Of a DNA stretch of 64,000 nucleotides, positions 1 to 64,000 are shown one piece after another; within the stretch, counting starts at the first letter, position 1, and each line of letters starts with the position of its first letter. Below the pieces are notes generated by a model that was not told the DNA's origin, ran no database searches, and saw only the letters and a list, made by a program, of their open reading frames with translations. A program made the translations under genes and the position numbers. The DNA lies in assembly GCA_964503755.1 (NCBI GenBank), contig CAZDBO010000001.1, positions 200,926 through 264,925 on the forward strand. The letters run 5' to 3'. This DNA is from an uncultured Candidatus Saccharibacteria bacterium (GTDB taxonomy: Bacteria > Patescibacteriota > Dojkabacteria > JAOAGR01).

Positions 1-402
1 GGAGATACTACTATTTCTAGTTGGATATATAGTGTTTATTCGCTTTTTTGTCACCAAAAGTCTAGCAGATCTATATTTATATGTGGTAATCAGTGTGGAT
101 TATGTGCTAGATGTACATTCATATGGTGGTCTTTATTTTTTTCTGCATTTTATACATTTGTTGGTTTTGCTAAATATTATATTAGACCATTACATTGGGC
201 TGTTGCTGCTGGTTTGATGTTACCAATGATTTTTGATGGTGGATTGCAATTTGTCGCTACTCTTGTATCAATCTACACACAGACAGATCCTTTCTATGAA
301 TCCACAAATACGATAAGAGCGATTACAGGTTCTCTTTTTGGTATTGGGCTTGGATTGTTTATATTTCCTTTGCTAAAAAATGATCTAAGTAATGCAAATT
401 AA
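1..402 (+). CDS. DUF2085-family membrane protein (5' end outside window)
   Basis: Frame 1 is open from base 1. Translation reads ...GNQCGLCARCTFIWWSLFF...AVAAGLMLPMIFDGGLQFVATLV..., matching the CxxC...CARCTG core typical of DUF2085 proteins. Confidence 0.55.
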   Translation, partial: GDTTISSWIYSVYSLFCHQKSSRSIFICGNQCGLCARCTFIWWSLFFSAFYTFVGFAKYYIRPLHWAVAAGLMLPMIFDGGLQFVATLVSIYTQTDPFYESTNTIRAITGSLFGIGLGLFIFPLLKNDLSNAN

Positions 403-1006
403 GCTTAGTGAAGTTTTTATTTATAAATTAATTTCTTATATTTTTGAACCGTTTTTGGTGTATTTGGCAGTTATAATTTATTATTTGTTTTATCAAAATA
501 ATTTTAATTTTGTTAGTTATGAAACATTCATATATTTATTTTTACCTTTACTAACATTTTGTATTTTTCTAAAAATTAATGGGTTAAAAAATCTTGATTT
601 AAGTAATTATAAGCTTCGTAAAAAGATAGTTTTTCGTGCTTATCCTATTTTTGTGCTTATTATGCTTGTATCTGTATTTTTCGTTGAAAATATAAAATTT
701 CACTTGCTTCTGACTTTATGTGTATCACTTTGGGTAATAAGTCTTTTGTATATCAAAACAAGTGCGCATGTTTATTTTTTTATTACATTGCCTTCTATTA
801 TAAATTTGGACCTAATATTAGTTTTACTAATATTTACAATATCTATTTTTATTGCTTATTCACGTTTTAAGCTTAATAGACATACTTTAAAAGATTTGTT
901 TGTAGCATACTTCTTAGGGGTGTTATATTATTTATATTATTTATTTTATATTATTTATTTTATTTTATTTTATTTTATTTTATTTTATTTTCGTTTAAGG
1001 CATTAG
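392..1006 (+). CDS. hypothetical polytopic membrane protein
   Basis: 204-aa ORF, very hydrophobic with several predicted TM helices. The 3' end contains the ATTTT pentanucleotide repeat. Confidence 0.4.
   Translation: MQIKLSEVFIYKLISYIFEPFLVYLAVIIYYLFYQNNFNFVSYETFIYLFLPLLTFCIFLKINGLKNLDLSNYKLRKKIVFRAYPIFVLIMLVSVFFVENIKFHLLLTLCVSLWVISLLYIKTSAHVYFFITLPSIINLDLILVLLIFTISIFIAYSRFKLNRHTLKDLFVAYFLGVLYYLYYLFYIIYFILFYFILFYFRLRH
957..991. repeat. (ATTTT)7 perfect pentanucleotide tandem repeat inside the 3' end of ORF 392..1006
   Basis: Read directly: atttt x7 at 957-991, preceded by a partial unit. It encodes ...YFILFYFILFYF. Confidence 0.9.
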
Positions 1007-1046
1007 TATATGATTATTATTGAATTGTCTAGAAACAGATATTGTG

Positions 1047-1052
1047 CTAAAA
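1047..1052 (+). promoter_or_regulatory. candidate -10 box (TAAAAT) about 9 nt upstream of tRNA-Asp
   Basis: TAAAAT at 1047-1052, with TTGTCT about 16 nt upstream. The genome is AT-rich, so this is weak support. Confidence 0.2.
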
Positions 1053-1061
1053 TCCACTCAC

Positions 1062-1137
1062 GGGCTCGTAGTGTAGTGGTTAACATGCCTCCCTGTCACG
1101 GAGGAGATCGAGGGTTCGAGTCCCTTCGAGCCCGCCA
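1062..1137 (+). tRNA. tRNA-Asp (anticodon GTC)
   Basis: Cloverleaf with acceptor GGGCTCG/CGAGCCC, anticodon stem CCTCC/GGAGG, loop CTGTCAC, T-loop GGTTCGAGTCC and an encoded CCA. Confidence 0.9.
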
Positions 1138-1158
1138 AATAATGATATTTAATAAAAC

Positions 1159-1434
1159 ATGGCAAATTTAAAGTCGTCGAAAAAAGATATAAGACGTATT
1201 GCAAGACGTACAAAACGTAGAAAACCTTTTGCTCGTAATGCAAATATCTATCCCAAAAAGCTAGAAAGACTTATCGCTCAAGGCAAAGTCCAAGAAGCAC
1301 AAGAATTTTTATCTTTGGTATTCAAAGCATTAGACAAAGCAGCCAAACAGAATATTATTCATAAAAATAAGGCTGCAAGGATCAAATCACGAGTTTCTAA
1401 AAAATTATATGCATTAGTTGCTCAATCAAGCTAG
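1159..1434 (+). CDS. rpsT: 30S ribosomal protein S20
   Basis: 91 aa, MANLKSSKKDIRRIARRTKRRKPFARN..., typical S20. Confidence 0.9.
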   Translation: MANLKSSKKDIRRIARRTKRRKPFARNANIYPKKLERLIAQGKVQEAQEFLSLVFKALDKAAKQNIIHKNKAARIKSRVSKKLYALVAQSS

Positions 1435-2045
1435 TGTATCTAATAGGTATTGATGAAGCGGGTAGGGGACCATGGGCTGGTCCTCTTTTTGTTTCTGTTA
1501 CGGTGATAAAAATAGAAAAAGTTCCACTATTTGTAGAAATCGGCGTTAATGATTCTAAAAAGTTATCTGCAAAAAAACGAGATATTTTATTTGATTTTAT
1601 TGTATCAAATGTAGATTACTATTCATTTTTATCTGCAGATGTAGAATTAATTGATAGCTTAGGTATTTACAAAGCTACAAAGAAACTGATGCAGGATTTA
1701 ATTTATGATTTACCTTTAAAATATATATCAAATTCGCAGGTAAAAATTGACGGAGTATTTGATTCTTTAGATATTAAAAATCGGTATTTTGATGAAAAAA
1801 TAGATTTTGAATGTATTATTGATGGTGATGAAAAAGAGATATGTATATCTGCGGCTTCTATTATTGCTAAGGTTCTAAGGGATAGAGAAATGATTCGACT
1901 AGCATCTTTATATCCTCAATATGGATTTGATAAGCATAAAGGTTATGGTACAAAATTGCACATAGAAGCATTAAAAAAATATGGAGTTTCTCCAGTACAT
2001 AGAAAAAGCTTCAAACCTATACAGAAATTATTGGCTTTTTTTTAA
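1434..2045 (+). CDS. rnhB: ribonuclease HII
   Basis: GTG start overlapping the rpsT stop. Contains the IGIDEAGRGPWAGPL motif of RNase HII. Confidence 0.88.
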   Translation: MYLIGIDEAGRGPWAGPLFVSVTVIKIEKVPLFVEIGVNDSKKLSAKKRDILFDFIVSNVDYYSFLSADVELIDSLGIYKATKKLMQDLIYDLPLKYISNSQVKIDGVFDSLDIKNRYFDEKIDFECIIDGDEKEICISAASIIAKVLRDREMIRLASLYPQYGFDKHKGYGTKLHIEALKKYGVSPVHRKSFKPIQKLLAFF

Positions 2046-2400
2046 ATCTCCAATAAATTATTTCTCTGCCAATTTCTGCTATTAATGACTCAAAATCATC
2101 AACTTCTGGATCAAATAATATTTCAAGAGTGGTATTATCTGTAAAAATGATCAAGATATAATCAACATGTATTTTGATTACATGATAATTAAATTGATCA
2201 ATAATTTCATTAATAACTTCAATTTTTCCATCAGCAAGTTTGGATACTTCATTTATATGAACTATCGTCAAATTGTCGCCTAGTTCTTCTTTTAATATAT
2301 TGTAAGCACTATTCATCATCTCCTCAATCTCTGACCAAACAACAAGAACTTCCTTTGTGGATTCACATTTATGCAGTTGATATGAAAATAATTTTCTCAT
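2017..2400 (-). CDS. hypothetical protein, translationally coupled downstream of sufS
   Basis: 127-aa ORF whose start overlaps the sufS stop as ATGA. No recognisable motif. It has a single Cys, so it is not an obvious SufU or SufE. Confidence 0.4.
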   Translation of the reverse strand: MRKLFSYQLHKCESTKEVLVVWSEIEEMMNSAYNILKEELGDNLTIVHINEVSKLADGKIEVINEIIDQFNYHVIKIHVDYILIIFTDNTTLEILFDPEVDDFESLIAEIGREIIYWRFKKKPIISV

Positions 2401-3638
2401 CTGAATATTTTTTTAATTTCTTTTAATGCATTAATAAATATATCTATTTCTTCTATAGTATTGTAGAAACATAAAGACACTCTTGCAACAGAATTGACTT
2501 TTAGCTCATGCATTATTATTTGTGTACAATTATGACCTGTTCGTATTGCAATGCCATGATTATCTAGTATTGTTCCAACATCATGAGAATGTACGCCATT
2601 AATATTAAATGAAAATATTGCTAAACGATTTTTATTTCTTTTGGGACCATATATTGTCAAATTATCAAGATTTAACAATCTTTCTAGCATATATTCACTT
2701 AATTTTTCTTCGTAAGATTTGATATTATGTAATCCTACAGATTGGATAAATTTTATAGACGCATCGAATGCTATTACATCAGCAATATTTGGAGTACCAG
2801 CTTCGAATTTGTTTGGAATATCAGCATATGTTGTATTTTCCCTTGTTACGGTTTTAATCATATCGCCACCGCCAAGAAAAGGGGACATTTTTTCTAATAC
2901 GGATTTTTTTCCAATAATTATGCCTACCCCCATTGGGCCTAAACATTTGTGAGCGGAGAATGTGAAAAAGTCCGGATTAATCTGTGATAGATTAATTTCA
3001 AAATGTCCACATGCTTGTGCACCGTCTATTACGATTAATGTTTTGGGGTTTTTATTTCGGATTTTTTTGATGATAGATTCAACATCATTAATTGACCCAA
3101 ATGTATTTGATACAAAACAGAATGAAACTATTACTGTTTTATCATCTATTTTAGATATCAAATCATCTATATCTATATATCCCTCTTCATCAAATCTGCA
3201 AAATCTAATTCCAAATTTTTTAGATTTTTGTACAAGTTGCCATGGTACTACGTTGGAGTGATGTTCTAAGTCGGTTAGTATGATATTGTGATCATCTGTT
3301 AGTTTTTCAGATATTCCATAGGCTATTAAATTTAGACTTTCGGTGTCGTTTTTGGTAAATACAACTTCATACTCATCTGATGCACTCCAAAAATTTTTTA
3401 TAGTGTTTCGGACATTTTCATACTTTTCAGTTGCTTCTTGGGATAAAGTATGCACACCTCTATGAATATTTGCATTATATTTTTCATAATATTCAACTAG
3501 AGTATCTATCATTACTTTGGGCTTTTGAGTAGTTGCGGCATTATCAAAATATATTAATCTCTTTCCATTTACTTTACGTTTTAATATTGGAAACTGTTTA
3601 CGAATATTTACTACATCAAACATGTTATGATTATACAA
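2397..3638 (-). CDS. sufS: cysteine desulfurase (SufS/Csd, class V aminotransferase)
   Basis: 413 aa with ...FDNAATTQKP..., the PLP-lysine context ...FSAHKCLGPMGVGII... and RTGHNCTQ near the C-terminus. Confidence 0.82.
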   Translation of the reverse strand: MYNHNMFDVVNIRKQFPILKRKVNGKRLIYFDNAATTQKPKVMIDTLVEYYEKYNANIHRGVHTLSQEATEKYENVRNTIKNFWSASDEYEVVFTKNDTESLNLIAYGISEKLTDDHNIILTDLEHHSNVVPWQLVQKSKKFGIRFCRFDEEGYIDIDDLISKIDDKTVIVSFCFVSNTFGSINDVESIIKKIRNKNPKTLIVIDGAQACGHFEINLSQINPDFFTFSAHKCLGPMGVGIIIGKKSVLEKMSPFLGGGDMIKTVTRENTTYADIPNKFEAGTPNIADVIAFDASIKFIQSVGLHNIKSYEEKLSEYMLERLLNLDNLTIYGPKRNKNRLAIFSFNINGVHSHDVGTILDNHGIAIRTGHNCTQIIMHELKVNSVARVSLCFYNTIEEIDIFINALKEIKKIFR

Positions 3639-3643
3639 CGATT

Positions 3644-4423
3644 ATGCGAGGAAATATAAAGGCATTGTTAATTTTTCTAAAGAAACAAAATATTGACTTT
3701 GTACAGCATGATGAAAATTTTATTGAAGTAAATTATAAAAATCAAAAACTATTTTTTATAAATTGTCGTGTCCCTTTTAATGATCATGCAAAATCAACCT
3801 TGTTTACCGATAAATATTTTACATATACATTACTCAAGGATAATCTAAAAATGCCGAAAACTTATTTTTACTTAGATCCTTTTGTTGAAAAGAAGTTTGA
3901 TAGATATAGAAAATTTTTAACTTATGATGAAATTTCTTCTGATGTCAAATCTAAATTTTCACTACCCTTTGTAATAAAACCAAATAGATTATCAAGGAAA
4001 AAAAATTTTTTTCTTATAGATGATCCGAAAAAGTTAGAGTTTGCTATTAAGCAAATTTTTAACCATAAAAGTGAAAATTATGATTATGGATTGATCTGTC
4101 AGGAATATATAAATATCAAAGATGAATATCGAGTTATTGTAGTTGCTAACGAAATCAAACTTATCTATAAAAAATGGAAATTTATTAAGATAACAGATAT
4201 TAATATGATATTTGATATTCAAAAGTTTGCTGAAAACATTGTAAAAACAGTGCAATTAGACTTTGTTGGTATCGATTTAGCATATGATATAAATGGAAAT
4301 CTTTTTTTAATCGAAATAAATAGTGCGCCTGATTTCACCCCATACATTAAACATAATTGTATTGACGATATTGTAGATATATACTCTTTTGCCTTTGAAA
4401 AATTCGTCTTCTATTTTACCTGA
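3644..4423 (+). CDS. ATP-grasp family ligase (RimK/alpha-L-glutamate ligase-like)
   Basis: Contains ...YRVIVVANEIKLIYKK...VGIDLAYDINGNLFLIEINSAPDF..., an ATP-grasp C-terminal signature. The start is set at ATG 3644 to avoid the 5' antisense overlap with sufS. Confidence 0.55.
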   Translation: MRGNIKALLIFLKKQNIDFVQHDENFIEVNYKNQKLFFINCRVPFNDHAKSTLFTDKYFTYTLLKDNLKMPKTYFYLDPFVEKKFDRYRKFLTYDEISSDVKSKFSLPFVIKPNRLSRKKNFFLIDDPKKLEFAIKQIFNHKSENYDYGLICQEYINIKDEYRVIVVANEIKLIYKKWKFIKITDINMIFDIQKFAENIVKTVQLDFVGIDLAYDINGNLFLIEINSAPDFTPYIKHNCIDDIVDIYSFAFEKFVFYFT

Positions 4424-5393
4424 TTGCTTTGTCTAATATTGGTTTTATGCCAATTTCATAATCTTGATTACCAACAATTTCGGCTAGAAGATTATAAGTT
4501 TTAGTTTGGCTGGTTTTCCCATCTAAGGTCTTTATAGTTACTTCTTTTACTTCATAAAGATAAAAGGTAGGTGTACCGGTAGTGCCTAATATATCACTGC
4601 TGAATTGTGATATTTTTCTCACATGCTCCTCGTATTGTCCCGAATTTATACATGATTCAAATTTATTTACATCTAACGACTTTGTAGCTTTTATACTATT
4701 AAAATATTCTTTCGCTTTATTTATATCGAATGGAGAAAAATTTTTATAATAGATAGTTTTTAGCTCAAAAAAAGCTTTTGGATCCTGCTCTCCAGCACAA
4801 TATAAAGATGAATGTTTTCTTATATCGCCTAACCCTTGTTTGTCAACAAAAATGTAGGTTAGTTTACCAGTTAACAAAAAATCACGCGATAATTTTTCAA
4901 AACTTGAATCTTTGTTTTGTTGATATCCATGAAACTTTGCACAGTTTATACAATCTAAGTCACTAATCTCAACGAATATATATTTTGCGTTTACATTATA
5001 AGTAAGTATCGGTTGGTTTTCTAGGACGCTATTGCTAGATTCATAGTTTTTGGGCGTCTTAAACGAATAAAATGCATATTTTGGTAATACATAAATTAAA
5101 TTTTTATATATAACATCATGCAAGTTGAAAGCAAAAATAAATGTAATAGAGACAATCAAACTGCTGATAATTATACTTAAAGATGCTATTAGGTTAAAGT
5201 TATACTTTATTTTTTTTAGTTTGTTTTCAAGCCATGGAAATTTTAGATCAAAATTCTGGAATCTCAGAAGAAGATTGTGTATCTGTGATGGAATTTGTTT
5301 GATTTGAGCTAGTATCGATCTCTTCATGATATAAATCTTTTCTATTATATACTGTTTTAAGAAGTGTTTCATTAAAAGGTTGGGGGAGCACAA
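4416..5393 (-). CDS. membrane-anchored DsbA-like thiol:disulfide oxidoreductase (thioredoxin fold)
   Basis: One N-terminal TM helix plus ...VEISDLDCINCAKFHGYQ..., a CxxC in DsbA-like context. The true start is probably downstream of 5393 (ATG at 5327 or a non-ATG start near 5250), because the 5' part overlaps another ORF. Confidence 0.5.
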   Translation of the reverse strand: MCSPNLLMKHFLKQYIIEKIYIMKRSILAQIKQIPSQIHNLLLRFQNFDLKFPWLENKLKKIKYNFNLIASLSIIISSLIVSITFIFAFNLHDVIYKNLIYVLPKYAFYSFKTPKNYESSNSVLENQPILTYNVNAKYIFVEISDLDCINCAKFHGYQQNKDSSFEKLSRDFLLTGKLTYIFVDKQGLGDIRKHSSLYCAGEQDPKAFFELKTIYYKNFSPFDINKAKEYFNSIKATKSLDVNKFESCINSGQYEEHVRKISQFSSDILGTTGTPTFYLYEVKEVTIKTLDGKTSQTKTYNLLAEIVGNQDYEIGIKPILDKAIR

Positions 5394-5529
5394 TATTTGT
5401 TTGTTCTATTAGTTTTGGATCAACTTCAAATTTACTAGACTGATGAAAAAATTCAGCTACTATCCAAATAACTAAGCCGACGATTATTATAGCTAAAAAT
5501 ATCGATATTCTAAGGGAGTTAAGTTGCAT
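5248..5529 (-). CDS. small single-pass membrane protein (hypothetical)
   Basis: 93 aa with an N-terminal TM helix and a Ser/Thr-rich tail. It overlaps the 5' end of the DsbA-like ORF in another frame, so it is uncertain. Confidence 0.3.
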   Translation of the reverse strand: MQLNSLRISIFLAIIIVGLVIWIVAEFFHQSSKFEVDPKLIEQTNIVLPQPFNETLLKTVYNRKDLYHEEIDTSSNQTNSITDTQSSSEIPEF

Positions 5530-5687
5530 AAGATCATACTATCAATTATTTTTTTATATTACAAGATTAGTGAGTTTTTATCTTATGGCACTGGCGATGA
5601 TATTTAACATAAAAGCTAAGGTCAAAACTCCTATTAAGATAAATAAAAATAAGAAAGCGATTTTTATTGTATTGTTATTCATAAAAT

Positions 5688-6968
5688 TTACATTTTTATT
5701 ATCATTCCTCTTTGTTTTGTAGGGGTAGTATAAAATTCTATTTCCGAATTTTCAAATTTTTTGGCTAAATCTATCTCTAAATCTAAAACTTGCATTTTAT
5801 TTGTATTACGTGAGTTGATATATAAAGCATTATTGATTATTAATCTAAAAATACGCCCGTTTTTATTTTTCATTCCGGAAAGACAAAAACAGTAAACAAA
5901 ATTCGGGTTACTAAAATTAATAATGGATTGATTTTTTATACCTTCAAAGGTTAAATTATTAAAATGTATAAATTCGACAGTAGGAGTGTTAATGCCAAAT
6001 TTAAGATAATTTTTGTTATCACCAAAAGGAATATTTAGTTTGCCAAACTTTATGATATATTGCTTTTCTGCAACTGTACCATATGATGTAAATCTGTAAG
6101 ATCCGGGTTGTTGTTTTAGTTGTGGATCATAAGCAATACTTGTCCTGCCAAACAGTTTTTTCTTTTCTAAAAAATCTTGCACTTTGTAAATCGATTTTTC
6201 TAACAGAATCCTTTCGGATGAGAAATTTGATAAGAAAAACTCTGTTAGTATCTCCTCTGTTGCTTGAAGTCCAAATACTATATATCGATCCTGCAAATTT
6301 AGTGTTTTCACCTCTTTAGATTTTTTATACAAATCATAATAGTTTCCAATAAATGATAAAAGTTCACTAATTTCCTTTAGAGATGGTAGATAAGATATTG
6401 TATAACTCCAATTTATTATTTGGGGTATAACTATTTTTAAATCAAATTTTGTATATATAAATTCTTCAGTTATGCCACGAGAACTATATAAATATTTAGT
6501 TCCATCTACAACTTCTAAATTATAATCTATACCTACATTTAGTATTTTGGCTGTTTCTTCTATGAGTTTTATTATTTTGAATAAATATTCTGGTTCATAA
6601 ATTGAGTTTGATAATTGTCTATCATTACATATAACAAGAGGATAAAGATTTTTCGATGGTATAAATATCTTTTCGTTATTTTCTAGTGTCAATCTGTTTT
6701 CGTAGGCTGTTTCTATCCATTCATCAATTTTATTTAAATATGTATGATCTACTTCTCCTTCGGAATATTCATGTTCAGGCCATACAATCGTATAAAACCC
6801 CCTTGAATTTTCTTCTATTTCTATTGGATTGTTTAAATGGTGATTTTTATCAATTTTATTATCGAATTGGACTTTATAATATTCGTCATTATAAAGCACA
6901 TAATCAACAATCTGCTTTTTAGAAAGTAGATTCTGTAATTTCTGCGCAAGTTTTTCTGTTAAGTTCAT
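5688..6968 (-). CDS. hypothetical protein (third gene of the PEP-utilising-like operon)
   Basis: 426-aa ORF with a 4-nt ATGA overlap to the upstream gene. No recognisable motif. Confidence 0.5.
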   Translation of the reverse strand: MNLTEKLAQKLQNLLSKKQIVDYVLYNDEYYKVQFDNKIDKNHHLNNPIEIEENSRGFYTIVWPEHEYSEGEVDHTYLNKIDEWIETAYENRLTLENNEKIFIPSKNLYPLVICNDRQLSNSIYEPEYLFKIIKLIEETAKILNVGIDYNLEVVDGTKYLYSSRGITEEFIYTKFDLKIVIPQIINWSYTISYLPSLKEISELLSFIGNYYDLYKKSKEVKTLNLQDRYIVFGLQATEEILTEFFLSNFSSERILLEKSIYKVQDFLEKKKLFGRTSIAYDPQLKQQPGSYRFTSYGTVAEKQYIIKFGKLNIPFGDNKNYLKFGINTPTVEFIHFNNLTFEGIKNQSIINFSNPNFVYCFCLSGMKNKNGRIFRLIINNALYINSRNTNKMQVLDLEIDLAKKFENSEIEFYTTPTKQRGMIIKM

Positions 6969-8026
6969 ATAAGCTTAGCTTTATTCTTTGATACAACAAA
7001 TAATGTAAATTTGTTATCTACAAACATTGATTTTGGAGCTGATTTTAGTATCACGAAATCACGATTTATTGTTTCGATTTGTTCGCCATCAAAAAAAAAT
7101 ACTTCATCTAACATCAGAGTATTGTTTTTTTCTAAATCCCTTGACTCAGATGATATACAAAAAAGTACAGGTGTCTTAATTGAAATTTTATTACATATTT
7201 GATTTAGGTAATCTTTATTGTAAAGGAAATAGGGGCTTTTGAGTTGCTTTAAATTTATAAGTACTTGATCACTTATATTGTCTATATCATAGAATTTTTG
7301 TGAGTCACTAAATATAAGTACTATATAATTATTTACATTTTTTAATGTTGATTTTTTCTTGTTTTTTTGTTTTTTGGGGATATCAATATAAGATAAATGA
7401 GTCTCCAAAGTATATGTCTTATTTTTGATTAAATCAGTATCAATATAGATATTTTTTTTACTAATTAAATTTGAATCTTGATAGATAAAAATTTCTAAAT
7501 ATACGTATGAATTATTGCTTGCCGATACTTGTTTTGAAGATTTTGTAAAATATTGACATAGATTATTCTCGACTACTAATTTATATTCGATGTTGATATT
7601 AGAGTATTTATCTTTAGTGTGATCTATACTTTCAATTAATATCTCTTTTAAATATTCAAAGTCAGATTTATTTATACTTTGATTATTTTGAGACTGTTCT
7701 TCTATATTTATGTAAATATTATTTATATAAACTTGTGATGATTTTTTATAAAATTGATAAATATTTTCACTATATGAATAGAGTCTTTGGGACAAATCTG
7801 CAAGATGTGTTTTGTCTGATTTACCGTTTAGAACAAGGTCTTTATAAACTTTGGTGAGACATATTCGTTCTTTTGTTTTGTGATAAGATCTTATTATGCG
7901 TTTATTTATAGTGTGTAAAGTAAAATTTTCTATTGATTCTACCTTAATGTAAATTTGCTTCTTTTGATTTGATTTAGAACAGGTTTTAATTATGTGAGGC
8001 TTGTGATTGTCATATTGATATATCAT
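6965..8026 (-). CDS. hypothetical Asn/Lys-rich protein (second gene of the operon)
   Basis: 353-aa ORF, same strand, tightly linked to both flanking genes. Confidence 0.5.
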   Translation of the reverse strand: MIYQYDNHKPHIIKTCSKSNQKKQIYIKVESIENFTLHTINKRIIRSYHKTKERICLTKVYKDLVLNGKSDKTHLADLSQRLYSYSENIYQFYKKSSQVYINNIYINIEEQSQNNQSINKSDFEYLKEILIESIDHTKDKYSNINIEYKLVVENNLCQYFTKSSKQVSASNNSYVYLEIFIYQDSNLISKKNIYIDTDLIKNKTYTLETHLSYIDIPKKQKNKKKSTLKNVNNYIVLIFSDSQKFYDIDNISDQVLINLKQLKSPYFLYNKDYLNQICNKISIKTPVLFCISSESRDLEKNNTLMLDEVFFFDGEQIETINRDFVILKSAPKSMFVDNKFTLFVVSKNKAKLI

Positions 8027-8124
8027 GATTTATACAATTTTTAATCATGAGATTATACATTGAAAATACGTATATCATCAATGCGATATAGTAATGAAAA
8101 ATGTGTTATAAAAATAGTATTTAT

Positions 8125-11019
8125 TTATAATCTTTTGCTTAATTCTCTCTGTTCTAGTTCGCGTAGAATTGTCTTAACAGTATCGCAATTATCCATGCGA
8201 CAGGCTATATGAGTGAAATTATTATTGAAAATATACTCAGCAACTTCACTCGGTTTTTCAAATCCACTTATATCAATTATAGAATTATCTTTTAAACTAT
8301 CTCGCTGTGATAAATATTTAACAAGATTTCTCATACCTTCTACAAATTTAGTTGACGCAGTAAGTTTTTCTACACCAAGCATGTTCATCTTCAACCTGAA
8401 TAGATCATAATAGCGTCCGTCAACAAGAATATTGTCCATAATTTCTTCTAAACGAAAAACGTTGATCATGCGCGATACATTGGCATAGATAAAAAATGTA
8501 GAAGATCTTTTTAATCCAACTTTATTTAATAATTGTTTGGTCTGAACTATATCCTTTTTATTACGATAATCCGGTAAAATAAGCGAAAGATTCTTAAATT
8601 TAGACCTAATATTGTTGTGTATTTGCACTAAAAAGTTAAGCATAACTTGACTTTCGTATGGGGGGCATATAACTAGTACTTTTTTTTCTAAACCTATTAT
8701 TTGTAAATTCTGTAAAAGTAAATTTATGCCTACAGGCATATCTTGGGTAAAAGAAAAAATCGCGCCATCATAATTAGCTAGAGAACGATCGACAACTTCG
8801 TCTATCAGATGAACATATACTTTTGATATTGTAGGCACAAAGTCCAGATATTTTTTATGTCTTTTAGGAGTATTAATTTCATGTATATATGATTCTTCTA
8901 TGTCAAAATTAAATTCTTTACTTTCATTTGATATCTTATTAAGCTCGTAATTTATAGAATCAATGGATGTTGTTGCCTGTTGTGGATTTACTTCACTACT
9001 GGTTCTAACGAGCTTTTGCAAACTATTGGCCCATAGTTTTGTTTGATCAGATTCACTGATTCCTTGTACTACATCTAAATTATTATTTTCTACTACTGTT
9101 TTTTTTTCATCTTCTGTTACATAATTTAATATACTTTCTAGTATACTTTGTTTATCTTCTTTATTTGTTTCTGCTATATAAATAGAGCTCTCAGAAATAT
9201 CTGATTTAACATCCGCCTGAATTATATATTCTTTTTTTGGTTCGACTGGTATAGATAAAGATTCGCCTTCTATACCTTCATGTGTTTGTCGTTCTAATTG
9301 TATTGTAAGGTCAATTTGCGTATTAGGTTCTGTTATTTCAAATGTTTCTTGTGATAAAGAATTTTCATTTGTAACTTTATTTATGTTATCAGTCTTAAGT
9401 CCTTCCGTACTGTTCGATATACTTGATATTTCAATATTATTTGTTGCATTCGGGTCAGAAACGTATATTCCTCCTGTTTGAGGATCAATTCTTATTGGTT
9501 CACCTTCTTTTAATAGTCTATTTGCCAAAGGTGCACCAGTAATAATTGGTATTTTAAAATGTTCATAAAGCCTTATTGCCAATATCTCTGATGGTTCTAC
9601 TATTATAAATCCTCTAACTTTAAGATCAGCTCTAATATCCTCGAAACCTTCAAGGATAAGAATACTATCTTCGCTTGGAGATTCATAATTAAAAGTAGCC
9701 TTTCCCACAACTACTGAATCTCCCCTATAATATCGTCCTTCAATCAAAGGACGTTGTTTAAATATTACATTGTTGTCCATATGATCATAGATTACATTTT
9801 TTTGAAATTCTTTTCTAGTGTTGTTTTCAACAGTAATATTTTCTGCTTTATTTATATAGTTTGATGATAAATTTTCATTTAAATTTGTCGCCACGTCTTG
9901 ATCATCTGTAATGGGCTTAAATATTTGTTGGGGTAATTCAGTTTGTTCAAAATGAATAATAAAACTATTTTGATTTACTTGATCTAAAAATTGATTATGT
10001 TTTGCGCTTAGGGTAATATCTTCTATTTGCTGTGTATCTGATAATTTATCGTCTTCTTGATAATTAATCTCGATTTGTTCTGAGTTTTTATTGTCTCTAA
10101 CTTCGATTTGTTCTGCAGTTTTTTCAGGTATTGCGTTATTAATTTCTATTTCTGTTTCATCTATTTCTGTATCAAATATGATATCCTCAGTACTTTTTTT
10201 AGGTACATAATCTATTTGATTAATGTAATAAATCCATATTTTGCCATTATCTAGCATCCAGTGTATTTCATAATCTCTATGAAGTTCTTCTGAGATGATT
10301 TTTATAGTTTTGGTTAGTGATTTAATATGTTTGTCGTCTATTTTTTGTTTCTTTTGCCAAGCAACAGAAACTTCTATCTGCTTGTATGGTAATGCATCAT
10401 GTCCTCGAATATACATGAATTTTTGTTCTGCAATATGTTTCTCGAGTATTTTTTCTGTATTTTTATTTACGATATAAGTGTCATATTCAATATTTAGATT
10501 GTTAACTGGTATTCCATAAGCAGCCTCGATAAGTATTGTTTCATCAGAATTGTTTAATACATTCTTGGAAAAAGCATATCCAAAAGAATCACAGTTATTT
10601 GATTTTAGTATCAGTATGTTAACTATACTATTTGAATATTGTTTCAAAACATTTGTCTGCATCTCATTAATAACATCTTCTATTGAAAAGATTATCTTTT
10701 GTATACCTTTTACTTGATATGCACATAAATCTTTTATAATCTGATTATTATCATTAGATTTAATAAAAACGAAGATATTGACATATGATTCGGTTAATCC
10801 AGATATTGATTCATATTGGTCAATTATTTCTTTGGAAATTGAGTCTCTAATATGTGAATCAGTAGAATTGCTTGCTAATTTTGTTACTCCACTATGACTT
10901 ATTATAAATCCATTTGGTATAGGTAGTAATTCTTTATATAGATCTGATAATAAAACTGTTAAATCAGTAAAATCTTGGCCTGCTTTGATTTTTTCTTGTA
11001 GACTATATACGTGCTTCAT
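8125..11019 (-). CDS. large PEP-utilising enzyme (PEP synthase/PPDK)-like multidomain protein, probably non-canonical
   Basis: 964 aa. The N-terminus resembles the PPDK/PEPS nucleotide-binding domain (PIPNGFIISHSG...). The central segment resembles the PEP-utilisers mobile domain (...RGFIIVEPSEILAIRLYEHFKIPIITGAPLANRLLKEGEPIRIDPQTGGIYV) but has no His at the phospho-carrier position. The C-terminal roughly 240 aa are TIM-barrel-like. Long E/N/Q/I-rich low-complexity linkers separate the domains. Confidence 0.5.
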   Translation of the reverse strand: MKHVYSLQEKIKAGQDFTDLTVLLSDLYKELLPIPNGFIISHSGVTKLASNSTDSHIRDSISKEIIDQYESISGLTESYVNIFVFIKSNDNNQIIKDLCAYQVKGIQKIIFSIEDVINEMQTNVLKQYSNSIVNILILKSNNCDSFGYAFSKNVLNNSDETILIEAAYGIPVNNLNIEYDTYIVNKNTEKILEKHIAEQKFMYIRGHDALPYKQIEVSVAWQKKQKIDDKHIKSLTKTIKIISEELHRDYEIHWMLDNGKIWIYYINQIDYVPKKSTEDIIFDTEIDETEIEINNAIPEKTAEQIEVRDNKNSEQIEINYQEDDKLSDTQQIEDITLSAKHNQFLDQVNQNSFIIHFEQTELPQQIFKPITDDQDVATNLNENLSSNYINKAENITVENNTRKEFQKNVIYDHMDNNVIFKQRPLIEGRYYRGDSVVVGKATFNYESPSEDSILILEGFEDIRADLKVRGFIIVEPSEILAIRLYEHFKIPIITGAPLANRLLKEGEPIRIDPQTGGIYVSDPNATNNIEISSISNSTEGLKTDNINKVTNENSLSQETFEITEPNTQIDLTIQLERQTHEGIEGESLSIPVEPKKEYIIQADVKSDISESSIYIAETNKEDKQSILESILNYVTEDEKKTVVENNNLDVVQGISESDQTKLWANSLQKLVRTSSEVNPQQATTSIDSINYELNKISNESKEFNFDIEESYIHEINTPKRHKKYLDFVPTISKVYVHLIDEVVDRSLANYDGAIFSFTQDMPVGINLLLQNLQIIGLEKKVLVICPPYESQVMLNFLVQIHNNIRSKFKNLSLILPDYRNKKDIVQTKQLLNKVGLKRSSTFFIYANVSRMINVFRLEEIMDNILVDGRYYDLFRLKMNMLGVEKLTASTKFVEGMRNLVKYLSQRDSLKDNSIIDISGFEKPSEVAEYIFNNNFTHIACRMDNCDTVKTILRELEQRELSKRL

Positions 11020-11078
11020 TATTTATTCATATAGCATATTTGAGATATAGTCACAATGTTAGCAGACAGTAAGAGTGA

Positions 11079-13559
11079 TTGCTAAAAATGATTGGCTGTA
11101 CTACAATATTGATAGCTATGGAAAATTATTTTAGTAACAGTGCCAAACAAGTTTTACAAGAAGCCGCACAATTAGCGGTTGAACGTGGTACAACTTATAT
11201 AGACACGGAGCATCTTTTGTATGCTGCTATACAAACGGAAATAAATAGAAAGATATTAGAAGAGATCAATAAAAATCCAGAGACCATTATTGAATATCTG
11301 GATAACAACATGCCTACATTTTCTAGGAGATTTTATGGAACTATTGCCGCTGATTTGACGCCACGTGCAAAACAAACATTAAATTTAGCTTTTGAATTTG
11401 CAAGGGAATTTGGGCATGGATATGTAGGTGTGGAACACGTTCTTTTAGGGATTTTAGAAGAAGGTGAAGGATTTGGGGCACAAGTTTTAAGAAGGTTTGG
11501 AGTAACAGTTGAAGATTTAAAAAAAGCCATAAAAAAAGTACTTGGTGAGGGTAGCAAACAGACTACAAAATCTGATACTCCTACTTTAGATAAATACTGT
11601 CGTGATGTTACAAAGCTTGCAAGAGAAGGAAAGATTGATCCAGTTATTGGGCGTAAAAATGAGATCGAAAGAGTAACTCAGATTCTTTCACGACGAAGAA
11701 AAAATAATCCTGTTTTGATTGGAGAACCAGGGGTTGGAAAAACTGCAATCGTAGAAGGATTGGCATTGAAAATCGTTCAGGGAAACGTTCCAGATGTATT
11801 GCAGGATAAGCGCGTTCTTGCTTTGGATATGGGAATGCTTATCGCTGGCACAAAATATCAAGGTGAGTTTGAAGAAAGGGTTACTAAAATTATCAAAGAG
11901 TTGCAATCATCTGGCGGAAATATAATTCTTTTCTTGGATGAATTGCACACTATTGTTGGGGCTGGAGCTGCTGAAGGCAAAACTGATTTGTCCAATTTGC
12001 TAAAACCCGCATTAGCAAGAGGAGAGTTACAAGCTATTGGTGCGACTACGCTTATAGAATACAAGAAATATATAGAAAAGGATCCAGCTCTTGAGAGGAG
12101 ATTTCAGCCAGTACTTGTTTTAGAGCCATCAATAGAAGATGCTATACAGATATTGAAAGGATTAAGAGATAAATATGAAGCACATCATAAAATACAGATT
12201 TCTGATGAAGCAATAGAAGCAGCTGTCAATCTGAGTGTTAAGTATATTAGTGACAGATTTTTGCCTGACAAAGCACTAGATGTGCTCGATGAATCTGCAT
12301 CAATGTTGAGGTTAAAAGCTATAAATGAACCAGAACCTATCAGAAACATAAAGCAGAAAATAACTGATTTGGAAAGAGAAAGAGAAGCTCTAACTCGTTC
12401 AAGAGAATACGAAAAAGCAGCATTAATAAAGCAAGAGGTAGAAAAGCTTAAAACAGAGCTACAACCATTAGAAGAAGAGTGGCTAAAAACTAGAGGTACT
12501 GGTACTCCGGTTTTAGGTGTAAATGAAATAGCCGAGGTTATTTCGAATATGACAGGTATTCCTGCAAATAAAATAAACAAGCAGGAAAAAGAAATACTGG
12601 CTAATCTTGAACAACTCTTACATAAAAGGGTTGTAGGACAAGAAAGAGCAGTAAATGCAGTTGCAAACGCGGTACGCAGATCGAGACTAGGTCTAAGTGA
12701 TGAAAAAAGGCCCATAGCTTCATTCTTATTTGTTGGACCAACAGGAGTGGGAAAAACTGAATTGGCAAAAGCCTTGGCTGAGAATTTATTTGGACATGAG
12801 TCAAATTTAATACGTATAGACATGAGTGAGTACATGGAGAAACATTCTGTTGCTCGTCTAATAGGAGCACCTCCAGGATATGTTGGGTATGAAGAAGGCG
12901 GACAGCTAACAGAAAGAGTTCGACGTAAGCCATATTCAGTTATATTATTAGACGAGATAGAAAAAGCTCATCCTGATGTCGCTAACATATTTTTACAAAT
13001 ATTAGAAGATGGACGTTTGACAGATGGACATGGTCGTACAGTTAATTTTAGAAATACAATAATTATTGCTACCTCAAATGTAGCATCTAACCAAATTTTT
13101 GAATATTACGAGAAGCAAAGAGATAATATAGCAGAAAAACCAGAAAGTAGTATTTTAAAATTCAAAGAGGATGAAGGAAAGAAGGATATAGAAACTGTAG
13201 TAATCAATGCGCTCAAAAGTGTTTTCAGGATAGAGTTAATCAACAGATTTGATGGTATCATTGTTTTCGAACCACTTAGCCGAGATATAATTCAGCAAAT
13301 AGTCAGATTGCATCTGACTATATTGGTAGAAAAATTAGAAAGAAATGAAATTAAATTATCTTATTCAGATGAAGTAGTCGAATACATAGCAAATAAAAGT
13401 TATAATCCTCGCTTTGGAGCTCGAGAGGTACGTAGATTTGTACAAAAACATGTTGAATATCTTATTTCAAATTATTTGATAAGTAGAGATTCAAATATTA
13501 GTCAGAACATTAGGCTTGTTTTAGAGGATGAAAAAATAAATATAGTTGAAGATTGTTAA
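11079..13559 (+). CDS. clpC: ATP-dependent Clp ATPase, ClpC/ClpB family (two AAA+ modules)
   Basis: Clp N-domain repeats, Walker [16 protein letters not shown] and [15 protein letters not shown], and a short coiled-coil middle domain typical of ClpC. The start is either 11079 or ATG 11118 (MENYFSN...). Confidence 0.85.
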
Positions 13560-13771
13560 AGTGTTTTTTTGATTTGAAAAGATTTTCTTCTAGATTTATA
13601 GATATTTTAATAGTGTTTGATTAAATAATAAAATACGTGCATTTTGATTGTGAATAATTCTTGTGATTATTTTTTCCTAAAGATTATGACAATTTATTAG
13701 GATAGATTTTAAGATTATCGATTTTGTGGTAAATTTACTACAAGATTAAATCTATTATAATTAAGGCTATC

Positions 13772-15280
13772 ATGGATACGTCTAAGTTTATTCCGATCAT
13801 TGGCCTTGAAATACATGTACAATTGAAAACGAACTCAAAGTTGTTTTGTTCTTGTAGTGCTGAAGGGGATGAACCAAACACGAATGTATGCGAGATATGT
13901 CTTGCATATCCAGGGTCAATGCCAAATCTTAATATTGAGGGAGTGCGCAAAGCTATTATGGCGGGTATTGCTCTAAACTGTAATATAGAAAGGATAACTG
14001 CTTGGGATAGAAAAAGTTATATGTATCCGGATTTATTTAAAGGATACCAGATTAGTCAATATGATAAACCAATATGCTATGATGGCAATGTAGAATTTGT
14101 TGTCAGATCAAGAAAAAATTATTACTCATCAGATGCTTATAAAAAAAGAGTAGGTATTTTTAGAGCTCATCTAGAAGAAGATACAGCTAAATCTACGCAT
14201 GAAGGAGATTATACACTTATTGACGCCAATAAAGCAGGTATTCCACTTTTGGAGATTGTAACTAAGCCTGAATTATACTCTGTAGATGAGGCGGTAAGTT
14301 TTGCAAAACGAGTCAGAGATTTGATCCGATGGTATGAAATTTCTGAATGTGATATGGAAAAAGGACATATGCGTTTTGATGCTAATATCTCTATTTGCGT
14401 GAATAATCCCAATATTAGGTCAAAGAGGTATGAAGAATGGGGAGATATATTGTTTACTCCAATTGTTGAAATTAAAAATTTAAATTCTTTTGGAAATTTG
14501 GAAGCAGCACTAGAGTATGAAATAAAAAGACAGATTGAAGAGTATAAGCAAACTGGAATTTTGTATTCTAAAGGTCAAAAGGAGACAAGAGGGTTTGATG
14601 CGGATAAAGGTGTTACATACATTCAAAGAAAAAAAGAGGAAGCAAATGAATATAGATATATTCCAGAACCTGATATTCCATACTTAGAAATAACTCAGCA
14701 AGATATAGATCAGATCAGATCTCAAATGGGCATTACACCATTAGAAGCTGTAGACTCAATTAGATCGGATGTCCCAGATATCAATGAATACGTAATAGAG
14801 TTGATTTTGGGAGAAAGAAAATTATTTGATATATATACTGATCTAAAACAGAGAACAGGGTTAGAACCAAAAAAGTTAATTAATTTAATGATAAACGAAT
14901 TAAAACCTGATCTTGATGTTTTGATTGACCGACAAAATGATTTATCTGATTGGATGGATCAGATCGTGCAAGTACTAATTAGTTTTAGGGAAAATAAAAT
15001 TTCACAGAATCAATTGAAGCTTTTATTTTCTAAGCATCAGGTCGGTAAAGCAGACTTCGAAGAGCTTTTGAATGAATTAAAATATGGAGATGTTGATTTA
15101 GACTTGGAAAAAATTGTGAGTACAGTTATAAATTCAAATCCTTCTGTCATAGAGCAGATCAAAGGCGGCAAAGAATCAGCAAAAATGTTTCTTTTGGGAC
15201 AAGTAATGAAGATCACAAAAGGAAAAGCTGATCCAAACTTGAGTAAGTCCATAATTGATAAACAAATAAACTTAATCTAA
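13772..15280 (+). CDS. gatB: Asp/Glu-tRNA(Asn/Gln) amidotransferase subunit B
   Basis: 502 aa, MDTSKFIPIIGLEIHVQLKTNSKLFCSC..., with a GatB/YqeY C-terminal domain. Confidence 0.9.
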   Translation: MDTSKFIPIIGLEIHVQLKTNSKLFCSCSAEGDEPNTNVCEICLAYPGSMPNLNIEGVRKAIMAGIALNCNIERITAWDRKSYMYPDLFKGYQISQYDKPICYDGNVEFVVRSRKNYYSSDAYKKRVGIFRAHLEEDTAKSTHEGDYTLIDANKAGIPLLEIVTKPELYSVDEAVSFAKRVRDLIRWYEISECDMEKGHMRFDANISICVNNPNIRSKRYEEWGDILFTPIVEIKNLNSFGNLEAALEYEIKRQIEEYKQTGILYSKGQKETRGFDADKGVTYIQRKKEEANEYRYIPEPDIPYLEITQQDIDQIRSQMGITPLEAVDSIRSDVPDINEYVIELILGERKLFDIYTDLKQRTGLEPKKLINLMINELKPDLDVLIDRQNDLSDWMDQIVQVLISFRENKISQNQLKLLFSKHQVGKADFEELLNELKYGDVDLDLEKIVSTVINSNPSVIEQIKGGKESAKMFLLGQVMKITKGKADPNLSKSIIDKQINLI

Positions 15281-15282
15281 GT

Positions 15283-15813
15283 TTATCTTATATTTTCTAA
15301 TTTTTTATTTATTTTTATAAGTATAATCAACGATAAGATACCAGAAATAGTATAAAATGTGATTAGTATATGATCGCTAAATAGTTCATATCCAAATCTT
15401 CTCCAGGAATAGCCTGGCCAATTTTGTAATATTGCGGGTAGTTGCCAAATACAACCACCTAATATTTGGCTTATTGAACCAATGAAAATTGAAAGACACA
15501 CAAAAATTATTAATTCATAAAATGTTTTCTCTAATTTATTGTTTTTAAATTTAAATTGTTTTTTTTCTTTGAAATAAAGTATGATGGCCATTAAAATGGA
15601 AAAGTACCATAGAAAGGGAATAACGAGTTTTTCGTGAAACCATTCCCAAGAGATCCAATAATTTTTAGATAAAAAGAAAAAGTGTGGGAGGATAAATAAA
15701 TTTGAAATTATCAATAAATAAATAAAATAATATTTTAATTTAGAAAACAATACTTCTGTAATGTTTAGTATATAGTCTAGTATTTTCTTTGTTTTTATAG
15801 AATAATACTGCAT
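15283..15813 (-). CDS. hypothetical polytopic membrane protein
   Basis: Hydrophobic ORF. The start is placed at the internal Met (MQYYS...) so that it lies divergent to yidC and does not overlap it. Confidence 0.35.
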   Translation of the reverse strand: MQYYSIKTKKILDYILNITEVLFSKLKYYFIYLLIISNLFILPHFFFLSKNYWISWEWFHEKLVIPFLWYFSILMAIILYFKEKKQFKFKNNKLEKTFYELIIFVCLSIFIGSISQILGGCIWQLPAILQNWPGYSWRRFGYELFSDHILITFYTISGILSLIILIKINKKLENIR

Positions 15814-15814
15814 T

Positions 15815-16702
15815 ATGTTTGATCTAATTATACTAAATCCGCTAACTAATTTGTTTATTGGATTGTATTTTCTTTTTTGGGAAAACATTGGCTTAGCTAT
15901 CATTGTATTCACAATTTTAATAAGGATTTTATTGTTGCCATTGAACATACAGCAGATAAAGACTCAACGTAAAATTGCAAAATTACATCCTAAACTTCTA
16001 GAATTACAATCAAAGAAAGATCCAAATAAGCTGACCCTTGATGACATCAATCTTGTAAAAGAAACAACAGTGGGCTTTTTGGGTGGCTGTCTCTTTCTTA
16101 TCTTGCAAATACCAGTGTTCTGGGCTTTGAATGTACTTATTCATGACATTTCTAATGTTAATACCGATGCAAATAAAGGAGGAGATTTTTTTAATAATAG
16201 AATTTATTTTGATTTTTTGAAAAGGGATCATTCATATGTATTTAATACTAATTTTATAGGTATTGATTTGACTTTAATACCATCGCGGTTGGATTTTAAT
16301 CAGTTTTCAACCGTTATTATCATAGTTCTTTCTTTGGTATTTTTATCCCAGTATCTTTCTTCACTTTTAATGTTGCGAATGCAAGATCTAAGTTCTGGAT
16401 TCAATAAAAATCAAAAAAAGAAAAAAGTTAAAAGTAAAGAAGAAAAAGAGCATGAGGAAATGATAGAGATGCAAAAAAAGACAATGAGGTTTCAAATGCT
16501 TTATTTGATACCAGGTATGGTAGTTTTTGGGGCTTATTATTTTAGTTTTGCTTTGTCTTTGTATTGGATTGTACAAAATATACTAGGAATAATTCAGATA
16601 ATACTTCAGTATTCTTATACAAGAGGTAAAATTGATTATGGTAAAATGCAAGAGATACTAGGTTATAAAATAATAAAAAATTTATGGCAGAAGAAAAGTT
16701 AA
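15815..16702 (+). CDS. yidC: membrane protein insertase YidC (short form)
   Basis: 295 aa with ...GLAIIVFTILIRILLLPLNIQQIKTQRKIAKLHPKLLELQ..., the YidC/Oxa1 core. Confidence 0.8.
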   Translation: MFDLIILNPLTNLFIGLYFLFWENIGLAIIVFTILIRILLLPLNIQQIKTQRKIAKLHPKLLELQSKKDPNKLTLDDINLVKETTVGFLGGCLFLILQIPVFWALNVLIHDISNVNTDANKGGDFFNNRIYFDFLKRDHSYVFNTNFIGIDLTLIPSRLDFNQFSTVIIIVLSLVFLSQYLSSLLMLRMQDLSSGFNKNQKKKKVKSKEEKEHEEMIEMQKKTMRFQMLYLIPGMVVFGAYYFSFALSLYWIVQNILGIIQIILQYSYTRGKIDYGKMQEILGYKIIKNLWQKKS

Positions 16703-17172
16703 ATATAGTCAAAGATATAGTCAGCAGATTTTTACAATTACTATTAGAAGAAGGTAAGTATGAATTTGATATACAAGTGCTTTCTCAAAATGAAATAAAA
16801 ATATATATAGGTGGAGAATATTCTGCTTATTTAATAGGTAAGAGGGGAAATACTCTTTTGGCATTACAGCATCTGATAAGACAGATATATATTCAAAATA
16901 CCGGTGACTTTGCTGAAAATATAAAACTAATAATAGATGTAGATGACTACAAAAGAAAAAGAATAGAGAAACTTTATCAGATAGTAGATAAATATATTAG
17001 TGAAAATCATTATAAACAAAGGATACCTTTACCATCAATGAAGGCTTCTGATAGAAAAATTATTCATAATTATGTAACTCAGAAATATCCTCAATACAGT
17101 ACAAAAAGTGAAGGAGAAGAACCGCGAAGGAGAGTAGTTATATTTTTGAACAATGCACAAAATAATCAATAA
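16684..17172 (+). CDS. jag: Jag/KhpB RNA-binding protein (KH-like and R3H domains)
   Basis: 162 aa. Its position immediately after yidC is the classical arrangement, and it has a C-terminal R3H-like segment. Confidence 0.7.
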   Translation: MAEEKLNIVKDIVSRFLQLLLEEGKYEFDIQVLSQNEIKIYIGGEYSAYLIGKRGNTLLALQHLIRQIYIQNTGDFAENIKLIIDVDDYKRKRIEKLYQIVDKYISENHYKQRIPLPSMKASDRKIIHNYVTQKYPQYSTKSEGEEPRRRVVIFLNNAQNNQ

Positions 17173-18664
17173 CATAACACAAAAATTAGTTAATAGTCCA
17201 AAATTTTATCGTTTTTTGGAAATGCTGCCTGGTATTTTATCTCTATTATTTATTTTTTTACCGGTCATATTGGCATTTTTTAATCCTGTATGGGCTGCAT
17301 ATTTTGTGCTTTTATATATGGTTTATTGGACTTATAATAGTATAAAATTTATTGTATACGCATTTATAGCTCATAAAAAAGTTTTAACTGTAAAATCTAT
17401 TGACTGGATTGAAAAACTGAAAAGTGATTATCCGGATGAATGGAATAAATATTATTATGTAGCACTTATTCCTTTTGCTTCAGAATCAATAAATGTATTA
17501 AGGCCTACTGTTCAATCTATAGTAGATAACAACTGGCGAAAAGATCGTAAAATATTATGTTTGTCCTCAGAAAAAGCTATCCCAAAAGGAAAACAAGTTG
17601 CTGAAGAGCTTAGAGAAATTTTTAAGTATGAATTTGCATATATTTTTATCACAGAACACGAATTAAAAGAGGGAGAATTAAAGGGAAAAGCAGCTAACCA
17701 AAATCATGCGGCTAGATTTTTATATGATGAATTAATCAAGATCGGCCTAGACCCAAAATATGTTTTATTAACAAGTAATGATGCGGATGTTAGAAATGAT
17801 AAAGAATATATCCCGTATTTGATACACAAATTCTTATGCGAAGGTGATGAACGCTACTACCGTATTTATCAACCTATACCAACAGATTATTCTGATTTCT
17901 GGGATGCAAAATTTTTTTCTCGTTTAATTGTATCGATAGGGGCAAATTGGAGACTGGCCTTGCAGCAAAGAGATAATTATCGCTGTACTGTTTATTCTTT
18001 TTATTCGATGAGCTTGTATACTTTAAAAGAGATTGGATTTTGGGATGTTGATCTTATACCGGAGGATGAACGTACGATGTTTAAGGCTTTATTTCGTTTT
18101 GGTGAAAAATTTAAAGTTGTGCCATTATTTATTAATACTTATGGTAATCCTGTTCAAGCTGATTCATTTTGGAAAGCAGCGAAAGAACAGTACATACAAG
18201 TTCGTCGTTGGGCTTGGGGAGCATCAGAGTTTGCTTATTCGTTTACTCATGCATTAAAAAACACACATGTTTCTTGGAGGGTAAAACTTTTACCTATACT
18301 CAATCAGCTACGTACAGCGGTAGAATGGTCTTCATCGTCTATATTGCCATTGCTTGGAGGATACATACCAGGGCTTTTCAGTCAAGAATTTAGACTAACC
18401 ACATTAAATCATTATTTAGGACCAACCATTGTTTTACTTATTCAGTTAGCTTCCTTATTGGTCTTGATGATTGTTTATATAGAGTATCAATTGATACCCA
18501 AGAGTGATAATACCAAAGGTATTATGAGATTCTTAAAGTATATTCACTGGATACTAATGCCTTATGTTGGTTTGATTTTTAGTTCTATACCTGCTTTAGA
18601 CGCTCAGATAAAACTACTTTTGAATAAACGTATAGTTTATGTTGAAAGTAAAAAAGAAAAGTGA
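17153..18664 (+). CDS. integral-membrane processive family-2 glycosyltransferase (cellulose/chitin/hyaluronan synthase-like)
   Basis: 503 aa. TM helices flank a GT domain with a DxD-like TSNDAD, an ED motif (PEDERTMF) and the Q-x-x-R-W signature (QVRRWAWG). It ends with a TGA stop. Confidence 0.65.
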   Translation: MHKIINNITQKLVNSPKFYRFLEMLPGILSLLFIFLPVILAFFNPVWAAYFVLLYMVYWTYNSIKFIVYAFIAHKKVLTVKSIDWIEKLKSDYPDEWNKYYYVALIPFASESINVLRPTVQSIVDNNWRKDRKILCLSSEKAIPKGKQVAEELREIFKYEFAYIFITEHELKEGELKGKAANQNHAARFLYDELIKIGLDPKYVLLTSNDADVRNDKEYIPYLIHKFLCEGDERYYRIYQPIPTDYSDFWDAKFFSRLIVSIGANWRLALQQRDNYRCTVYSFYSMSLYTLKEIGFWDVDLIPEDERTMFKALFRFGEKFKVVPLFINTYGNPVQADSFWKAAKEQYIQVRRWAWGASEFAYSFTHALKNTHVSWRVKLLPILNQLRTAVEWSSSSILPLLGGYIPGLFSQEFRLTTLNHYLGPTIVLLIQLASLLVLMIVYIEYQLIPKSDNTKGIMRFLKYIHWILMPYVGLIFSSIPALDAQIKLLLNKRIVYVESKKEK

Positions 18665-19793
18665 CCAAAATTTAGATAAAATTTTAGTCACGGGAGGACA
18701 TCTGACACCAGCTCAAGCTTGTATAGAAGAATTAATCACCAGAGGATATAAAAATATTTTGTATGTAGGACAAAAACGTACGATATTATTCGATAAAAAT
18801 TTATCAGCTGAGTATAAAGTAATTACATCTTTGAATTTAAAATTTATAAACATTATAGCGGGCAAATATTCTAGGTTTTTAAATTTTCATGCTTTGATCT
18901 GGTTTTTAAGGATACCTATAGGTTTTATTCATGCTTTGATTATTCTTTTATTGGAAAGACCAAAATTGGTTTTGAGTTTTGGGAGTCATGTTGCTTTACC
19001 TATTGTATTTTGGGCTAAAATTTTATTAATACCCGTTGTTACACACGAACAAACAGTTACTATTGGTTTATCAAATAAAATAATTCAATTTTTTGCTGAT
19101 AAAGTGTGTTATTCATGGGAAAATAATGAATACAATACTAGCGATAAATATATATTAACAGGTAATCCTGTGCGTAAAGCAATTAGAGATTTTGTCAATT
19201 CGATCAATAATACAAATAACAACAATAACCAAAACATTATTATTCTTGTCACAGGAGGTAATCAGGGAGCTCATATTATCAATCAATATATTTTCGATAA
19301 TATTCACACACTAATAAAAAAATATAGAATTATTCATTTAACAGGTTCAAACACTATTTTTAATGATTATTCAAAAGCTAAAGAAATAGAAAATGCTATT
19401 AATAAAAGCAATAATTTACCAAAATATATTGCTTATGACTACGTATCTGTAAATGAGATGATCGATTTTTATAGACAGTCCAATATATTAATCACTAGAG
19501 CAGGGGCAAATACAATAGGCGAAATAATAATTTTAAGAAAAAAAGCATTAGTTATACCGATAAAGACAACATCTGGAAATGAACAATTTTTAAATGCAAA
19601 ATTATTAGAAAAACTAGGATTAGGACACACTATCAATCAAGATGATCTATATCGAGTTGATTTGGAGAAATTAATAGATAATCTTTTACAAATCAGTGTT
19701 GATGAAGAAGAAATAGACAGTATATCGAGATTACACTTAAATGCTCACAAAAACATAGTTAAAATTGTAATAGAAATATTAGAGAAAGCATAA
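18639..19793 (+). CDS. MurG-like GT28 glycosyltransferase (possibly bona fide MurG)
   Basis: N-terminal ILVTGGHLTPAQA (compare GGTGGHVFPA) and C-terminal NILITRAGANTIGEIIIL (compare ICRAGALTVSE). Confidence 0.55.
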   Translation: MLKVKKKSDQNLDKILVTGGHLTPAQACIEELITRGYKNILYVGQKRTILFDKNLSAEYKVITSLNLKFINIIAGKYSRFLNFHALIWFLRIPIGFIHALIILLLERPKLVLSFGSHVALPIVFWAKILLIPVVTHEQTVTIGLSNKIIQFFADKVCYSWENNEYNTSDKYILTGNPVRKAIRDFVNSINNTNNNNNQNIIILVTGGNQGAHIINQYIFDNIHTLIKKYRIIHLTGSNTIFNDYSKAKEIENAINKSNNLPKYIAYDYVSVNEMIDFYRQSNILITRAGANTIGEIIILRKKALVIPIKTTSGNEQFLNAKLLEKLGLGHTINQDDLYRVDLEKLIDNLLQISVDEEEIDSISRLHLNAHKNIVKIVIEILEKA

Positions 19794-19807
19794 TAAGAAC
19801 ACTAATA

Positions 19808-20035
19808 TCATGTAGGTAATATTGTTTGGCTGTCGTCTAAGTTTTGAGATCCACATCTTGGGCATGTTGTATGTTCTGTGCTTCCCTCATATACATATCC
19901 ACAATCTTTACATATGATATGGTATATTATACCATTGGTTTGATTTACGTCGCTTGGTCCTTTTGACAAGTCTATTATACCCGCCATTATATCGGGGTCT
20001 AGCTGATAGCCTTGGTAGGTGTTTGGGTTTAACAT
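19808..20035 (-). CDS. small rubredoxin-like zinc-ribbon protein
   Basis: 75 aa with CKDCGYVYEG...CPRCGS, a rubredoxin-type CxxCG...CPxCG knuckle pair. Confidence 0.45.
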   Translation of the reverse strand: MLNPNTYQGYQLDPDIMAGIIDLSKGPSDVNQTNGIIYHIICKDCGYVYEGSTEHTTCPRCGSQNLDDSQTILPT

Positions 20036-20090
20036 CTTGTGTTTTTATTGATATATTTTATTAAAACTGATAATATTATCAAGTTTAATT

Positions 20091-20384
20091 ATGGCGTCTA
20101 CAAAAAATCAAAAAAATGATATTTTAAGTATGACTGATGAGGAAATAATTTCTACCTTTGCAGTGTCAGAAAAAGATACGGGTTCTCCTGAAGTACAAGT
20201 AGCTTTATTTACAAAAAGAATACAGAACTTGATTGAACATTTGAAAAAAAATAAAAAAGATATCCACTCGAGACGTGGACTTTTACAAATGATTGGTAAA
20301 AGGAGAAGAATGTTAGAATATTTAAAAAGGAAGGATGAGGCTAGATATAAAAAAATAATTGAAGCTGTTGGACTAAAAAGATAA
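20091..20384 (+). CDS. rpsO: 30S ribosomal protein S15
   Basis: 97 aa with ...[24 protein letters not shown]..., typical S15. Confidence 0.9.
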
Positions 20385-20386
20385 CT

Positions 20387-22498
20387 ATGCAAAAAAATAA
20401 ATTTTCTTTCGATTTTTACGGTAAAGAATACATTATAGAGTTTGGACATATTGGATTTAATTCGGATGTTTGTTTTTTGCTTACTTGCGGAGGAACTTCG
20501 GTACTTTTGAATCTTGTTATTGGTAAAGAAGATACTACTTTAGATTTCTTTCCTTTAACAGTAGAATATATTGAAAAGCTTTACGCATCTGGTCAAATCG
20601 CATCTTCGCCTTACATCAAAAATGAAGGTAAACCAAATGATCATGAAATTTTAAATGCACGATTGATTGATCACGCGATACGTTCCTTGTTTCCATCTGA
20701 TTTTAGAAGGGAGGTACAGATAATATGTCAAGTTGTTTCTTATGATAGGATTGTAGATCCTGTTTTGATATCGATTGAAGGTGTTAGTTTTGCCGTGGTG
20801 TATTCAGGTCTTCCATTTTATGGTCCTTATGGTACGACTAAAATAGGATACAAATCAGGAGAATTTTTGATAAATGCCGATATATCTGATTTTGCCGAAT
20901 CAGAGATGGAAATGTTTGTTTCAAGTGTCGAAAAAGGTATTGTTTCCATTGAGGCAGATATTCATAATTTGTCTGAAGATATTGTTAAAAAGGCTATACA
21001 AATATCATTTGAAAAAAATCAATATTTGATAGATAAACAAAAAGAATTTGTCTCTTTATTTTCACCTAAATCAACTTTTGAAATAAAAAAAGAAGAAAAT
21101 CCATTCTTTACTATTTACTACGAAGAAATAGAAAAAAACTTTAAGTTAGATATTGAAAATGCTATCTATGTAAAGGATAAAAAATCTCGTGAGATAAATT
21201 TAAAGTCACTTTTTGAAAAAATAAAATCATTTTTTAGTGAGAAAAATTCTAATCAAGAGATCGAAGAATCTACTCTTAGGTTAGCATATGAAAAAATTCA
21301 AAAAAACTTAGTTAGAAATAACATAATTAATTATGAAAAAAGACCGGATGGTCGGAAATTAGACGAAATTAGACCGATAGATGTGCGGGTTGGAGTACTA
21401 CCATCTGTGCATGGTTCGGGGTTGTTTACAAGAGGAGAAACACAGTCATTGACCGTTGTTACTTTGGGAACTGATCAGGATGCATTAATTTATCAAAATT
21501 TGGAGGGAGATCTTTCGAAAAGATACTTTCATCATTACAACATGCCTGGATATGCAAATGGCGAGATAGATAGAAAAATAGGTTTTCAAAACAGACGAGC
21601 TATCGGCCATGGTGCTATAGGAGAAAAGGCTTTGAAAAATGTTTTGCCAAAATATGAAGAATTCCCTTATACCATAAGAATTGTATCAGAGATAGTATCT
21701 TCCAATGGTTCAACCTCCATGGCTGCTACATGTGGTTCGACATTAGCGTTGATGGATGCTGGTGTTCCTATCAGGGATGTTATTGGTGGTATTGGAGTTG
21801 GTCTTGTGTATGAAAGTGAAGACAAATATAAAATTCTAACTGATATTATAAATATTGAGGATTTTTTTGGTGATATGGACTTCAAAATTACCGGGTCTGA
21901 GACTGGTATCACTGCTATACAGCTTGATAATAAGCTTGCCGGTATTCCTATCAAAGTCATATTTGAAGCAATAGATAGATCACTACAGGCGAGAAAGTAT
22001 GTGATAAATTGCATGAAAAACAGTATAAGTTCACCTAGGAGTAAAGTTGCCGATAATGCTCCAAAAGTAAGAATAGTAAAGATAAATCCGGAAAAGATTG
22101 CTGAGTTGATTGGTCCTGGAGGAAAGAATATAAAGGATATTATTGAAAAAACAAGTACTGAAGTAAAAATAAATCCAGATGGTACAGTTATAGTTTATGG
22201 AAAAGATCAATTAGGGCTTGAAAATGCTTTGCATATGATACAGAGTGTAGGGTTTGTTTTAGATGAAAATAATGAATATCAGGCAGAAGTAGTACGTATA
22301 GAAGAATATGGTGCTATCGTGCGGGTTTTAAATACAAATGTATTTGGTCTCATACATATATCGACTTTTAATAATTCATCAGAACATAAGTTCGTAAAAA
22401 TAGATTTAAATAGAATATTTAAAGTTGGTGATATAGTTAAGGTGAAATATATAGGTAATGATGTCAAAGGAAGACCCAAATTTAGACTTGCACTATAA
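20387..22498 (+). CDS. pnp: polynucleotide phosphorylase
   Basis: 703 aa with two RNase PH domains, KH and S1 domains, in the canonical rpsO-pnp order. Confidence 0.9.
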   Translation: MQKNKFSFDFYGKEYIIEFGHIGFNSDVCFLLTCGGTSVLLNLVIGKEDTTLDFFPLTVEYIEKLYASGQIASSPYIKNEGKPNDHEILNARLIDHAIRSLFPSDFRREVQIICQVVSYDRIVDPVLISIEGVSFAVVYSGLPFYGPYGTTKIGYKSGEFLINADISDFAESEMEMFVSSVEKGIVSIEADIHNLSEDIVKKAIQISFEKNQYLIDKQKEFVSLFSPKSTFEIKKEENPFFTIYYEEIEKNFKLDIENAIYVKDKKSREINLKSLFEKIKSFFSEKNSNQEIEESTLRLAYEKIQKNLVRNNIINYEKRPDGRKLDEIRPIDVRVGVLPSVHGSGLFTRGETQSLTVVTLGTDQDALIYQNLEGDLSKRYFHHYNMPGYANGEIDRKIGFQNRRAIGHGAIGEKALKNVLPKYEEFPYTIRIVSEIVSSNGSTSMAATCGSTLALMDAGVPIRDVIGGIGVGLVYESEDKYKILTDIINIEDFFGDMDFKITGSETGITAIQLDNKLAGIPIKVIFEAIDRSLQARKYVINCMKNSISSPRSKVADNAPKVRIVKINPEKIAELIGPGGKNIKDIIEKTSTEVKINPDGTVIVYGKDQLGLENALHMIQSVGFVLDENNEYQAEVVRIEEYGAIVRVLNTNVFGLIHISTFNNSSEHKFVKIDLNRIFKVGDIVKVKYIGNDVKGRPKFRLAL

Positions 22499-22518
22499 TT
22501 ATGATAAAATAATCATAT

Positions 22519-22944
22519 ATGAAATTAAATTCAGCGTTAAATAGATTTTTATTATTTTTATTCCTTAATTTATTATCATTTGTTATAAGTATTCGTAATG
22601 TACTGGCTCAGGGAAATAATAATACAACTAATCAATGTCCAGCTAATGGTATTTATAATCCATTAGATCCTAACTGTGATAGAAACTTAAATCTAGGTGT
22701 GATATTTAATGTTATATTAAATGTAGTTCCGTTTATAGTAGTACTTATTGCTGTGGGATTTTTTGCCTGGGGAGCTATAAAAATTATGATTGCTGGTGAA
22801 GATAGTAATGCAAGAGAGAAAGGTATAGAAACAATGAGAAATGCAATTATCGGATTAATAGCATTTTTTTTTATTGGAATGATTCTTTGGGTTATATCAT
22901 TGATAACAGGTTTTAATATAGCATCATTTATTTTGGGTAATTAA
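22519..22944 (+). CDS. secreted two-helix hairpin membrane protein, paralogue A (VirB2/TrbC-pilin-like topology)
   Basis: 141 aa. Signal peptide (...RNVLA/QG), a Cys pair (QCPANG...NCD), helix 1, the cytoplasmic loop AGEDSNAREKG, then helix 2. Confidence 0.6.
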   Translation: MKLNSALNRFLLFLFLNLLSFVISIRNVLAQGNNNTTNQCPANGIYNPLDPNCDRNLNLGVIFNVILNVVPFIVVLIAVGFFAWGAIKIMIAGEDSNAREKGIETMRNAIIGLIAFFFIGMILWVISLITGFNIASFILGN

Positions 22945-22947
22945 ATT

Positions 22948-23523
22948 ATGCAAACCTCAACAAACAAAATAAAAACAATTAAAAAAATAATTAATTTGAT
23001 TTTCTTTTTTATAATTTCCGTACAGTTTGTAATTTATTTTAATAATGCTTTTACTGTTTTTGCAAATACAACACCGACTGATACGTGTGATATTAATTGT
23101 TTGAGACAACGACTTGGTCTTGTTGATGATCAAGGTAACAGTACAGTACAAGATACTTTTGGACTTTTAGAGCCTAGAGATCCAAATGATTTTATTATAT
23201 TAGTTTTTCAAATACTTCTTTATGCTGCACTAATTATTGCTGTTGGCAGTATAGTTTTTGCAGGATATAAGATTGCTGGAGCAGGGGATAACGCTGATGA
23301 GAGAAAAAAAGGTTTTGATAAGTTAGTTTGGTCAATAGTTGGATTTGTTTTATCTATTTTGTCACTTACAATTATAAATTTGATTTCATCTTTTTTTGGA
23401 TATCAATTTGATGGAAATATAACTGAACAACTTTGTAGAAATTTACAAAACTATCCTAATCCGGATCAGGAGTTGGTAGATGAATGTAACAGGAGGTATC
23501 CCGGTTCATTTACCCCACCCTAA
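22948..23523 (+). CDS. secreted two-helix hairpin membrane protein, paralogue B
   Basis: 191 aa. Signal peptide, a Cys pair (DTCDINC), helix 1, the loop AGAGDNADERKKG, helix 2, and a C-terminal tail with a second Cys pair. Confidence 0.6.
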   Translation: MQTSTNKIKTIKKIINLIFFFIISVQFVIYFNNAFTVFANTTPTDTCDINCLRQRLGLVDDQGNSTVQDTFGLLEPRDPNDFIILVFQILLYAALIIAVGSIVFAGYKIAGAGDNADERKKGFDKLVWSIVGFVLSILSLTIINLISSFFGYQFDGNITEQLCRNLQNYPNPDQELVDECNRRYPGSFTPP

Positions 23524-23832
23524 TACTAACACAAGAGGTGGAAGAGGTGGTATACCGACTATGCAACCGACGTAAAGTCTGTTTTGTTTTTCTGATATAT
23601 CAAATAGAATTGAGTGACTTTCAAGATTGTTTTAATATACAAGCCTCCTTTGTATATAGCAGTTATTTTACGTTATTAATATTGGTTATTTAAACAGGTT
23701 GAATATGTGGGTATAAGAATATAAATTATTTCTATCTGTGGTAAAATTAATTTGAAGTATTTTATATACGATGATTTGTAATACCAATGACAATTTGTTA
23801 GTCTTGTAATTTCAGAAAATCTAATATAAAAT

Positions 23833-24384
23833 ATGACTAATATGTCAAATCAAAACAAATTAAAACAAATAATATTTACTTTAATAATTTCTACTTTTTT
23901 ATTTGCTTTTGTCGCATATCCAGTAAATGCTCAACTTGCTAATGTTTTTCCAACACCATTCGGCGGAGACGGTAGATTGGATTTAGGTGCTATAGTTACT
24001 TTCTTTTTTAATATTGTGCTTTATGTAGCTTTGCTCTGGGCTGTATGGCATATTGTTTTGGCTGGCTTTACTATAACTAAAGCCAAAGATAATGCAGACG
24101 AGAGGAAGAAGGGTATAGATGCTATAATCAACGCTGTAATAGGTTTGGTGGTTGCTTTATTGGCTTTTGTCATAGTTAGCGTTGTTACAAATTTCTTAGG
24201 CGTAAGTGTTTATCAGCTTGAAATATCATCTGTACCTTGTACTGGAAGAACAGCTAATGGTGAAGTATTTCCTGGTTTCCACCCTCAGGGACAAAATGGT
24301 ATAGATTATAATACCTGTGCAACTAAGGATGGGAGAAAAACAGGTTCTGTAATACGTGGTGGTACGTCTATACCTAGACCATAA
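23833..24384 (+). CDS. secreted two-helix hairpin membrane protein, paralogue C
   Basis: 183 aa. Signal peptide (...PVNA/QL), helix 1, the loop TKAKDNADERKKG (identical core motif to paralogue B), helix 2, and a Cys-containing C-terminal tail. Confidence 0.6.
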   Translation: MTNMSNQNKLKQIIFTLIISTFLFAFVAYPVNAQLANVFPTPFGGDGRLDLGAIVTFFFNIVLYVALLWAVWHIVLAGFTITKAKDNADERKKGIDAIINAVIGLVVALLAFVIVSVVTNFLGVSVYQLEISSVPCTGRTANGEVFPGFHPQGQNGIDYNTCATKDGRKTGSVIRGGTSIPRP

Positions 24385-24431
24385 TGTTATATATTTACAT
24401 AACGTAAAATTTATTAATTGATTATTACTTT

Positions 24432-24508
24432 GAGCCATTAGCTCAGTTGGTTAGAGCACGGTGCTTATAACGCCGGGGTCGCTGGTTCAAATCCAGCATG
24501 GCTCACCA
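24432..24508 (+). tRNA. tRNA-Ile with anticodon TAT (UAU); body resembles tRNA-Ile2
   Basis: Acceptor GAGCCAT/ATGGCTC, D-arm TAGCTCAGTTGGTTAGAGC, anticodon stem CGGTG/CGCCG with loop CTTATAA, T-arm GCTGGTTCAAATCCAGC, then CCA. Confidence 0.75.
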
Positions 24509-24588
24509 CTATATTTAGTGGTTATTTATTTTATTCGATTATTTAAAATTTTAATTTATAGAAATATTCGGGTTTGTAATCATATTTT

Positions 24589-25134
24589 GTGTTATATTGT
24601 TTTATGACTGGATCTAATGTTCAATTTCTAGAATACTCACGTAGTACAAAAAAAAATGAATTTAACTTTAGATTTTTACCATCCAGTGACTTGTTGGATT
24701 CCAAATATTTTGAAAAAATAGATAAAGTTAGATGTATTGCTCTGGATACATCAAATAGAGTTTGTTTGGTTTCTTACAATGGAAGATATTGGATGTTGCC
24801 AGGTGGAACAATAGAAAATAACGAAAATCCCATATTAGCTCTCAAACGTGAGCTTAGAGAAGAAGCGGATATTGATATTTACAACTACGAACTGTTGGGA
24901 TTTTTGGAAAAGGCTATATTTAGCAAAAAATATTTTAAATACTCCAAGCATGTTGAGATGATTTTTATAGCAAGAGTTGCTAAAGAGTATCCTCAGACAC
25001 CTGATCCAGCTATAGGAATGACACTTAAGCGTGCTTATTTTGATTACAAAACCGCATTGCCAAAATATATGAAATTATCAAAAATTAATGATTACATTAT
25101 AAAATACATAGATAGCTACATAAAGGAAAAATAA
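24589..25134 (+). CDS. NUDIX hydrolase
   Basis: Nudix box ...LPGGTIENNENPILALKRELREEADIDI... Confidence 0.75.
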   Translation: MLYCFMTGSNVQFLEYSRSTKKNEFNFRFLPSSDLLDSKYFEKIDKVRCIALDTSNRVCLVSYNGRYWMLPGGTIENNENPILALKRELREEADIDIYNYELLGFLEKAIFSKKYFKYSKHVEMIFIARVAKEYPQTPDPAIGMTLKRAYFDYKTALPKYMKLSKINDYIIKYIDSYIKEK

Positions 25135-25135
25135 T

Positions 25136-25924
25136 ATGGCAGGACATTCGAAATGGGCCCAAATAAAAAGAAAAAAAGCAGCGAATGATGCTCAGAAAGC
25201 AAAAGAATTTACTAGAGTTTCACGCCTAATTACTCTTGCAGTTCAGCAAGGTGGACCGGATCCAGAATTTAATTCTTCCTTGGCATTCGCAATAGAAAAA
25301 GCACGTGAAATAAATCTACCGAAAGACAATATAGAACGTTCAATAAAAAGAGGACTGGGTAGCTCAAATGAAGGAAAATTGGAGACTATTGTTTATGAAG
25401 CATATTCGCCTGACAAGGTAGCGATCCTTATATTTTGCACTACTGATAACAAAAGTCGTACTTTGGGAGAGATACGATCAATTGTTGAAAAAAATGGGGG
25501 GACTTTTGCTTCAGCTGGATCTGTTAGTTGGCAATTTGATACTGTGGGTTTTATTTTTGTACCATTTGGAGAAAATAATAATGATGAAAAAAGTTGGAAT
25601 AAAGTCGGTGAAAAAAGGTATTTAGAAAAAAATAGCGCAGAAAAGTTTGTACTAGCTTTAATGGAGTATAATGGTATTTTAGATATATCTATATTAGATG
25701 ATGGAGTACAAATAATAACAGATTTTCAATCTTTGAATGAAACTAGAAACAATATAATTAAGCAACATGGATTCTATATTGATACTGCAGAGGAAAATCG
25801 TACACCAAATGTAACTATTGGGATAAATAAAGAACAGTTTGATAGATTAGAGGGTCTTATAGAAAAATTAGAGATGCACGATGATGTACAGAAAGTATGG
25901 CATAATGGAGTGTTGGTTGAATAA
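25136..25924 (+). CDS. yebC: YebC/PmpR family DNA-binding transcriptional regulator
   Basis: 262 aa, MAGHSKWAQIKRKKAANDAQKAKEFTRVSRLITLAVQQGG... Confidence 0.88.
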   Translation: MAGHSKWAQIKRKKAANDAQKAKEFTRVSRLITLAVQQGGPDPEFNSSLAFAIEKAREINLPKDNIERSIKRGLGSSNEGKLETIVYEAYSPDKVAILIFCTTDNKSRTLGEIRSIVEKNGGTFASAGSVSWQFDTVGFIFVPFGENNNDEKSWNKVGEKRYLEKNSAEKFVLALMEYNGILDISILDDGVQIITDFQSLNETRNNIIKQHGFYIDTAEENRTPNVTIGINKEQFDRLEGLIEKLEMHDDVQKVWHNGVLVE

Positions 25925-26186
25925 GCTTTTGCCGAACAAAAATCTAAAATTTTTATAGCATTGTATTTATATTTTCTAAATATTCTTTGATTCTTGATCT
26001 TTCAAGATTTCTTCATTTTCTAATTTTTAAATTATATTAAATATCATGCGAAATCATACATTAGCAGTAGATTTTTATTTAATCTATAAATAAAGGATTA
26101 TTGGACTAATAAGGTACTAATTTAGATTGTTTTAGTGGATCAATGAATTATTATAATTACTACAAAATTTATTGTCTCTCGAAAAT

Positions 26187-27641
26187 TTATATATCTTGAT
26201 AAAGCTTTAATGCTTTTTCCCTCGCTTTTTTGTGATTTACTATGGGATGAGGATAATCTAATTTTAATATTTTTCTTTCATTTTCACTCATTTCAGGTAG
26301 ATTGTGAATTGTTTCGGGTGACAAATCGGCTAATTCTCTCACATATTTTTTTATAGATTTACATTCTGCATCAAATTTTTTTGATTGTTCTACTGGATTG
26401 TAAATGCGGAAATAAGGTGCTGCATCTGTACCAACTCCGGCCGTCCATTGCCAACCGCCGTTATTTGAGGATAAATCATAATCAATTAGTTTAGATTGAA
26501 AATATTTTTCTCCCCATCGCCAATCTATATGCAAGTCTTTACATAAAAATGACGCCACTATCATTCTACCTCTATTATGCATCCAACCTTCTTCGTTGAG
26601 TTGACGCATACAAGCATCTACTATTGGATAGCCGGTTTTTCCTTTACTCCAAGCTTCAAACTTTTCCTTATCATTTTCCCATTTTATGTTATCGAATTTC
26701 TGCTGAAATGATCGTTTTGTCACAAAAGGATGAGTGTCTAAAATGTATTTATAAAACTCTCGCCAAATTATTTCTGATAAATAATGTTCTATTCCTGCAA
26801 GATTTGTATTTTGAAATTTTCTAAAATTAAAAAATTCATCACCAAGTATTTTTATGCATTCATGGGCTATTTGATGTGGAGATATACAACCAAATTTTAG
26901 ATGAGCTGATAATTTTGACGTTCCATCTTCTGACAGAAAATCTCTTTTTAATTTATATTCTTTGATTTTATTTCTAAAAAATTCATTCCATATAATTTGA
27001 GCCTGTGTCTCTCCACCTATAAAAATATTACTTTTTTCACGTTCATCAATAAGTTCGGATAAATTATGTATTGTTGGTATTTTTAATTTATTTAATAAAT
27101 CTGTAAATTCTTTTATTTTAATTTGGTTACAGAAATTAGATGAGTAGTCTAAATCTATAAGTGATAAGTTGTGATATAACTTGTTTAGCCATTCAATTTT
27201 ATATCTAGTAAAGACTTTGATTGGTTGATGGTCTTTTGCTTCAATTTTTTCTGTGTTTTGGTCAAAAATGACATTAGAACAATAGCTTTTTAGTTTATTT
27301 TCTAACAAATCATTTATTTTATTGTCTCTGTTTTTAGCGTAGGGAGAATAATCACGAGACACATGTATCGAATTTATATAGTCCTTAAAGATTTTGAAAA
27401 ATTCAATTGGATCATAATCAATGACTATTAAATCTGAATCGACAATACGGAGTTGGTTTTGTATATCAATCAGCGACTCAAATAAAAAATTATTTCTTTT
27501 TTTGCAACTGTATTTATCATTTAATAATTTATTATCTAATATAAAAATTGGTATTAGGTTTTCGTGCTGTTTACTTGCTTCGAATATAGTTCTATTGTAC
27601 TTTAACCTTAAATCGTTTCTAAACCAAATTATATTAAACAT
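26187..27641 (-). CDS. phr: deoxyribodipyrimidine photolyase / cryptochrome family
   Basis: 484 aa with an N-terminal photolyase domain (IIWFRNDLRL) and the FAD-binding motifs ...WREFY... and ...GWMHNRGRMIVASFL... Confidence 0.82.
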   Translation of the reverse strand: MFNIIWFRNDLRLKYNRTIFEASKQHENLIPIFILDNKLLNDKYSCKKRNNFLFESLIDIQNQLRIVDSDLIVIDYDPIEFFKIFKDYINSIHVSRDYSPYAKNRDNKINDLLENKLKSYCSNVIFDQNTEKIEAKDHQPIKVFTRYKIEWLNKLYHNLSLIDLDYSSNFCNQIKIKEFTDLLNKLKIPTIHNLSELIDEREKSNIFIGGETQAQIIWNEFFRNKIKEYKLKRDFLSEDGTSKLSAHLKFGCISPHQIAHECIKILGDEFFNFRKFQNTNLAGIEHYLSEIIWREFYKYILDTHPFVTKRSFQQKFDNIKWENDKEKFEAWSKGKTGYPIVDACMRQLNEEGWMHNRGRMIVASFLCKDLHIDWRWGEKYFQSKLIDYDLSSNNGGWQWTAGVGTDAAPYFRIYNPVEQSKKFDAECKSIKKYVRELADLSPETIHNLPEMSENERKILKLDYPHPIVNHKKAREKALKLYQDI

Positions 27642-27679
27642 AAATTTTGTTTTTTAATGTATAATCGTAAAGATTATAT

Positions 27680-28684
27680 ATGTTTTGGAAAAGATTGATA
27701 GGGATTGATTTTGGTACTTATCGCTCAAGGATTATTTTACCTGATGGTGTCATATATGAAGAACCAACTTTAATAGCTAGAAATAAAAAATTAAATAAAG
27801 TTGTTGCAATAGGTACAAAAGCAGAAGAATTACTAGGTAAGACTCCAAATGACATTGAGCTTATCAGACCAATAGAGAATGGGGTTATTACAAATTTACG
27901 TGCAGCAGAATATCTATTGCGTCATATGATCTCTACTGTAAGCGGGAATATTATCTTTACAAAACCTACTATTATCATAAATATTCCTACCAATGCGTCA
28001 TCTGTCGAGGTAAGAGCTTTGGAAGAAGTAGCCTTAGCTGCAGGGGCTGGTGATGTATTGATATACCCGAATACATATTTAGCGGCTTTGGGTTCAGAGT
28101 TTAACATAGAAGAACCATTTGGATTATTGGTAGTAGATATTGGTGCTGGAACAACAGAAACTGCAATTATTTCTTATGGAGGCATTGTAATATCTGATAC
28201 TACTAAAATTGCATCGCATACAATAAACGAAAACTTAAATAACTTTCTTAAAAAGAATTATGGAATAATCGTTGGTGATCTAATGCTTGATAAAATCAAA
28301 CATCAGATTGCATCAGCTAGTGAGAGCGTGGAAAATATTGAGATAGAAATACGGGGACGTGATATTAGTTCGGGACTTCCTAAAAGTATAAATATACGAA
28401 CCTATGACATTCTCGATGTGGTGACCACAGTATTAGAACAAATAATACTGCATATCAAAGGTGTACTAGAAAAATCTCCACCAGAGTTATCTTCGGATAT
28501 AGTTGATACAGGAATTATATTGACAGGTGGTGGTGCAAAGTTACGAGATATTGAAACTGTAATACTAAAAAGTTTAGGTTTACCAGTTGTAAAACTCGAC
28601 GATGTAGATAGGATTGTGTCCAATGGTATCCGAACAATAGTTAAAGATCTTGATAGATATGCTTATAGAAATAGGGTAAATTAA
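27680..28684 (+). CDS. mreB: MreB/Mbl actin-like rod-shape protein
   Basis: 334 aa with ...IGIDFGTYRSRI... (phosphate-1 motif) and ...IRPIENGVITNLRAAEYLLRH... Confidence 0.72.
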   Translation: MFWKRLIGIDFGTYRSRIILPDGVIYEEPTLIARNKKLNKVVAIGTKAEELLGKTPNDIELIRPIENGVITNLRAAEYLLRHMISTVSGNIIFTKPTIIINIPTNASSVEVRALEEVALAAGAGDVLIYPNTYLAALGSEFNIEEPFGLLVVDIGAGTTETAIISYGGIVISDTTKIASHTINENLNNFLKKNYGIIVGDLMLDKIKHQIASASESVENIEIEIRGRDISSGLPKSINIRTYDILDVVTTVLEQIILHIKGVLEKSPPELSSDIVDTGIILTGGGAKLRDIETVILKSLGLPVVKLDDVDRIVSNGIRTIVKDLDRYAYRNRVN

Positions 28685-28957
28685 ATATCTTTAAGTATTT
28701 ATTAAAGCTAATTTTTCACGCTCTATTTAAATATTACTATGAATTAAGAAAACTAAATTAGTTTTGATTGATTAAGTATTTATTAAAATTCAAATAATAT
28801 TTGCGTGCAATTACAAATTATAAGTGATTCTCGCTTATCTGGTATTAAAATATAAATATAAACACTTCTAATTCAAGCACAAGCAAAAATCAATTAACCA
28901 CAGAAAAACTAAACCAAACCTAAAATATAACAATTCTTATAACTATAAAATATGATT

Positions 28958-29665
28958 TTAGGATATCTGCATAAATTCTGATTTAGTGATTTTTACTGAA
29001 GGGGTCATTGTAGTTTTGATATGAATTGACACCAAATCAGAAAAAATTCCGGGTGCTGACGTTTTAATTTCTTCTAAAACTTTTAATAAATTTTCCTTAA
29101 GTTTGTCTTTGCCTTGGGAAACTTTTCCGAATACTATATTTATTACTCCAGTTTTATCCTCTTTAAAATTTTTTCTTCCTTGTTTAAATTCTTTGACTGC
29201 GTTTACTATATCATTCGTTACTGTCCCGTTTTTTGGATTTGGCATGAGACCTTTTGTGCCGAGTGCTTTACCAAGTTTCGCAATTTTGGGCATGACACTT
29301 GGATGTGCAATCACTATATCAAAATCAAACCAATTTTGATTTAAAATTTTATTTATATATTCATCTAACCCTGCATAATGACCTCCTGCCTTTAAAGCCT
29401 CTTCCGCTTCTTTTGGTTCTGCAAAAACAAGTATTTTTGTTTCTTTACCGAAACTATGAGGAAAGACAACACTTATTTTATATGGTTGAGGATTTTTATT
29501 TGATCTTTTTACGGCGATTTTTAGTTCTACTGTCTGATCAAATTTATAATTGTTTACTTTATCAAGTATTGATAAATATTCATCTAAACTTCTTGTTGTA
29601 GAAATTACTTCGCTATTTAACTTATATTTTTTTGATCTTTTCATAGTATTTTGATTACTCAACAA
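28958..29665 (-). CDS. rplA: 50S ribosomal protein L1
   Basis: 235 aa L1 signature, following rplK with a slight overlap. Confidence 0.9.
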   Translation of the reverse strand: MLSNQNTMKRSKKYKLNSEVISTTRSLDEYLSILDKVNNYKFDQTVELKIAVKRSNKNPQPYKISVVFPHSFGKETKILVFAEPKEAEEALKAGGHYAGLDEYINKILNQNWFDFDIVIAHPSVMPKIAKLGKALGTKGLMPNPKNGTVTNDIVNAVKEFKQGRKNFKEDKTGVINIVFGKVSQGKDKLKENLLKVLEEIKTSAPGIFSDLVSIHIKTTMTPSVKITKSEFMQIS

Positions 29666-30080
29666 TTTCTATGCCCATATTTTTTGCTGTTCCGATAACT
29701 GTGCGCATTGCGGCCTCGATATCTTCTGTATTTAAATCTGGCAACTTTTGTTCTGCTATTTCCCGTACTTGGGCTATGGTCAGTTTGCCTACTCTATTTT
29801 TATTGGGTTTGTCTGACCCTTTTTCTATTTTTAGAACTCTTTTGATAAGAGCAGATACTGGAGGTGTTTTTAGTTGGATTTCAAAAGTTCTATCTTCATA
29901 TATTGTAACAATTGCGGGTACCATAATATCACCCATGTGTGCAGTTTTGTCATTAAATTCTTTAACAAATTGTCCAATATTTATACCAGTAGCACCCAAT
30001 GCAGGGCCTAGTGGAGGTGCAGGGGTTGCTTTACCAGCTGGTGCCTGTATTTTTTTTATCAATTTTACTTTTTTAGCCAT
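29655..30080 (-). CDS. rplK: 50S ribosomal protein L11
   Basis: 141 aa, MAKKVKLIKKIQAPAGKATPAPPLGPALGATGINI... Confidence 0.92.
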   Translation of the reverse strand: MAKKVKLIKKIQAPAGKATPAPPLGPALGATGINIGQFVKEFNDKTAHMGDIMVPAIVTIYEDRTFEIQLKTPPVSALIKRVLKIEKGSDKPNKNRVGKLTIAQVREIAEQKLPDLNTEDIEAAMRTVIGTAKNMGIEIVE

Positions 30081-30325
30081 GATTAAGTTGCTATGCGGAA
30101 GTATACTATATTAATTAAATTTTGAAAATGTCATAAGTTATATTTTTTTGCATCTTAAATTGAATCAAATTTATAGTAATTTAATGTTGATTATAAAAAA
30201 CAGTAAAATTATATACATAAACTCAATGTATCTTGGACTATTTATCTAATTTTTTGTCAAAATTTACATCTTTTGTGTTGGCTTATAAAAATGGAACTTT
30301 AAATTATTATGTTATGCTTGTAAAC

Positions 30326-31044
30326 CTAGTTGTTAATATTGATTTTATAAATTAATTCTTTTATATCGGTCTGTTCACATATACTTGTTTCGATATTTTC
30401 CATGTATTCATCAAGAAACGCGTACCTCATTTTATAAATTTTATTCTTCTTATATTTTACCCATCCTTCACAAATAGGGTATTTGTGGTTTTTTCTTATC
30501 AGCGTCAAAGTAAAATTTGACTTGGCCTATTATTTTACTTTTCTTGGTGTGTATAAAAGTAATTATTATGCATTTTTTATTTTTAAAATCAGAAACCACA
30601 GTGAATGCCTCTATTTTTGCATGAAATAGAAAAGTAAATTTATCAAGAAATGCATAGAAAAATCCAAGCACTAGCTCGTATTTACGATCAGTGAAATTTG
30701 ATACTAGTCTTATAAAAAATCAGTATGCACACCTAACATATGAAACCAAATTAGTCCTTCAGATTTTTTGACTTTTTGGAGTTTAGATGATTTTTTGTCT
30801 TTTGAGCTAGGTACTAAACCATAAATTTTATCTTTATTTTCCTTTTCTAATAACTTAAGAATCGCATAAGATATATTTTTTATTCCAGTGAATCTGTCTT
30901 ATTTATCTTTATGGCACAGACCTAAAATAGGATGAATTATCAATTCTTTATCAATTATAGAATCGTCATCTACTATGTTGAATAAAATGGGTATACGTTC
31001 TTTTGTTTCTTCAGCTGTTTTTAGTATTAGTTTTAGAAGATACA
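30326..31044 (-). pseudogene. decayed gene remnant (four or more consecutive ORF fragments in shifting frames) between rplK and nth
   Basis: Minus-strand translation gives consecutive fragments: MYLLKLILKTAEETKERIPILFNIVDDDS...*, then DRFTGIKNISYAILKLLEKENKDKIYGLVPSS...*, then the ORFs 30468..30671 and 30326..30508, which overlap in different frames. No family was recognised. Confidence 0.35.
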
Positions 31045-31224
31045 TTTTATTTGTTTATATCAATTTAAATTGTCTTTTATAATTCTAGTTTACAAACTTA
31101 TCAATACAATTAGGTAATACTCTTATTTTATATATTGTATGAAAAACTAGGATAAATATTTAATTTTTATAATTTGAACTTTCGCCGAATATACGAACGA
31201 TTTTTAAGTGATATTATCAACAAG

Positions 31225-31869
31225 TTAGAATCGTTTATTGCAATATTTTTGCAATGGACATTTATCACATTTTGGTTTCCTTGGATGACAAAAATTTCGC
31301 CCAATAAGTATCAGTTGTTTTGATATAGTAGTCCAGTATTTTTTTGGTATCTTTGTCATTAGATCTTTTTCTATTTTTTCGGGATTTTTTTCATTAGTTA
31401 GGCCTAGTCTAAATGAGACTCTTTTTACATGCGTATCAATCACAATACCAACAGGCTTATTAAAATAATCACATAATATGACATTAGCTACCTTGCGACC
31501 GACACCTTTGAGTTTTAGTAAATCTTCCATATCGTCAGGTACTTTGCCATCAAATGAATTCTCAATTATTTTTGCGGATTCTATGATATGTCGCGATTTT
31601 GTCTTGTAGTAGTTAATTTCTCTAGTAATATTCATCACTTCTGATAAATCAGCATTCGCAAGTGATTTACTATCCGGAAAACGTTCGAATAATTTTGGAG
31701 TTACTTGATTAACTTTATTATCAGTAGTTTGTGCTGACAGCATAATCGCCACTAAAAATTCGAACACATTTTTGTGGTGTAAAAAATGAGGAATTTTTGG
31801 ATATACACTATTTAAAATTTTTAGTACTTGTTGAATTTTATATTTACTTCGTAAATCTTTATTTCGCAT
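31225..31869 (-). CDS. nth: endonuclease III (HhH-GPD glycosylase with a 4Fe-4S cluster)
   Basis: ...LSAQTTDNKVNQVTPKLF..., LKGVGRKVANVIL, and a C-terminal C-x6-C-x2-C-x5-C. Confidence 0.9.
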   Translation of the reverse strand: MRNKDLRSKYKIQQVLKILNSVYPKIPHFLHHKNVFEFLVAIMLSAQTTDNKVNQVTPKLFERFPDSKSLANADLSEVMNITREINYYKTKSRHIIESAKIIENSFDGKVPDDMEDLLKLKGVGRKVANVILCDYFNKPVGIVIDTHVKRVSFRLGLTNEKNPEKIEKDLMTKIPKKYWTTISKQLILIGRNFCHPRKPKCDKCPLQKYCNKRF

Positions 31870-33182
31870 TAAGGCGTTAGTCTATTAATATCTCTTGGGA
31901 ATAATGTAGCTTCTCTAATATTTTTTAGACCCAAAAGATTTTGTGTTAGTCTTTGCAATCCCATACCAAAACCACCTTCGGTTGGTATACCATATTTATG
32001 CATCATTAGATAACCTTCAAAATCATCAGGATTTAATCCTTTTTCTTTTAATCTTTCAATTTGATGTTGGTATTTATTTACTCTTTGACCGCCAGTTACG
32101 ATTTCTGATCCATTTCCGATAAGATCAAAAGATTCACTAAGTTCGGGATTATCTGGATTTGGATACGTATAAAAAGGACGTTTTGATAAAGGATAATGAG
32201 TCACAAAAACAAAATTAGAATTATGTTCTTTTGGTGCCCATTCGGTACTGAGCCATTTTTCTGCTCTTGGAGATAAATCCGGTTCATTTGTTTCATCTAT
32301 TCCTGTTCCTTCTTTATAAATCTCTAGTGCTTGTTTAAGAGTTATACGTGGAAATAATGTATTTTCGGGTACTATTGGAAGAGTTGTATTTAATATCTCT
32401 AATTCTTTTACATATTCTTTCTGAATTTTTTTGATTATATGTCTGATTACATTTTCGCAGTGATGCATTAGATCTTCTATACTATCAATAAAACCTAATT
32501 CAAACTCAAATTGATTGAATTCTGTTAAATGTCTTGTGGTGGCGGATTTTTCTGCACGAAAAGAATAAGATAAACCATACACACCTTCATAAACTCCCAT
32601 CATAATTTGTTTATAAAGCTGTGCTGATTGAGGAAGAGTCGCTTCTTTCCCAAAATAATCAAGTTTAAATACTTCAGCACCACCTTCTGATGATGCGCCG
32701 GCGAGAATTGGGAAGATTATTTCGACAAATCCTTGACTACGCATGTATTCTCTGTATCCTTCTACGATACCTGCTTGTATCTTAAAAATTGCTTGAAGTT
32801 TTTGATGTCGTAATGTTATTGGACGATAATCAATGATTGTGTCGATATGTGCGTCTATTTCTTCTTTATTTATTTCAACAGGAATTATGTCGTAGACGGG
32901 TGATATAATTTGTATTTCCTTAACATCTAATTCGATACCTGATTTTTGTTTATCTGAGACTCGTACTATCCCTTTAATTTTTAATACAGACTCAACTTGT
33001 AGATCTTTGACTTGATTAATTAATTCTTTGTTACCTAATACACATTGGATTATTCCAGTACGATCTCTAAGAATCACGAATGCAATCTTTCCTAAAATAC
33101 GGATACGATGCATCCAACCTGCTATTATCACTTCTTGGTCAATGTATTTATTTAAATCTGATATTAAAATACGATTTTTCAT
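31869..33182 (-). CDS. aspS: class IIb aspartyl-tRNA synthetase, archaeal/short type (AsnRS cannot be excluded)
   Basis: 437 aa with an N-terminal OB fold, class II motifs 2 and 3 (...FRAE...; ...GGFGMGLQRL...) and no bacterial insertion domain. The presence of gatB favours a non-discriminating AspRS. Confidence 0.72.
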   Translation of the reverse strand: MKNRILISDLNKYIDQEVIIAGWMHRIRILGKIAFVILRDRTGIIQCVLGNKELINQVKDLQVESVLKIKGIVRVSDKQKSGIELDVKEIQIISPVYDIIPVEINKEEIDAHIDTIIDYRPITLRHQKLQAIFKIQAGIVEGYREYMRSQGFVEIIFPILAGASSEGGAEVFKLDYFGKEATLPQSAQLYKQIMMGVYEGVYGLSYSFRAEKSATTRHLTEFNQFEFELGFIDSIEDLMHHCENVIRHIIKKIQKEYVKELEILNTTLPIVPENTLFPRITLKQALEIYKEGTGIDETNEPDLSPRAEKWLSTEWAPKEHNSNFVFVTHYPLSKRPFYTYPNPDNPELSESFDLIGNGSEIVTGGQRVNKYQHQIERLKEKGLNPDDFEGYLMMHKYGIPTEGGFGMGLQRLTQNLLGLKNIREATLFPRDINRLTP

Positions 33183-33219
33183 AACTTTTGGATTTTACAA
33201 TATTAAAAGGTACTTATCA

Positions 33220-33441
33220 CTATGTTGGTCTGATTTTTAGTCTGTCTTCTAATGGATCGCGTGTGTATCCTTGTCTATCGTTATCTATTAAAAAATCTGT
33301 AGGTTTGTTATCTTCTGGGCCTGTAAAATGCCAAAGCGAAAAAAGTATTACATAAATTATAGTCATAGTAATTAGCAATATTAATATTAAAAATTTGGCA
33401 TCAATTGATTTGGAAAGATTTTCTTTTTGTTCTTGACTCAT
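33220..33441 (-). CDS. small membrane protein (hypothetical)
   Basis: 73 aa with one TM helix, lying between ftsH and aspS on the same strand. Confidence 0.3.
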   Translation of the reverse strand: MSQEQKENLSKSIDAKFLILILLITMTIIYVILFSLWHFTGPEDNKPTDFLIDNDRQGYTRDPLEDRLKIRPT

Positions 33442-33453
33442 TAAATAAAAATT

Positions 33454-35391
33454 TTATGAAGCTATTAGTGTCATAAATTCGTCCTGTTCGATAACTTCTT
33501 TTTCTAAAAGTGTTTGCGCTATCTTATCTAGTTTTTCACGATTTTTGATGATTATTTCTTCTGCAGTTTTTCTTGCTTTTTCAAGAATTTTTGCTATTTC
33601 TTCATCAATTTTTTTTGCTGTTTCTTGAGAATAAGTTAGATGTCCGATGTCGTCATGACTATATTCTACGTATCCCAAGCTACTCATCCCGTATTTTTTC
33701 ACCATATCAGAGGCAATTTGTGTGGCTCTTTTTATGTCACTACTAGCTCCTGTTGTGAAAGTGTTAAATACAATTCTTTCTGCTTCACGGCCTCCGTACA
33801 AACTTGCAAGATCTGCTTCAAATTTTTCTATTGTTCTTAGAGAATATGCTTCTTCATCAGGTATAAAAATAGTAGCTCCACCCGAGTCTCCTCTTGGAAT
33901 TATAGAAATACGGTGTACAATATCGGCTTCTGGTAAATGATAGCTTACCAAGGCATGCCCTGCTTCATGATATGCAACTATCTTTTTGTACTTTTCTGAT
34001 TTAGTTCGATTTTTTGCTGGTCCTAAAATAACTTTGTTGATAGCTTCTTCTATATCTTCTTTTTCTATTGTTTGTCGATCATGTTTGGCCGCTATTATCG
34101 CTGCTTCGTTTAAAACATTTTCCAAATCAGCACCACTATATCCAATAGTTCTTTTGGCTAAAGTTTCTAAATCTATCTCATGACTTAAAGGCTTATTTTT
34201 TGCGTATATTTTTAGAATTTCTAATCTACCATTCATATCTGGAAGATCTAATACAACTCTTCTATCAAATCTACCTGGTCTAAGTATTGCAGGATCTAGT
34301 ACATCTGGCCTATTAGTTGCAGCTATTACTATCACATTTGTATCTTTCTGAAAACCATCCATTTCGACAAGAATTTGATTTAAAGTTTGATCTGTATTTC
34401 CTGAGTGTATTATTGTTCCTCTTTTTTTGGCTATAGAATCAATTTCGTCTATAAAAATAATTGATGGTGCCATCTTTTTTGCTTTCGTGAAAAGATCTCG
34501 AACTCTAGATGCTCCTGCTCCTACAAGCATCTCTTCAAATTCTGATCCTGATGTAAAAAAGAATGGTACGCCAGCTTCACCTGCAATTGCTCTTGCTAGT
34601 AGTGTTTTTCCTGTTCCAGGAGCACCGACAAGTAGTACGCCTTTCGGAATCCTTGCACCCATTTTGATAAATTTTTTAGGATTCTTAAGGAATTCAACTA
34701 TTTCTCTAACTTCATTTACAGCTTCGTCTACACCTTTTACATCGTCAAATTTGACATCCTGCATTTTTGCGGTAAATAATTTGGCTTTACTTTCACCAAA
34801 AGGCAAACTTGCAGCTGAATTTGAGATGTTTTTTGCTGAGTATATTATATAAATGATAAAGCCTAATATACCTAATGTGCTAATAAGGGATATTATGGAA
34901 AAAAGATTGAATTCACTTGCAGGTACAGCATAAATATTTTTTTGGGTAGGATCTATACCAGCTTTTCTTAGATCTTCAAAAAAAGTTATCGTATTGGGTA
35001 TATTTCCTTCTATTTTTTGATTATCATTTTTAGTTATAACAACTTTTTCAGGATGCACCTCGACTTTAGAGTATTCTTCTTTCTTAATAACTTCTATGAT
35101 TGTGCCGTAATCTAGATTGTTTAAGCTGTTGATATTATAAATTTGTAATCCAATTGTAAAAACAAACAAAATTATTACAGTAATAATGATAGGATTTTTG
35201 TACCAAGGTACATTCTTTTTGAATGGACGGATGATATTAGATTCTGTTGTTTTACCTTGCTTAGTTTCTGGATCTGTATTTGGTTCTTGAGTAGGATTTT
35301 TTCTTTGATTACTAACCTTAAAATATTTTTCTTCTACAGATTCTGGTAGACCCGAATTTGGCTTGCGTATATTTTTATTTTTAAGTTTCAT
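33454..35391 (-). CDS. ftsH: ATP-dependent zinc metalloprotease FtsH
   Basis: 645 aa with N-terminal TM helices, the AAA module [18 protein letters not shown], and HEAGHALV. Confidence 0.92.
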
Positions 35392-35471
35392 CGTATTTTG
35401 TTATTTTAGCATATGGGACAGATGCTTATACATTTTATTGCCACAAATATTGTAAAGACATATAATTAGTT

Positions 35472-37610
35472 ATGTACAAACTTTCTACTTTTTTGTTAAG
35501 TTTGTTTATTATTATGGGATCTATATTTTTGGATGTTGTAAATTCGAAGATAGCAGCAGAAGAAAACAGCAGTGCACATAAAAAGATTTCTATAATAGAA
35601 ATTAATTGGGCGGGTAGTAAAAGATCATCAAATGATGAATGGATAGTACTTAAAAATCTTACAGATGAGGATATTGATATCACAGGATATAAACTTTTTG
35701 GTACACGACGTGGAGGGGGGTATTTTGAGTTGACTGGGATTGTAAGAGCGAACGATGTATTCGTTGTTAGTAGATATAATCGGAGCGATCCTAATACAGT
35801 AATTAATGTGAATTCTAATTTTGTTAGCTCTTCTTTTTCTATTTCAAATGCAGCTTTAAATATAAGGTTAGACGATTCTAATGGTCAAATTGTAGATAGT
35901 GTAATAACTACTACCAAGCCAAAGGTAGGGGATAATTCTTCAACTTCTGGTACGTATTTTGCCATGAGTAGGATTAATCCATTTAATGATGGAAATGATC
36001 TAAATAATTGGAGGAATGCAGATAAAATTTATGTGGTGCAAATAGTTGAAGATGGTGTTTGTAGAAATTATATTGGTTATTCTGAACTTATTGGAAAGGA
36101 ATTTATTGATCCAACTGATTTGTGCGAAGGAAATACAATAAGTCCAAATGAGACGATAAATTTAGAGTTTTACACTCAAACTAATAGTTTAGAAATCCAA
36201 ATAAATGAAAATACATTAAGTTCCGATAACATCAATACAAATTTGTTTAGTGTAACAGTAAATAGTATGTTTGGCAGTACGAATGTTGTTGATAGTATAG
36301 ACTATGTAAATGCAAGATATTTATCGCAAAATTCTAGTATTTTCGCGTATCGTTTCAACGACTATATGGGATCTGAATACTATAAAGTTTCTACTCAAAT
36401 TAAAAATATAAGTAATTTTGAATGTTTAATAGATAAATTAGATTTTTTTGTAGATACAAATGTAATTAATCAAAGACTTTTGATTAATCAGTTTAATATA
36501 CATGAAAATGTTAATAATTATCAAAATAACATGTTTAGTCTTTTAGGAAATGATGAATATATCGAATCTATAACGCCTATTAATCAGATAATAAAGGATC
36601 AAGATCTAATGATTTACATTGATAATCTAAACTTAGAAAACTACAACTCAGGTTTTATAGAAATTGGTACTCAAAGAATTCCATTGGTTCAGTTTGTAAA
36701 TAACAATAAAGTGACATTAAATAATGTCAGTACAAATAAATTAATTCTAGATCTAAAACAAGATGAGTTGGCAAGTTTTGCTACTATAAATATCGAATTA
36801 GTAGGTCCAAATTATATTGGCGATTTACCATTTGATGTTAGCGAATACATAAATTCAGAAGTTACCACAGAAATGATTAATAACACAATTAAGTTTACAA
36901 ATGAAAATTATTCTCATATTTTAACATTTGAAAAAAATAACCTTTGTGATAATTATTTTGCAAATATTTGTAATATTAGTTTAGTATTTAGATTGGAAGA
37001 AAACACCCTATCATCAGATCAAAATATCCTAAAAATAAAGTATGGTACGACCGATCATAAAGTATTTAACGAAAAAATATTTAGATTTGCTGATTTTAAT
37101 CAAAATCAGATAGAAATTAACTTTTCGTTTACAGAAAATATAAATAAACTGCAGATATATTCTTATAAGCCAATTTATTTAATACAATATCGAAAATTCT
37201 TGTCTAACCAACCTAATAATCTCTTTGAAACTGATTTTGAGAGTATTGAAGGACTAAATATAAGTCAAGGATATGAAAATTCTACTACCGAGATGAGATG
37301 TAGACCCGTTTATTTTGATATGATTTATTTGACTCCAGATTCGTCTTATATCACATCGGTCAACATAAATGGATTATCAAAATATCGTAATTATAGTTTG
37401 GTCAAAGTATATTTATTTGATAATCAAGGTAAAGTAATGTTAGATGAAAAAATTACAGAATCCGAACTTAGAAATGGAAAATACGAAACAGTTCCGGTTT
37501 TGATTGATAATAATTTAAGATCTTATATTTATTTAGTACAAATTTGTGATTATTCTAATCAAAGCGTACCTTACTGGGATAATATAGAAATTCAGTTTAC
37601 AAAAAAATGA
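35472..37610 (+). CDS. large secreted protein with an N-terminal lamin-tail-domain (LTD)-like module
   Basis: 712 aa with a signal peptide and ...ISIIEINWAGSKRSSNDEWIVLKNLTDEDIDITGYKLFG..., resembling the LTD consensus (INE..., EWIEL.N, DLSGW.L). The rest is Asn-rich and unrecognised. Confidence 0.5.
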   Translation: MYKLSTFLLSLFIIMGSIFLDVVNSKIAAEENSSAHKKISIIEINWAGSKRSSNDEWIVLKNLTDEDIDITGYKLFGTRRGGGYFELTGIVRANDVFVVSRYNRSDPNTVINVNSNFVSSSFSISNAALNIRLDDSNGQIVDSVITTTKPKVGDNSSTSGTYFAMSRINPFNDGNDLNNWRNADKIYVVQIVEDGVCRNYIGYSELIGKEFIDPTDLCEGNTISPNETINLEFYTQTNSLEIQINENTLSSDNINTNLFSVTVNSMFGSTNVVDSIDYVNARYLSQNSSIFAYRFNDYMGSEYYKVSTQIKNISNFECLIDKLDFFVDTNVINQRLLINQFNIHENVNNYQNNMFSLLGNDEYIESITPINQIIKDQDLMIYIDNLNLENYNSGFIEIGTQRIPLVQFVNNNKVTLNNVSTNKLILDLKQDELASFATINIELVGPNYIGDLPFDVSEYINSEVTTEMINNTIKFTNENYSHILTFEKNNLCDNYFANICNISLVFRLEENTLSSDQNILKIKYGTTDHKVFNEKIFRFADFNQNQIEINFSFTENINKLQIYSYKPIYLIQYRKFLSNQPNNLFETDFESIEGLNISQGYENSTTEMRCRPVYFDMIYLTPDSSYITSVNINGLSKYRNYSLVKVYLFDNQGKVMLDEKITESELRNGKYETVPVLIDNNLRSYIYLVQICDYSNQSVPYWDNIEIQFTKK

Positions 37611-37633
37611 GTTTTATTGTATTATTGTTTTAC

Positions 37634-37709
37634 GCGAGTGTAGTTCAGTTGGTAGAACGTCTCCTTGCCAAGGAGAAGGCCGGCGGTTCGAGTCCGCTCA
37701 CTCGCTCCA
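37634..37709 (+). tRNA. tRNA-Gly (anticodon GCC)
   Basis: Acceptor GCGAGTG/CACTCGC, anticodon stem TCTCC/GGAGA with loop TTGCCAA, T-loop GGTTCGAGTCC, then CCA. Confidence 0.9.
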
Positions 37710-37923
37710 GTAAGACCTATCCTTAAAAAGCTTGTTCGAAGTTTTTTATATTTTAATACTTACAAGTTTTATTATATACTTTGATTTACGTCTTAGGCTA
37801 TTTCAATCAATTTCAAGTAGATAAATAGCTTAAAATTGTTAATAATTACACAACAAAGATAAAATTTATTTATTTGCAAAAGATTCTTACTATATTGATG
37901 GATTTTAGCGTTAATAGCCATAT

Positions 37924-39003
37924 TTACAACATGCTTAAATTCTCAATCTCTTGAATATGTTTCAACTTTTTGTACACAGCAATATATGCTTCTTTGCCAA
38001 GTATTTTTAGCTTAAATTTTCTTGTAAGTTGCCAGTTTGGAATCTTCAGGATTTTTGGATAGAGTAAAGTAACCATTTGCAAATTTGGAATATTGTTAAT
38101 CTTTTCAACAAATTTTTCCTCAAAATTATCTGATTGTATATGCTTATCACCAAAAGGAGGATTAGTAATAATCTTATTTGCATGGCGTTTTGATAAAAAG
38201 AAATCTTCTAATCGTATATATATTTTTGGTTTTAGTCTGTCGTATATGTGTATTTGTTTTAAGTTATTTTGTGTCTTTTCTAAAGCATTTTCGTCTATAT
38301 CACCAATCAGCAGTTTCTTAAATTTGAAATTTAATAAAATTTCACATGGTATTGTCCCAGCACCTGCAAAAGGATCCCATATTATATATTTTGATTCTAT
38401 ATCGCTTACATATGCCATTGAAAATGCCACTGACGGACGGACCGATCCCAATATATTTTCTTGTTTATAAAATCTATGTCTTTTGGTCTTATCCGTAAGT
38501 CTGAGAGCGATTATTAGTCTATTTTTTACTAAAGTTAGCCAAATTTCTTTATTATTTTCATCATCATTTATTTTTATCTTCGGTAATTTAGAACGAAAAA
38601 AGTTTTTGAGGCCTTCCTCTAGATCTACACGTCTAAAGTTATGTAGACTCTTTTTTCTTGTAATTATGCGAAAATTAAGAGACTTATCTACAAAAGTATT
38701 TTGATCTAATATGAATTTAAGATGGCTAGCTATTTTTTCTTTGTCAATTTTTTTAATTACATCTTTTAGTGAAAAATATTTGCTAACGTCTTTTATGTAT
38801 TCAAGTACAAAAAAAGCATCTTCTATGGAATTTAACTCGTCCCAGAATTTTTGAAATTTACCTCTCCAATCAATAATCAAAAAACCATTTCTTCTAGGTA
38901 CATAACCTAACTGATCAATTGAAAAACATTTTCTATATTTTTCCTCTAATTCTAACTTGGTGATTTTTTCAATTCCAATCTGAGTTTGTAATAAAAATTT
39001 CAT
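37924..39003 (-). CDS. THUMP-domain class I SAM-dependent RNA methyltransferase (RlmL/Trm14-like)
   Basis: 359 aa with ...WDPFAGAGTIPCEILLN..., ...LIGDIDENAL..., and the NPPFG catalytic motif. Confidence 0.62.
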   Translation of the reverse strand: MKFLLQTQIGIEKITKLELEEKYRKCFSIDQLGYVPRRNGFLIIDWRGKFQKFWDELNSIEDAFFVLEYIKDVSKYFSLKDVIKKIDKEKIASHLKFILDQNTFVDKSLNFRIITRKKSLHNFRRVDLEEGLKNFFRSKLPKIKINDDENNKEIWLTLVKNRLIIALRLTDKTKRHRFYKQENILGSVRPSVAFSMAYVSDIESKYIIWDPFAGAGTIPCEILLNFKFKKLLIGDIDENALEKTQNNLKQIHIYDRLKPKIYIRLEDFFLSKRHANKIITNPPFGDKHIQSDNFEEKFVEKINNIPNLQMVTLLYPKILKIPNWQLTRKFKLKILGKEAYIAVYKKLKHIQEIENLSML

Positions 39004-40793
39004 TAGAGTCTATTTTCATATTCGTGTAACATGCGGCTAGCTATCTCATCTAGTGTCATAAGACCGATGTTAAGACCTGCTCGAGTACGAACGGATACCG
39101 CTTTACTTTCTTCCTCTTTGTCACCGACGATGAACATATAAGGTATTTTCTGTTCCTGTGCTTTTCTGATTTTATTATTCATTGATTCATTATCTACATC
39201 TGCTTTCACTCTTAAACCTTTAGATTTTAAGTAATTTGATACTTCTAATGCATATTCGCTATGTTTTTCGTTAGATACCGGAATAACAATACCTTGTATA
39301 TATGAAAGCCATAAAGGGAAGTTTCCCCCAACGTGTTCTATGTATACTGATAAAAATCTTTCAATAGAACCAAGTAGAGCTTTGTGAATCATAACTGGAG
39401 TTTTTTCTTTTCCATGAGCATCTACATAAGTGAGACCAAATCTAGATGGTTGTACAAAATCTAACTGTTGAGTTGCACATTGCCATTCTCTTCCTAATGA
39501 GTCGGTAACCATGATATCTATTTTAGGTCCATAAAATGCTGCTTCGCCAAGTGCGATGAAATAGTCTAAACCAAGATTTTTAGCAACATTTTCTATCATC
39601 ATTTCCGCATTACGCCATGTTTCTTTATTCCCAAGATATTTATCAGGATTTTCAGGATCATGAAATGATAGCCTTGCTCTAAATGACATACCAAGAGTCT
39701 GATATAGTTTTTTGATCATCTGCATAATGTTGTTTATTTCATATTCGATCTGATCTACACGACAAAACACATGACCATCATCTTGAGTAAGTGACCTAAC
39801 TCTTGATAATCCGTGTAATTCTCCTGCTTTTTCATCACGATATACAGTGGTTGTTTCACAATATCTTATGGGTAATTCTTTATAACTGCGTATACGTGAG
39901 GCATATATCTGAGCATGATGAGGACAGTTCATCGGTTTTAATGCCATTTCGGTTTCTGTTTCTCGGCTCTGGACTATCATAAGCTCATGACCAAATTTAT
40001 CCCAATGCCCAGATGTCTTATAAAGATCCACCTTTGTGATATGAGGAATCCAAACCATTTCAAATCCACCCTCCAATTGAAGTTGTTCAGAATATCTTGC
40101 TAATTGATTCCTCAAATATGTACCGCGTGGAGTAAAAAGTGGTAATCCGGGACCTACAAGATCGGAAAAAGTGAATAGATCTAATTGTTTACCTAGTTTT
40201 CTATGATCACGTTTTTTCGCCTCTTCTAATTTGTTAATATAGTCATCCAATTCTTCCTTCGTATTAAATGCAACACCATATATTCTCTGTAACATTGGTT
40301 TTTTTTCATCACCACGCCAATAAGCACCAGCAATACTTGTGAGTTTGAATGAATGGGGATTGATAACAGAAGTATCATCTACGTGTGGACCTTTACATAA
40401 ATCTGTAAATTCTCCTACAGTGTAAAAAGAGACTTTTTCGGCACCGCCATTAGCAAGTTCATTAACCAGCTCCAATTTAAATTTCTGATCCATTTTAAGT
40501 AGGTATTCAGTGGCTTCTCCTATTGTCATCTCTGACTTTTCAAAAGGATAATTTCGTGATAGTAATGACCTCATTTCTTCCTCTATTTTTGCTAAATCAT
40601 TTTCGGATATGGGCTGATCTAAAAGAAAGTCATAATAAAATCCATTTTCTATAACAGGACCAATGCCTAATTTGACATTATCCCTTCCAAATATTCTGAT
40701 AACAGCATAAGCTAATATATGAGATAGCGAATGTCGTTTTTTGTATAAGAGATCCTGATCTGTGTTATTTTGTGGATTTTTATTTTCTGGCAT
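39003..40793 (-). CDS. thrS: threonyl-tRNA synthetase
   Basis: 596 aa with a class II core and anticodon-binding domain, ...RVDQIEYEINNI... Confidence 0.9.
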   Translation of the reverse strand: MPENKNPQNNTDQDLLYKKRHSLSHILAYAVIRIFGRDNVKLGIGPVIENGFYYDFLLDQPISENDLAKIEEEMRSLLSRNYPFEKSEMTIGEATEYLLKMDQKFKLELVNELANGGAEKVSFYTVGEFTDLCKGPHVDDTSVINPHSFKLTSIAGAYWRGDEKKPMLQRIYGVAFNTKEELDDYINKLEEAKKRDHRKLGKQLDLFTFSDLVGPGLPLFTPRGTYLRNQLARYSEQLQLEGGFEMVWIPHITKVDLYKTSGHWDKFGHELMIVQSRETETEMALKPMNCPHHAQIYASRIRSYKELPIRYCETTTVYRDEKAGELHGLSRVRSLTQDDGHVFCRVDQIEYEINNIMQMIKKLYQTLGMSFRARLSFHDPENPDKYLGNKETWRNAEMMIENVAKNLGLDYFIALGEAAFYGPKIDIMVTDSLGREWQCATQQLDFVQPSRFGLTYVDAHGKEKTPVMIHKALLGSIERFLSVYIEHVGGNFPLWLSYIQGIVIPVSNEKHSEYALEVSNYLKSKGLRVKADVDNESMNNKIRKAQEQKIPYMFIVGDKEEESKAVSVRTRAGLNIGLMTLDEIASRMLHEYENRL

Positions 40794-40895
40794 AGTTGTT
40801 AAAAATTGTATATTTACAATGATATATAGTCAAATTAATTTATATTGACAATATTCAATATAAATATATAATTTTGAGGTTAAATTTTATCTCTT

Positions 40896-43800
40896 ATGGA
40901 AAATTCTAATTTTAGTAGCAAATTCTCAGGTATTTTTATTAACAATTTGCGATTTACGTTTATTACTTTGATATTAATTGTTTTATTGGGAGTGTATGCA
41001 GTGTTAAATCTTGTACCTACAGGATTTCCACAGCCAAGTGTAAACTTGATTAACATAGCCGCCACTTATCCTGGTGCTAATACTAATGTTGTTTTAAACA
41101 ATGTTACTGTTCCCTTAGAAAACGTTGTAACTAAATATTATTCTGATGTAGATACATACTCATCTACTATTAATAATGGATTTACAAACATTATAGTAAC
41201 ACCTAAGTTTGGTGTAGATGTAGAGGAATTAATTACTAAGATTGAAAACGATGTAGAACAACTTAATTTGCCAGAAGTAGTAGATGTTAAAGTTTCCAAG
41301 CCAGAGTTTCCTTCTGTTGACTTCGTTATTGCGATTTTTTCCGAGAATAGAGAAGAACTATACGTGAAATATAAAGAGTTTTTAAGGCAAGCCAGATCAA
41401 TGCCAGAAACTGATTCTGTAATACCACAGGTAGATCTCAAGCAAATAGTGGATATCAAGCTAGATGAATCAAAGCTAAATCAGTATAGAATCAGCACTAA
41501 CGATATAAAGCAAGCAATATCAAATTATGAGTTCAATATTCCTATAGCTCAAAATATAACTGTAGATAATTCTCAAACATCTTTTATATTAAATGGTTCA
41601 GATGTAGAGAATTTGGATCAGCTTTCGAATGTGGTCATTCGAACGCAAAATAATCAGTTAGTAAAACTAAACGAAATCGCTGATCTTACATATAGATATG
41701 TTTTTACAAATAGCGAATTTCCTAGTCTAGCTTTTGACGATAATCCTACATATTTTGGTTTTGTTCAAAATGATAAAAATTTGACAAAAGAAGCGATACT
41801 TTTAAATTATTCTGCTGCTGGAGGATATTCTATCGAAGAAGTACAGAATAAAATATCAAATTTACTGAAATATATTGGTTTGACAAATATAGATAATAAT
41901 GAAATCTCTAGAGAAAAAATTTATTTTGAAATTCCATACTCCGCAAGTGCCGTTTCTAAAAAGCAGATAGATGAGGTCGTAAACGGTCTTTTGCAAGGTG
42001 CAATTTTAGTTTTTTTGGTAATGTTCATTTTTGTTTCTTGGAGGGCTGCTATTATTGCGACTTTGGGTATACCGGTAAGCTTAATTTTTGCGTTAATTTA
42101 TATATTCTTGACTGGAGATGAACTAAATACTTTAGTACTTTTTTCTCTAGTATTAGTTGTTGGACTGGTTGTGGATCCTGCTCTTGTGATTCTTGAGGTT
42201 TTACAAAGAAAATTAGACGCTGGATTGAGTAAGTTACAAGCTGTAATAGAGTCAATCAAAGAAGTAGGTGATGGACTTTTAGCATCAACCGTGACTAATA
42301 TTATTGTATTCATTCCTTTTGCAGTTGTATCAGGAGTACTTGGACAAATATTTGGCTATATACCAAAGACAATAATACCAGCAATTGTTGGTTCTTATGT
42401 TGTTTCTGTGGTGTTTTTAGCAATATTTGGTGGAATGTTTCTTGCTAAACGTAGAAAAAAGCAAAATGAACAAGTTGAAGATGAAGAGTATGCATCTATA
42501 TGGCCAATATCAAAAAAGGTAGAAGAAATAAATAGATTTATTTTGAATTATCATAATAAAATAAAAAATAAATTTGTTGCAGGTTTGATACAAATCACTA
42601 TTGTAATCGCTTCTATTGTTGTTCCTTTGGCAATAGTTGGATATCTCTTCGGAACCGGTCAGCTTAGATCTACCCAATTTACTCAAAACAGAACTGGATC
42701 AACACTGAATATACTTCTTGACAGACGTTCGGATATATCATCCGTAGAGATAAATCAACTAACTAAGCAAACTATAGAATTTATAGCAAGTACGGGTTTA
42801 TTTGATAATGTAACACCATTTAGTACACAGATAATTGCATCACTAAAAAAAGACTATCAAAATACTGCATTAGAAAAAGCTCAGGATCTGAGAGAACTTC
42901 TTGTAAATAAGTTCGGTGACAAATATCTTGATATAAATGTTGTGGTAGGTGGTGGAGCTAATACGACAAATAGCTATCAGGTTAATCTGGCGATAAGGTC
43001 AGATGAAAATCAGAAATTAATAGAGTCATCAAATATTTTTGCCGAGAATATAAAAAGTAATCTTTGTCAAAATAATAAAAATTTATATTGGGATGAAAAT
43101 TGTGAAGAACAAAATAGCGTTATAGAAAAAGTAGATAATGGGATTGATGGAAGATTACAAAATCAGATCAAGATTACTCTTGATATACAAAAGGTATTGG
43201 AGAACAATTTAAGTATACCTGGTACTCCATTATTTAGTTTTGTATTGTCACAATTACAAAAACAATTTCCTAAATCTCAAATTACAAATGTTTCAAATTT
43301 TAACAATATTGATGAAACAAAAGTATATACAACTATTAACTTGGATAAAGATGTAAATTTGAAAACATTAGATGATGTTAAAAATATAAATATCGTTTCG
43401 CCTCAAGGCGTTATCTTCAGGTTAAGTGATATTGCAAATGTGGAATTATCACAGATAAACCAAACAGTAACACGTTTTGAAGGTAAAACCGCCAATCGTA
43501 TCAAAATAAGATTAAAAGAAGAGTTTAGGTTAGATCAGGCTTATGCATCTAGAGTGGCGAATTTTATTGTACAAAAGTATTCAGAAGACAATTATAAATT
43601 AACAAGGGAATTAGGATTAGAAAACGAAGCAATTTATATAGATAGATCCGGAGCTAGTGCTGAATTTGTGCGTGGATTTACTGAACTTTTGACGGCATTT
43701 GTGTTAAGCATATTTTTGATATATGCAGTATTAGTTGTACTTTTCAAATCATTCTCTATGCCCATCGTGGTTATATTTACGATTCCTTTATCCTTTATTG

Positions 43801-44201
43801 GAGCGTTTTTGGGAATAAAATATTTTGTTGGTCCTGAATTTGGATTTTTAGAAATTATAGGACTGATTATATTGGTTGGTATTGTTGTAAATGTTGCAAT
43901 ATATATGATTGATTTTGCTAATCAAAAGACAAAAGAAAACGGTTGGGATGATAAGAAAGCAATTATTTATGCATCAGCCGTAAGATTTCGACCTATATTT
44001 TTAACAACATTCACTTCTATTACTTCTTTGGTACCGTTGTATATTAATAGCGATTTTTATAAATCTATATCAGCTGTTATTATTGGTGGTTTGTTTACTT
44101 CGACTATTATCTCTTTGTTTGTTGTACCTGTATTGTATGTATGGATTAATAGAATGCGTAGAAAAATACACAAGATTTTTCATAGGATATCTTTGAGCTA
44201 A
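40896..44201 (+). CDS. RND-family efflux transporter permease (AcrB/HAE-like)
   Basis: 1101 aa with 12 TM helices and two large external loops. The N-terminus (...LVPTGFPQPSVNLINIAATYPGANTNVV) parallels AcrB (...[23 protein letters not shown]). Confidence 0.78.
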   Translation: MENSNFSSKFSGIFINNLRFTFITLILIVLLGVYAVLNLVPTGFPQPSVNLINIAATYPGANTNVVLNNVTVPLENVVTKYYSDVDTYSSTINNGFTNIIVTPKFGVDVEELITKIENDVEQLNLPEVVDVKVSKPEFPSVDFVIAIFSENREELYVKYKEFLRQARSMPETDSVIPQVDLKQIVDIKLDESKLNQYRISTNDIKQAISNYEFNIPIAQNITVDNSQTSFILNGSDVENLDQLSNVVIRTQNNQLVKLNEIADLTYRYVFTNSEFPSLAFDDNPTYFGFVQNDKNLTKEAILLNYSAAGGYSIEEVQNKISNLLKYIGLTNIDNNEISREKIYFEIPYSASAVSKKQIDEVVNGLLQGAILVFLVMFIFVSWRAAIIATLGIPVSLIFALIYIFLTGDELNTLVLFSLVLVVGLVVDPALVILEVLQRKLDAGLSKLQAVIESIKEVGDGLLASTVTNIIVFIPFAVVSGVLGQIFGYIPKTIIPAIVGSYVVSVVFLAIFGGMFLAKRRKKQNEQVEDEEYASIWPISKKVEEINRFILNYHNKIKNKFVAGLIQITIVIASIVVPLAIVGYLFGTGQLRSTQFTQNRTGSTLNILLDRRSDISSVEINQLTKQTIEFIASTGLFDNVTPFSTQIIASLKKDYQNTALEKAQDLRELLVNKFGDKYLDINVVVGGGANTTNSYQVNLAIRSDENQKLIESSNIFAENIKSNLCQNNKNLYWDENCEEQNSVIEKVDNGIDGRLQNQIKITLDIQKVLENNLSIPGTPLFSFVLSQLQKQFPKSQITNVSNFNNIDETKVYTTINLDKDVNLKTLDDVKNINIVSPQGVIFRLSDIANVELSQINQTVTRFEGKTANRIKIRLKEEFRLDQAYASRVANFIVQKYSEDNYKLTRELGLENEAIYIDRSGASAEFVRGFTELLTAFVLSIFLIYAVLVVLFKSFSMPIVVIFTIPLSFIGAFLGIKYFVGPEFGFLEIIGLIILVGIVVNVAIYMIDFANQKTKENGWDDKKAIIYASAVRFRPIFLTTFTSITSLVPLYINSDFYKSISAVIIGGLFTSTIISLFVVPVLYVWINRMRRKIHKIFHRISLS

Positions 44202-44586
44202 AGGTTTTTATTTACATAGATTTGTTTTTGTTATTTGAATGTTTACGTTCTGTTTATGTTAAAGTAAGTTTAGTGATTAGTCTGTTTAATATTTCTTAAA
44301 ACGTGTAAATCAAGAAAAGTTTTACTCTAAAAAATGACTAGATTGAAAATTTACTATTTATTATCGTCATATATATGGTAAATTTAGAAATTTGTAAATT
44401 TATTATTTTAATAAGTTCTGGATTGGCAATTAATAAAATTTAACAAAAAGATTATTAAGTCTTATTTAGCAATTATCTAAAATATTGTGAAATTGTCCAA
44501 TGCTAACTTAAAACTTTATCTTTGTCAGCACAATACAAAAGTGTATTAAATAATTTATATTTTTCTAAATTTAGGAAAAATACCTA

Positions 44587-45834
44587 TTATTCATATCTTA
44601 ATGCATCTATTGGATTCAATCTGCTTGCTTTTAGAGCGGGTAGAGTACCAGCTAAAAATCCTATTATCATCGTAAATGCGTTTATGATCAAAAGAAGTTG
44701 AATATCAAAAACAAAAACCTGAAATCCTTCTAGGGTTGTTTGAAAAATATTTATGAATAAATAATTTAAACCATTACCTATTAGTACTCCCACAAGGATT
44801 CCAAATATTCCACCCCATAATCCTAATAAAATTGCTTCTATCGCAAAGAGTAAAAATATTTCAAAGCTTGTCATACCTAGTGCTTTCAAAAGACCAATTT
44901 CGCGGGTTCTTTCATAAACTCCCATAAGGATAGTGTTGATTATTCCTATACTGCCAGCAATTATGACTATTATTGCAAACGCATTTAATATTAGTTTTAA
45001 TATATTTAGAACGTTTCTAATTTCGTTTATCGCTTCATCCCAAGTAACACCGTTAAATCCTATTTTTCTTAGTTCATCTTTGGTTTCTTTTACAGAATTT
45101 TCGTCTGTTTTGTCTAAAACACCTATGATTTCAAACGAACGTTGATTTTCTCCATAAATTTCATTGGATATATCTGTAATTTCTTTATAACTCAATCTTG
45201 TTATACCGCCTGCTAGAGAATTTATGAGTACACCGGATATTTCATACTCTCTTTCAAAGATACTTTCATCTTGTTTTTTATAACCGATTTTTATTTTTGC
45301 ACCTATGCCTTCTTCAGAATCCTTAAAACCTAAAGGAGAAAGATAATTATATGATAGTAAAATTTTGTCTTTTTCTTCGGATGACGGGATTTTGCCTGCA
45401 GATACGGGTATCTCTACTTCATCAATAATAGAGCCGACTAGTTGCACTTCGTATTTTTCATTACTATCACGATAAATATACTCAGGAAATAAATTGTAAA
45501 GTTTATAAACTTTTTTAATATTTGGAATATTTTCTATTTTTTGTATATCTTCATCAGATGTTATGGTTGGTGTTCTATTCACTCTTTTTTCGGGATCATA
45601 TTTTCTTACTTCGAGAGGATTATCAGTAACAGTAATAGGTGATATTCGTATAGTATTTTGAGAGTTAATCGAGTTTACTTGTGCGTTTACATAAGTTTGA
45701 ATCCCATCACTTAGGGCATTTGTCAAGGTTAGTGTTAATGTACCAATCGATAAAGCTAATATTGTAAGAAAACTCCTTAATGGAGCTCTAAGCATGTTTT
45801 GTTGAGAAAGTTTGATGATATCAATTAGTTTCAT
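44587..45834 (-). CDS. ABC transporter permease, FtsX/MacB-like
   Basis: An N-terminal TM helix, a large external domain, and a C-terminal FtsX-like four-TM bundle. The start is placed at MKLIDIIKL (45834), directly after the stop of the ATPase gene. Confidence 0.72.
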   Translation of the reverse strand: MKLIDIIKLSQQNMLRAPLRSFLTILALSIGTLTLTLTNALSDGIQTYVNAQVNSINSQNTIRISPITVTDNPLEVRKYDPEKRVNRTPTITSDEDIQKIENIPNIKKVYKLYNLFPEYIYRDSNEKYEVQLVGSIIDEVEIPVSAGKIPSSEEKDKILLSYNYLSPLGFKDSEEGIGAKIKIGYKKQDESIFEREYEISGVLINSLAGGITRLSYKEITDISNEIYGENQRSFEIIGVLDKTDENSVKETKDELRKIGFNGVTWDEAINEIRNVLNILKLILNAFAIIVIIAGSIGIINTILMGVYERTREIGLLKALGMTSFEIFLLFAIEAILLGLWGGIFGILVGVLIGNGLNYLFINIFQTTLEGFQVFVFDIQLLLIINAFTMIIGFLAGTLPALKASRLNPIDALRYE

Positions 45835-45836
45835 AA

Positions 45837-46499
45837 TTATTCTATTATTCCATCTTTTATTTTCAATATAACATCGCATTTGTTAGCGATATCAAAATCA
45901 TGAGTAACAATAATCAGTATAGTTTTATGTTTTCTATGTAGTTCAAATAGAAGATTAATTATTTTTTCTCCGTTTTCAGAATCGAGGTTTCCTGTTGGTT
46001 CGTCAGCAAAAATGATTTCTGGCTCTGTAATGAGAGCTCGAGCGATAGCTACACGTTGTTTTTGTCCTCCTGAAAGGTTTATCGCTTTTTGATTCATTTG
46101 ATCTGTTAAGTTGACTTCTTCTATTATTTTTCTAGATTTTTTGTCAATGTCTTTATAAGATTCACCTCTAATTATTAAGGGAAGTTCGATGTTTTCTTTT
46201 ACAGTTTTGTTTGGTAAAAGAAAAAATTGTTGAAATATAAATCCGATTTTACGATTCCTAAATAGCGTTCTCTTGTTTTCCGAATATAAACCTATATTTT
46301 GATTATCATAAAAAACTGCACCATCTGTTGGTGTATCTAAACCAGCCATGATGTGCATAAGGGTAGACTTTCCAGAGCCAGATTTACCGACAATACCATA
46401 GGATCTTCCTTTTTCAAATGTGCAGCTTATGTTTTTCAATACTTGAATAAAATTTTTACCATCCTTGTAAGATTTGGAAAGATTAAAAATTTTTATCAT
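45837..46499 (-). CDS. ABC transporter ATP-binding protein (MacB/LolD-type)
   Basis: Walker [17 protein letters not shown], signature [15 protein letters not shown], and Walker [13 protein letters not shown]. Confidence 0.85.
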
Positions 46500-46581
46500 T
46501 ATTGCATTATATAAGATTTATAAATTATATACGATACATTTTGGTTGACGCGATGTAATTAAATGAATAAGATTTTTTATT

Positions 46582-46875
46582 ATGAAAAAGATATCAAATT
46601 TGACAAAAGAAATGATTAACGGATTCAACTATAAAATTTTAATAATCTTCGTAGCATTGATAATTTTTACTCTTGTTCTAACAACATTTGTTTTATATTT
46701 TCGAGGACGACAGTACAATTACACAACTTTGACACAAGAGCAGAATTATGAAGATACAACTTCGAAACTTGGTAATAATCAACATGAAAACAATTCAAAT
46801 GATAATCTACGTTCAGAATTAGAAAAAAAGTTTGTAGAAAAATTTGAGACGTATGTGGGGTTAGATTGGCAGTAG
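46582..46875 (+). CDS. small N-terminally anchored membrane protein (hypothetical)
   Basis: 97 aa with one TM helix. Confidence 0.35.
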   Translation: MKKISNLTKEMINGFNYKILIIFVALIIFTLVLTTFVLYFRGRQYNYTTLTQEQNYEDTTSKLGNNQHENNSNDNLRSELEKKFVEKFETYVGLDWQ

Positions 46876-46899
46876 TATAATAAAATTTTTGGAAATAAA

Positions 46900-47526
46900 T
46901 TGTACAATTCTCTGAATTCTTATTTGTTTTCTGGATGTGATGTAAGCTTGATTAGTGATTATACAAACGAAATTGTAAATTTGTTGAATTATCGTGATAT
47001 TATTTATGATTATTTTGAAATAGAAAAGAATAATGCAAATCAGATTTTATATACAAATTGTTCCCTAGAATATTTGGATAAATCGACGATATTGGATATG
47101 CCGGTCAAGGATTATGACTATTTGATAGATTATGTATTCAGAATACCATAAATAAGCGATTTTAAAGATGGCTTAAAAGTAGATTATGACTCTTTATTAT
47201 CAAATGTATTGGAGCAAATCATTGGAACGCAAGCAAACTCTAAAATATTGAGTGGAGTTAATAATTCGGTTAACTATGCCAAAATGGTTCTTTATCCAAA
47301 AGATTCTACACAAAAGTTTAGAGTAAGTTCTGTCCATTTTTATGGTTTGACATATGATCCTTATGTTGTAAATTATACAGTTGATCGACATATTGATGGA
47401 TATTTTCAGGCTGCTGATATTTTTAGTGGTTATTATTATTTTTGGTTTAATAATCCAGATGTTAAATTTGGAATAAAAGATAATGATTATAAACTTATTT
47501 ATGACCAAAAAGATGATATGTATTAA
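46900..47526 (+). pseudogene. single reading frame interrupted by one in-frame TAA (47152); possibly a disrupted gene or two small ORFs
   Basis: ORFs 46900..47151 and 47209..47526 share a frame. The 54 nt between them has no other stop. Confidence 0.3.
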
Positions 47527-47788
47527 AGGTTGAATACACATTTGATGATAATTTCGATTTAAAGAAAGTAAGTTTAATTTTGCAAAATTCAACAAATCAA
47601 TCGGAGATAGAATTAGTTACTTTTTTATGTAAAAATAGTAATATTTCTTTTGATGATATTGAACTGAAATACAATCAATTAATTTCAGAATTTGAGAATA
47701 AATTGAATTTTCGTTCGTATGACTTTGGTAATCTTGACGATATTAAATATCATACTTTTCAAATGTAGCATCGAGAATTCCTTTCATC

Positions 47789-48769
47789 ATGATTGATGAT
47801 AGTCCTGTTTTGTATCAATTTTATGAAAGAGATGGTAAATATAACAGATATATAGGCGAAATCTACAATATACAACTTAAAGGTTCAAATATAAACCCTA
47901 TACAAATTTCGGGAACTTTGTTTCTTTTTATACAATCAAAAGATTTTGATATATCATACAATCCAAATGGTGTTGGTTTAATGAATAGTTGTGGCAGTTA
48001 TACTTTGTTTTTGGAAGGTTTGGGAAATATAGAGTTAGAATGCAGTGAATCAAATATAGAATTAAGTGATGAATATAAAAATCGGTTGATAAGTGAAAAT
48101 AAAAGTTTTCATACCTATAAGATTAAAACAGATATAAGTACTAGATTAGGATACAAATCTGCTGATATTTATATATATCCAAAATCTTATGAGGCTGAAA
48201 AGAAATTAGAAGAAAAAAAGATAAAATTAAGATTATTAAATACAACTGAGGCTAAAAAGTTCGATGAAAAATATAGAGATATAATTCATGTATATAATGC
48301 CAATATTAATCCAATTTCTACGTATATATCTAAAGAAAAATTAAGGACAAATTTAGTATTTAAAGAAGATTTTAACGCATTTTTTAGTAAATTTTTTGAA
48401 TCTAACGATAACCAAAAAAACTGCTACGCATTTTTTGATAATGTCAATAAATTTGATGCAACATTGTTTAATATATTAGAAGTTCGCGATATCGAAAGGT
48501 ATTTTCTAAAGTGTGCCGCTGGTATATTTAATGGTTATCATTTAACGTTGCAAGATAAACAAAATGAAAAAGATCGTTTTGAAGTCTATGTGATTAACTC
48601 AAATGAAAAGACGGAGAAAATTATAAACTTTTATATCAATTCTGATTTGTATAAAAGAGATGAGAAGATAAGAGGTATGGAATATAAAAAATTTGGCGAT
48701 ATATACATATTTATTTATAGTGAAGATGCAAAGGATAAAGTAATCGATGTTTTGATAATATTCAGTTAG
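47789..48769 (+). CDS. hypothetical cytoplasmic protein
   Basis: 326-aa ORF with no signal peptide and no recognised motif. It may be the 3' part of a longer disrupted gene (see findings). Confidence 0.4.
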   Translation: MIDDSPVLYQFYERDGKYNRYIGEIYNIQLKGSNINPIQISGTLFLFIQSKDFDISYNPNGVGLMNSCGSYTLFLEGLGNIELECSESNIELSDEYKNRLISENKSFHTYKIKTDISTRLGYKSADIYIYPKSYEAEKKLEEKKIKLRLLNTTEAKKFDEKYRDIIHVYNANINPISTYISKEKLRTNLVFKEDFNAFFSKFFESNDNQKNCYAFFDNVNKFDATLFNILEVRDIERYFLKCAAGIFNGYHLTLQDKQNEKDRFEVYVINSNEKTEKIINFYINSDLYKRDEKIRGMEYKKFGDIYIFIYSEDAKDKVIDVLIIFS

Positions 48770-48809
48770 TAGAGTAAAATCATTATGAATTTAATCCAAC
48801 TATTAAATA

Positions 48810-49328
48810 ATGAATGAATTGTTTGAAAATTTTTATCAAAATACTTTTTCAAAGGCTTATAAGTATTTATATATTCGCATCAATAACGTAGGTGACATAG
48901 AAGATATACTGCATGATGCATATCTCGTTTTTTATGAAAAATATAGAGAAAAACTTCATTCCACCGAAGGTGAAAAGATTTTATTTGGTATTATCCAAAA
49001 AAAATACATTGATTATATTAGATCAAAATATAGAGAATATGAAAATATAGAGTATATAGATAATCTGTCAGAATACAACCCAATCATAATTTCTCAATTA
49101 GATTTAACACATTTAGAAGAAAAAATTAAAGATTATATCTACAAGCTAGAAAAGAAATATCCAAAGCTTATGATTGTTTTACGTATGCGAATTTTGGATA
49201 AGATGAGTAGAAAAGAGATAGCAGAAGTTTTGGGTATTAGTGAAGATAATGTGCATACATATCAAAAAAGAGCCGTATCTATAATAAAAAAATTAATTAG
49301 TAATGAAAAAGATGATGACAAAAAATAA
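48810..49328 (+). CDS. ECF-type sigma-70 family RNA polymerase sigma factor
   Basis: 172 aa. Region 2 is ...ILHDAYLVFYEKY..., and the region 4 HTH is ...MSRKEIAEVLGISEDNVHTYQKRAVSIIKK... Confidence 0.72.
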   Translation: MNELFENFYQNTFSKAYKYLYIRINNVGDIEDILHDAYLVFYEKYREKLHSTEGEKILFGIIQKKYIDYIRSKYREYENIEYIDNLSEYNPIIISQLDLTHLEEKIKDYIYKLEKKYPKLMIVLRMRILDKMSRKEIAEVLGISEDNVHTYQKRAVSIIKKLISNEKDDDKK

Positions 49329-51963
49329 AAATAAAAAACTGTACCCCCACGACGATATATATAGTGAAATGGATCAAGTTGAACGAAAAATTGAAGACAT
49401 TCTTACATCTGTTCTGGCTAATACGCCAACAGATGAGGAAATATTATCTGCGCAGATAAGAATAAAAAATCAACTTGTCCATTCGATAAATAAAAAATCT
49501 ATGGACCAAAAAAAATTTGTAGCTCAAGTATGTCCTGAAGAAGGATCAGCTACACAAAGTCATAATGTTCAGAATTCTCAACCAAACAATAATATATTCA
49601 TGAATTTTTTACAAAATAAGCCGTTGGTCATATTTTCTACATTGACATTAATTACAATTATTACACTGTCAGGAGTGGGGATTTATTATTTGAATTCTGG
49701 TAATAATAATCGATATTCTTCTACGGAAGTTTCTAAAAATGGACAGAAAAATGGTGATATTGTTACATTAGCAAAGGAAAGGTTTAGACAGTTATATGGT
49801 ATTGAATATGATGATTATGTAAAAATAGCATCAAATGTGTCTGCACCTTCTAACACGGCAGAAAATTTCAGAGATATCATAGCACCTACAGGTAGACCGG
49901 GATCAAGACAAATAATGGCTAAACAGAGTGCGGGAGTTCAGAGTATTTTGGATAATGTTGATGTGACACGAAATAAAGGTGCGCTTTATACATACACAGT
50001 GGATTTGCATAAAGCCGATTATACAAAATATATGGATGTTTATATACCAATAGATACTCCTTATGTAGCACTACAAGATTTTATGCGTTATCCTGAAGCA
50101 AAATATGAATACTATGTATCTTTATACTCTACTGGAGCTCTGGTGCAGAGAGATCAGGATGTACTATATGCTTATATTTCTTATGTATCTAATCAGGGAG
50201 ATGATTATAATGTAAAGACATTGGAATATAAGAATGGTAAGTTTGCTTTAGAAGGTAACTATATTCATCCAAAAACTTTTTATGAAGGACAGAATATTTC
50301 TTATATACAATTTACGCCTGACTATATACTTTTGCAAAAACTGGAAAGTAAAAATGAAAATGTAAAAGATTTAGGAGTAAAAGAAATTGATGGGGTAAAG
50401 TATCGTGTTATAGAGGAAACTATTAATGTATTAGGTCCTGTATACACACCACCTGTTCCTTCTGAGATGTTGAATGGTGAGGAGCCAGTTGGTTATCAAA
50501 CAGAGTCTGAGATGATAATTAAAAAGACATATTATGTAAATCCTGACACTACGCAAATAGTGAAAGTAGACTTTAGTGAGGGAGAAGATCTTTTGTTTAG
50601 CATAAAATATGAAACAAATAAAATCGTCGAAAATAGTGATATTCAGAATAAGTATAATGATGTTAGAAATGTTATTAATAAATTAGGTAAGGAAATTAAA
50701 ACATTTGATTTTGGAGCTGTTTACGACGTTAGCTCTTATCCGAAATTAGCAGATTTTGTGAAAAAGTATCCAACGCTTAATTTTGATACTGATAGAAAAG
50801 AAAGATTGAATTTTTATGATAATGACAGTGAGGTAGGACGATTGTATAATGAATACTTTAGATTGTACTTTTCACAAGATTTTGATCCAGCATCCCAAAA
50901 TTCATATGGACAGTACGAAGAGGGCTTACTTGCTTATTTCAGTTCTATGAAGGTATCAATAGAGTATTATAAATCTGGTGCACAGCGATCCAATATAGTT
51001 TGTACCGGTAAAAAATCTGCTATTAATATAAAGAATACAGGTACATTTGAGACGGAGGTTTGTAAATATTCATATGATAATGTAATGACTATACAGCCTG
51101 AAAAGAAAGAAGGATCAACAAATTTATTGCCACCACATTATGAACAAATTATTTACAAACTGAGTCAAAAAATAGGATCATATTCATCATATGATATTTA
51201 TATCTCAGTTAATTCGCCGGAAGATCATAGTTTTGATTTTGTACTGATAAGTGAATCGGCAGCTAAACAGTATGATGAAGAAATAAGTCAAATTACCACT
51301 ATGGAAACTGTGTCTTATGGTGGACAAATAGATCAATCGAAAGTAGATACATTTATCGCAACTCCGGTAGATTTTGTGAAAAAAGAAAATTATAGTGTGT
51401 ATGATAACACCTTTAAATCTCCATATTACAGTAAAGAAGAAACTTGTATTACACCTTTAAAAAATGCACAAAATAATCCAAGATTGTTAGATTATCTTTA
51501 TATGCAGCACAAATATGTACTTGATTGTTTGGCATTAGTCGGTGATGGATATATATTGAGTTATTATGCATATGAGCCATCAATGTACGAGATGCCAGCT
51601 ATATCTGAAACAGAAGCACAGAATTCTGATAATAGAGTTACACAAATTGGGCAATCAAGTTTTGATGTTTATATTTTCAAAAAAAATGATTTTACTTCAT
51701 CGATTTTGGAGTTTTATATAACTTACTTAAATAATCAATTTGGTCAATTTGAGGAGAAGGAGTATAAAAAATTCTTGCCAGTTTATAAGGGAGTCGATGG
51801 ATATATTGTAGTAATAATTCGATCTATGTTTTGGTCTTCTTCTGAGGTGGATACTGATTTTGAGGAAAAAAGAAATAGATTATTAGACAATATACGCATC
51901 TTAAATGAACAAGAAAAAAAATTATTCTTTGATAAACTTCATGGTGTCGAAAAAGACAAATAA
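49303..51963 (+). CDS. membrane protein in anti-sigma-factor position, with a large extracytoplasmic domain
   Basis: 886 aa. It overlaps the sigma gene by 26 nt. It has roughly 105 cytoplasmic residues, one TM helix (PLVIFSTLTLITIITLSGVGIYYL), and about 760 external residues of unknown fold. Confidence 0.5.
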   Translation: MKKMMTKNKNKKLYPHDDIYSEMDQVERKIEDILTSVLANTPTDEEILSAQIRIKNQLVHSINKKSMDQKKFVAQVCPEEGSATQSHNVQNSQPNNNIFMNFLQNKPLVIFSTLTLITIITLSGVGIYYLNSGNNNRYSSTEVSKNGQKNGDIVTLAKERFRQLYGIEYDDYVKIASNVSAPSNTAENFRDIIAPTGRPGSRQIMAKQSAGVQSILDNVDVTRNKGALYTYTVDLHKADYTKYMDVYIPIDTPYVALQDFMRYPEAKYEYYVSLYSTGALVQRDQDVLYAYISYVSNQGDDYNVKTLEYKNGKFALEGNYIHPKTFYEGQNISYIQFTPDYILLQKLESKNENVKDLGVKEIDGVKYRVIEETINVLGPVYTPPVPSEMLNGEEPVGYQTESEMIIKKTYYVNPDTTQIVKVDFSEGEDLLFSIKYETNKIVENSDIQNKYNDVRNVINKLGKEIKTFDFGAVYDVSSYPKLADFVKKYPTLNFDTDRKERLNFYDNDSEVGRLYNEYFRLYFSQDFDPASQNSYGQYEEGLLAYFSSMKVSIEYYKSGAQRSNIVCTGKKSAINIKNTGTFETEVCKYSYDNVMTIQPEKKEGSTNLLPPHYEQIIYKLSQKIGSYSSYDIYISVNSPEDHSFDFVLISESAAKQYDEEISQITTMETVSYGGQIDQSKVDTFIATPVDFVKKENYSVYDNTFKSPYYSKEETCITPLKNAQNNPRLLDYLYMQHKYVLDCLALVGDGYILSYYAYEPSMYEMPAISETEAQNSDNRVTQIGQSSFDVYIFKKNDFTSSILEFYITYLNNQFGQFEEKEYKKFLPVYKGVDGYIVVIIRSMFWSSSEVDTDFEEKRNRLLDNIRILNEQEKKLFFDKLHGVEKDK

Positions 51964-52005
51964 TGATATATTATTAGATTAGAACAAAATAATAAATAAA
52001 ATCTT

Positions 52006-52392
52006 ATGGTAAATGAAAAAACAAATCAAATAAACAAAAAAACAATACTTTTAATAGTGGCGATCATATTGACTCTCATTACTGGATCTATCATTTCATA
52101 TTTTTATTTTCAAAACTTATCTAGAGTATCAAATAATGTTAACAACAGAGAATTGGATAGCTTTAAAAGTAGTAATAATAATGTTGAAAATATCGAAGAT
52201 TTAACGGATGACAATTTAGACTATAAAAATCCATTTTTGGATATAGAAAAAACTGATTTAGAATTTGATGACGGTTTTAGTACAATAGAAGATATTAAGA
52301 ATAATATTTTAAATTACGTATTTGGTGATACAGAATTTAGAAATGATAATTTTTATAATTTAATTTTGATTCGATTAACATTGCTGTTATAG
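52006..52392 (+). CDS. N-terminal, TM-anchored part of a probably frameshifted gene
   Basis: 128-aa ORF. Its last roughly 12 codons (...NFYNLILIRLTLLL*) look like out-of-frame read-through. The adjacent frame is open from 52359 and continues into ORF 52563..53396. Confidence 0.4.
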   Translation: MVNEKTNQINKKTILLIVAIILTLITGSIISYFYFQNLSRVSNNVNNRELDSFKSSNNNVENIEDLTDDNLDYKNPFLDIEKTDLEFDDGFSTIEDIKNNILNYVFGDTEFRNDNFYNLILIRLTLLL

Positions 52393-52562
52393 ATAAATAT
52401 GATGTTAATCCTTTTCTAACTCGTTTAGATTTAGCAAGAGAGATAGATGTAACAGACTACGAAGAGAATTTTGTTGAAATAAATTATACTTATAGAGAAA
52501 CTAATAGTACTAATTTTAAGTTTAGATGTACGCAAATTCTGAATGTTTATTTAATAGCGAAT

Positions 52563-53396
52563 GTGTGTAGAGAGTCGAGTAATCGTATTGACTTAGAGAA
52601 AAGCAATTTACATTTTGTGAAAAAATCCGCAGGCCAGATCACCCATAAATTTGTAAAAAGAGTTAATGAAAAGGACGCAAGTTATCAATATGTAATTGAT
52701 CCTTATCCGTACTATAATGTTTTACTCTATAACCTATTTCAAGAATATGCTTATGTTTATGTAAATGATGATGAGACGACAATCGATAATAGTGCCAATA
52801 AAATTATTGTAAAGACTAATGTCGATGATATGGAAGTCGTTTATGATAATCCAAAGGTTTTTCAAAGCAATAATGAAGAGGCAGAAAAATATTTTGATAT
52901 GATAATAAACGAACTACTAAGGCAAGATGCTATCATTAAAGTTGAAAATAATTATATTTTTAATATAACTGAATTTGTAAAAAAATATCCAGTTCTAGTA
53001 CTACAGGGTCAATTTAAAGAATTTGGATACTACAGTGATTTTAAAAGAGGCGTGGTAAATTTAACTTATGAAAATTCTGGTAGATCTGTTAGGATTATTT
53101 CAGAATTCTATAATTCTGGTAGCCAAGGAAATGTAAATGTAAATTGTTCTGAAGCGAACGGTACAAATCAAATAAAAATAAATGATAAATCATATGAAGC
53201 TATTGTTTGTAGAGGTGATAAAATAGCGGGTAATGTCGTAAAAGTAATAGGTGTGAATGGATATGATATATATATTCAAGCCGTTGATTACTCTATGAAT
53301 CCTGACGAAAAGATTTCTGTTGATCTAATGTCAAGAGAGTTTAGATTTATGACGATAGATGAGGCACCGCAATATGAGATGAAGGTACGAGAATAA
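52563..53396 (+). CDS. C-terminal part of the same probable frameshifted gene (hypothetical)
   Basis: This frame is open from 52359, about 200 nt upstream of the first start codon. The upstream in-frame translation looks protein-like (DKYDVNPFLTRLDLAREIDVTDYEENF...). Confidence 0.4.
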   Translation: MCRESSNRIDLEKSNLHFVKKSAGQITHKFVKRVNEKDASYQYVIDPYPYYNVLLYNLFQEYAYVYVNDDETTIDNSANKIIVKTNVDDMEVVYDNPKVFQSNNEEAEKYFDMIINELLRQDAIIKVENNYIFNITEFVKKYPVLVLQGQFKEFGYYSDFKRGVVNLTYENSGRSVRIISEFYNSGSQGNVNVNCSEANGTNQIKINDKSYEAIVCRGDKIAGNVVKVIGVNGYDIYIQAVDYSMNPDEKISVDLMSREFRFMTIDEAPQYEMKVRE

Positions 53397-53420
53397 TAAA
53401 TTAACATTATTAAAAAATAA

Positions 53421-53448
53421 AAGGCAGGAATTACTTCCTGCCTTTTTG
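53421..53448. terminator. bidirectional rho-independent terminator between convergent genes
   Basis: aaggcaggaa-ttac-ttcctgcctt forms a 9-10 bp stem, followed by TTTT. It lies between the stop at 53396 (+) and the ilvE stop at 53471 (-). Confidence 0.7.
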
Positions 53449-53470
53449 CATTCTTGTTATTTATTTCAAT

Positions 53471-54388
53471 TTAATTATAAATAGATCTGATCCAACTCGA
53501 ATAGGAGGGATCATTTCCTCTTACAGCATTAAAATATTTTTCTTGTATTAATCTAGTGATACTTCCTATTTCACCATTTCCTACTTTACGATAATCTACC
53601 TCCACAATTGGTGTAACTTCTGCTGCTGTACCTGTCATAAATACTTCATCTGCTGCGTATAACTCGCTTCTTGCAATTTTACGTTCTTCAAAAGGAATTC
53701 TTAGATCATTCGCTATTTGTTTTACCGCATTACGTGTGATTCCTTCTAGGATATGATCAGAATATTCGGGTGTAATTATTTTACCATTTCTTACGATGAA
53801 TATGTTTTCACCAGATCCTTCGGATACATATCCTGCAGAATTAAGCATCACTGCTTCATCAAAGCCAGATAATATAGCTTCAGTTTTAGCGAGGGCACTG
53901 TTTACATATCCACCAGCGACTTTCCATCTTGAAGGTATAGAATTATCATCGTTTCTCACCCAAGATGAAGTTTGGACTCGAATGCCTTGAGAGGTGTTAA
54001 GATATTTTCCAAACTTATAAGTATATATTGTTACTGTAGCTTTATAACCAATAAGTTTTGGGGTAAGTGCTAAATCGGCAAAATAGACTAAAGGTCTTAT
54101 ATATACATCTTCTTTGATATTATTTTTTCTTAATAATTCTAGTGTAATATCCACCAAATCATCGGGAGTATATTCGATATTCATAAACATAGATTTTGTG
54201 TTACGCAAGAGTCTTGTATAGTGTTCTTTACCAAACAACAAGAAAAGCTCTTGCTTTTCATCATTCCAATATGCCCTTATCCCTTCAAATATAGCAGTTC
54301 CGTAATGCAATGAATTGGTTTTCACACTTATCTTCGCTTGGTCTGCCTCTACAAACTGGCCATTAAAAAAGATGTATTCTTTATACAT
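53471..54388 (-). CDS. ilvE: branched-chain amino acid aminotransferase (class IV PLP enzyme)
   Basis: 305 aa with ...NGQFVEADQAKISVKTNSLHYGTAIFEGIRAYW... and ...EVFMTGTAAEVTPI... Confidence 0.82.
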   Translation of the reverse strand: MYKEYIFFNGQFVEADQAKISVKTNSLHYGTAIFEGIRAYWNDEKQELFLLFGKEHYTRLLRNTKSMFMNIEYTPDDLVDITLELLRKNNIKEDVYIRPLVYFADLALTPKLIGYKATVTIYTYKFGKYLNTSQGIRVQTSSWVRNDDNSIPSRWKVAGGYVNSALAKTEAILSGFDEAVMLNSAGYVSEGSGENIFIVRNGKIITPEYSDHILEGITRNAVKQIANDLRIPFEERKIARSELYAADEVFMTGTAAEVTPIVEVDYRKVGNGEIGSITRLIQEKYFNAVRGNDPSYSSWIRSIYN

Positions 54389-54465
54389 AGAATAAAATTG
54401 TAAGATAAATTTGTTAGTTTGTAAATTTGAAATAAATATCTTGTATGTATTAAAATACCTTTCGT

Positions 54466-54551
54466 GGAGAGTTCGCCTAGTGGTCTATGGCGCTGCTCTG
54501 GAAAGGCAGTTGGGGAAACCCTCGTGGGTTCGAATCCCACACTCTCCGCCA
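54466..54551 (+). tRNA. tRNA-Ser (anticodon GGA), long variable arm
   Basis: Acceptor GGAGAGT/ACTCTCC, anticodon stem CTGCT/GGCAG with loop CTGGAAA, a 14-nt variable arm, T-loop GGTTCGAATCC, then CCA. Confidence 0.88.
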
Positions 54552-54643
54552 GGCTCAAGGTTTTCATTCATTAATATTTTGAGGGTAAGACTTATCGTTA
54601 TACAAATACGAGATATAATTTTTCGCTGAGAATATTTAACAGT

Positions 54644-55090
54644 TTGAAGAAAGTATCATCTGATGATTCGGATCCTAACACTTATTCTGAAACTTTTGGA
54701 TCTGCAGATGGAAAAACTGCTTTATCAATTATATATAGTAAAAATACATCGGGTACCACCGATTTAAGAAATATATATAGTGTATTGGATACAGTGGAAG
54801 AAAATCAGAATTCATCAGAAACAAACATTGCCGTGAATTGTAGAGTGGAAAAAGTAAAAATTGATTATGTAGCTTGTCAGTATGTAAATGCATTATCTAA
54901 TGGAAAATATGCTTATGTAATACAAACCATTATACCTGATCAAAGAGATTTTGACGGTGTAATAGATTTGACTGGTTTATTTTCATTAGAAAGTCCAGAT
55001 GAAGCACAAAATCTCCTGAGGAATGAAAGTTTTTTAACATTTGGAATTAGCGTAGAAGTATATTCTGTGTTTACTATTGAATTTAATTAA
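54644..55090 (+). CDS. hypothetical protein
   Basis: 148-aa ORF with no motif. Confidence 0.35.
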   Translation: MKKVSSDDSDPNTYSETFGSADGKTALSIIYSKNTSGTTDLRNIYSVLDTVEENQNSSETNIAVNCRVEKVKIDYVACQYVNALSNGKYAYVIQTIIPDQRDFDGVIDLTGLFSLESPDEAQNLLRNESFLTFGISVEVYSVFTIEFN

Positions 55091-55109
55091 TATTTTAATA
55101 TAATAGACT

Positions 55110-55895
55110 ATGGAAAACAGCACGGTACAAAATCAATTTTTTCAAACTGCATCAAATAATTCGGATGTGCAAAATGTTATTAATCCAGCAGTAAACGAAA
55201 TAAGAAAGAAAATAAAACAAGCCTTACTTATTGGAATACTAATTGTCTTAATACTTTCTGGGGTAGTTGCTGCATTCCTGGTTGCTGTATCTGCCCAAGT
55301 TAATGTAATTACGAGAACATTTACTTTTATATTCAACTTAATATTTCATTTAGCGGTAGCTTTAATCTTAATATGGGATGAAAAAAATAATATCTTGAAT
55401 AGTCGTTTTCAAGCGTTAATGATCACCATTTTTTTTAGTGTTATAGTCAACTTTTTTAATTTTTCTATACCAATATTTTTTGAGGAATATAAATACATGG
55501 GATCCGTCTTTATATCGTTAGTTACTACAGTTGGTCTAGTCAGCGTTTTGGAGTTTATTTATAGAGTTTTAGGTAAAAGTATGTATGTTGATGTGTCTTT
55601 GTATTCGACATCGTTCTTTTTGATTCTATCTTATTTTATGGTTTTACCGCTTTACTTTGAGCCTGATATAATACTTCAAGTTTTTAATAGGTACGGAAAT
55701 GTATTATTAGCTCTTTTAATTTTGATGTCAGTCTCTACATTTTCTGCAGTTGTTTTGTACAGAATATATCTAAACAAAAATCCTCAAGCATCGCAAGAAA
55801 AAATGTTTACTTCGGATGTACAATTACTAATTTCATTAGCTATAGTTATATTTGTGTTTGTATTTTGTATTACTTCCTCTATAGTTGCTTTTTAA
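55110..55895 (+). CDS. hypothetical polytopic membrane protein
   Basis: 261 aa with about 6 TM helices. Confidence 0.42.
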   Translation: MENSTVQNQFFQTASNNSDVQNVINPAVNEIRKKIKQALLIGILIVLILSGVVAAFLVAVSAQVNVITRTFTFIFNLIFHLAVALILIWDEKNNILNSRFQALMITIFFSVIVNFFNFSIPIFFEEYKYMGSVFISLVTTVGLVSVLEFIYRVLGKSMYVDVSLYSTSFFLILSYFMVLPLYFEPDIILQVFNRYGNVLLALLILMSVSTFSAVVLYRIYLNKNPQASQEKMFTSDVQLLISLAIVIFVFVFCITSSIVAF

Positions 55896-56967
55896 GTATG
55901 TTTTATATGCAGTGAAGCGGCTAGTAATTTTTGATATACTGCGAGGACATTTGCTTTTGTCAGTTGTTTGGGACCATCTGACTTATGTTATTGGTCTTTC
56001 ATTATTTTCTTATTACAATTATAAAGGCCTTTTATGGGTTTCTGCTGCTGAAGGATTTGTAATAATTTCTGGGTTACTTATTGGTTATATTTTTCTTAAT
56101 AGAAAAACTCATTGTAATATTGATTTTGTAAGAATAATGTTAAAAAGAACATTTGTTTTGTATTTAATTTCAGTATTATCAAGTATAATATTAACAATAT
56201 TTTTCTGGAAAGGAAATAAACTAGAAGTTAGTGGAATATGGAGAGATAATCATCCTGAAGAACCCGATTTTTTCCTTACAATTTTATATTCAATACTTTT
56301 TATACATCATTATGGTTGGATGGATATTTTTGTACTTTATGTTTGGCTATTTATTATTACAATTCCAATTGTTTTGATTATAAGAAAGTATAGATTATTA
56401 TTTATTTTGGTTTTAATATTATCATTTTCACTATGGTTGTTTGATCAAATTTTTAGACTTGAATTGAATCTAATACAAGTTAGTTCTTTTAGACTTTTAT
56501 CTTGGCAATTTTTATTTATTGTAAGCTTAGTTTTGGGGATGTATTTTGAAAGATTACGTTACTTTTACAAAAAAAGAATTTTACGTATTTTAGTAATAAT
56601 TACATTTGTTGTTTTTTTTGTTTGTGGTGTGGTGTTTCCTTACAATGAGATTGACTTTCTTGCATTTTTATTTTCAAAGGAATTTTTGGCAGTAGGAAGA
56701 CTAATTTTATCTTTTTTTTGGTTATATGCAGTTGGAGTAATATTGAGAATGTTATCAGATAAATTTAATTTACTAGCCAATTTATTATCTTATATTGGCA
56801 AAGAATCTCTTTATGTGTATGCTATACATGCTTTAGTTCTTGTTTTTTTGGACGGTGTATTTATTGAAGACTTTTTCTTGAATAGCTTGGTTGTAATTGT
56901 AATCACGATATTTATATATTTTCTTGTTTTTCTAAAAAATAAATTTTTTAATAAGAACAGAGTTTGA
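55885..56967 (+). CDS. acyltransferase family 3 (OafA/OpgC-like) membrane protein
   Basis: 360 aa polytopic. The N-terminal ...RLVIFDILRGHLLLSVVWDHL... matches the AT3 signature (R-x-x-x-LD-x-LRG...H). Confidence 0.55.
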   Translation: MLFKYVLYAVKRLVIFDILRGHLLLSVVWDHLTYVIGLSLFSYYNYKGLLWVSAAEGFVIISGLLIGYIFLNRKTHCNIDFVRIMLKRTFVLYLISVLSSIILTIFFWKGNKLEVSGIWRDNHPEEPDFFLTILYSILFIHHYGWMDIFVLYVWLFIITIPIVLIIRKYRLLFILVLILSFSLWLFDQIFRLELNLIQVSSFRLLSWQFLFIVSLVLGMYFERLRYFYKKRILRILVIITFVVFFVCGVVFPYNEIDFLAFLFSKEFLAVGRLILSFFWLYAVGVILRMLSDKFNLLANLLSYIGKESLYVYAIHALVLVFLDGVFIEDFFLNSLVVIVITIFIYFLVFLKNKFFNKNRV

Positions 56968-56992
56968 CAAGTATATAGAGATTTTATAGTAT

Positions 56993-57598
56993 TTGTACAT
57001 GGACAATTTCTCAAAAAATAATAAAAATTTGCCACTTTTGGTTGCTGCAATTATATCTATTTCAACTCTAGTTTTAGTCATATTTTTTAGTTTATTGCCT
57101 AATATCGTGAAAATGCCATTAACAAAATATAAACTAGTTTTTTCTGTTTTGGTAGAACGAGATACAGAATATCCTTATTATTTTAACAAAATTAGGACTA
57201 GTAGGAACCAGTATAAAGTAGAAATACAAAAGCGGAATCAGCAAGAAAATATTGATGATATTAAAAAGATGTTAGCATCGTCTAGGAAGTATTATTTATA
57301 TGATTTTAAAGTTGGAAATATCCAAGAAATAAAATTGGATGATGTCCTTAGCAAAACTTATTATATGAATCAGAATTTTATGTTTATAGGTAGTGCTATT
57401 GTAGGTTCGTTATGTGATGATTCGCCAGATCGATATAGATTAGAAAGTACGGGTTATTATGATTTTTTGGAATATAAGAATAATCCAGAATTGATGATTT
57501 ATTCCGATGAGGAAGTGGGCATATATATCACAAACTTTTTTGTAAAACATAAATTTTATAATGGAGTCATGTCCGAATGTTTTGGATGGACTTTGTAA
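56993..57598 (+). CDS. membrane-anchored hypothetical protein
   Basis: 201 aa with one N-terminal TM helix. Confidence 0.38.
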   Translation: MYMDNFSKNNKNLPLLVAAIISISTLVLVIFFSLLPNIVKMPLTKYKLVFSVLVERDTEYPYYFNKIRTSRNQYKVEIQKRNQQENIDDIKKMLASSRKYYLYDFKVGNIQEIKLDDVLSKTYYMNQNFMFIGSAIVGSLCDDSPDRYRLESTGYYDFLEYKNNPELMIYSDEEVGIYITNFFVKHKFYNGVMSECFGWTL

Positions 57599-57608
57599 AT
57601 AAAATATT

Positions 57609-58619
57609 ATGTCATCAGAAACGATCAAAACATATCAAAAAAAGGCATCGGTAGAATTTATAGATATTCTTTTTTATGTTTCGGCTGTCATTATCTCAAT
57701 TGGTACTTTCGTTTTTATTAATCAAACGCTAAATTTGTTTATCAGACTTTCTATTACTACTTTTATAGCGATAATACCTTTGCTTTTTGTTTTGTTCGTA
57801 AAGTTTAGAAAAATTGAACAGTTTTACAGATTAGCAAATCCTCTTTTATTGGTACATGTGCTTGTAGGTACTGCTACTTTATACGCATGGTATGAACCAA
57901 TTAATGCCTTGTCTTTAATGTTTTTTGAACGTGATTTATTATATATCTATTACATTCTGTTTGCTTCTCTGATTTTAGGAGCGTGGTTTTGGTTTTTGTC
58001 TAAAGTTCTGAATGGAAACCAAATACTTATATACTTCACTATTATTACTCTTCCTGTTACATATATTTCGTTTATACAGTCTTATTTAGAATTATTACAA
58101 AGTTGGCTAGGTATAATCTATCCTTTTTTAGATTCAAGGTATCATCATTTTTATTCATTTTTTGTTTTAACTATTGGTTTAGTTATATTTTCTATATCAA
58201 ATTACCTTTTAAATTTAGGTGAGAAATTTCGTATATTAACATATTTTGTTAGGATAAGTGGTTTAGTCGCTATATATTTTACATTTGTCTCATTTACAGC
58301 GTATTTTGCTTATAACGATTTACTTCATTTCTTTTTATTGATTTTTAATTACATTATGGTTTTGTTCTTTTTTTATTATTTCAATCGAATCAGAGCAGTT
58401 GATGGATATATATTAGCATCTTTATATTTGGTTGGTTTGATTAATTATTCGATATTTTATTTGGTTTACGAATTTGATTTAATGTTTGGAAGAGATTATA
58501 TAGGTCCTCTTCTTTTTATAGCGTCTGGCGTATCTTTGCTTATAGTATCAGTTGTTGGGTATTATTTTTGGAATAAAGATAAAAATGCTATAAATATAGA
58601 ATCTAATGTTTCTAATTAA
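57609..58619 (+). CDS. hypothetical polytopic membrane protein
   Basis: 336 aa with about 9 TM helices. Confidence 0.42.
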   Translation: MSSETIKTYQKKASVEFIDILFYVSAVIISIGTFVFINQTLNLFIRLSITTFIAIIPLLFVLFVKFRKIEQFYRLANPLLLVHVLVGTATLYAWYEPINALSLMFFERDLLYIYYILFASLILGAWFWFLSKVLNGNQILIYFTIITLPVTYISFIQSYLELLQSWLGIIYPFLDSRYHHFYSFFVLTIGLVIFSISNYLLNLGEKFRILTYFVRISGLVAIYFTFVSFTAYFAYNDLLHFFLLIFNYIMVLFFFYYFNRIRAVDGYILASLYLVGLINYSIFYLVYEFDLMFGRDYIGPLLFIASGVSLLIVSVVGYYFWNKDKNAINIESNVSN

Positions 58620-58677
58620 TTTTTAGATATTATGTTCTTTGATTAAATTGATAATTTGTATCGGAAAAAACAAATAT

Positions 58678-60078
58678 TTAGGTCACTTGCATTAATCTTT
58701 GACATTCTGTAAGAATATCATCAATTTTAACCCTCATTTGATCCATTGTATCTCTATCTCTAAGAGTGACGGTGTTATCTTCAAGTGTTTGATAGTCAAC
58801 AGTGATACAATAAGGCGTGCCTATTTCGTCTTGTCTTCTGTATCTTTTTCCAATCGATCCTGATTCATCATATTCTGCAACATAGAATTTTTTCAAATTA
58901 TGGTACAAATCTTTTGCCACATTTTGTAAATCTGGTTTTTTGAATAGTGGTAAAATAGCAAATTTGATTGGACTTAGACGTTTGTCTAATTTTAAGACAA
59001 TTCTAGTTTCGTTATTTACAATTTCTTCCGTGTATGCGTGATCAATGAACATCATAACAAATCTACCTAGTCCTGCTGATGTTTCTAGAATATGAGGAAT
59101 ATATCTTTCTTTTCTCTCTTGATCATAATAATCTAAAGTTATACCACTATATTTAGTGTGTTGAGATAAATCCCAATCACCTCGAGCGTGTATCCCCTCA
59201 ACCTCTGCGAATTCACCCAAACTTGCAAAATTGTATTTGATATCATATGCCTCACTTGCATAATGAGCCAGTTTCTCATGTTTATACCATTTTAGTGATG
59301 TTTCGTTGATTCCATATTCCAAATACCATCTCCATCTATATTCTTTCCATTCATTATATTTTGTTTGCATTTCAGACGGATGTAAAAAATATTGCATTTC
59401 CATTTGTTCAAATTCTCTTGTTCTATAAATAAATTGCCTGGCTACTATTTCGTTTCTAAAAGCTTTTCCTACTTGAGCTATACCAAAAGATAATTTTGCA
59501 TGTAAAGTATCCACTACATTTTTGAATTGTAGATAAATTCCACCGCATGTTTCTGGTCTTAAATACGTCACCTCGTCTTTTGAAATAGAATCAACGGTGC
59601 ATCCAAGATTAGACTTGACCATCAAAGAAAATCTGCGAGCTTGTGTAAGATTTTTTGATTTACAATTTGGACAGAACAATTTATTGTTTGCTCTTAATTC
59701 ATCTAATTTTTGATTTATTTCTTCTGTAGTTGCTTTGTCATCGATTTCAATCCCAAATTCTGCCAACAAATGATCAGCCCTGTATCTGTGTTTACAATCT
59801 TTGCAATCTACCATAGGATCATCAAAAGTAGCTACATGACCTGAAGCTATCCATGTGGTTGGATGCATGAATATCGCAGAATCCAATAGATATACATCAT
59901 CTCTTTCATTTATCATGTTTCTTATCCATGCGTTTTTAATGTTTTCTTTGAGTAAATATCCATAATGCCCATAATCATATATACCCGAAAGGCCACCATA
60001 TATTTCTGATGAGGGATATATAAATCCTCGTGTTTTACAAAAATTTGCTAACTTTTCTAATGACAAAGATTTCGACAT
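58678..60078 (-). CDS. glyQS: glycyl-tRNA synthetase, alpha2 (eukaryote/archaeal-like) type
   Basis: 466 aa, MSKSLSLEKLANFCKTRGFIYPSSEIYGGLSGIYDYGHYG... Confidence 0.9.
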   Translation of the reverse strand: MSKSLSLEKLANFCKTRGFIYPSSEIYGGLSGIYDYGHYGYLLKENIKNAWIRNMINERDDVYLLDSAIFMHPTTWIASGHVATFDDPMVDCKDCKHRYRADHLLAEFGIEIDDKATTEEINQKLDELRANNKLFCPNCKSKNLTQARRFSLMVKSNLGCTVDSISKDEVTYLRPETCGGIYLQFKNVVDTLHAKLSFGIAQVGKAFRNEIVARQFIYRTREFEQMEMQYFLHPSEMQTKYNEWKEYRWRWYLEYGINETSLKWYKHEKLAHYASEAYDIKYNFASLGEFAEVEGIHARGDWDLSQHTKYSGITLDYYDQERKERYIPHILETSAGLGRFVMMFIDHAYTEEIVNNETRIVLKLDKRLSPIKFAILPLFKKPDLQNVAKDLYHNLKKFYVAEYDESGSIGKRYRRQDEIGTPYCITVDYQTLEDNTVTLRDRDTMDQMRVKIDDILTECQRLMQVT

Positions 60079-60124
60079 TTGCTAATTATACAAAAGAAAT
60101 ATAATTTTTATAAAGTTTAACAAG

Positions 60125-61393
60125 CTAGCTTATGTATTTTTGATTTATTATTTCTTCGATTCTTATTAATTCATTGTATTTAGCTACTCTATCTGTGCGT
60201 GAGGGAGCGCCACTTTTGATCTGTCCGCAGTCTGTACCGACGGCTAGATGAACTAATGTCACATCTTCTGTTTCTCCAGATCTGTGACTTACGACGTTTT
60301 TCCAACCAGCATCTTTTGCCATTTTTATTGCATCAAGTGTTTCACTTAAAGTGCCGATTTGATTCATCTTGACTAATAGCGTATTACATAATTCCTTGTC
60401 TATTGCCATTTTGATTCTTTCTGTATTGGTTACCAATAAATCATCCCCTACAATTTGTAAATTATTTCCATATTTTTCGTTAAAAATGCGCCATGATTCG
60501 ATATCATCTTCAGAAAACCAATCTTCGACACTTATTATTGGATATTTTTCATAAAGATAATTGAACCATTCGATCATTTCATCTGGAGTTTTGTTTTCAC
60601 CATCTCTTTTTAGTACGTAAAGACCCTTATCCGCATCGTAAAATTCGCTTGCGGCTGCATCTAATCCTATTGCAAAATCAATTTCTGGTTTATATCCTGC
60701 CTTTTCCATTGCATCTATAATTGTTTTTATGGCATCTTCATTTGAATCTAATATCGGTGCATAGCCACCTTCATTTCCGACATTTGTACTATGTCCATGA
60801 CTTTTTAGGATTTTGCCTAAGTGGTGATATACTTCAGCACATTTTCTGAGGTTTTCTTTCCAACTATTGTTATTTATCGGGATTATCATGTACTCTTGTA
60901 TGTCAGTTGCCCAGTCAGCATGTTTACCACCATTCATGATGTTCATCATGGGACGGGGTAGAGAAAATTTACTATTTCCTGATATTTGACCTATGTATTC
61001 GAATAATTCTAATGATCTGCTTTTTGCGCTAGCCCATGCATAAGCTAGGCTAACAGCAAGTATTGCGTTTGCTCCAAGATTAGATTTATTTTTGGTACCA
61101 TCCAAATCTATTAATCTTTGATCAAATAATTCTTGTTTGCTTGATTCAAAGCCGAAAAAATATGTATTAAAAATTGAATTGATAGTATTGACTGCATTCA
61201 AAACTCCTTTACCTAGAAATCTGTGTGGATCGTTATCGCGTTTTTCTATCGCTTCATATGATCCTGTAGATGCGCCGGATGGTACAGATGCTCTGCCTTT
61301 TGATCCATCGTCTAGTATGACCTCTGCTTCTACGGTAGGATTGCCTCTAGAATCTAATATCTCTCGACCGTGGATTTTAATTATTTTTACCAT
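60125..61393 (-). CDS. eno: enolase
   Basis: 422 aa, ...ILDSRGNPTVEAEVILDDGSKGRASVPSGASTG... Confidence 0.92.
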   Translation of the reverse strand: MVKIIKIHGREILDSRGNPTVEAEVILDDGSKGRASVPSGASTGSYEAIEKRDNDPHRFLGKGVLNAVNTINSIFNTYFFGFESSKQELFDQRLIDLDGTKNKSNLGANAILAVSLAYAWASAKSRSLELFEYIGQISGNSKFSLPRPMMNIMNGGKHADWATDIQEYMIIPINNNSWKENLRKCAEVYHHLGKILKSHGHSTNVGNEGGYAPILDSNEDAIKTIIDAMEKAGYKPEIDFAIGLDAAASEFYDADKGLYVLKRDGENKTPDEMIEWFNYLYEKYPIISVEDWFSEDDIESWRIFNEKYGNNLQIVGDDLLVTNTERIKMAIDKELCNTLLVKMNQIGTLSETLDAIKMAKDAGWKNVVSHRSGETEDVTLVHLAVGTDCGQIKSGAPSRTDRVAKYNELIRIEEIINQKYIS

Positions 61394-61612
61394 ACATGAT
61401 CAGTTTAGTATATTTGAAAAATTTTTAAAATTAACAAATTAAGTAAATTGTGTAAAAGACAAATAGAAATTAGTTTTTTAAATCGATACGAATACTAACG
61501 CAATATATTTACTGTTTTGATTAATTTTAATTACTTGGAATGTACTATATTGTTGTAATTGAATACTTAAAATATACCTAGTTGTTTCCAGTTTAGGTCA
61601 TCCTTTGCAAAT

Positions 61613-62995
61613 CTATAGTTGCTCTTCTAATTCGATAATTTGAGCACGTAATTTATCCGCCTCTTCCCATCTTTTCTCTTCACGTAATCTATTCCATCCG
61701 GATCTAAGGGCGTCTAGTCTTGTTTGTTCTGGATGTATCAAATTTTCTCTAAGCCTTAATCCCAATACCTCATCAAAACTCAAAATCTGTTTTAGTTTTT
61801 CATCGGCACCGATGTTTGGATCTTTTAGTAATTGGAAAAATACACCAACGGCTTTAGGTACATTCAGATCATCGGCAATTGCTTTTTCAAATTCTTCTTG
61901 GTAACTATTTTGAATTTTTTCTGATGATACTATGTTTGGGTTGGGATAAGTCGATTCTCTAAATAATTCGCGTATTTGCTTGTATATTTTTCTCAAAGCA
62001 TTTTGACTTGCTGTAAGTGAATCAAAAGTAAAATTTAACTGATCACGATATTTGTTCTGTAAATAAAGTAATCTCAATGCTAATGGATGAAATCCTCTTT
62101 CTTCTAAATCACTAAGTAGATAAGTATTACCAAGTGATTTACTCATTTTTTGACCTTCAACTAAAATATGTTGGTGATGCAGCCAATACCTTACAAATTG
62201 CTTACCAGATACGCCTTCGCTCTGGGCAATTTCATTTGTATGATGAATATTTATATGTTCGGGACCACCGGTATGTATGTCGATTTGTTCACCCAAAAGA
62301 GCAAATGCCATAGCACTACATTCGATATGCCATCCCGGAAATCCATCACCCCAAGGTGAATCCCAATGCAATATATGATTTTTGAATCTACCAACACGTT
62401 TAAACCATAGAGCAAAATCATATGGCTTTTTCTTATGGGGATCTATATTAACATCTTCACGTGCGGCTTGGATAAGGTCCTCTAATTTTTGTTTTGACAA
62501 TTTTGTGTAATTTTCAAATTTATCTACTTCAAAGTACAAAGCTTCATCAGTTTCATAAGCATACCCTTTTTCCTGTAGGATTTTGTTCATTTCAATCATT
62601 TTCTCAATATATTCAGTTGCTCTTGGCCTGTATTTTGGATGAATAATCTTTAATTTTTCAACATCTTCAAGATATTTTTCAGTAAAAAACTGTGCAATTT
62701 CAAGAGGTGATTTACCATATTTTTTTGCTCCTTTTTCAAGTTTGTCTTCACCTTCATCACTATCACTTGTCAGATGTCCAACATCGGTTATATTCATCAC
62801 GTTTATTACTTCGTATCCCAGATATCTAAAAATTCTTGCCAAATAATCAGCAAATACTGCTGAATACAAGTTGCCAATATGCTGATAATCGTATACTGTT
62901 GGACCACAACTATATAGTTTTACTTTACCATTTTCTAATGGGATAAATTCTTCTATTTTACGAGTTAGTGTGTTGAATAAATAAATTTTTATCAT
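61613..62995 (-). CDS. cysS: cysteinyl-tRNA synthetase
   Basis: 460 aa with the HIGN motif (HIGNLYSAV) and KMSKS. Confidence 0.9.
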   Translation of the reverse strand: MIKIYLFNTLTRKIEEFIPLENGKVKLYSCGPTVYDYQHIGNLYSAVFADYLARIFRYLGYEVINVMNITDVGHLTSDSDEGEDKLEKGAKKYGKSPLEIAQFFTEKYLEDVEKLKIIHPKYRPRATEYIEKMIEMNKILQEKGYAYETDEALYFEVDKFENYTKLSKQKLEDLIQAAREDVNIDPHKKKPYDFALWFKRVGRFKNHILHWDSPWGDGFPGWHIECSAMAFALLGEQIDIHTGGPEHINIHHTNEIAQSEGVSGKQFVRYWLHHQHILVEGQKMSKSLGNTYLLSDLEERGFHPLALRLLYLQNKYRDQLNFTFDSLTASQNALRKIYKQIRELFRESTYPNPNIVSSEKIQNSYQEEFEKAIADDLNVPKAVGVFFQLLKDPNIGADEKLKQILSFDEVLGLRLRENLIHPEQTRLDALRSGWNRLREEKRWEEADKLRAQIIELEEQL

Positions 62996-63195
62996 ATTTA
63001 GATTGTATCAGATTTTATGTTTTATATTACAATGAGTATCATTAACGGCATCAAGCATTTTATTATGAATAAACATAAAAATATTTGAATTCAAAATCAA
63101 AAATTACCTTTAATATAGAAGATTTAATAATAATTTGCAATTTGAGAATTATAAATTTTATATTGATTAAATATTAAAATTCAATGAATATAATA

Positions 63196-63227
63196 AAAAG
63201 AGCATGTCTCAAACGACATGCTCTTGA
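63196..63227 (-). terminator. rho-independent terminator downstream of rplL
   Basis: Perfect 10-bp inverted repeat agagcatgtc / gacatgctct with a 6-nt loop. On the minus strand it is followed by CTTTTTATTAT. Confidence 0.75.
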
Positions 63228-63245
63228 CTATTTATTTGATTAAAA

Positions 63246-63626
63246 TTACTTCAATGTTACTTTCGCTCCTGCTTCTTCTAATTTCTTCTTTATTTCTTCA
63301 GCTTGTTCTTTCTTAACACCGGACATCACAATAACAGGTGCTGATTCGACTTTGGCTTTTGCCTCTGCCAATCCTAGACTCTGATCGATTTCTCTCAAAG
63401 TTTTAATTACATTCAATTTTTGAGCGCCGACTTCTGTTAGCTCAACATCAAATTCTGTTTTTTCTTCTCCAGCTTCTGCTGCTTGTGCTGGTCCTGCTGC
63501 AACTGCCATAACAGGTGCTGCCGCAGTGACGCCAAACTTCTCTTCCATTGCTTTTTTTAGCTCTGCTGCTTCTAGCAAGGTAAGAGAAGCGATTTCTTCC
63601 AATAATTTTTGAATTTTTTCTGACAT
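63246..63626 (-). CDS. rplL: 50S ribosomal protein L7/L12
   Basis: 126 aa, [32 protein letters not shown]... Confidence 0.92.
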
Positions 63627-63629
63627 GGT

Positions 63630-64000
63630 TTATTTGTTTTGTTTTTTAGTTACTTCTTCTACAAGATATGGGATATCTCTCATCACGGCATTGATAGTAC
63701 CTACAACACCACTTGCCCCAGAATCCAAAAGGTGTAGAATTTTTGCCAGAGTTTGCTCTCTGGATTCGACTTTTGATAGTTTATCTATCTCAGTACCATC
63801 ATATAAATTTCCTTCTACAAAGGAGAAAAGATATTCACATTTTTCTTCTTTTTTTAGAGCTGCCAATTTTTTGGCAATCTCAACAAAGTCATCATAACAG
63901 AAGAATACAAATATAGGTCCAGTTAGATTAAGTTTTGTAGATAATGTTTCTTCTGCTGCTATTCTAAAAAGAGTATTTTTAATAAGCGTAAAGTAACAAC
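63630..64000 (-). CDS. rplJ: 50S ribosomal protein L10 (5' end outside window)
   Basis: The minus-strand frame stays open to the window edge, reading ...LFRIAAEETLSTKLNLTGPIFVFFCYDDFVEIAKKLAALKKEEKCEYLFSFVEG... It lies immediately upstream of rplL. Confidence 0.85.
   Translation of the reverse strand, partial: CYFTLIKNTLFRIAAEETLSTKLNLTGPIFVFFCYDDFVEIAKKLAALKKEEKCEYLFSFVEGNLYDGTEIDKLSKVESREQTLAKILHLLDSGASGVVGTINAVMRDIPYLVEEVTKKQNK

Follow-up and report, generated by a model that had tools for sequence, protein, structure and literature searches.

The window, a stretch of 64,000 nucleotides from a tiny-genome candidate-phyla bacterium (Patescibacteria, Dojkabacteria-like), carries three adjacent minus-strand genes, here named P1, P2, and P3 (Table 1). 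ORFs of 964, 353, and 426 aa were found exactly as a sequence-only reading of this DNA had listed them, and no plus-strand ORF of at least 80 aa lies inside P1, P2, or P3. The ATGA overlap described for the last junction can be read in the sequence (...CTT ATA TGA / ATG AAC..., 4 nt), and P2 is translationally coupled to P3. P1 and P2, in contrast, do not overlap; a 98-nt gap lies between them. Inside this gap, upstream of P2, a sigma-70-like match (TTGATG-18-TATAAT, 10/12 positions) was located at 8081-8052; no terminator-like site was found between the two genes. Five bases downstream of P3 starts an ORF for a putative 34-aa membrane peptide, and it is uncertain whether it belongs to the module; several lineages also display a small ORF directly after P3, poorly conserved in sequence, and at one locus (L004) an additional HExxH protein is encoded downstream.

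Table 1. Features of the locus, with positions in the window.
Feature	Position	Strand	Basis
P1, PEP-synthase homologue without phosphotransfer residues, 964 aa	8125..11019, stop included	-	ORF; Pfam PPDK_N
P1 1-270, ATP-grasp (PPDK_N) domain	10210..11019	-	Pfam; profile match to PDB; dN/dS 0.08
P1 271-424, acidic linker 1, E/N/D/Q/I-rich	9748..10209	-	composition; dN/dS 0.30
P1 425-520, swivel (PEP-utilizers mobile) domain, GGxTxH loop deleted	9460..9747	-	alignment with E. coli PpsA
P1 521-650, linker 2, S/E/N/T/I-rich	9070..9459	-	3 invariant positions in 130
P1 651-729, family-conserved segment with predicted helices, before barrel	8833..9069	-	17 invariant positions
P1 730-964, PEP-binding-type TIM barrel and long C-terminal helix	8128..8832	-	AF2; Foldseek; dN/dS 0.08
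P1-P2 intergenic gap, 98 nt	8027..8124	-	sigma-70-like match inside
P2, orphan partner, 353 aa	6965..8026	-	ORF
P3, TldE/PmbA-like, 426 aa, without HExxxH zinc motif	5688..6968	-	Pfam PmbA_TldD_3rd
Possible accessory single-pass membrane ORF, 34 aa	5578..5682	-	same-place counterparts in sister loci
Element TTAGCA-N15-TGCYAA, clpC/P1 divergent intergenic region	11059..11085	.	one copy per locus in 7 lineages; clpC promoter and/or CIRCE-like operator

In the databases searched, all three families were confined to a few Dojkabacteria-like genomes and contigs from metagenomes, with five relatives among 5.8 billion proteins and occurrences in 3 of 185,579 species genomes, in line with the lineage-specific module that had been proposed. 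Long intact ORFs were retained in every lineage, P1 was divergent to clpC in every case, and the 4-nt P2/P3 overlap recurred at every locus where both ORF boundaries were readable (six lineages). The three genes of the postulated operon adjoin one another in six of the seven resolvable lineages, with order and strand kept, but they are not an obligatory unit: in one lineage (L001/L005) about 6.7 kb separate the P2-P3 pair from P1, which remains beside clpC. A possible explanation, less probable than the one preferred below, is that there is no triad and that two independent units stand side by side, P1 with the clpC promoter region and P2-P3 as a TldE-type unit of its own. The latter would have a promoter to itself, for which the match in the 98-nt gap would be a candidate. 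An extended synteny (ClpC, GatB, DsbA-like, HrcA, and MutS) is common to all loci, meaning that adjacency may merely reflect close relatedness, and P0006, the nearest outgroup of P1 (830 aa, PEP-synthase-like, from another candidate-phyla MAG), has no TldE-like neighbours. Against two separate units speak the adjacency kept at a protein identity of only about 30-36% between lineages, the gap devoid of a terminator-like site, and the narrow distribution common to the three families.

P1 and the PEP synthases

P1 matches Pfam PPDK_N with an E-value of 2e-14 and is collinear with the archaeal PEP synthases (PpsA) of Pyrococcus furiosus (8a8e) and Staphylothermus marinus (9dae), which share its domains and their order and provided both its best sequence matches and the best structural matches of its barrel. 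A profile built from the P1 family only reached 8a8e with an E-value of 2.6e-37, while corresponding profiles of the swivel and the barrel matched P0006, which has all three Pfam domains, at the PEP-utilizers (PF00391) region (E 3e-5) and in the C-terminal domain (E 5e-10), respectively. The AF2 model of the C-terminus forms a (beta/alpha)8 barrel with a pLDDT of 80-93, and its top two Foldseek matches in the PDB were PEP-binding domains of PEP synthases (9dae_A, E 8e-9; 8a8e_A, E 3e-8); the long helix following the barrel aligns with the C-terminal helix of 9dae. Judged by sequence and predicted structure, P1 is a true PEP-synthase homologue with the order ATP-grasp, swivel, and PEP-binding TIM barrel kept, and the PEP-utilising-enzyme architecture attributed to it earlier was borne out by these comparisons.

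In contrast to the archaeal enzymes, which have short swivel linkers, P1 displays linkers of about 130-155 residues. Roughly 350 low-complexity residues had been announced, and two E/N/I/S/Q-rich stretches (271-424 and 521-720) indeed add up to 354 aa; residues 651-729, however, are conserved and predicted to be helical, though at low pLDDT in AF2, and are therefore not plain linker. Linker 1 has no invariant position across the family, and at this very place the orthologue of L008 is broken into two ORFs, with the ATP-grasp apart from swivel and barrel, which fits modules without further need of covalent swivel coupling.

Alignment with E. coli PpsA confirmed that P1 has neither GGK nor the catalytic His, and revealed further losses by which it also differs from archaeal PpsA. 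In the ATP-grasp of the window lineage, the Lys of GGK is replaced, the Arg of RSS is changed to Phe, DIEW reads EIHW with its Glu replaced, and VQARP is lost with replacement of Q and R. The Mg ligands of this domain are replaced in all lineages; the sister-lineage proteins retain GK and the Arg at the RSS position, so that nucleotide binding may persist there. In the swivel, the GGRTCH loop is deleted and the catalytic His is absent from every family member, and in the barrel the canonical Arg/Glu/Asp/Cys are changed to Q/H, S, R, and S. Lacking the phospho-carrier His, and with its Mg, PEP, and ATP catalytic residues replaced, P1 cannot be a metabolic PEP synthase, as had been supposed for a protein built on a PEP-synthase/PPDK scaffold. 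P0006 likewise lacks the catalytic His (TSE replaces TSH) but, in comparison with P1, has largely intact ATP-grasp signature residues and short linkers. Rifampicin phosphotransferase and the prodigiosin ligase PigC, both His-domain phosphotransferases, have a PPDK_N ATP-grasp and a domain of the swivel type in common with P1; the rifampicin-phosphotransferase-type PDB entries 5hv1 and 5fbs match its ATP-grasp, and the NCBIfam PigC model gave a weak partial match (E 4e-12, 45 bits vs. a cut-off of 1300). Unlike P1, however, both depend on a phospho-His, and their third domain is no PEP-binding barrel.

The term "degenerate", formerly applied to P1, undersells what the family has conserved, above all at the barrel mouth. 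Invariant positions make up 34-35% of the barrel and swivel domains (35% in the swivel), and the barrel mouth, differing from that of archaeal PpsA, carries the family-specific invariant motifs DE, PPYE, LPDYRNKK, SR.INVFR, and LFRLKMNMLGV directly after the predicted strands b1 and b3-b6. With its folded domains strongly constrained and its barrel mouth equipped in this way, P1 looks rewired rather than decayed, and the conserved residues at the mouth could equally form a new catalytic site.

The partner proteins P2 and P3

The partners were originally regarded as free of motifs, which proved correct for P2 but not for P3. P3 matches Pfam PmbA_TldD_3rd with 31.7 bits (cut-off 22; E 1e-7), as do all ten P3 family members (10/10, best E-value 2.6e-13), and the family profile detected PDB 1vpb with an E-value of 1e-4. 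At the HExxxH position it reads x-E-Q..x. TldE (PmbA), the non-catalytic subunit of the heterodimeric TldD/E metalloprotease (peptidase family U62; PDB 1vpb, 1vl4, 3tv9, and 5njc-type), also lacks HExxxH and is inactive alone, HExxxH and Cys454 being present on TldD only (Ghilarov et al. 2017, PMC5810440). P3 resembles TldE because it combines the Pfam match with the missing zinc motif, and by these criteria it is a TldE/PmbA-family protein, although, compared with TldE, its C-terminal domain can be recognised in the first half only, and no N-terminal Pfam domain was detected. TldD/E-family proteins commonly occur in pairs, and P3 similarly has a neighbour of about 440 aa to which it is coupled in translation.

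This neighbour, P2, is in the window about 90 residues shorter than its positional orthologues (353 vs. 422-461 aa). A search of 1.84 billion representative sequences returned its own cluster only, Pfam, PDB, and PADLOC gave no match, and its AF2 model reached a pLDDT of just 38, whereas an HMM of the positional orthologues recognised it among 183 window ORFs with an E-value of 8e-5. Similarity to P3, TldD, or TldE was not detected by hhalign (probability <1%), and the P2 family shows no conserved HExxxH, His, or Cys. By these searches P2 is a fast-evolving orphan, and nothing but its gene position and its size would mark it as the partner in the TldD position. As P2 has neither TldD similarity nor a zinc motif, P2 and P3 cannot make up a canonical active TldD/E protease.

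Selection and possible functions

Compared with the L009 orthologues, dN/dS was 0.16 for P1 (0.08-0.13 in folded domains, 0.27-0.30 in linkers), 0.14 for P2, and 0.08 for P3; the values are approximate because dS is about 1 and near saturation. P1, P2, and P3 are under purifying selection, with values as low as those of SufS (0.14) and the DsbA-like gene. This makes it highly improbable that the three genes are functionless pseudogenes in the making, a reading already disfavoured: the catalytic residues gone from P1 and P3, the shortened P2, and the split P1 of L008 would suit it, but decay is hardly compatible with intact ORFs in every lineage and the density of invariant barrel and swivel positions at about 35% overall identity.

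The gene set is, as far as its sequences reveal, a lineage-specific, non-phosphotransfer module, an uncharacterised variant of known folds and not a metabolic enzyme. Our preferred reading, to which we assign a probability of roughly 45%, is that of a protein set on two known enzyme scaffolds whose ancestral chemistry is gone, with P1 as a scaffold and P2-P3 as a shell, the two being linked physically or functionally. P1 descends from PEP synthase, keeping three folded modules and the C-terminal helix, while the short swivel linkers turned into acidic, poorly conserved tethers; the deleted His loop, the replaced catalytic residues, and the expanded linkers make His-mediated phosphotransfer between two active sites impossible. 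It may instead bind a ligand or partner. The PPSA of P. furiosus oligomerises through an alpha-helical motif of the C-terminal-helix domain (bioRxiv 10.1101/2022.08.11.503304), and by analogy with PEP synthases P1 probably oligomerises via its barrel with the remaining modules loosely tethered; P1 shows no evident counterpart of the Met by which the P. furiosus tetramer coordinates iron. P3 is a TldE/PmbA-type subunit without metal site and P2 its obligatorily co-translated partner, and the two would form a closed two-subunit shell by analogy with TldD/E and TldE dimers. Since neither protein has HExxxH, such a shell would bind or hold peptides with no thermolysin-like cleavage.

It is unlikely that the set is still enzymatic, with a new activity at the barrel mouth and possibly residual nucleotide binding in P1, and with P2-P3 as a non-canonical peptidase, jointly modifying or processing a peptide such as the product of the downstream small ORF, as TldD/E does in RiPP pathways. 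The invariant charged and polar motifs of P1 are found at the C-terminal ends of the barrel strands, the usual active-site face of TIM barrels. The small ORF kept after P3 in several lineages and the HExxH protein at the L004 locus would also suit such a role, and leader peptides are known to be cleaved by TldD/E (PMC5810440). However, the phospho-carrier His and the ATP-grasp Mg ligands are missing throughout the P1 family, P2 and P3 have no HExxxH and no conserved His or Cys, the small ORF seems to encode just an ordinary single-pass membrane peptide of poorly conserved sequence, and no other RiPP-type enzyme is present near the locus.

A connection of P1, P2, and P3 to proteostasis appears quite unlikely as well. 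Here, an HrcA/CIRCE operator common to clpC and P1 (and P2-P3) would place them in a heat-shock regulon, with products acting as ClpC adaptors or holdases. The region between clpC and P1 indeed contains a CIRCE-like palindrome, TTAGCAGAC-N9-GATTGCTAA, with 3 mismatches (chance expectation 0.01), its core TTAGCA-N15-TGCYAA occurs once per locus and always at this position in seven lineages, and hrcA is located nearby in sister loci, but not in the 64,000-nt window. In those sister loci, however, the element shows at least four mismatches to CIRCE, with conservation limited to the outer 6-nt arms. Read towards clpC, it is a good -35/extended -10 promoter (TTGGCA-N15-TGC-TAAAAT), which would explain its conservation without HrcA, and in sister loci P1 is preceded by a promoter-like block of its own, conserved and distinct from the element, which lies farther from P1.

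Domain homology, lost catalytic residues and constraint of P1

P1, the 964-residue product of the first gene, is a PEP-synthase homologue. It matches the Pfam family PPDK_N (PF01326) with an E-value of 2e-14 and 53.9 bits (cut-off 27), its orthologues reach 1e-27 to 1e-29 against the same family, and a profile built from the P1 family only found the archaeal PEP synthase of PDB entry 8a8e at 2.6e-37. With this family-only profile, the swivel and barrel stretches were collinear with PEP synthases of the PDB and individually not significant, while direct Pfam swivel matches in the orthologues stayed below the threshold (E 0.05-0.08). The assignment of these two domains therefore rests on a bridging sequence, P0006, an 830-aa PEP-synthase-like outgroup from another candidate-phyla MAG, and on a structure match. 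The family-only swivel profile detected residues 425-504 of P0006 at 3e-5, a region corresponding to its PF00391 domain (Pfam E 3.6e-17), and the family-only barrel profile its C-terminal domain at 5e-10; when P0006 was added to the profile, the swivel and barrel stretches became significant, for example the barrel against 9dae at 2.4e-4. In the AF2 model of residues 623-964, with a pLDDT of 80-93 from about residue 730, eight beta/alpha units were followed by a terminal helix of 22 residues. Among 350,542 PDB chains, the top two Foldseek matches of the barrel model were the PEP-binding domains of the PEP synthases of S. marinus (8e-9) and P. furiosus (3e-8), followed by HpcH/HpaI aldolases, which are also TIM barrels.

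The catalytic residues of P1 were read from an alignment with E. coli PpsA. In the ATP-grasp domain, the GGK motif is missing, the Arg of RSS is replaced by Phe, DIEW reads EIHW, and the Gln and Arg of VQARP are gone; sister lineages have kept GK and the Arg at the RSS position, with the Mg ligands missing. The GGRTCH loop (GGxT(S/C)H) has been lost by deletion, and a His is absent from this place in every family member; E. coli His421 aligns with Pro in the window lineage and with Glu in its sister lineages, and the swivel domain contains no conserved His. In the barrel, VRLSDF has become VHLIDE, CEIPS NVSRM, SNDMTQ LFRLKM and ICGQ ISGF, so that H/Q, S, R and S stand where PpsA has the PEP-binding Arg, the Glu and the Asp that bind Mg, and the catalytic Cys, respectively; we take the ATP-grasp and barrel residues to have the catalytic roles familiar from studies of PPDK and PpsA. 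Lacking the phospho-carrier His as well as the catalytic residues of the ATP-grasp domain and of the barrel, P1 is predicted to be incapable of PEP-synthase chemistry.

These results agree with much of what the sequence-only reading had proposed for P1, namely the domain order of a PEP-utilising enzyme (here a PPDK_N ATP-grasp domain, a central swivel domain and a C-terminal TIM barrel), the absence of GGK and of the catalytic His, and a role other than that of a metabolic PEP synthase. Its single low-complexity linker of roughly 350 residues was right in amount but not in layout, as the low-complexity residues are divided between two separate linkers, 271-424 and 521-720, and residues 651-729 are conserved. 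In one sister locus (L008), two ORFs overlapping by 4 nt together encode the P1 orthologue, one of 377 aa with the ATP-grasp domain and one of 591 aa with swivel and barrel; the break lies in linker 1 and reflects either gene fission in nature or a frameshift of the assembly.

P1 is not decaying. Compared with the orthologue of locus L009, dN/dS values, approximate because dS is about 1, were 0.08 for the ATP-grasp domain, 0.13 for the swivel, 0.08 for the barrel and 0.27-0.30 for the linkers, with 0.14 for SufS as a comparison. Across seven sequences with an overall identity of about 35%, swivel and barrel have 34-35% invariant positions, and linker 1 has none. Runs of invariant residues (DE, PPYE, LPDYRNKK, SR.INVFR and LFRLKMNMLGV.K.TAST) come after the predicted barrel strands b1 and b3-b6, and this C-terminal side of the strands is the usual active-site face of TIM barrels. 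The conserved motifs at the barrel mouth are a concrete candidate site for a new ligand or activity. That the mouth of P1 carries out a new enzymatic activity, instead of serving for binding, is the less likely reading; in its favour, the invariant runs lie on the appropriate face.

Outside the P1 clade, the outgroup P0006 has largely intact ATP-grasp motifs and reads TSE where the catalytic TSH would be expected, so His-less relatives of PEP synthase may reach beyond this clade. The searchable literature yielded no account of a PEP-synthase derivative devoid of the catalytic His.

Gene layout, distribution and the clpC/P1 intergenic region

The three minus-strand ORFs and the ATGA overlap joining P2 and P3 are present as read from the sequence, and this overlap measures 4 nt in every locus in which both ORF boundaries are readable. 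A promoter-like match, and nothing resembling a terminator, lies in the 98 nt between P1 and P2. Scans of the P1-P2-P3 region revealed no repeats, terminators, Rfam families or tRNAs, and no plus-strand ORF of at least 80 aa inside the three genes. G+C content is about 29% across the whole window, showing no compositional break at the region.

Coordinates of the three genes, the conserved intergenic element and further features in the window and in related loci
Feature	Locus	Position	Strand	Size
P1 ORF	window	8125-11019	-	964 aa
P2 ORF	window	6965-8026	-	353 aa
P3 ORF	window	5688-6968	-	426 aa
TTAGCA-N15-TGCYAA, clpC/P1 divergent intergenic	window	11059-11085		
TTAGCA-N15-TGCYAA, clpC/P1 divergent intergenic	sister loci	7856 (L001), 823 (L003), 3037 (L004), 3621 (L008), 3879 (L009), 4583 (L016)		
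clpC start, mechanically listed TTG	window	11079		
clpC start, ATG	window	11118		
Single-pass membrane ORF	window	5578-5682	-	34 aa
Two membrane proteins, the second DsbA-like	window	4416-5529	-	93 aa (first)
RimK/R2K-type ATP-grasp protein	window	3533-4423	+	296 aa
tRNA-Ile, anticodon UAU	window	24432-24508	+	
Split P1 orthologue	L008	3726-6631		377 + 591 aa
HExxH membrane protein	L004	9526-10866		446 aa
P0006	L007	8001-10493		830 aa

Conservation of the triad as a unit, which we checked in related loci, turned out to be incomplete. The three genes lie side by side in the window clade, L009 included, in L003, L004, L008 and L016, and in one JGI contig, but in L001 and L005 the P2-P3 pair lies about 6.7 kb from P1, which is there still divergent to clpC; the L015 locus is cut off upstream. 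No TldE-like gene was found in the neighbourhood of P0006. Judging from the adjacency, P1 may work with P2-P3. The main rival reading, in which P1 and the P2-P3 pair are independent neighbours, would fit the two loci with separated genes, and it would have to accommodate the adjacency kept in the other lineages.

Members of all three families are scarce. Among 5.8 billion clustered proteins, five relatives and one outgroup of P1 were found; P3 has eight relatives and P2 three, and HMMER with the P2 profile detected no cluster but its own among 1.84 billion representatives. Of 185,579 species genomes scanned for the pattern, three were positive, a JGI metagenome scan added two further loci, and among named relatives a Candidatus Dojkabacteria MAG is the closest. 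PADLOC gave no defence-system match for P1, P2 or P3.

The divergent intergenic region between clpC and P1 carries the element TTAGCA-N15-TGCYAA, found in one copy per locus and always at this place in seven lineages. Differing from CIRCE (TTAGCACTC-N9-GAGTGCTAA) by three mismatches in the window, with 0.01 matches expected by chance, it was at first read as a CIRCE operator; this was downgraded because only the outer hexamers are conserved across the seven lineages and the same hexamers form the clpC promoter, the element providing a good -35 / extended -10 promoter toward clpC. No hrcA is present in the window. From its sequence, the element may equally well be read as a clpC promoter or as a CIRCE-like operator. 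The mechanically listed TTG start of clpC falls within it, the ATG being the more likely start.

Downstream of the triad, a 34-aa single-pass membrane ORF (MNNNTIKIAFLFLFILIGVLTLAFMLNIIASAIR) starts 5 nt past the P3 stop, with counterparts (...IVG..TA.W.W...) at the matching place in L003, L004 and L008. Further on, a membrane protein of about 90 aa is followed by a membrane-anchored DsbA-like thioredoxin (Pfam Thioredoxin_4, CxxC), both being syntenic in most sister loci, and a RimK/R2K-type ATP-grasp protein is encoded between the DsbA-like gene and SufS. In L004, one of the sister lineages, an extra membrane protein with an HExxH motif and weak Peptidase_M9/M78-like matches is inserted after the P3 orthologue.

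The partner proteins P2 and P3

The two partners had been regarded as free of motifs, which applies to P2 but not to P3. P3 matches the Pfam domain PmbA_TldD_3rd (PF19289) with 31.7 bits (cut-off 22), as do all ten family members (best E 2.6e-13), and the family profile detected the PmbA-type protein of PDB entry 1vpb at 1e-4. At the position of the zinc motif HExxxH of TldD, the P3 family reads x-E-Q-x-x-x. TldD alone carries HExxxH and Cys454, while TldE lacks both, is inactive alone and forms hollow dimers (Ghilarov et al., PMC5810440); as HExxxH is likewise absent from it, P3 is TldE-like. Concerning the features of TldD/TldE (peptidase U62), the PmbA_TldD domain is thus found in P3, and HExxxH with a conserved distal Cys in neither of the two proteins.

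P2 has no match in Pfam, NCBIfam, PDB or PADLOC. Sister loci encode proteins of 422-461 aa at its position, and an HMM of these positional orthologues ranked P2 best of the 183 ORFs of the window (E 8e-5), with most of the match lying in the first 100 residues; about 90 central residues are missing from P2 in the window clade. Neither HExxxH nor any His or Cys is conserved in the family. When P2 and its long orthologues were used as profiles, no significant similarity emerged to PDB chains, Pfam families, P3 or the E. coli proteins TldD and TldE; hhalign of the P2 profiles yielded a probability below 1%, and the AF2 model built from three close sequences had a pLDDT of 38, too low for use. As the profiles gave no significant similarity, we infer from gene position, together with size and the 4-nt coupling, that P2 might be a TldD paralogue of the same fold as P3.

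A proposed lineage-specific module and its possible role

The reading best supported by these data is a lineage-specific module whose ancestral chemistries were lost and whose structures were kept. P1 would be a barrel-centred binding scaffold, probably oligomeric, its pocket rewired and its modules on loose tethers, and P2-P3 would form a metal-free TldE-type pair. At rather long odds, the PEP-synthase and TldD/E scaffolds could have been joined into a single machine of three proteins, either devoid of catalysis or catalytic in a new way. It would consist of an oligomeric barrel hub, tethered ATP-grasp/swivel modules and a metal-free TldE-type cage; it might handle proteins or peptides together with ClpC, or its rewired barrel mouth might perform a small-molecule chemistry that is new. 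Concerning an association of PEP synthase with TldE (TldD/E), nothing relevant was found in the searchable literature.

The narrow distribution of the module, and a function that is no more than putative, limit its impact. Candidate-phyla genomes comprise roughly a megabase, most metabolism having been discarded, and here about 5.3 kb are devoted to a putatively phosphotransfer-dead PEP-synthase derivative and a TldE-like pair free of the metal site, all three proteins being under purifying selection. With its His loop deleted, its linkers expanded and an apparent gene fission in one lineage, P1 represents a clean natural case of a dismantled three-domain swivelling phosphotransferase. The module also bears on annotation: one source names the P1 orthologue P0004 "phosphoenolpyruvate synthase/pyruvate phosphate dikinase" and the P3 orthologues "predicted Zn-dependent protease", and automatic names of this kind would lead to gluconeogenic PEP synthesis and a zinc protease being attributed to these organisms in error.

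Elsewhere in the window, ARAGORN identified a tRNA-Ile with the anticodon UAU; in most bacteria, AUA is decoded by a lysidine-modified CAU tRNA.

What the first reader, a model, noticed from the sequence alone, without database searches (positions are those of the whole stretch)
9460..9753. Catalytic phospho-histidine position apparently substituted in the mobile-domain-like segment
The segment ...RGFIIVEPSEILAIRLYEHFKIPIITGAPLANRLLKEGEPIRIDPQTGGIYV aligns in spacing to the PEP-utilisers motif ...GGRTSHAAIVARELGIPAVVG...DG..V.VDG..G.V. Where the canonical T-S-H would fall it has P-S-E, so there is no histidine and possibly a phosphomimetic Glu. This would make the protein a pseudo-enzyme or a regulator locked in a 'phosphorylated-like' conformation. 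The flanking low-complexity linkers (about 9762..10206 and 8860..9459) suggest flexible tethering.
Basis: inference. Interest (0 to 1): 0.5.

Follow-up and report, generated by a model that had tools for sequence, protein, structure and literature searches.

The report
Dead PEP-synthase relative lacking its phospho-histidine
The segment is a real "swivel" phosphate-carrier domain inside a three-domain relative of PEP synthase from a tiny CPR (Dojkabacteria-like) bacterium, but it has no carrier histidine, the other two active sites are also dismantled, and the protein is still strongly conserved, so it is a pseudo-enzyme kept for an unknown non-catalytic job.

Summary
Window 9460-9753 (minus strand) lies in a 964-aa ORF (8125-11019). 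An AlphaFold model and Foldseek show three PEPS/PPDK-type domains: ATP-grasp, swivel domain, TIM barrel. They are joined by two ~140-residue disordered acidic linkers. The swivel fold is solid (pLDDT 90.7, TM 0.66-0.71 to PK/RPH/PPDK swivel domains; hhalign E=4e-12). No histidine occupies the catalytic position. Depending on the method it aligns with P476, E478, L480 or I482, and E478, at the N-terminus of the helix, is the best candidate. The only nearby His (H487) is not conserved.

First, the ATP-grasp Mg/phosphate ligands and the PEP/pyruvate site are also gone, so the whole protein is catalytically dead for PEPS chemistry, yet domain dN/dS is 0.08-0.13. Second, the loss is ancestral. The sister family, widespread in Candidatus Dojkabacteria, has T-S-D (115/120) or T-S-E (5/120) with an apparently intact ATP-grasp. 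In the window's subfamily the residue is acidic in 12 of 14 representatives.

The gene always lies divergent to clpC, across a conserved CIRCE-like operator. Function is unknown. I favour a non-catalytic scaffold or regulator. This is a new variant of a known kind, of moderate interest.

The parts
8125..11019 (-). Whole gene: 964-aa PEP-synthase-derived pseudo-enzyme (P0001)
   Evidence: ORF. Pfam PPDK_N E=2e-14. Collinear Foldseek matches to PEPS 2ols and PPDK 1kbl. hhalign to the Dojkabacteria PEPS-like family gives 100 %, E=1e-51 over 771 columns.
10207..11019 (-). aa 1-271: ATP-grasp-like domain with fold kept and catalytic residues lost
   Evidence: AF2 pLDDT about 88. Foldseek RPH ATP-grasp 5hv6 TMt 0.70. 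Equivalents of PpsA K27/R127/E320/Q334/R336 are D/F/H/Y/N in the window protein. The E320 position is never Glu in 13 subfamily representatives. dN/dS 0.079.
9784..10206 (-). aa 272-412: disordered acidic low-complexity linker 1
   Evidence: pLDDT<50. E 13 %, I 13 %, N 12 %, 22 % acidic. 42 % aa identity and dN/dS 0.27 against L008. Length varies between homologues.
9442..9783 (-). aa 413-526: swivel (PEP-utiliser mobile) domain without a phospho-histidine
   Evidence: Domain-only AF2 pLDDT 90.7. Foldseek TMq 0.66-0.71 to PK/RPH/PPDK swivel domains. hhalign E=4e-12 and 1e-6. dN/dS 0.135.
9586..9594 (-). P476-S477-E478: the place of the canonical T-S-H, with E478 the most probable equivalent of the carrier His
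   Evidence: Translation. The domain hhalign aligns P-S-E to T-S-[DE] of the sister family. In the AF2 models the strand is 470-473, the loop 474-477, and the helix starts at 478. Alternative registers give L480, I482 or P476.
9040..9441 (-). aa 527-660: disordered acidic low-complexity linker 2
   Evidence: pLDDT<50. E 15 %, I 13 %, S 12 %. dN/dS 0.27 for aa 526-725.
8848..9039 (-). aa 661-724: helical lead-in to the barrel (low to medium confidence)
   Evidence: Helices 656-674, 679-699 and 701-716, with pLDDT about 46-64.
8128..8847 (-). aa 725-964: PEP/pyruvate-type TIM barrel with the PEP site dismantled and new invariant motifs (ILPDYRNKK, DLFRLKMNMLGV)
   Evidence: Foldseek PEPS C-terminal domains 9dae_A/8a8e_A TMt about 0.6, and HpcH aldolases. 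No Pfam hit. PpsA R578/R608/E680/N703/D704/C751 are S/V/S/F/R/G here. dN/dS 0.076.
11059..11085 (.). CIRCE-like inverted repeat TTAGCA-N15-TGCTAA in the divergent clpC / PEPS-like intergenic region
   Evidence: Three mismatches to the CIRCE consensus, with 0.01 expected by chance. An equivalent TTAGCA-N15-TGC(T/C)AA lies in the same intergenic region of L002, L008, L009, L010 and L011.
11079..13559 (+). Divergent neighbour: ClpC-type Clp_N + double AAA+ ATPase (true start probably ATG 11088 or 11118)
   Evidence: Pfam hits. The divergent pairing with the PEPS-like gene is conserved in all six subfamily loci.

Best explanation
The segment is a genuine swivel (PEP-utiliser mobile) domain in a three-domain protein descended from pyruvate,water dikinase (PEP synthase). 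The organism is a ~30 % GC CPR/Patescibacteria bacterium related to Candidatus Dojkabacteria.

The carrier histidine is gone, and E478, at the N-terminus of the domain's helix, most probably sits in its place. The ATP-grasp Mg2+/phosphate ligands and the PEP/pyruvate/Mg2+ residues of the TIM barrel are gone too. The protein therefore cannot run the ATP -> His~P -> pyruvate relay and is a pseudo-enzyme.

The loss came in steps:
1. The common ancestor with the widespread Dojkabacteria family had already swapped His for Asp/Glu and remodelled the barrel, with D704->Arg/Lys as a shared derived change.
2. The window's subfamily then also lost the nucleotide site and acquired two ~140-residue disordered acidic tethers.

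All three folded modules remain under strong purifying selection, so the protein does something.

Inferred, not shown: it acts non-catalytically, as a binding or scaffolding protein whose three modules hang on flexible tethers. It is probably expressed together with the divergently transcribed clpC from a shared CIRCE-like (HrcA-type) operator, which would place it in the heat-shock/proteostasis regulon.
For: **Fold and homology**
-.

**No His**
- Four alignment registers give P476, E478, L480 or I482.
- H487 is not conserved.

**Dead ATP-grasp and PEP site**
-. The mapping to E. coli PpsA uses L007.
- Residue roles come from the PPDK literature as I know it: K22, R92, E323, Q335, R337, His455, R561, R617, E745, N768, D769, C831.

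**Selection**
- dN/dS against the 77 %-identical orthologue L008 is 0.079 (ATP-grasp), 0.135 (swivel) and 0.076 (barrel), against 0.27 in the linkers.
- The subfamily has 14 clusters at 50 % identity.

**Ancestral acidic residue**
- The sister family has T-S-D in 115/120 and T-S-E in 5/120, with K27, R127, E320 and Q334 kept in 120/120.
- The subfamily has S-[DE] in 12 of 14 representatives.
- An NJ tree places the subfamily sister to that family and apart from canonical PEPS.

**Context**
- The clpC pairing holds in all six subfamily loci.
- The TTAGCA-N15-TGCYAA element is conserved in the intergenic region.
- hrcA is adjacent in L002.
Against: - No experiment exists. 'Dead' is inferred from residue identities under alignments that are uncertain in the first half of the barrel.
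- The barrel keeps invariant polar motifs (PDYRNKK, DLFRLK, TASTK) at the C-terminal ends of strands, where TIM-barrel active sites lie. A new ligand-binding or catalytic site is therefore not excluded.
- P0004-type members keep a 'VGKS' Lys and the R127-equivalent Arg, so residual nucleotide binding in part of the subfamily is possible.
- The clpC adjacency sits inside a larger syntenic block (GatB-ClpC | PEPS-like-...-PmbA-Trx), so it may reflect shared ancestry rather than function.
- The promoter scan is not above chance in this AT-rich DNA.
Confidence: 0.6

Rival explanations
1. The TIM barrel has been re-tooled into a new ligand-binding or catalytic site. The dead ATP-grasp and swivel modules serve only as regulatory or structural appendages, so the protein is an enzyme or sensor of a different kind rather than a pure scaffold.
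For: The barrel is the most constrained part (dN/dS 0.076). It carries subfamily-invariant polar motifs (ILPDYRNKK, D[LM][FY]R[LI]K[ML]NMLG, TASTK) following predicted beta-strands 811-817 and 868-872. It also matches HpcH/HpaI aldolases and PEPS C-domains structurally. N810, K828, R838, D867 and E956 are invariant across both families.
Against: Every residue known to bind PEP/pyruvate/Mg2+ in this superfamily is replaced. There is no Pfam or NCBIfam hit for the barrel. No metabolic gene is consistently adjacent.
Confidence: 0.22
2. Glu478 is a working carboxylate phosphocarrier. It would be phosphorylated to an acyl phosphate by the N-terminal domain and pass the phosphate on, giving an Asp/Glu version of the swivel relay.
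For: The position is acidic in 12 of 14 subfamily representatives and in 120 of 120 sister-family proteins. ATP-grasp enzymes in general activate carboxylates as acyl phosphates (established knowledge). The sister family keeps K27, R127, E320 and Q334.
Against: In this subfamily the Mg2+ and phosphate ligands of the ATP-grasp (E320, Q334, R336) are never retained. The position is Ala in P0004 and Arg in P0135. The acceptor site in the barrel is gone. The G-G-x-T loop that frames the His is deleted.
Confidence: 0.05
3. The gene is a decaying relic, in effect a pseudogene, and the motif loss is simply erosion.
For: It sits on a long branch and is more degenerate than other subfamily members. It comes from a fast-evolving, reduced genome.
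Against: The 964-codon ORF is intact. Orthologues are intact in at least 14 clusters at 50 % identity. Domain dN/dS is 0.08-0.13. All three domains give confident AF2 folds.
Confidence: 0.03
4. The resemblance to the mobile domain is coincidental and the segment is an unrelated small beta/alpha domain.
For: Pfam PF00391 reaches only E=0.026, below its gathering score, and covers only the C-terminal half.
Against: hhalign gives E=4e-12 and 1e-6. Foldseek top hits are exclusively swivel domains with TM about 0.7. The segment is in the correct position between an ATP-grasp and a PEPS-type barrel.
Confidence: 0.02

Closest known systems
Phosphoenolpyruvate synthase / pyruvate,water dikinase (PpsA; TIGR01418, NF005057) and pyruvate,phosphate dikinase
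   Same: Same three-domain order: ATP-grasp PF01326, swivel domain PF00391, PEP/pyruvate TIM barrel PF02896. Folds are collinear with 2ols and 1kbl. Conserved framework motifs are shared (ISGxTD, AWQKKQK, GLxR, DG).
   Different: No carrier His. The ATP-grasp ligands (E323, Q335, R337 equivalents) and the PEP-site residues (R561, R617, E745, N768, D769, C831 equivalents) are all replaced. The short helical linkers are replaced by ~140-residue disordered tethers. NCBIfam scores of 42-45 bits are far below the cut-offs of 883-1300.
Unnamed Candidatus Dojkabacteria (WS6) PEPS-like family (P0006-P0125; databases call it 'PEP-utilizing enzyme', 'PEP/pyruvate-binding domain-containing protein' or 'pyruvate,water dikinase')
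   Same: It is the sister group (hhalign 100 %, E=1e-51; NJ tree). There is an acidic residue after the conserved Ser in place of His. The PEP site is lost, with a shared D704->Arg/Lys change. MutS lies nearby in both contexts.
   Different: That family keeps the G-G-x-T-S loop and the ATP-grasp residues (K27, R127, E320, Q334 in 120/120), and has short linkers (~830-865 aa). It sits 20-26 nt downstream of an AI-2E-type permease gene rather than opposite clpC. The window's subfamily has lost the nucleotide site as well.
Rifampin phosphotransferase (RPH) and prodigiosin ligase PigC/RedH
   Same: The ATP-grasp and swivel folds are the best structural or NCBIfam matches for the N-terminal and central domains (5hv6 TMt 0.70; 5hv2 TMq 0.70; PigC E=4e-12).
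   Different: In RPH the His swivel domain is at the C-terminus, after a rifampin-binding domain, and RPH uses a catalytic His. The window protein has PEPS domain order, a PEPS-type barrel and no His.
C-terminal PEPut domain of Geobacillus/Staphylococcus pyruvate kinase (2e28, 3t05)
   Same: Best Foldseek match of the isolated domain (TMq 0.67-0.71). It is an example of a swivel domain used outside a phosphotransfer relay.
   Different: There the domain is an appendage to an active kinase and generally keeps the T-S-H motif (my recollection, not tested here).

Membership tests
PEP synthase (pyruvate,water dikinase, EC 2.7.9.2) | Three-domain architecture: ATP-grasp, then swivel, then PEP/pyruvate TIM barrel | tested here: met
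   The AF2 model has three confident domains. Foldseek gives collinear matches to 2ols and 1kbl, and domain matches to 5hv6, 9dae_A and 8a8e_A.
PEP synthase (pyruvate,water dikinase, EC 2.7.9.2) | Phosphocarrier His in the G-G-x-T-[SC]-H motif (E. coli His421) | tested here: not met
   The position is P476, E478, L480 or I482 depending on the alignment, and never His. The G-G-x-T loop is deleted.
PEP synthase (pyruvate,water dikinase, EC 2.7.9.2) | ATP-grasp nucleotide/Mg2+ ligands (PpsA K27, R127, E320, Q334, R336) | tested here: not met
   D, F, H, Y and N in the window protein. The E320, Q334 and R336 equivalents are lost in every subfamily representative.
PEP synthase (pyruvate,water dikinase, EC 2.7.9.2) | PEP/pyruvate/Mg2+ residues of the barrel (PpsA R578, R608, E680, N703, D704, C751) | tested here: not met
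   S, V, S, F, R and G. The alignment of the first two positions is less certain.
PEP synthase (pyruvate,water dikinase, EC 2.7.9.2) | Score above the curated NCBIfam/TIGRFAM cut-off | tested here: not met
   Best PEPS model NF004881 scores 42.1 bits against a cut-off of 883.
PEP-utilising enzyme mobile (swivel) domain, PF00391 | Swivelling beta/beta/alpha fold homologous to PF00391 | tested here: met
   Foldseek TMq 0.66-0.71 with only swivel domains on top. hhalign 97.6 %, E=4e-12, to a domain that passes PF00391 at 62 bits. The direct Pfam score of 14.6 bits is below the gathering score of 23.1.
Dojkabacteria T-S-[DE] PEPS-like family (unnamed) | Acidic residue after the conserved Ser at the His position | tested here: met
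   E478 in the window protein. Acidic in 12 of 14 subfamily representatives, Ala or Arg in two.
Dojkabacteria T-S-[DE] PEPS-like family (unnamed) | Retained ATP-grasp catalytic residues (K27, R127, E320, Q334; R336->K) | tested here: not met
   120/120 in that family, none in the window subfamily. The window protein is therefore a sister subfamily, not a member.
Rifampin phosphotransferase | Domain order ATP-grasp, rifampin-binding domain, C-terminal His swivel domain | tested here: not met
   The swivel domain is central and is followed by a PEPS-type TIM barrel. There is no His.
Any catalytic activity / nucleotide binding | Measured ATP binding, autophosphorylation or PEP formation | not testable with these tools
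   Requires purified protein.

The most novel reading that the evidence does not exclude
The His-to-Asp/Glu swap marks a previously unrecognised branch of the PEP-utilising superfamily in CPR bacteria, in which the swivel domain carries a carboxylate.

In the sister family the ATP-grasp is intact, and the swivel Asp would be phosphorylated to an acyl phosphate. That is the ancestral ATP-grasp chemistry, applied in cis to a mobile domain. The window's subfamily would be its 'frozen' descendant. There the acidic residue acts as a constitutive phospho-mimic that fixes swivel-domain docking and turns the protein into a tethered adaptor working with ClpC in the heat-shock regulon.
Probability: 0.1. 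Interest if true: 0.8.

Novelty: new variant of a known kind. Interest (0 to 1): 0.5.

Why it matters
1. **Annotation.** Members of this subfamily and of its sister family are named 'phosphoenolpyruvate synthase', 'pyruvate,water dikinase' or 'PEP-utilizing enzyme' by IMG and NCBI. None of the 120 sister-family proteins or 14 subfamily representatives examined has the carrier His or the PEP site. Metabolic reconstructions of Dojkabacteria-like CPR genomes that count them as gluconeogenic PEPS are therefore probably wrong. One CPR-wide study already noted that PEP synthase HMM hits needed manual curation (PMC7304191).
2. **Enzyme evolution.** This is a stepwise example of pseudo-enzyme formation: His->Asp/Glu plus barrel remodelling first, loss of the nucleotide site second, and acquisition of long disordered tethers last. 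Purifying selection persists in a genome under strong reduction, so a non-catalytic role is worth finding.
3. **Sister family.** The T-S-D family with an intact ATP-grasp is a testable candidate for a carboxylate-based swivel phosphocarrier.

Tried and rejected
- **Direct Pfam and NCBIfam scans of the whole protein.** Only the ATP-grasp was significant, and the barrel gave nothing.
- **PDB sequence search.** It found only the ATP-grasp part. The swivel-region alignment to 9dae_A had a negative score.
- **PADLOC defence models.** No hit for the protein, its sister or the downstream ORF.
- **MAFFT alignments.** They disagree on the register at the His position: I482; L480 with canonical sequences; P476 in the full-length hhalign. 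I therefore did not rely on any single alignment, and used the domain-only profile alignment together with the AF2 helix start.
H413 and H487 are the only two, and neither is conserved.
- **Literature.** Four searches (Dojkabacteria + PEPS; PEP-utilizing + catalytic histidine + pseudoenzyme; phosphohistidine domain/swivelling; WS6 genomes) found no description of His-less PEPS-like proteins. The CPR antibiotic-resistance paper mentions rph-like hits but nothing specific.
- **Sigma-70 promoter scan.** It was not above the shuffled expectation in this AT-rich DNA (19 found against 23.9 expected). The promoter assignments are by eye only.
Full report
**1. What is at the coordinates**

Window 9460-9753 read on the minus strand gives RPLIEGRYYRGDSVVVGKATFNYESPSEDSILILEGFEDIRADLKVRGFIIVEPSEILAIRLYEHFKIPIITGAPLANRLLKEGEPIRIDPQTGGIYV. 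The plus strand is full of stops. The stretch is residues 423-520 of a 964-aa ORF at 8125..11019 (-). P476-S477-E478 is window 9586-9594.

The window is ~30 % GC and carries ordinary housekeeping genes: ClpC, GatB, YidC, PNPase, FtsH, ThrRS, enolase and CysRS. The 77 %-identical orthologue is in a MAG titled Candidatus Dojkabacteria bacterium. More distant ones are in MAGs labelled Saccharibacteria or Patescibacteria. The source is therefore a CPR/Patescibacteria genome.

**2. Is it a mobile domain?**

Pfam alone is not convincing:
- The whole protein hits only PPDK_N (aa 145-263, E=2e-14).
- The isolated segment hits PF00391 at E=0.026, below the gathering score and over its C-terminal half only.

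Three independent lines settle the question.

(a) A bridging family. P0006, an 830-aa protein from a large family of Candidatus Dojkabacteria/WS6 proteins, hits PPDK_N at 7e-61, PF00391 at 3.6e-17 and PF02896 at 0.015. It is collinear with the PEPS model NF005057 over its full length. The window's subfamily aligns to this family with hhalign probability 100 %, E=1e-51, over 771 columns. Domain-only hhalign gives 97.6 %, E=4e-12, to the Dojkabacteria mobile domain, and 91 %, E=1e-6, to canonical PpsA sequences.

(b) Full-length AF2. It gives three confident domains (aa 1-270, 413-526, 725-964) separated by segments with pLDDT<50 (272-412 and 527-660). Foldseek against the PDB finds:
- RPH ATP-grasp, 5hv6, TMt 0.70;
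- collinear matches to PEPS 2ols and PPDK 1kbl;
- the PEPS C-terminal domain structures 9dae_A and 8a8e_A, TMt about 0.6;
- HpcH-type aldolases.

(c) Domain-only AF2 model of aa 413-527 (pLDDT 90.7, pTM 0.84). Its best PDB matches are only swivel domains: pyruvate kinase C-terminal PEPut domain (2e28; 3t05 with TMq 0.71, rmsd 2.3), RPH (5hv2, TMq 0.70), PPDK and the Enzyme I N-domain.

**3. The histidine position**

E. coli PpsA (L007) has GGRTCH421AAIIARELGIPAVVG. The window protein has GFIIVE-PSE-ILAIRLYEHFKIPIITG. From the strand to the I-P motif it is one residue shorter overall. The best reading is a 3-residue deletion in the G-G-x-T loop and a 2-residue insertion in the helix.

The methods disagree on the register:

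| Method | Residue aligned to His421 |
|---|---|
| MAFFT | I482 |
| hhalign vs canonical sequences | L480 |
| Full-length hhalign (puts P476 opposite the acidic residue) | P476 |
| Domain hhalign vs the sister family (P-S-E to T-S-[DE]) | E478 |

In both AF2 models the strand is 470-473, the loop is V474-E475-P476-S477, and the helix begins at E478. In PPDK and Enzyme I the His sits at the N-terminus of the equivalent helix (my knowledge of those structures), so E478 is the most probable structural equivalent. This step is inference, because I could not superpose coordinates.

Under every register there is no His. The only His residues in the domain are H413 at its edge and H487, which is Tyr or Phe in other subfamily members.

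**4.

I mapped the residues that define catalysis in PEPS/PPDK onto the alignment. In PPDK numbering these are K22, R92, E323, Q335, R337, H455, R561, R617, E745, N768, D769 and C831. The E. coli PpsA equivalents are K27, R127, E320, Q334, R336, H421, R578, R608, E680, N703, D704 and C751 (residue roles from established literature; mapping).

| Group | ATP-grasp positions | His421 | PEP/pyruvate positions |
|---|---|---|---|
| Window protein | D, F, H, Y, N | (see section 3) | S, V, S, F, R, G |
| Sister Dojkabacteria family, 120 sequences | K27, R127, E320, Q334 kept 120/120; R336->K 120/120 | D 115, E 5 | R578 and R608 lost; N703->P; D704->R/K; C751->I/M/V |

Across the subfamily representatives found by the exhaustive search, the E320 position is never Glu, Q334 is Y/F/W/S, and R336 is N/E/A/D/.... 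The P0004-type members retain a VGKS Lys and the R127 Arg.

An NJ tree on 657 well-aligned columns places the window subfamily as sister to that family, with both apart from canonical PEPS. The outgroup includes a canonical CPR PEPS, L012, with GGATCH, GSNDLTQ and CGQ. The shared D704->Arg/Lys change and the acidic residue after the conserved Ser are shared derived characters.

**5. Is the Glu conserved?**

In 14 subfamily representatives that cover the region, the residue after the invariant Ser is Glu in 7, Asp in 5, Ala in 1 (P0004) and Arg in 1 (P0135). It is therefore usually acidic but dispensable. That fits inheritance from a T-S-[DE] ancestor better than an indispensable phosphomimic.

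**6. Not a decaying gene**

| Region (vs the 77 %-identical orthologue L008) | dN/dS |
|---|---|
| ATP-grasp-like domain | 0.079 |
| Swivel domain | 0.135 |
| Barrel | 0.076 |
| Linker 1 (42 % aa identity) | 0.27 |
| Linker 2 | 0.27 |

The exhaustive HMMER search over 1.84 billion representatives finds 14 subfamily clusters at 50 % identity (P0001 plus P0126-P0138; bits 318-999, then a gap to 235). The barrel keeps invariant motifs: ILPDYRNKK, D[LM][FY]R[LI]K[ML]NMLG and TASTK.

**7. A wider radiation**

Among the other 133 top representatives, the His column is D in 38, E in 11 and H in 15, and other residues or gaps in the rest.
- About 35 show the pattern 'K-R-E-Q-K + [TASNG]-S-D' with the PEP site lost.
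- About 10 are canonical (K-R-E-Q-R, T-[SC]-H, R-R-E-N-D-C).
- Many others are further degenerate lineages.

The library carries no taxonomy, so I cannot say how far this extends beyond CPR.

**8. Context**

In every subfamily locus (window, L002/L003, L008, L009, L010, L011) the gene is divergent to a ClpC-type Clp_N + double-AAA+ ATPase. The intergenic region carries TTAGCA-N15-TGC(T/C)AA. In the window this is at 11059-11085, has three mismatches to the CIRCE consensus with 0.01 expected by chance, and is the only exact TTAGCA-N15-TGCTAA in the 64 kb. L002 has hrcA directly after the gene.

The pairing sits within a larger syntenic block (GatB-ClpC | PEPS-like ... PmbA/TldD-Trx), so a functional link is suggestive only. 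The sister family has a different context: it lies 20-26 nt downstream of an AI-2E-type permease gene, with sortase, tig and clpP a few kb upstream and mutS downstream.

**9. Mechanism**

Shown:
- The fold and architecture are those of PEPS.
- There is no carrier His.
- The nucleotide/Mg and PEP/pyruvate residues are replaced.
- The tethers are long, disordered and acidic.
- Purifying selection is strong.
- clpC is a conserved neighbour, with a conserved operator-like repeat between the genes.

Inferred:
- The protein cannot catalyse phosphotransfer.
- It works non-catalytically, as three folded binding modules on flexible tethers, perhaps as a scaffold or adaptor co-regulated with ClpC.

The main rival is a re-tooled barrel with a new ligand or activity. 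An acyl-phosphate role for E478 is unlikely here because the nucleotide site is gone, but it remains an attractive hypothesis for the sister T-S-D family.

**10. Comparison and novelty**

The protein fails the catalytic-residue and curated-score criteria of PEPS while keeping its architecture. It is sister to, but not a member of, the T-S-[DE] Dojkabacteria family, having lost the ATP-grasp residues. Four literature searches found no description of His-less PEPS-like proteins in CPR bacteria. Databases name them PEPS.

Verdict: a real feature and a new variant of a known kind. Interest is moderate (0.5).

Noticed in passing
window 11059-11085; also L008 5935-5961, L002 9856-9882, L010 823-849, L011 5806-5832, L009 306-332: A CIRCE-like inverted repeat TTAGCA-N15-TGC(T/C)AA is conserved in the divergent intergenic region between clpC and the PEPS-like gene in all subfamily loci. 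hrcA lies next to the gene in L002. By eye, a clpC promoter candidate TTGCTA-17-TACAAT (11079-11107) overlaps the right arm. A candidate minus-strand promoter TTGTGA-17-TATATG, conserved in L008, abuts the left arm.
   Followed up: partly
L013 5596-8007 (+); also P0217: A PEPS from a MAG labelled Saccharibacteria has intact ATP-grasp residues and an intact PEP site (RLSDF, GYRGA, GSNDLTQ, CGQ). Its swivel motif reads EGSTGSPAVLAAREMGAPAIVG, so His is replaced by Pro. P0217 has the similar GSSGSPAIQAAREMG. This is a different kind of His-less variant.
   Followed up: no
L004 6793-7974, L005 6811-7980, L006 6807-7979: In the sister Dojkabacteria T-S-D/E family the gene starts 20-26 nt after an AI-2E_transport (PF01594) permease gene on the same strand, probably as an operon. 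Sortase, trigger factor and clpP lie a few kb upstream, and mutS lies downstream.
   Followed up: partly
P0186 (1191 aa): A canonical PEPS representative appears to carry a ~400-residue intein-like insertion exactly inside the catalytic G-G-A-T | ... | N-C-H motif of the swivel domain.
   Followed up: no
window 6965-8026 (-): A 353-aa ORF immediately downstream of the PEPS-like gene overlaps the PmbA/TldD-like gene (5688-6968) by 4 nt. It has no Pfam, NCBIfam or PADLOC hit and is recognisable only in the closest relative (L008, 72 %). It is possibly a very divergent TldD/PmbA partner.
   Followed up: partly
P0139-P0271: Many further PEPS-like lineages among the top relatives have lost both the ATP-grasp residues and any recognisable T-S-H loop (for example VLKSVLKEEELQLIKVPVLHS and ILESMPDPELLKQLTVPVIYG). 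Degeneration of PEPS homologues seems to have happened repeatedly.
   Followed up: partly
window 9734-9753 (+): A terminator-like hairpin (CGTCCTT-CAATCA-AAGGACG followed by a T-rich tail) lies on the strand antisense to the gene, inside the finding's coordinates. With 2 found against 0.4 expected in the 3.4-kb scan, it is probably chance.
   Followed up: no
window 60125-61393 (-) and 3533-4423 (+): The window encodes an ordinary enolase, so PEP can be made glycolytically. It also encodes a separate small RimK-like ATP-grasp protein four genes from the PEPS-like gene.
   Followed up: no

Follow-up and report, generated by a model that had tools for sequence, protein, structure and literature searches.

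Patescibacteria are a large, mostly uncultured group whose members, as far as they have been studied, live on the surface of other bacteria. [quoted passage not shown] We consider it probable, at roughly 0.75, that the trio is a chromosomal VirB2-like pilin array (PF18895) of a Patescibacteria-type T4SS. Arrays of this kind are already described across Patescibacteria; the pilin reading is supported, not new, and the finding is real but ordinary.

Three paralogous hairpin proteins behind rpsO-pnp

The relevant features of the window, i.e., the whole 64-kb stretch of DNA that was analyzed, are as follows.

4416-5393 (-): membrane-anchored thioredoxin-fold (DsbA/MdbA-like) oxidoreductase, a possible accessory
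20091-20384 (+): rpsO
20387-22498 (+): pnp, forming with rpsO the operon directly 5' of the pilin array (ORFs, Pfam)
22519-22944 (+): pilin A, 141 aa, canonical short form almost without tail; signal peptide residues 1-30 (22519-22608); N-segment outside, with C40/C53; hairpin core residues 56-135 (22684-22923)
22948-23523 (+): pilin B, 191 aa as encoded; signal peptide residues 1-39 (22948-23064); N-segment with C47/C51; hairpin core residues 79-152 (23182-23403); tail residues 153-191 (23404-23520) with C163/C180, predicted to form two short helices
23519-23575 (+): ancestral C-terminal tail of pilin B, intact but shifted into the +1 frame, PNTNTRGGRGGIPTMQPT followed by a stop
23833-24384 (+): pilin C, 183 aa; signal peptide residues 1-33 (23833-23931); hairpin core residues 48-129 (23974-24219); tail residues 130-183 (24220-24381) with C136/C162, predicted to form a small four-stranded beta domain
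24432-24508 (+): tRNA-Ile (anticodon UAU), 3' boundary of the array (ARAGORN; Rfam tRNA, 70.4 bits)

The ORF coordinates match exactly the three same-strand genes described earlier, and their placement between pnp and a tRNA in a housekeeping context holds for the window. Pilin A starts only 20 nt past the pnp stop codon, which makes co-transcription of A and B with rpsO-pnp probable; alignment with orthologues indicates that the true start of pilin C is probably the second ATG, at 23842. A profile scan of all ORFs retrieved only these three pilin copies in the window. When the surroundings of the array were scanned for promoters and terminators, sites were no more frequent than in shuffled sequence of this AT-rich DNA, the Rfam scan of the window returned tRNAs only, and the B-C spacer showed no stable fold in its 140 additional nt (z 0.21).

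Paralogy of the trio, claimed initially from shared architecture, is statistically real by BLASTP, with 29% identity between A and B over 105 aa (E 7e-8), 30% between A and C over 81 aa (E 1e-9), and 41% between B and C over 81 aa (E 2e-19). The topology was derived from hydropathy, V-x-A sites, the distribution of cysteines, and AlphaFold2 (AF2) monomer models. Each protein begins with a hydrophobic signal segment ending in V-x-A (VLA|Q in A, VFA|N in B, and VNA|Q in C), at which the signal peptide would be cleaved, and two long hydrophobic helices follow, in agreement with the Sec signal and two-helix architecture proposed at first. These helices form hairpins in the AF2 models of pilin B (H79-111/H116-149; model pLDDT 72.6, tail blocks 84-88) and pilin C (H51-83/H88-121; model pLDDT 75.7, tail blocks 81-91). 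The loops quoted previously, AGEDSNAREKG, AGAGDNADERKKG, and TKAKDNADERKKG, are present in the three proteins; their description as positively charged was borne out only in that they are densely charged, since their net charge of 0 to +1 is nearly neutral and not clearly basic.

Cysteines are always paired and occur exclusively in predicted outside segments. As had been noted, the N-segment carries a pair in two of the three paralogues, A and B, and the C-terminal tails of B and C contain cysteines, one pair each. We infer that these pairs form disulfides. The membrane-anchored DsbA-like gene mentioned earlier is indeed present in the window, with a match to PF13462 (Thioredoxin_4) at 5e-13, a transmembrane anchor, and a CINC active-site motif; an MdbA-like family enriched in the candidate phyla radiation (CPR) has been described (PMC6744442). 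This enzyme could form the pilin disulfides.

The order rpsO-pnp-three pilins is kept in four relatives (L002, L019, L004, and L005), down to 55% PNPase identity. The assignment of the organism to Candidatus Dojkabacteria is based on the named orthologue and on the syntenic contig JAOAGR010000002.1; NCBI calls the orthologues, that of pilin C (P0002) among them, 'pilin [Candidatus Dojkabacteria bacterium]'. In L002 the same tRNA follows pilin C, and the orthologue of pilin A is 84% identical. Orthologues of the pilin genes are 76-84% identical compared to 80-97% for the housekeeping neighbors, i.e., about equally conserved, and the hairpin cores are 89-92% identical. The trio is under purifying selection, and only the signal peptides and the exposed parts of C evolve clearly faster between orthologues. 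The earlier suggestion that exposed parts have diversified is thus only partly borne out; between paralogues these parts are not alignable. Conservation at the level of housekeeping genes argues for three fixed, specialized subunits rather than rapid antigenic variation.

Relation to T4SS pilin families

All three proteins exceed the curated whole-protein gathering cut-off of the Pfam profile T4SS_pilin (PF18895; 26.6 bits), with scores of 34.8 (A), 35.9 (B), and 37.4 bits (C), and they align to positions 8-68, 12-71, and 11-71, respectively, of its 71 positions, the charged loop motif included. Precomputed annotation of the same proteins agrees with this assignment, and the trio has the architecture of the family: a signal peptide, a short outside segment, two transmembrane helices, and a charged loop. 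The family is large, with 94,756 cluster representatives matching at E ≤ 1e-3, and all 30 aligned members match PF18895 (best 2e-24). Together with the matches of 12 of these 30 to PF04956 (TrbC/VirB2; best 3.5e-6), this supports the initial reading of the topology as VirB2/TrbC-type.

The trio itself stays below the gathering cut-off of PF04956 (27.9 bits), at 14.9 bits for B (E 0.031) and 13.1 bits for C (E 0.12), and pilin A gave no match to this profile. On these profile comparisons the link between the trio and PF04956 is transitive only, through the 12 relatives. When the family was aligned by hhalign with eight authentic VirB2/TrbC proteins from MPF_T plasmids, the result (E 0.013, probability 3%) was not significant, so that direct homology of the trio to classic VirB2 is not demonstrated, although the weak alignment places the mature N terminus and helix 1 in the same register. 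A search of PDB sequences with the family profile returned hydrophobic noise only and did not find VirB2/TraA; Foldseek found no significant PDB match for the pilin C model, and its top hits (E 0.3) were Tudor/Hfq-like and fell on the small beta tail. Like VirB2/TrbC of diderm MPF_T systems (Agrobacterium VirB2, PF04956), the trio combines a signal peptide, a short N-segment, two hydrophobic helices, and a charged loop; unlike them, it lies between pnp and a tRNA, whereas all eight authentic VirB2/TrbC genes fetched are flanked by virB1/virB3, its host is thought to be monoderm, and it has extra C-terminal domains not found in VirB2.

The Mycoplasma ICE 'pilin-like conjugal transfer protein' family (NF045849; Mbov_0395 family, ICE_MMCAP2_0565) has the same two-helix hairpin and gives significant full-length profile matches; its name assigns it to the conjugative elements (ICEs) found in wall-less monoderms. 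All 30 aligned members match NF045849 (best 4e-17), and the window proteins do so at E 9e-5 to 1.8e-8; because these values are significant while the scores (22.1, 33.9, and 31.1 bits) fall below the equivalog cut-off of 40 bits, the trio is homologous to this family without being a member. The Mycoplasma proteins are encoded on mobile ICEs, whereas the trio occupies a stable chromosomal housekeeping locus.

The nearest counterparts are the VirB2-like arrays of Patescibacteria (Quinonero-Coronel et al. 2025, PMC12102498), of which 441, with 2-11 genes each, were reported from 383 assemblies. These belong to the same PF18895, are tandem and same-strand with Sec signals, are chromosomal with no relaxase nearby, and show low mutual identity (average ~25%, maximum 54%). 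Such an array is defined by at least two VirB2-like genes of low mutual identity, adjacent or with one gene between them, in a Patescibacteria genome, where a VirB4 ATPase would also be expected, near or far; here there are three pilin genes, 29-41% identical. Further examples are the 'Sec-secreted array' of Nanosynbacter lyticus TM7x and the essential pilin series inside the T4SS cluster SEML1_0006-0019 of Southlakia epibionticum ML1 (Wang et al. 2023, PMC10633639). The trio differs from these arrays in standing outside a T4SS cluster, behind rpsO-pnp, as a fixed three-gene set across Dojkabacteria-like genomes. VirB2 paralogues of Bartonella/Anaplasma T4SSs are, as cited in PMC12102498, likewise tandem, divergent, and thought to vary the exposed surface; those organisms are diderm intracellular pathogens, whereas orthologues of the trio are conserved like housekeeping genes.

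Secretion machinery and rival readings

As stated in the first-pass annotation, genes for VirB4, VirD4, and VirB6 are missing within the 64-kb window. Its leaning toward a non-canonical system is not supported, because Patescibacteria pilin arrays often lie away from virB4: a pilin is near virB4 in only 1,135 of 1,948 VirB4-bearing assemblies and apart from it in the other 813, roughly 40% (PMC12102498). With a VirB4 from a pilin-adjacent cluster (L015) as query, the protein database yielded at least 8,000 candidates at E ≤ 1e-10; the best 120, 88-100% identical to this Saccharimonadia-type query, included no identified Dojkabacteria VirB4. In the published Table S1, two Dojkabacteria genomes are marked VirB4-positive, and the preprint lists Dojkabacteria among T4SS-bearing lineages.

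If the trio serves such a system, Sec/YidC would insert each precursor and signal peptidase I would cleave it behind the V-x-A motif. The mature pilin would then stay membrane-embedded as a hairpin, its two termini facing out and its charged D-N-A-(D/E)-E-R-K-K-G loop on the cytoplasmic side. Its external Cys pairs would be oxidized, and the DsbA/MdbA-like enzyme with its membrane anchor is a plausible catalyst. Subunits would next be extracted and polymerized by a VirB4-driven T4SS of monoderm type (MPF_FATA-like), whose genes would lie elsewhere in the genome, to give a pilus or conduit where the cell touches a host bacterium. Solved conjugative pili suggest, by analogy, a lumen lined by the loop and an exterior that carries the N-segments and C-terminal tails. 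In functional terms, a conjugative pilus subunit polymerizes with phospholipid into a helical filament; two papers treat such a pilus in Patescibacteria as a possibility only (PMC11665869, PMC12857230).

That the PF18895 proteins act independently of a T4SS, as a constitutive envelope component tied to rpsO-pnp and uncoupled from virB4, is unlikely. They might form hairpin oligomers that stay in the membrane, or a filament built by some other machine, of which we know none and see none in the window. The array indeed stands apart from any T4SS gene, within a housekeeping operon and 20 nt from the end of pnp, in an arrangement kept down to 55-58% PNPase identity; other relatives carry a pilin between clpC and thrS (L006) or an array of five pilins whose flanking 4-6 kb of contig on either side lack VirB4 (L018), and one paper calls what the T4SS does in Saccharibacteria completely unknown (PMC11665869). 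Against this reading, separation from virB4 is common in VirB4-bearing Patescibacteria, two Dojkabacteria genomes are marked VirB4-positive in the published table, and other members of the family occur inside T4SS clusters, as in the five-gene pilin array of a distant member (P0028) adjoining genes for VirB4 (P-loop_TraG/DUF87), a TraC-like protein, and PrgI (L015). Only one Patescibacteria species, S. epibionticum, has been tested genetically, and there both the T4SS and the pilin array are essential (PMC10633639, PMC12857230).

It is very improbable that the three are unrelated small two-helix proteins (holins, bacteriocin-immunity, or generic membrane proteins) with a Pfam match due to hydrophobic composition: all three exceed the PF18895 cut-off over nearly the full model including the charged loop motif, the locus is a conserved chromosomal housekeeping one and not a prophage, and the family profile retrieves proteins adjoining VirB4, an association of family and T4SS also reported in PMC12102498. 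Holins in particular were rejected, as PHROGs gave no holin or named phage family, with two weak matches to families of unknown function (E ~0.02), and the context is housekeeping. Type IV pilins of the PilA/ComGC kind, which would suit a group rich in type IV pilus genes (PMC6744442) and a weak profile match to Flp/PilA hydrophobic helices (E 0.16), have almost no chance of being right and were rejected from the N-terminal sequences: these have signal-peptidase-I-type V-x-A sites in place of the class III prepilin leader (short and basic, G|F-x-x-x-E), two transmembrane helices rather than one follow the signal peptide, and no Pfam type IV pilin or N_methyl match was found.

Predicted exposed domains and the tail of pilin B

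As a VirB2-like pilin array, the locus is a clean Dojkabacteria example that mainly confirms published genomics and opens no new question. It illustrates that pilin genes can part from the secretion genes and stay apart over evolution, here behind rpsO-pnp. Most retrieved homologues (~120-135 aa) end after helix 2, whereas two of the trio add C-terminal domains of 40-55 residues with one Cys pair each, and the models predict different folds for them, helical in B and beta in C. The three paralogues would present one core with three surfaces, undecorated in A, helical in B, and beta in C. Conserved individual paralogues with different exterior domains fit specialized subunits better than rapid antigenic variation.

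We regard as a long shot the fuller proposal that a three-pilin set, detached from its T4SS cluster and wired into the highly expressed rpsO-pnp operon, builds a pilus decorated with these different Cys-pair modules, the B tail possibly under +1 frameshift, and that the homology to NF045849 would place VirB2 homologues in monoderm MPF_FATA systems. To our knowledge, such systems are currently stated to have no VirB2 homologues; the whole-family match to NF045849 would, if the proposal is true, contradict that statement.

The annotated C terminus of pilin B results from a 1-nt insertion relative to the orthologues in L002/L019, in a region (23505-23530) with the C-containing tract ACCCCACCC; the orthologues have 204 aa compared to 191 aa here. 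The displaced tail is reached from the CCC_UAA_U site at 23518-23524, and the same 18 tail residues stand in frame in the orthologues, with all 8 nucleotide differences synonymous in that frame. As part of the same long-shot proposal, a +1 ribosomal frameshift at CCC_UAA_U might govern whether this RGG-rich tail is displayed: while the stop codon occupies the A site, the P-site tRNA-Pro would slip from CCC to CCU, which is the logic of prfB.

Organization, topology and predicted structure of the pilin genes

In this AT-rich window (G+C of approximately 30%), three genes here called pilins A, B, and C lie directly between pnp and a tRNA gene, as listed below.

20091-20384: rpsO, upstream of the pilin trio
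20387-22498: pnp, directly upstream of the pilin trio
22519-22944, + strand: pilin A, ORF of 141 aa
22948-23523, + strand: pilin B, ORF of 191 aa
23833-24384, + strand: pilin C, ORF of 183 aa
24432-24508: tRNA-Ile(UAU), directly downstream of pilin C

The first-pass annotation had described three consecutive same-strand paralogues with signal peptides and two-helix hairpins. The ORF coordinates agree exactly, and BLASTP bears out the paralogy, with identities of 29% over 105 aa for A and B (E = 7e-8), 30% over 81 aa for A and C (E = 1e-9), and 41% over 81 aa for B and C (E = 2e-19). A scan of all window ORFs with the family profile found these three copies only. Each protein starts with a basic n-region, after which a hydrophobic stretch runs up to V-x-A (VLA|Q, VFA|N, and VNA|Q in A, B, and C, respectively); two long hydrophobic helices come next, joined by the loop motifs that had been cited. 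With a 30-sequence alignment as input, AlphaFold2 likewise modelled hairpins of moderate confidence for B (helices 79-111 and 116-149, pLDDT 72.6) and C (51-83 and 88-121, pLDDT 75.7). The loop had been called positively charged, which is overstated, since it is densely charged yet nearly neutral (net 0 to +1). Cysteines are confined to predicted outside segments and always paired (C40/C53 in A; C47/C51 and C163/C180 in B; C136/C162 in C), a pattern in the sequence that independently supports an N-out/C-out hairpin.

The C termini differ among the three. A is essentially without a tail. With good local confidence, the models predict two short helices (157-167 and 174-183, pLDDT 84-88) holding C163/C180 for the tail of B, and a beta unit of four strands (131-173, pLDDT 81-91) holding C136/C162 for that of C. 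Because most other retrieved homologues (approximately 120-135 aa) stop straight after helix 2, these tails are a local elaboration.

Around these genes, orthologue alignment suggested the second ATG of pilin C (23842, MSNQNK...) as its start rather than 23833. The tRNA gene is itself uncommon for bacteria, as AUA is usually decoded by a lysidine-modified CAU tRNA; it is kept at the same position after pilin C in L002, a Dojkabacteria metagenome-assembled genome (MAG) contig.

A one-nucleotide insertion in pilin B

Pilin B falls 13 residues short of the 204 aa of its orthologues, the result of a 1-nt insertion within a C-rich tract (ACCCCACCC versus CTGC-TCC in orthologues), which puts a TAA in frame at 23521-23523. 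Its position in the window and in two relatives is as follows.

23512-23575: pilin B insertion site in the window
9825-9887: corresponding site in L002
10559-10615: corresponding site in L019, a Logan contig

In the +1 frame (23519-23575), the ancestral tail of 18 residues, PNTNTRGGRGGIPTMQPT, remains intact, and its 8 nucleotide differences from orthologues are all synonymous. A prfB-like slip at CCC_UAA_U, with tRNA-Pro moving +1 from CCC to CCU, would restore the exact orthologous length. The insertion agrees between the NCBI MAG and the Logan assembly of SRR11582145, which may share the same reads; programmed frameshifting is as possible as a very recent mutation or read-level error, and phase variation is a further candidate. 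Further downstream, the B-C spacer exceeds that of L002 and L019 by approximately 140 nt; the extra segment (23576-23717) had no Rfam match and folds no more stably than shuffled sequence (z = 0.21).

Family assignment and relation to patescibacterial pilin arrays

When the pilin reading was checked against Pfam, A, B, and C all passed the gathering cut-off of T4SS_pilin (PF18895; 34.8, 35.9, and 37.4 bits against 26.6), which all 30 aligned relatives also matched (best 2e-24), and homologues in the database carry the NCBI name "pilin [Candidatus Dojkabacteria bacterium]." In direct comparison, similarity to VirB2 proteins studied experimentally is weak: TrbC/VirB2 (PF04956) was sub-threshold for the window proteins, and an hhalign run against eight authentic VirB2/TrbC proteins of MPF_T systems, all encoded between virB1 and virB3, gave an E value of 0.013 and a probability of 3%. 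Of the 30 relatives, 12 matched PF04956 (best 3.5e-6). A holin-like reading was rejected with PHROGs, and a T4P pilin reading from the N-terminal sequences.

The family is among the common small-protein families of metagenomes, with 94,756 members at E ≤ 1e-3 and 34,266 at E ≤ 1e-10 (HMMER, 1.84 billion cluster representatives). Many top-scoring members in the representative library (in P0151-P0296, and also P0013 at 3973-4614 of locus L018) hold 2 to 17 hairpin units per polypeptide, for example 17 in the 1775-aa P0182 and 11 in the 1147-aa P0163. Either "poly-pilin" fusions or tandem arrays read through in gene calling may explain them.

A, B, and C also matched NF045849 ("Mbov_0395 family pilin-like conjugal transfer protein" of Mycoplasma ICEs) significantly but below threshold. 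All 30 relatives matched it too (best 4e-17), and two of the 30 matched NF045889 (Mbov_0396 ICE TM protein). This family-wide match sits awkwardly with the statement that monoderm T4SS classes, including MPF_FATA-type ICEs, lack VirB2 homologues (PMC12102498). It suggests that VirB2-like pilins exist in such ICEs, and that the pilin may have arrived together with MPF_FATA-type machinery.

Housekeeping surroundings without VirB4, VirD4, or VirB6 had been claimed, and the Pfam scan of approximately 40 further window ORFs agrees: those with matches were all housekeeping or transport genes (including ClpC, GatB, YidC, MurG, NUDIX, YebC, photolyase, MreB, L1/L11, FtsH, ThrRS, and an AcrB-like transporter), and no VirB4, VirB6, VirD4, PrgI, TrsD, or relaxase was found among them. 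This setting bears on the main rival explanation, that the family serves a T4SS-independent envelope role in Dojkabacteria, which we consider rather unlikely. Absence of an adjacent VirB4 is normal for the group. A search of 3,035 genomes with PF04956 and PF18895 found VirB2-like pilins in 1,948 VirB4-containing assemblies, only 1,135 of which had a pilin gene close to virB4, and 441 arrays of 2 to 11 pilin genes with an average within-array identity of 25% (Quinonero-Coronel et al. 2025, PMC12102498); its Table S1 lists two VirB4-positive Dojkabacteria genomes, and the preprint of that study counts Dojkabacteria among T4SS-bearing lineages. P0028, a distant member found with the window profile, lies in a five-gene pilin array (locus L015) divergent from a cluster of VirB4 (P-loop_TraG/DUF87/AAA_10), TraC-like/TrsD, PrgI, and two large unannotated proteins, which is the published Patescibacteria layout. 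In Southlakia epibionticum, the T4SS cluster and pilin series are essential for epibiotic growth by Tn-seq (Wang et al. 2023, PMC10633639), and a 2025 review considers these systems unique among monoderms in their potential for conjugative-type pili (PMC12857230). Altogether, the family evidence and the published arrays show the first-pass structural inference of a pilin to be correct and support assignment of the locus to the known patescibacterial VirB2-like pilin arrays, a phenomenon already described; this member is from Dojkabacteria, rpsO-pnp-linked, and tail-decorated.

The order rpsO-pnp-pilin-pilin-pilin is kept in L002 (GCA_026415655.1; PNPase 82% identical), which also retains the downstream tRNA, NUDIX, and YebC genes; in three Logan contigs (L019-L021), the longest of which, L019, retains NUDIX and YebC; and in two genomes further removed, L004 (PNPase 58% identical) and L005 (55%). 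Another Dojkabacteria MAG (L006) has a single pilin between clpC and thrS. Pilin A starts 20 nt past the pnp stop, which makes co-transcription of A and B with the rpsO-pnp operon probable; a promoter scan of the array was uninformative. In identity to their counterparts in the closest relative, the pilins reach 76-84% (cores 89-92%, signal peptides 39-67%, exposed parts of C 64-67%), against 80-97% for 15 neighbouring housekeeping proteins, so by sequence comparison the three are old, individually conserved genes rather than a rapidly varying cassette.

For the function of A, B, and C, including disulfide formation and polymerisation, we infer the following scheme. Each precursor would be inserted by Sec/YidC and cut by signal peptidase I after V-x-A, and the hairpins would pool in the membrane with the charged loop cytoplasmic. 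The outside cysteine pairs would then be oxidised, possibly by an MdbA/DsbA-like enzyme, a type enriched in CPR (PMC6744442); the window does encode the membrane-anchored oxidoreductase that had been claimed.

4416-5393, - strand: DsbA-like protein with a Thioredoxin_4 domain, membrane anchor, and CINC motif

VirB4-dependent extraction and polymerisation would finally yield a pilus or conduit at host contact. In solved conjugative pili, the loop faces the lumen and both termini the exterior; by analogy, the loop of these pilins would line the lumen, and the N-segments and C-terminal tails would form the exposed surface.

Other genes of the window

Several further genes had no or little Pfam assignment. 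A small sigma-70 region-4 protein (48810-49328, +) overlaps by 26 nt an 886-aa protein (49303-51963, +) that lacks a Pfam match and is predicted to have a single TM helix. The 886-aa product could be a surface protein or anti-sigma-like. Several more ORFs without a match lie in 52006-58619. Between a jag/khpB-like gene and murG, a 503-aa membrane protein (17153-18664, +), also without a match, shares 91% identity with its L002 orthologue, hence conserved and probably important. A 964-aa protein (8125-11019, -) has a partial PPDK_N (pyruvate phosphate dikinase ATP-binding) domain as its sole match; this large gene also occurs in L006, ahead of clpC. Divergent from and upstream of rpsO is a conserved 75-aa CxxC...CxxC protein (19808-20035, -), zinc-ribbon or rubredoxin-like, with RUBY_RBDX faint in orthologues. 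Finally, a full-length AcrB/AcrD/AcrF-family RND transporter (40896-44201, +; 1101 aa, E = 4e-105) is encoded in this presumed monoderm, genome-reduced bacterium.

Follow-up and report, generated by a model that had tools for sequence, protein, structure and literature searches.

In bacteria the separation of AUA (isoleucine) from AUG (methionine) is a classic decoding problem, and bacteria are described as nearly always using lysidine for it. The 64-kb stretch of DNA that was analysed here, referred to below as the window, contains a tRNA-Ile gene whose anticodon is already TAT in the DNA. We asked what this gene is, what AUA means in the organism that carries it and whether lysidine is likely to have any part in reading that codon. 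As set out below, we conclude from the sequence and its relatives that the gene is very probably a functional, vertically inherited Dojkabacteria tRNA-Ile(UAU), derived from an Ile2-type tRNA with T34 in place of C34, and that it would serve as at least the main decoder of AUA.

An earlier note on this DNA had described a tRNA-Ile whose UAU anticodon is written in the genome itself and had quoted its D-arm, its T-arm and the anticodon loop CTTATAA. The letters are exactly as quoted there, and ARAGORN, run on the window, returned a tRNA-Ile with anticodon TAT at the same coordinates as the earlier note (Table 1). The Rfam model RF00005 matched the gene over model positions 1-71 of 71 with a score of 70.4 bits (gathering score 29; E = 2.5e-13), and the cloverleaf is the minimum-free-energy fold. 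The full sequence of the gene, 77 nt, is GAGCCATTAGCTCAGTTGGTTAGAGCACGGTGCTTATAACGCCGGGGTCGCTGGTTCAAATCCAGCATGGCTCACCA. Its acceptor stem (GAGCCAT/ATGGCTC) contains the pairs C4-G69 and C5-G68 and is followed by the discriminator A73, the D-stem (GCTC/GAGC) includes U12-A23, the anticodon stem (CGGTG/CGCCG) includes U30.G40 and G31-C39, and the T-stem is GCTGG/CCAGC.

Table 1. Coordinates of the features discussed in the text; positions refer to the window unless another contig is named.
Feature	Coordinates	Strand	Evidence or remark
tRNA-Ile(UAU) gene with genomically encoded 3' CCA	24432-24508	+	ARAGORN (tRNA-Ile, anticodon tat, exactly these coordinates); Rfam RF00005; fold
Anticodon TAT (U34 A35 U36)	24466-24468	+	Sequence; ARAGORN places the anticodon at gene position 35
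Anticodon loop CTTATAA	24464-24470	+	A37 and A38 after the anticodon
Terminator-like hairpin ACCACTATATTTAGTGGT followed by T-rich tail TATTTATTTT	24505-24532	+	Consensus match; overlaps the encoded CCA
Block of about 25 nt, TATTTTGTGTTATATTGTTTTATG, just upstream of the NUDIX start	24560-24603		
Three tandem T4SS_pilin (PF18895) paralogs of 141, 191 and 183 aa	22519-24384	+	Immediately upstream of the tRNA gene
503-aa ORF after yidC-jag (15815-17172)	17153-18664	+	No Pfam match
Sizeable ORFs, up to 886 aa	49303-51963, 47789-48769, 52563-53396, 55110-55895, 57609-58619	+	No Pfam family at E <= 0.001
Sizeable ORF	6965-8026	-	No Pfam family at E <= 0.001
964-aa ORF	8125-11019	-	PPDK_N ATP-binding domain (PF01326) matches a stretch of about 120 residues only
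LTD-domain gene (about 710-750 aa) and tRNA-Gly(gcc) adjoining ftsH	33454-37709; L070 7472-11902; L071 7498-11914		
tRNA-Ile(tat) and tRNA-Val(gac)	L040 2919-3094; L043 3769-3934		Gap of 15-22 nt
tRNA-Ile(tat) and tRNA-Val(gac)	L008 416-1077		Gap of about 510 nt

We searched 5,426 complete genomes of E. coli with the gene. The best matches were annotated as tRNA-Ile, and the two that were inspected, ileX of K-12 and BHT24_RS10785, carry a CAT anticodon. The T-stem is identical between the window tRNA and both of these genes. The E. coli CAT variant also has the D-arm of the window gene, TAGCTCAGTTGGTTAGAGC, and in ileX-type genes the D-arm is as in the window gene save one extra base in the D-loop. 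Further features shared with the ileX/ileY tRNA-Ile2(CAU) are C4-G69/C5-G68, A73, A37 and A38. By these comparisons the body of the window tRNA is Ile2-like, with ileX-type genes as its closest E. coli relatives, which bears out the description of the body in the earlier note. The two differ at position 34, since in E. coli tRNA-Ile2(CAU) C34 is converted to lysidine by TilS, whereas the window gene has T34 and the substrate base of TilS is absent. The elements that we take to be recognized by E. coli IleRS (A35, U36, A37, A38, A73, C4-G69, U12-A23 and C29-G41) are all there except C29-G41, which is here G29-C41. Both C4-G69 and C5-G68, presumably the acceptor-stem determinants of E. coli tRNA-Ile2 for TilS, are retained.

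To judge from its relatives, the window comes from a distinct species related to SKW36 in the class Dojkabacteria (CPR/Patescibacteria). The nearest genome in the species-representative collection is the MAG of Candidatus Dojkabacteria bacterium SKW36 (contig JAOAGR010000002.1, here L027), and the best homologs of YebC and FtsH are likewise named Dojkabacteria at NCBI. L027 and the window are syntenic, with a nucleotide identity of about 82% in the flanking genes, and all 77 nt of the tRNA, including T34 and the CCA, are 100% identical, while the intergenic DNA directly on either side is scrambled between the two and much of it barely aligns. A third species, represented by L067 (Logan contig SRR24079437_30084; YebC 92% identical), carries the tRNA at the equivalent site with a single change, T to A in the D-loop, and an unaltered anticodon arm. 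The gene order 3' of the tRNA (NUDIX, YebC, photolyase, MreB, L1, L11, nth, class II synthetase, ftsH) is kept in L067, and L027 keeps its first part, from the tRNA through L11. Full identity of the tRNA amid diverged flanks in L027, together with the single change in L067, indicates clear purifying selection and argues that the gene is functional. We also found a Logan contig, L001 (run SRR11582145), that is 100% identical to window positions 24177-26065. Since this contig is independent, and since two related species also have TAT, T34 is not an assembly error; it occurs in four independent assemblies from three species.

A metagenome scan with YebC returned five relatives at 33-53% identity with no tRNA-Ile near yebC in any of them, the only tRNA in these five loci being a tRNA-Ala about 3.6 kb downstream in L061. 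L068 and L069 (YebC 45-48% identical) are no longer syntenic with the window and contain no Ile tRNA.

Immediately 3' of the tRNA lies the hairpin listed in Table 1, which we regard as a putative terminator. A scan with the terminator consensus found one site against 0.3 expected from shuffled sequences. In L067 the sequence 3' of the tRNA differs, yet a hairpin, CCATGTTTTTGCATGG, can form there, as judged by eye. Just upstream of the NUDIX start, the block TATTTTGTGTTATATTGTTTTATG is perfectly kept in L027, in a spacer that has otherwise changed, and probably serves NUDIX-yebC as a promoter or ribosome-binding region.

In 49 ORFs of the window (18,471 codons) we counted 1973 Ile codons, made up of 941 ATA, 773 ATT and 259 ATC, next to 255 ATG. 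No other Ile codon is as frequent there as ATA (47.7% of Ile codons, or 50.9 per 1000 codons), and ATA is not avoided in the genes for L1, L11, enolase and MreB. For comparison, Borrelia burgdorferi, with 39 AUA per 1000, lies at the upper end of the bacteria compared in one study (PMC12514573). GC content is about 30% across the window, and the expectation of an AT-rich genome with abundant AUA codons is thus borne out by the counts.

We also examined what AUA means, using a Codetta-style check on alignments in which the window FtsH and YebC were each set against about 60 homologs. At the 50 AUA positions the homologs have isoleucine in 44%, valine in 18% and leucine in 15%, and at the 34 AUU positions the corresponding figures are 48%, 19% and 14%. 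At the 11 AUG positions methionine accounts for 39% of homolog residues, and at the AUA columns of FtsH and YebC it is outside the six commonest residues. Because the AUA columns match the AUU profile, with Ile, Val and Leu in homologs, these alignments indicate that AUA is isoleucine in the source organism. No in-frame TGA was found among the 49 window ORFs, and TAA (38), TGA (6) and TAG (5) are all used as stops, so that the code is a standard one.

Both strands of the window are crowded with housekeeping genes, including those for PNPase, MreB, MurG, YidC, a ClpB/ClpC-type AAA+ chaperone, GatB, FtsH, enolase, the ribosomal proteins L1, L11 and L7/L12, and ThrRS, CysRS and two more class II synthetases. 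Several sizeable ORFs match no Pfam family or match one over a short stretch (Table 1). One of them follows yidC-jag. In many bacteria this is the place of mnmE, a U34-modification gene, and mnmE is absent from this position in the window.

We looked for the components of the lysidine system. No ORF among the 49 of the window matched the TilS family (PF01171) in Pfam, and tblastn with E. coli TilS, run on the window and on related loci that total about 0.5 Mb, gave no match at E <= 0.01. The same search with E. coli IleRS found no ileS in the window or these loci, with one chance-level match (E = 0.7). ARAGORN and Rfam found four tRNAs in the window (Asp-gtc, Ile-tat, Gly-gcc and Ser-gga) and no tRNA with a CAT anticodon. 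In related Peribacteria loci six CAT tRNAs were found, and all six are initiators with the C1:A72 mismatch. No tilS adjoins ftsH, either in the window or in the near-complete Dojkabacteria genomes AP026679.1 and JAEDZT01. Going by the 0.72-0.74 Mb contigs of related MAGs, the source genome is probably several hundred kb or more, so that these searches covered a fraction of it, and the related loci likewise represent a small part of any one genome.

A divergently transcribed LTD-domain gene, upstream of ftsH, and tRNA-Gly(gcc) adjoin ftsH in the window and in the Dojkabacteria contigs L070 and L071 (Table 1). Since the FtsH proteins of the latter are only 58-61% identical to that of the window, the arrangement of LTD gene, tRNA-Gly and ftsH is a class-level synteny.

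Among named taxa with a TAT gene, more are without tilS than with it (PMC3575796, PMC8450103). Because known TAT taxa mostly lack tilS and the genome is of a reduced kind, our prior expectation leans towards loss of both tilS and tRNA-Ile2(CAU) from the source genome as well. In the same measure, lysidine-independent decoding of AUA in this organism is plausible and would be our moderate preference.

How should the gene then be read? One possibility is that it is a pseudo-tRNA, or that position 34 was misread in sequencing or assembly. Apart from the fact that bacteria rarely have a TAT tRNA-Ile gene, nothing speaks for this; an Rfam score of 70.4 bits, T34 in four assemblies from three species, the gene in L027, perfectly conserved amid diverged flanks, and the copy in L067 with its one D-loop change refute it, and we give it practically no weight. 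It is likewise very improbable that the tRNA was acquired horizontally on a mobile element or phage and supplements codon usage. Three T4SS-pilin-like genes do lie directly upstream; however, the neighbours are housekeeping genes, no integrase was seen beside the tRNA gene, and the order from the tRNA to ftsH is kept in L067 and as far as L11 in L027. A phage collection contained no similar DNA, and the best phage tRNA matches were generic, at 81-85%. With synteny in three species and no close phage relative, a mobile or phage origin was rejected. Another reading would be that AUA has lost its isoleucine meaning and that the UAU tRNA serves the reassigned codon. AUA is methionine in some mitochondria, and codon reassignment is known in some CPR lineages (UGA in Gracilibacteria), which lends this idea some general footing, but the FtsH and YebC columns contradict it, as AUA there behaves like AUU with Met not among the top six residues, and the tRNA body is of the Ile type. 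We consider reassignment of AUA to have next to no chance of being correct.

A stronger contender is that the genome has retained tilS and tRNA-Ile2(CAU), and that the UAU tRNA is an extra duplicate, changed from C34 to T, that helps with abundant AUA codons. Taniguchi et al. proposed such redundancy as a transitional state, and a TAT gene and tilS do coexist in some bacteria (PMC3575796). The window gene has kept C4-G69 and C5-G68, the pairs that we take to be TilS determinants, and a tRNA-Ile2(CAU) with tilS could sit elsewhere in the genome and share the decoding of AUA. Against this, neither a CAU-type tRNA nor a PP-loop/TilS ORF occurs in the 64-kb window or the roughly 0.5 Mb of related loci, the named TAT taxa without tilS outnumber those with it (PMC3575796, PMC8450103), and the lineage has reduced genomes. 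We regard redundancy as a possibility to be taken seriously, though somewhat improbable. If tilS is present, the locus is a case of routine redundancy.

Our preferred reading is a functional, vertically inherited tRNA-Ile(UAU), and the decoding it implies would run as follows. The primary transcript already bears UAU and could read AUA, after IleRS has presumably charged it with isoleucine. U34 would pair with the A of AUA, so that TilS and lysidine would be unneeded for this tRNA. Since wobble pairing of U34 with G is possible too, discrimination against AUG would have to come from elsewhere. Its source would lie outside the window, for example in an IleRS and a ribosome adapted as they are in Mycoplasma mobile, or in an IleRS of the type that Bifidobacterium and Neorickettsia have; alternatively, a modification of U34 could provide it.

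Bacterial tRNA-Ile(UAU) is already known, as in Mycoplasma mobile, Bifidobacterium and Neorickettsia, and by its sequence the window gene belongs to this group of tRNA-Ile genes with a genomically encoded UAU. In M. mobile it has been demonstrated experimentally that tilS is absent, that U34 is unmodified, that IleRS has Arg865, at the position of E. coli Trp905, and that the ribosome rejects AUG (PMC3575796). The window organism resembles M. mobile in an encoded UAU, an Ile2-type body, an AT-rich reduced genome and AUA as isoleucine. In contrast to M. mobile, a member of the Mollicutes, it is a CPR Dojkabacteria lineage, with standard use of stop codons and no in-frame TGA. In Bifidobacterium and Neorickettsia a tRNA-Ile3(UAU) replaces tRNA-Ile2(CAU), tilS is missing and IleRS is of the eukaryote type (PMC3575796; PMC8450103); the TAT tRNA-Ile gene is shared with the window organism, whereas the loss of tilS and the eukaryote-type IleRS are established features of theirs. 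Lactobacillus casei, Cyanothece PCC 7424 and Ferrimonas balearica have tilS and a TAT gene together (PMC3575796), and here too the TAT gene is the point of likeness while a demonstrable tilS is theirs. Since AUA takes the largest share of Ile codons in the window, it is improbable that the UAU tRNA has a minor, supplementary role.

To see how widely such genes occur, we scanned 185,579 species, with one genome each, for a pattern made up of the window D-arm, CTTATAA, GGTC and the T-loop GGTTCAAATCC. This restrictive pattern found TAT tRNA-Ile in at least 56 species genomes, which is a lower bound given how narrow the pattern is, and nearly all of them are labelled as CPR. Labels of Peribacteria, Peregrinibacteria or Peribacteraceae account for 46 of the 56; the other ten are Portnoybacteria (1), Saccharibacteria (1), Dojkabacteria (1), "Patescibacteria group" (2), Gammaproteobacteria-labelled MAGs (3) and further MAGs (2). 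The literature describes few cases: tRNADB-CE has TAT tRNA-Ile genes for 19 bacterial species (PMC4013482), a tRNAscan-SE 2.0 analysis gives them for 17 genomes, of Bifidobacterium, Mycoplasma and Neorickettsia (PMC8450103), and a 2026 preprint calls UAU tRNA-Ile rare in bacteria (bioRxiv 10.64898/2026.02.03.703510). The statement in the earlier note that only a minority of bacteria decode AUA in this way therefore agrees with the literature, but within the CPR such genes look much less rare. Our literature searches found no paper tying CPR, Patescibacteria, Peribacteria or Dojkabacteria to tilS, lysidine or UAU tRNA-Ile. New in the present case are the host lineage, Dojkabacteria of the CPR, an AUA load that is very high, and an abundance of TAT genes in Peribacteria and other CPR that appears to be undescribed.

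The TAT genes are not all of one kind. A73 and C4-G69 are common to all 57 that were parsed, and the stems vary among them, giving several body types, of which the window type occurs only in the three Dojkabacteria relatives. The genes of the other CPR groups (Peribacteria/Peregrinibacteria, Portnoybacteria and Saccharibacteria) have the D-arm, T-loop, CTTATAA, A73 and C4-G69 as in the window gene, whereas their acceptor, anticodon and T stems are unlike it. This comparison suggests that the window type and the other CPR TAT genes probably arose separately. In 47 of the 57 genes, those of the Peribacteria type, the 31-39 pair is non-Watson-Crick (A.A in 36 and A.G in 11), where the window type has G31-C39. 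This mismatch, which closes the anticodon loop, could matter for tuning a U34 anticodon.

We put forward tentatively a broader and more doubtful proposal. The present clade of Dojkabacteria, and with it other large groups of the CPR such as Peribacteria, might have dropped TilS and lysidine altogether, with a U34 tRNA as the sole reader of AUA and an AUG-fidelity mechanism as yet undescribed in bacteria. Candidates for the latter would be a new U34 modification or a CPR-specific adaptation of IleRS or the ribosome. If this were true, lysidine-free decoding of AUA would be widespread within a major radiation of bacteria and would extend beyond a handful of exceptions. If tilS is truly absent, the CPR would also be a broad natural setting in which to study how AUG escapes misreading by a U34 tRNA when AUA codons are so numerous, and would be informative on the co-evolution of IleRS with such a tRNA.

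Some observations on the individual loci were made along the way. The three MAGs labelled "uncultured Gammaproteobacteria" (L011, L040 and L055) carry a CPR-like TAT tRNA-Ile. L040 has 32% GC and a tRNA array, and the Gammaproteobacteria labels of all three may be wrong. Three MAGs, one of them labelled Portnoybacteria, have tRNA-Val(gac) next to tRNA-Ile(tat), a recurrent pairing with the spacings given in Table 1. One of these contigs, L008, has 11 tRNAs within 8 kb.
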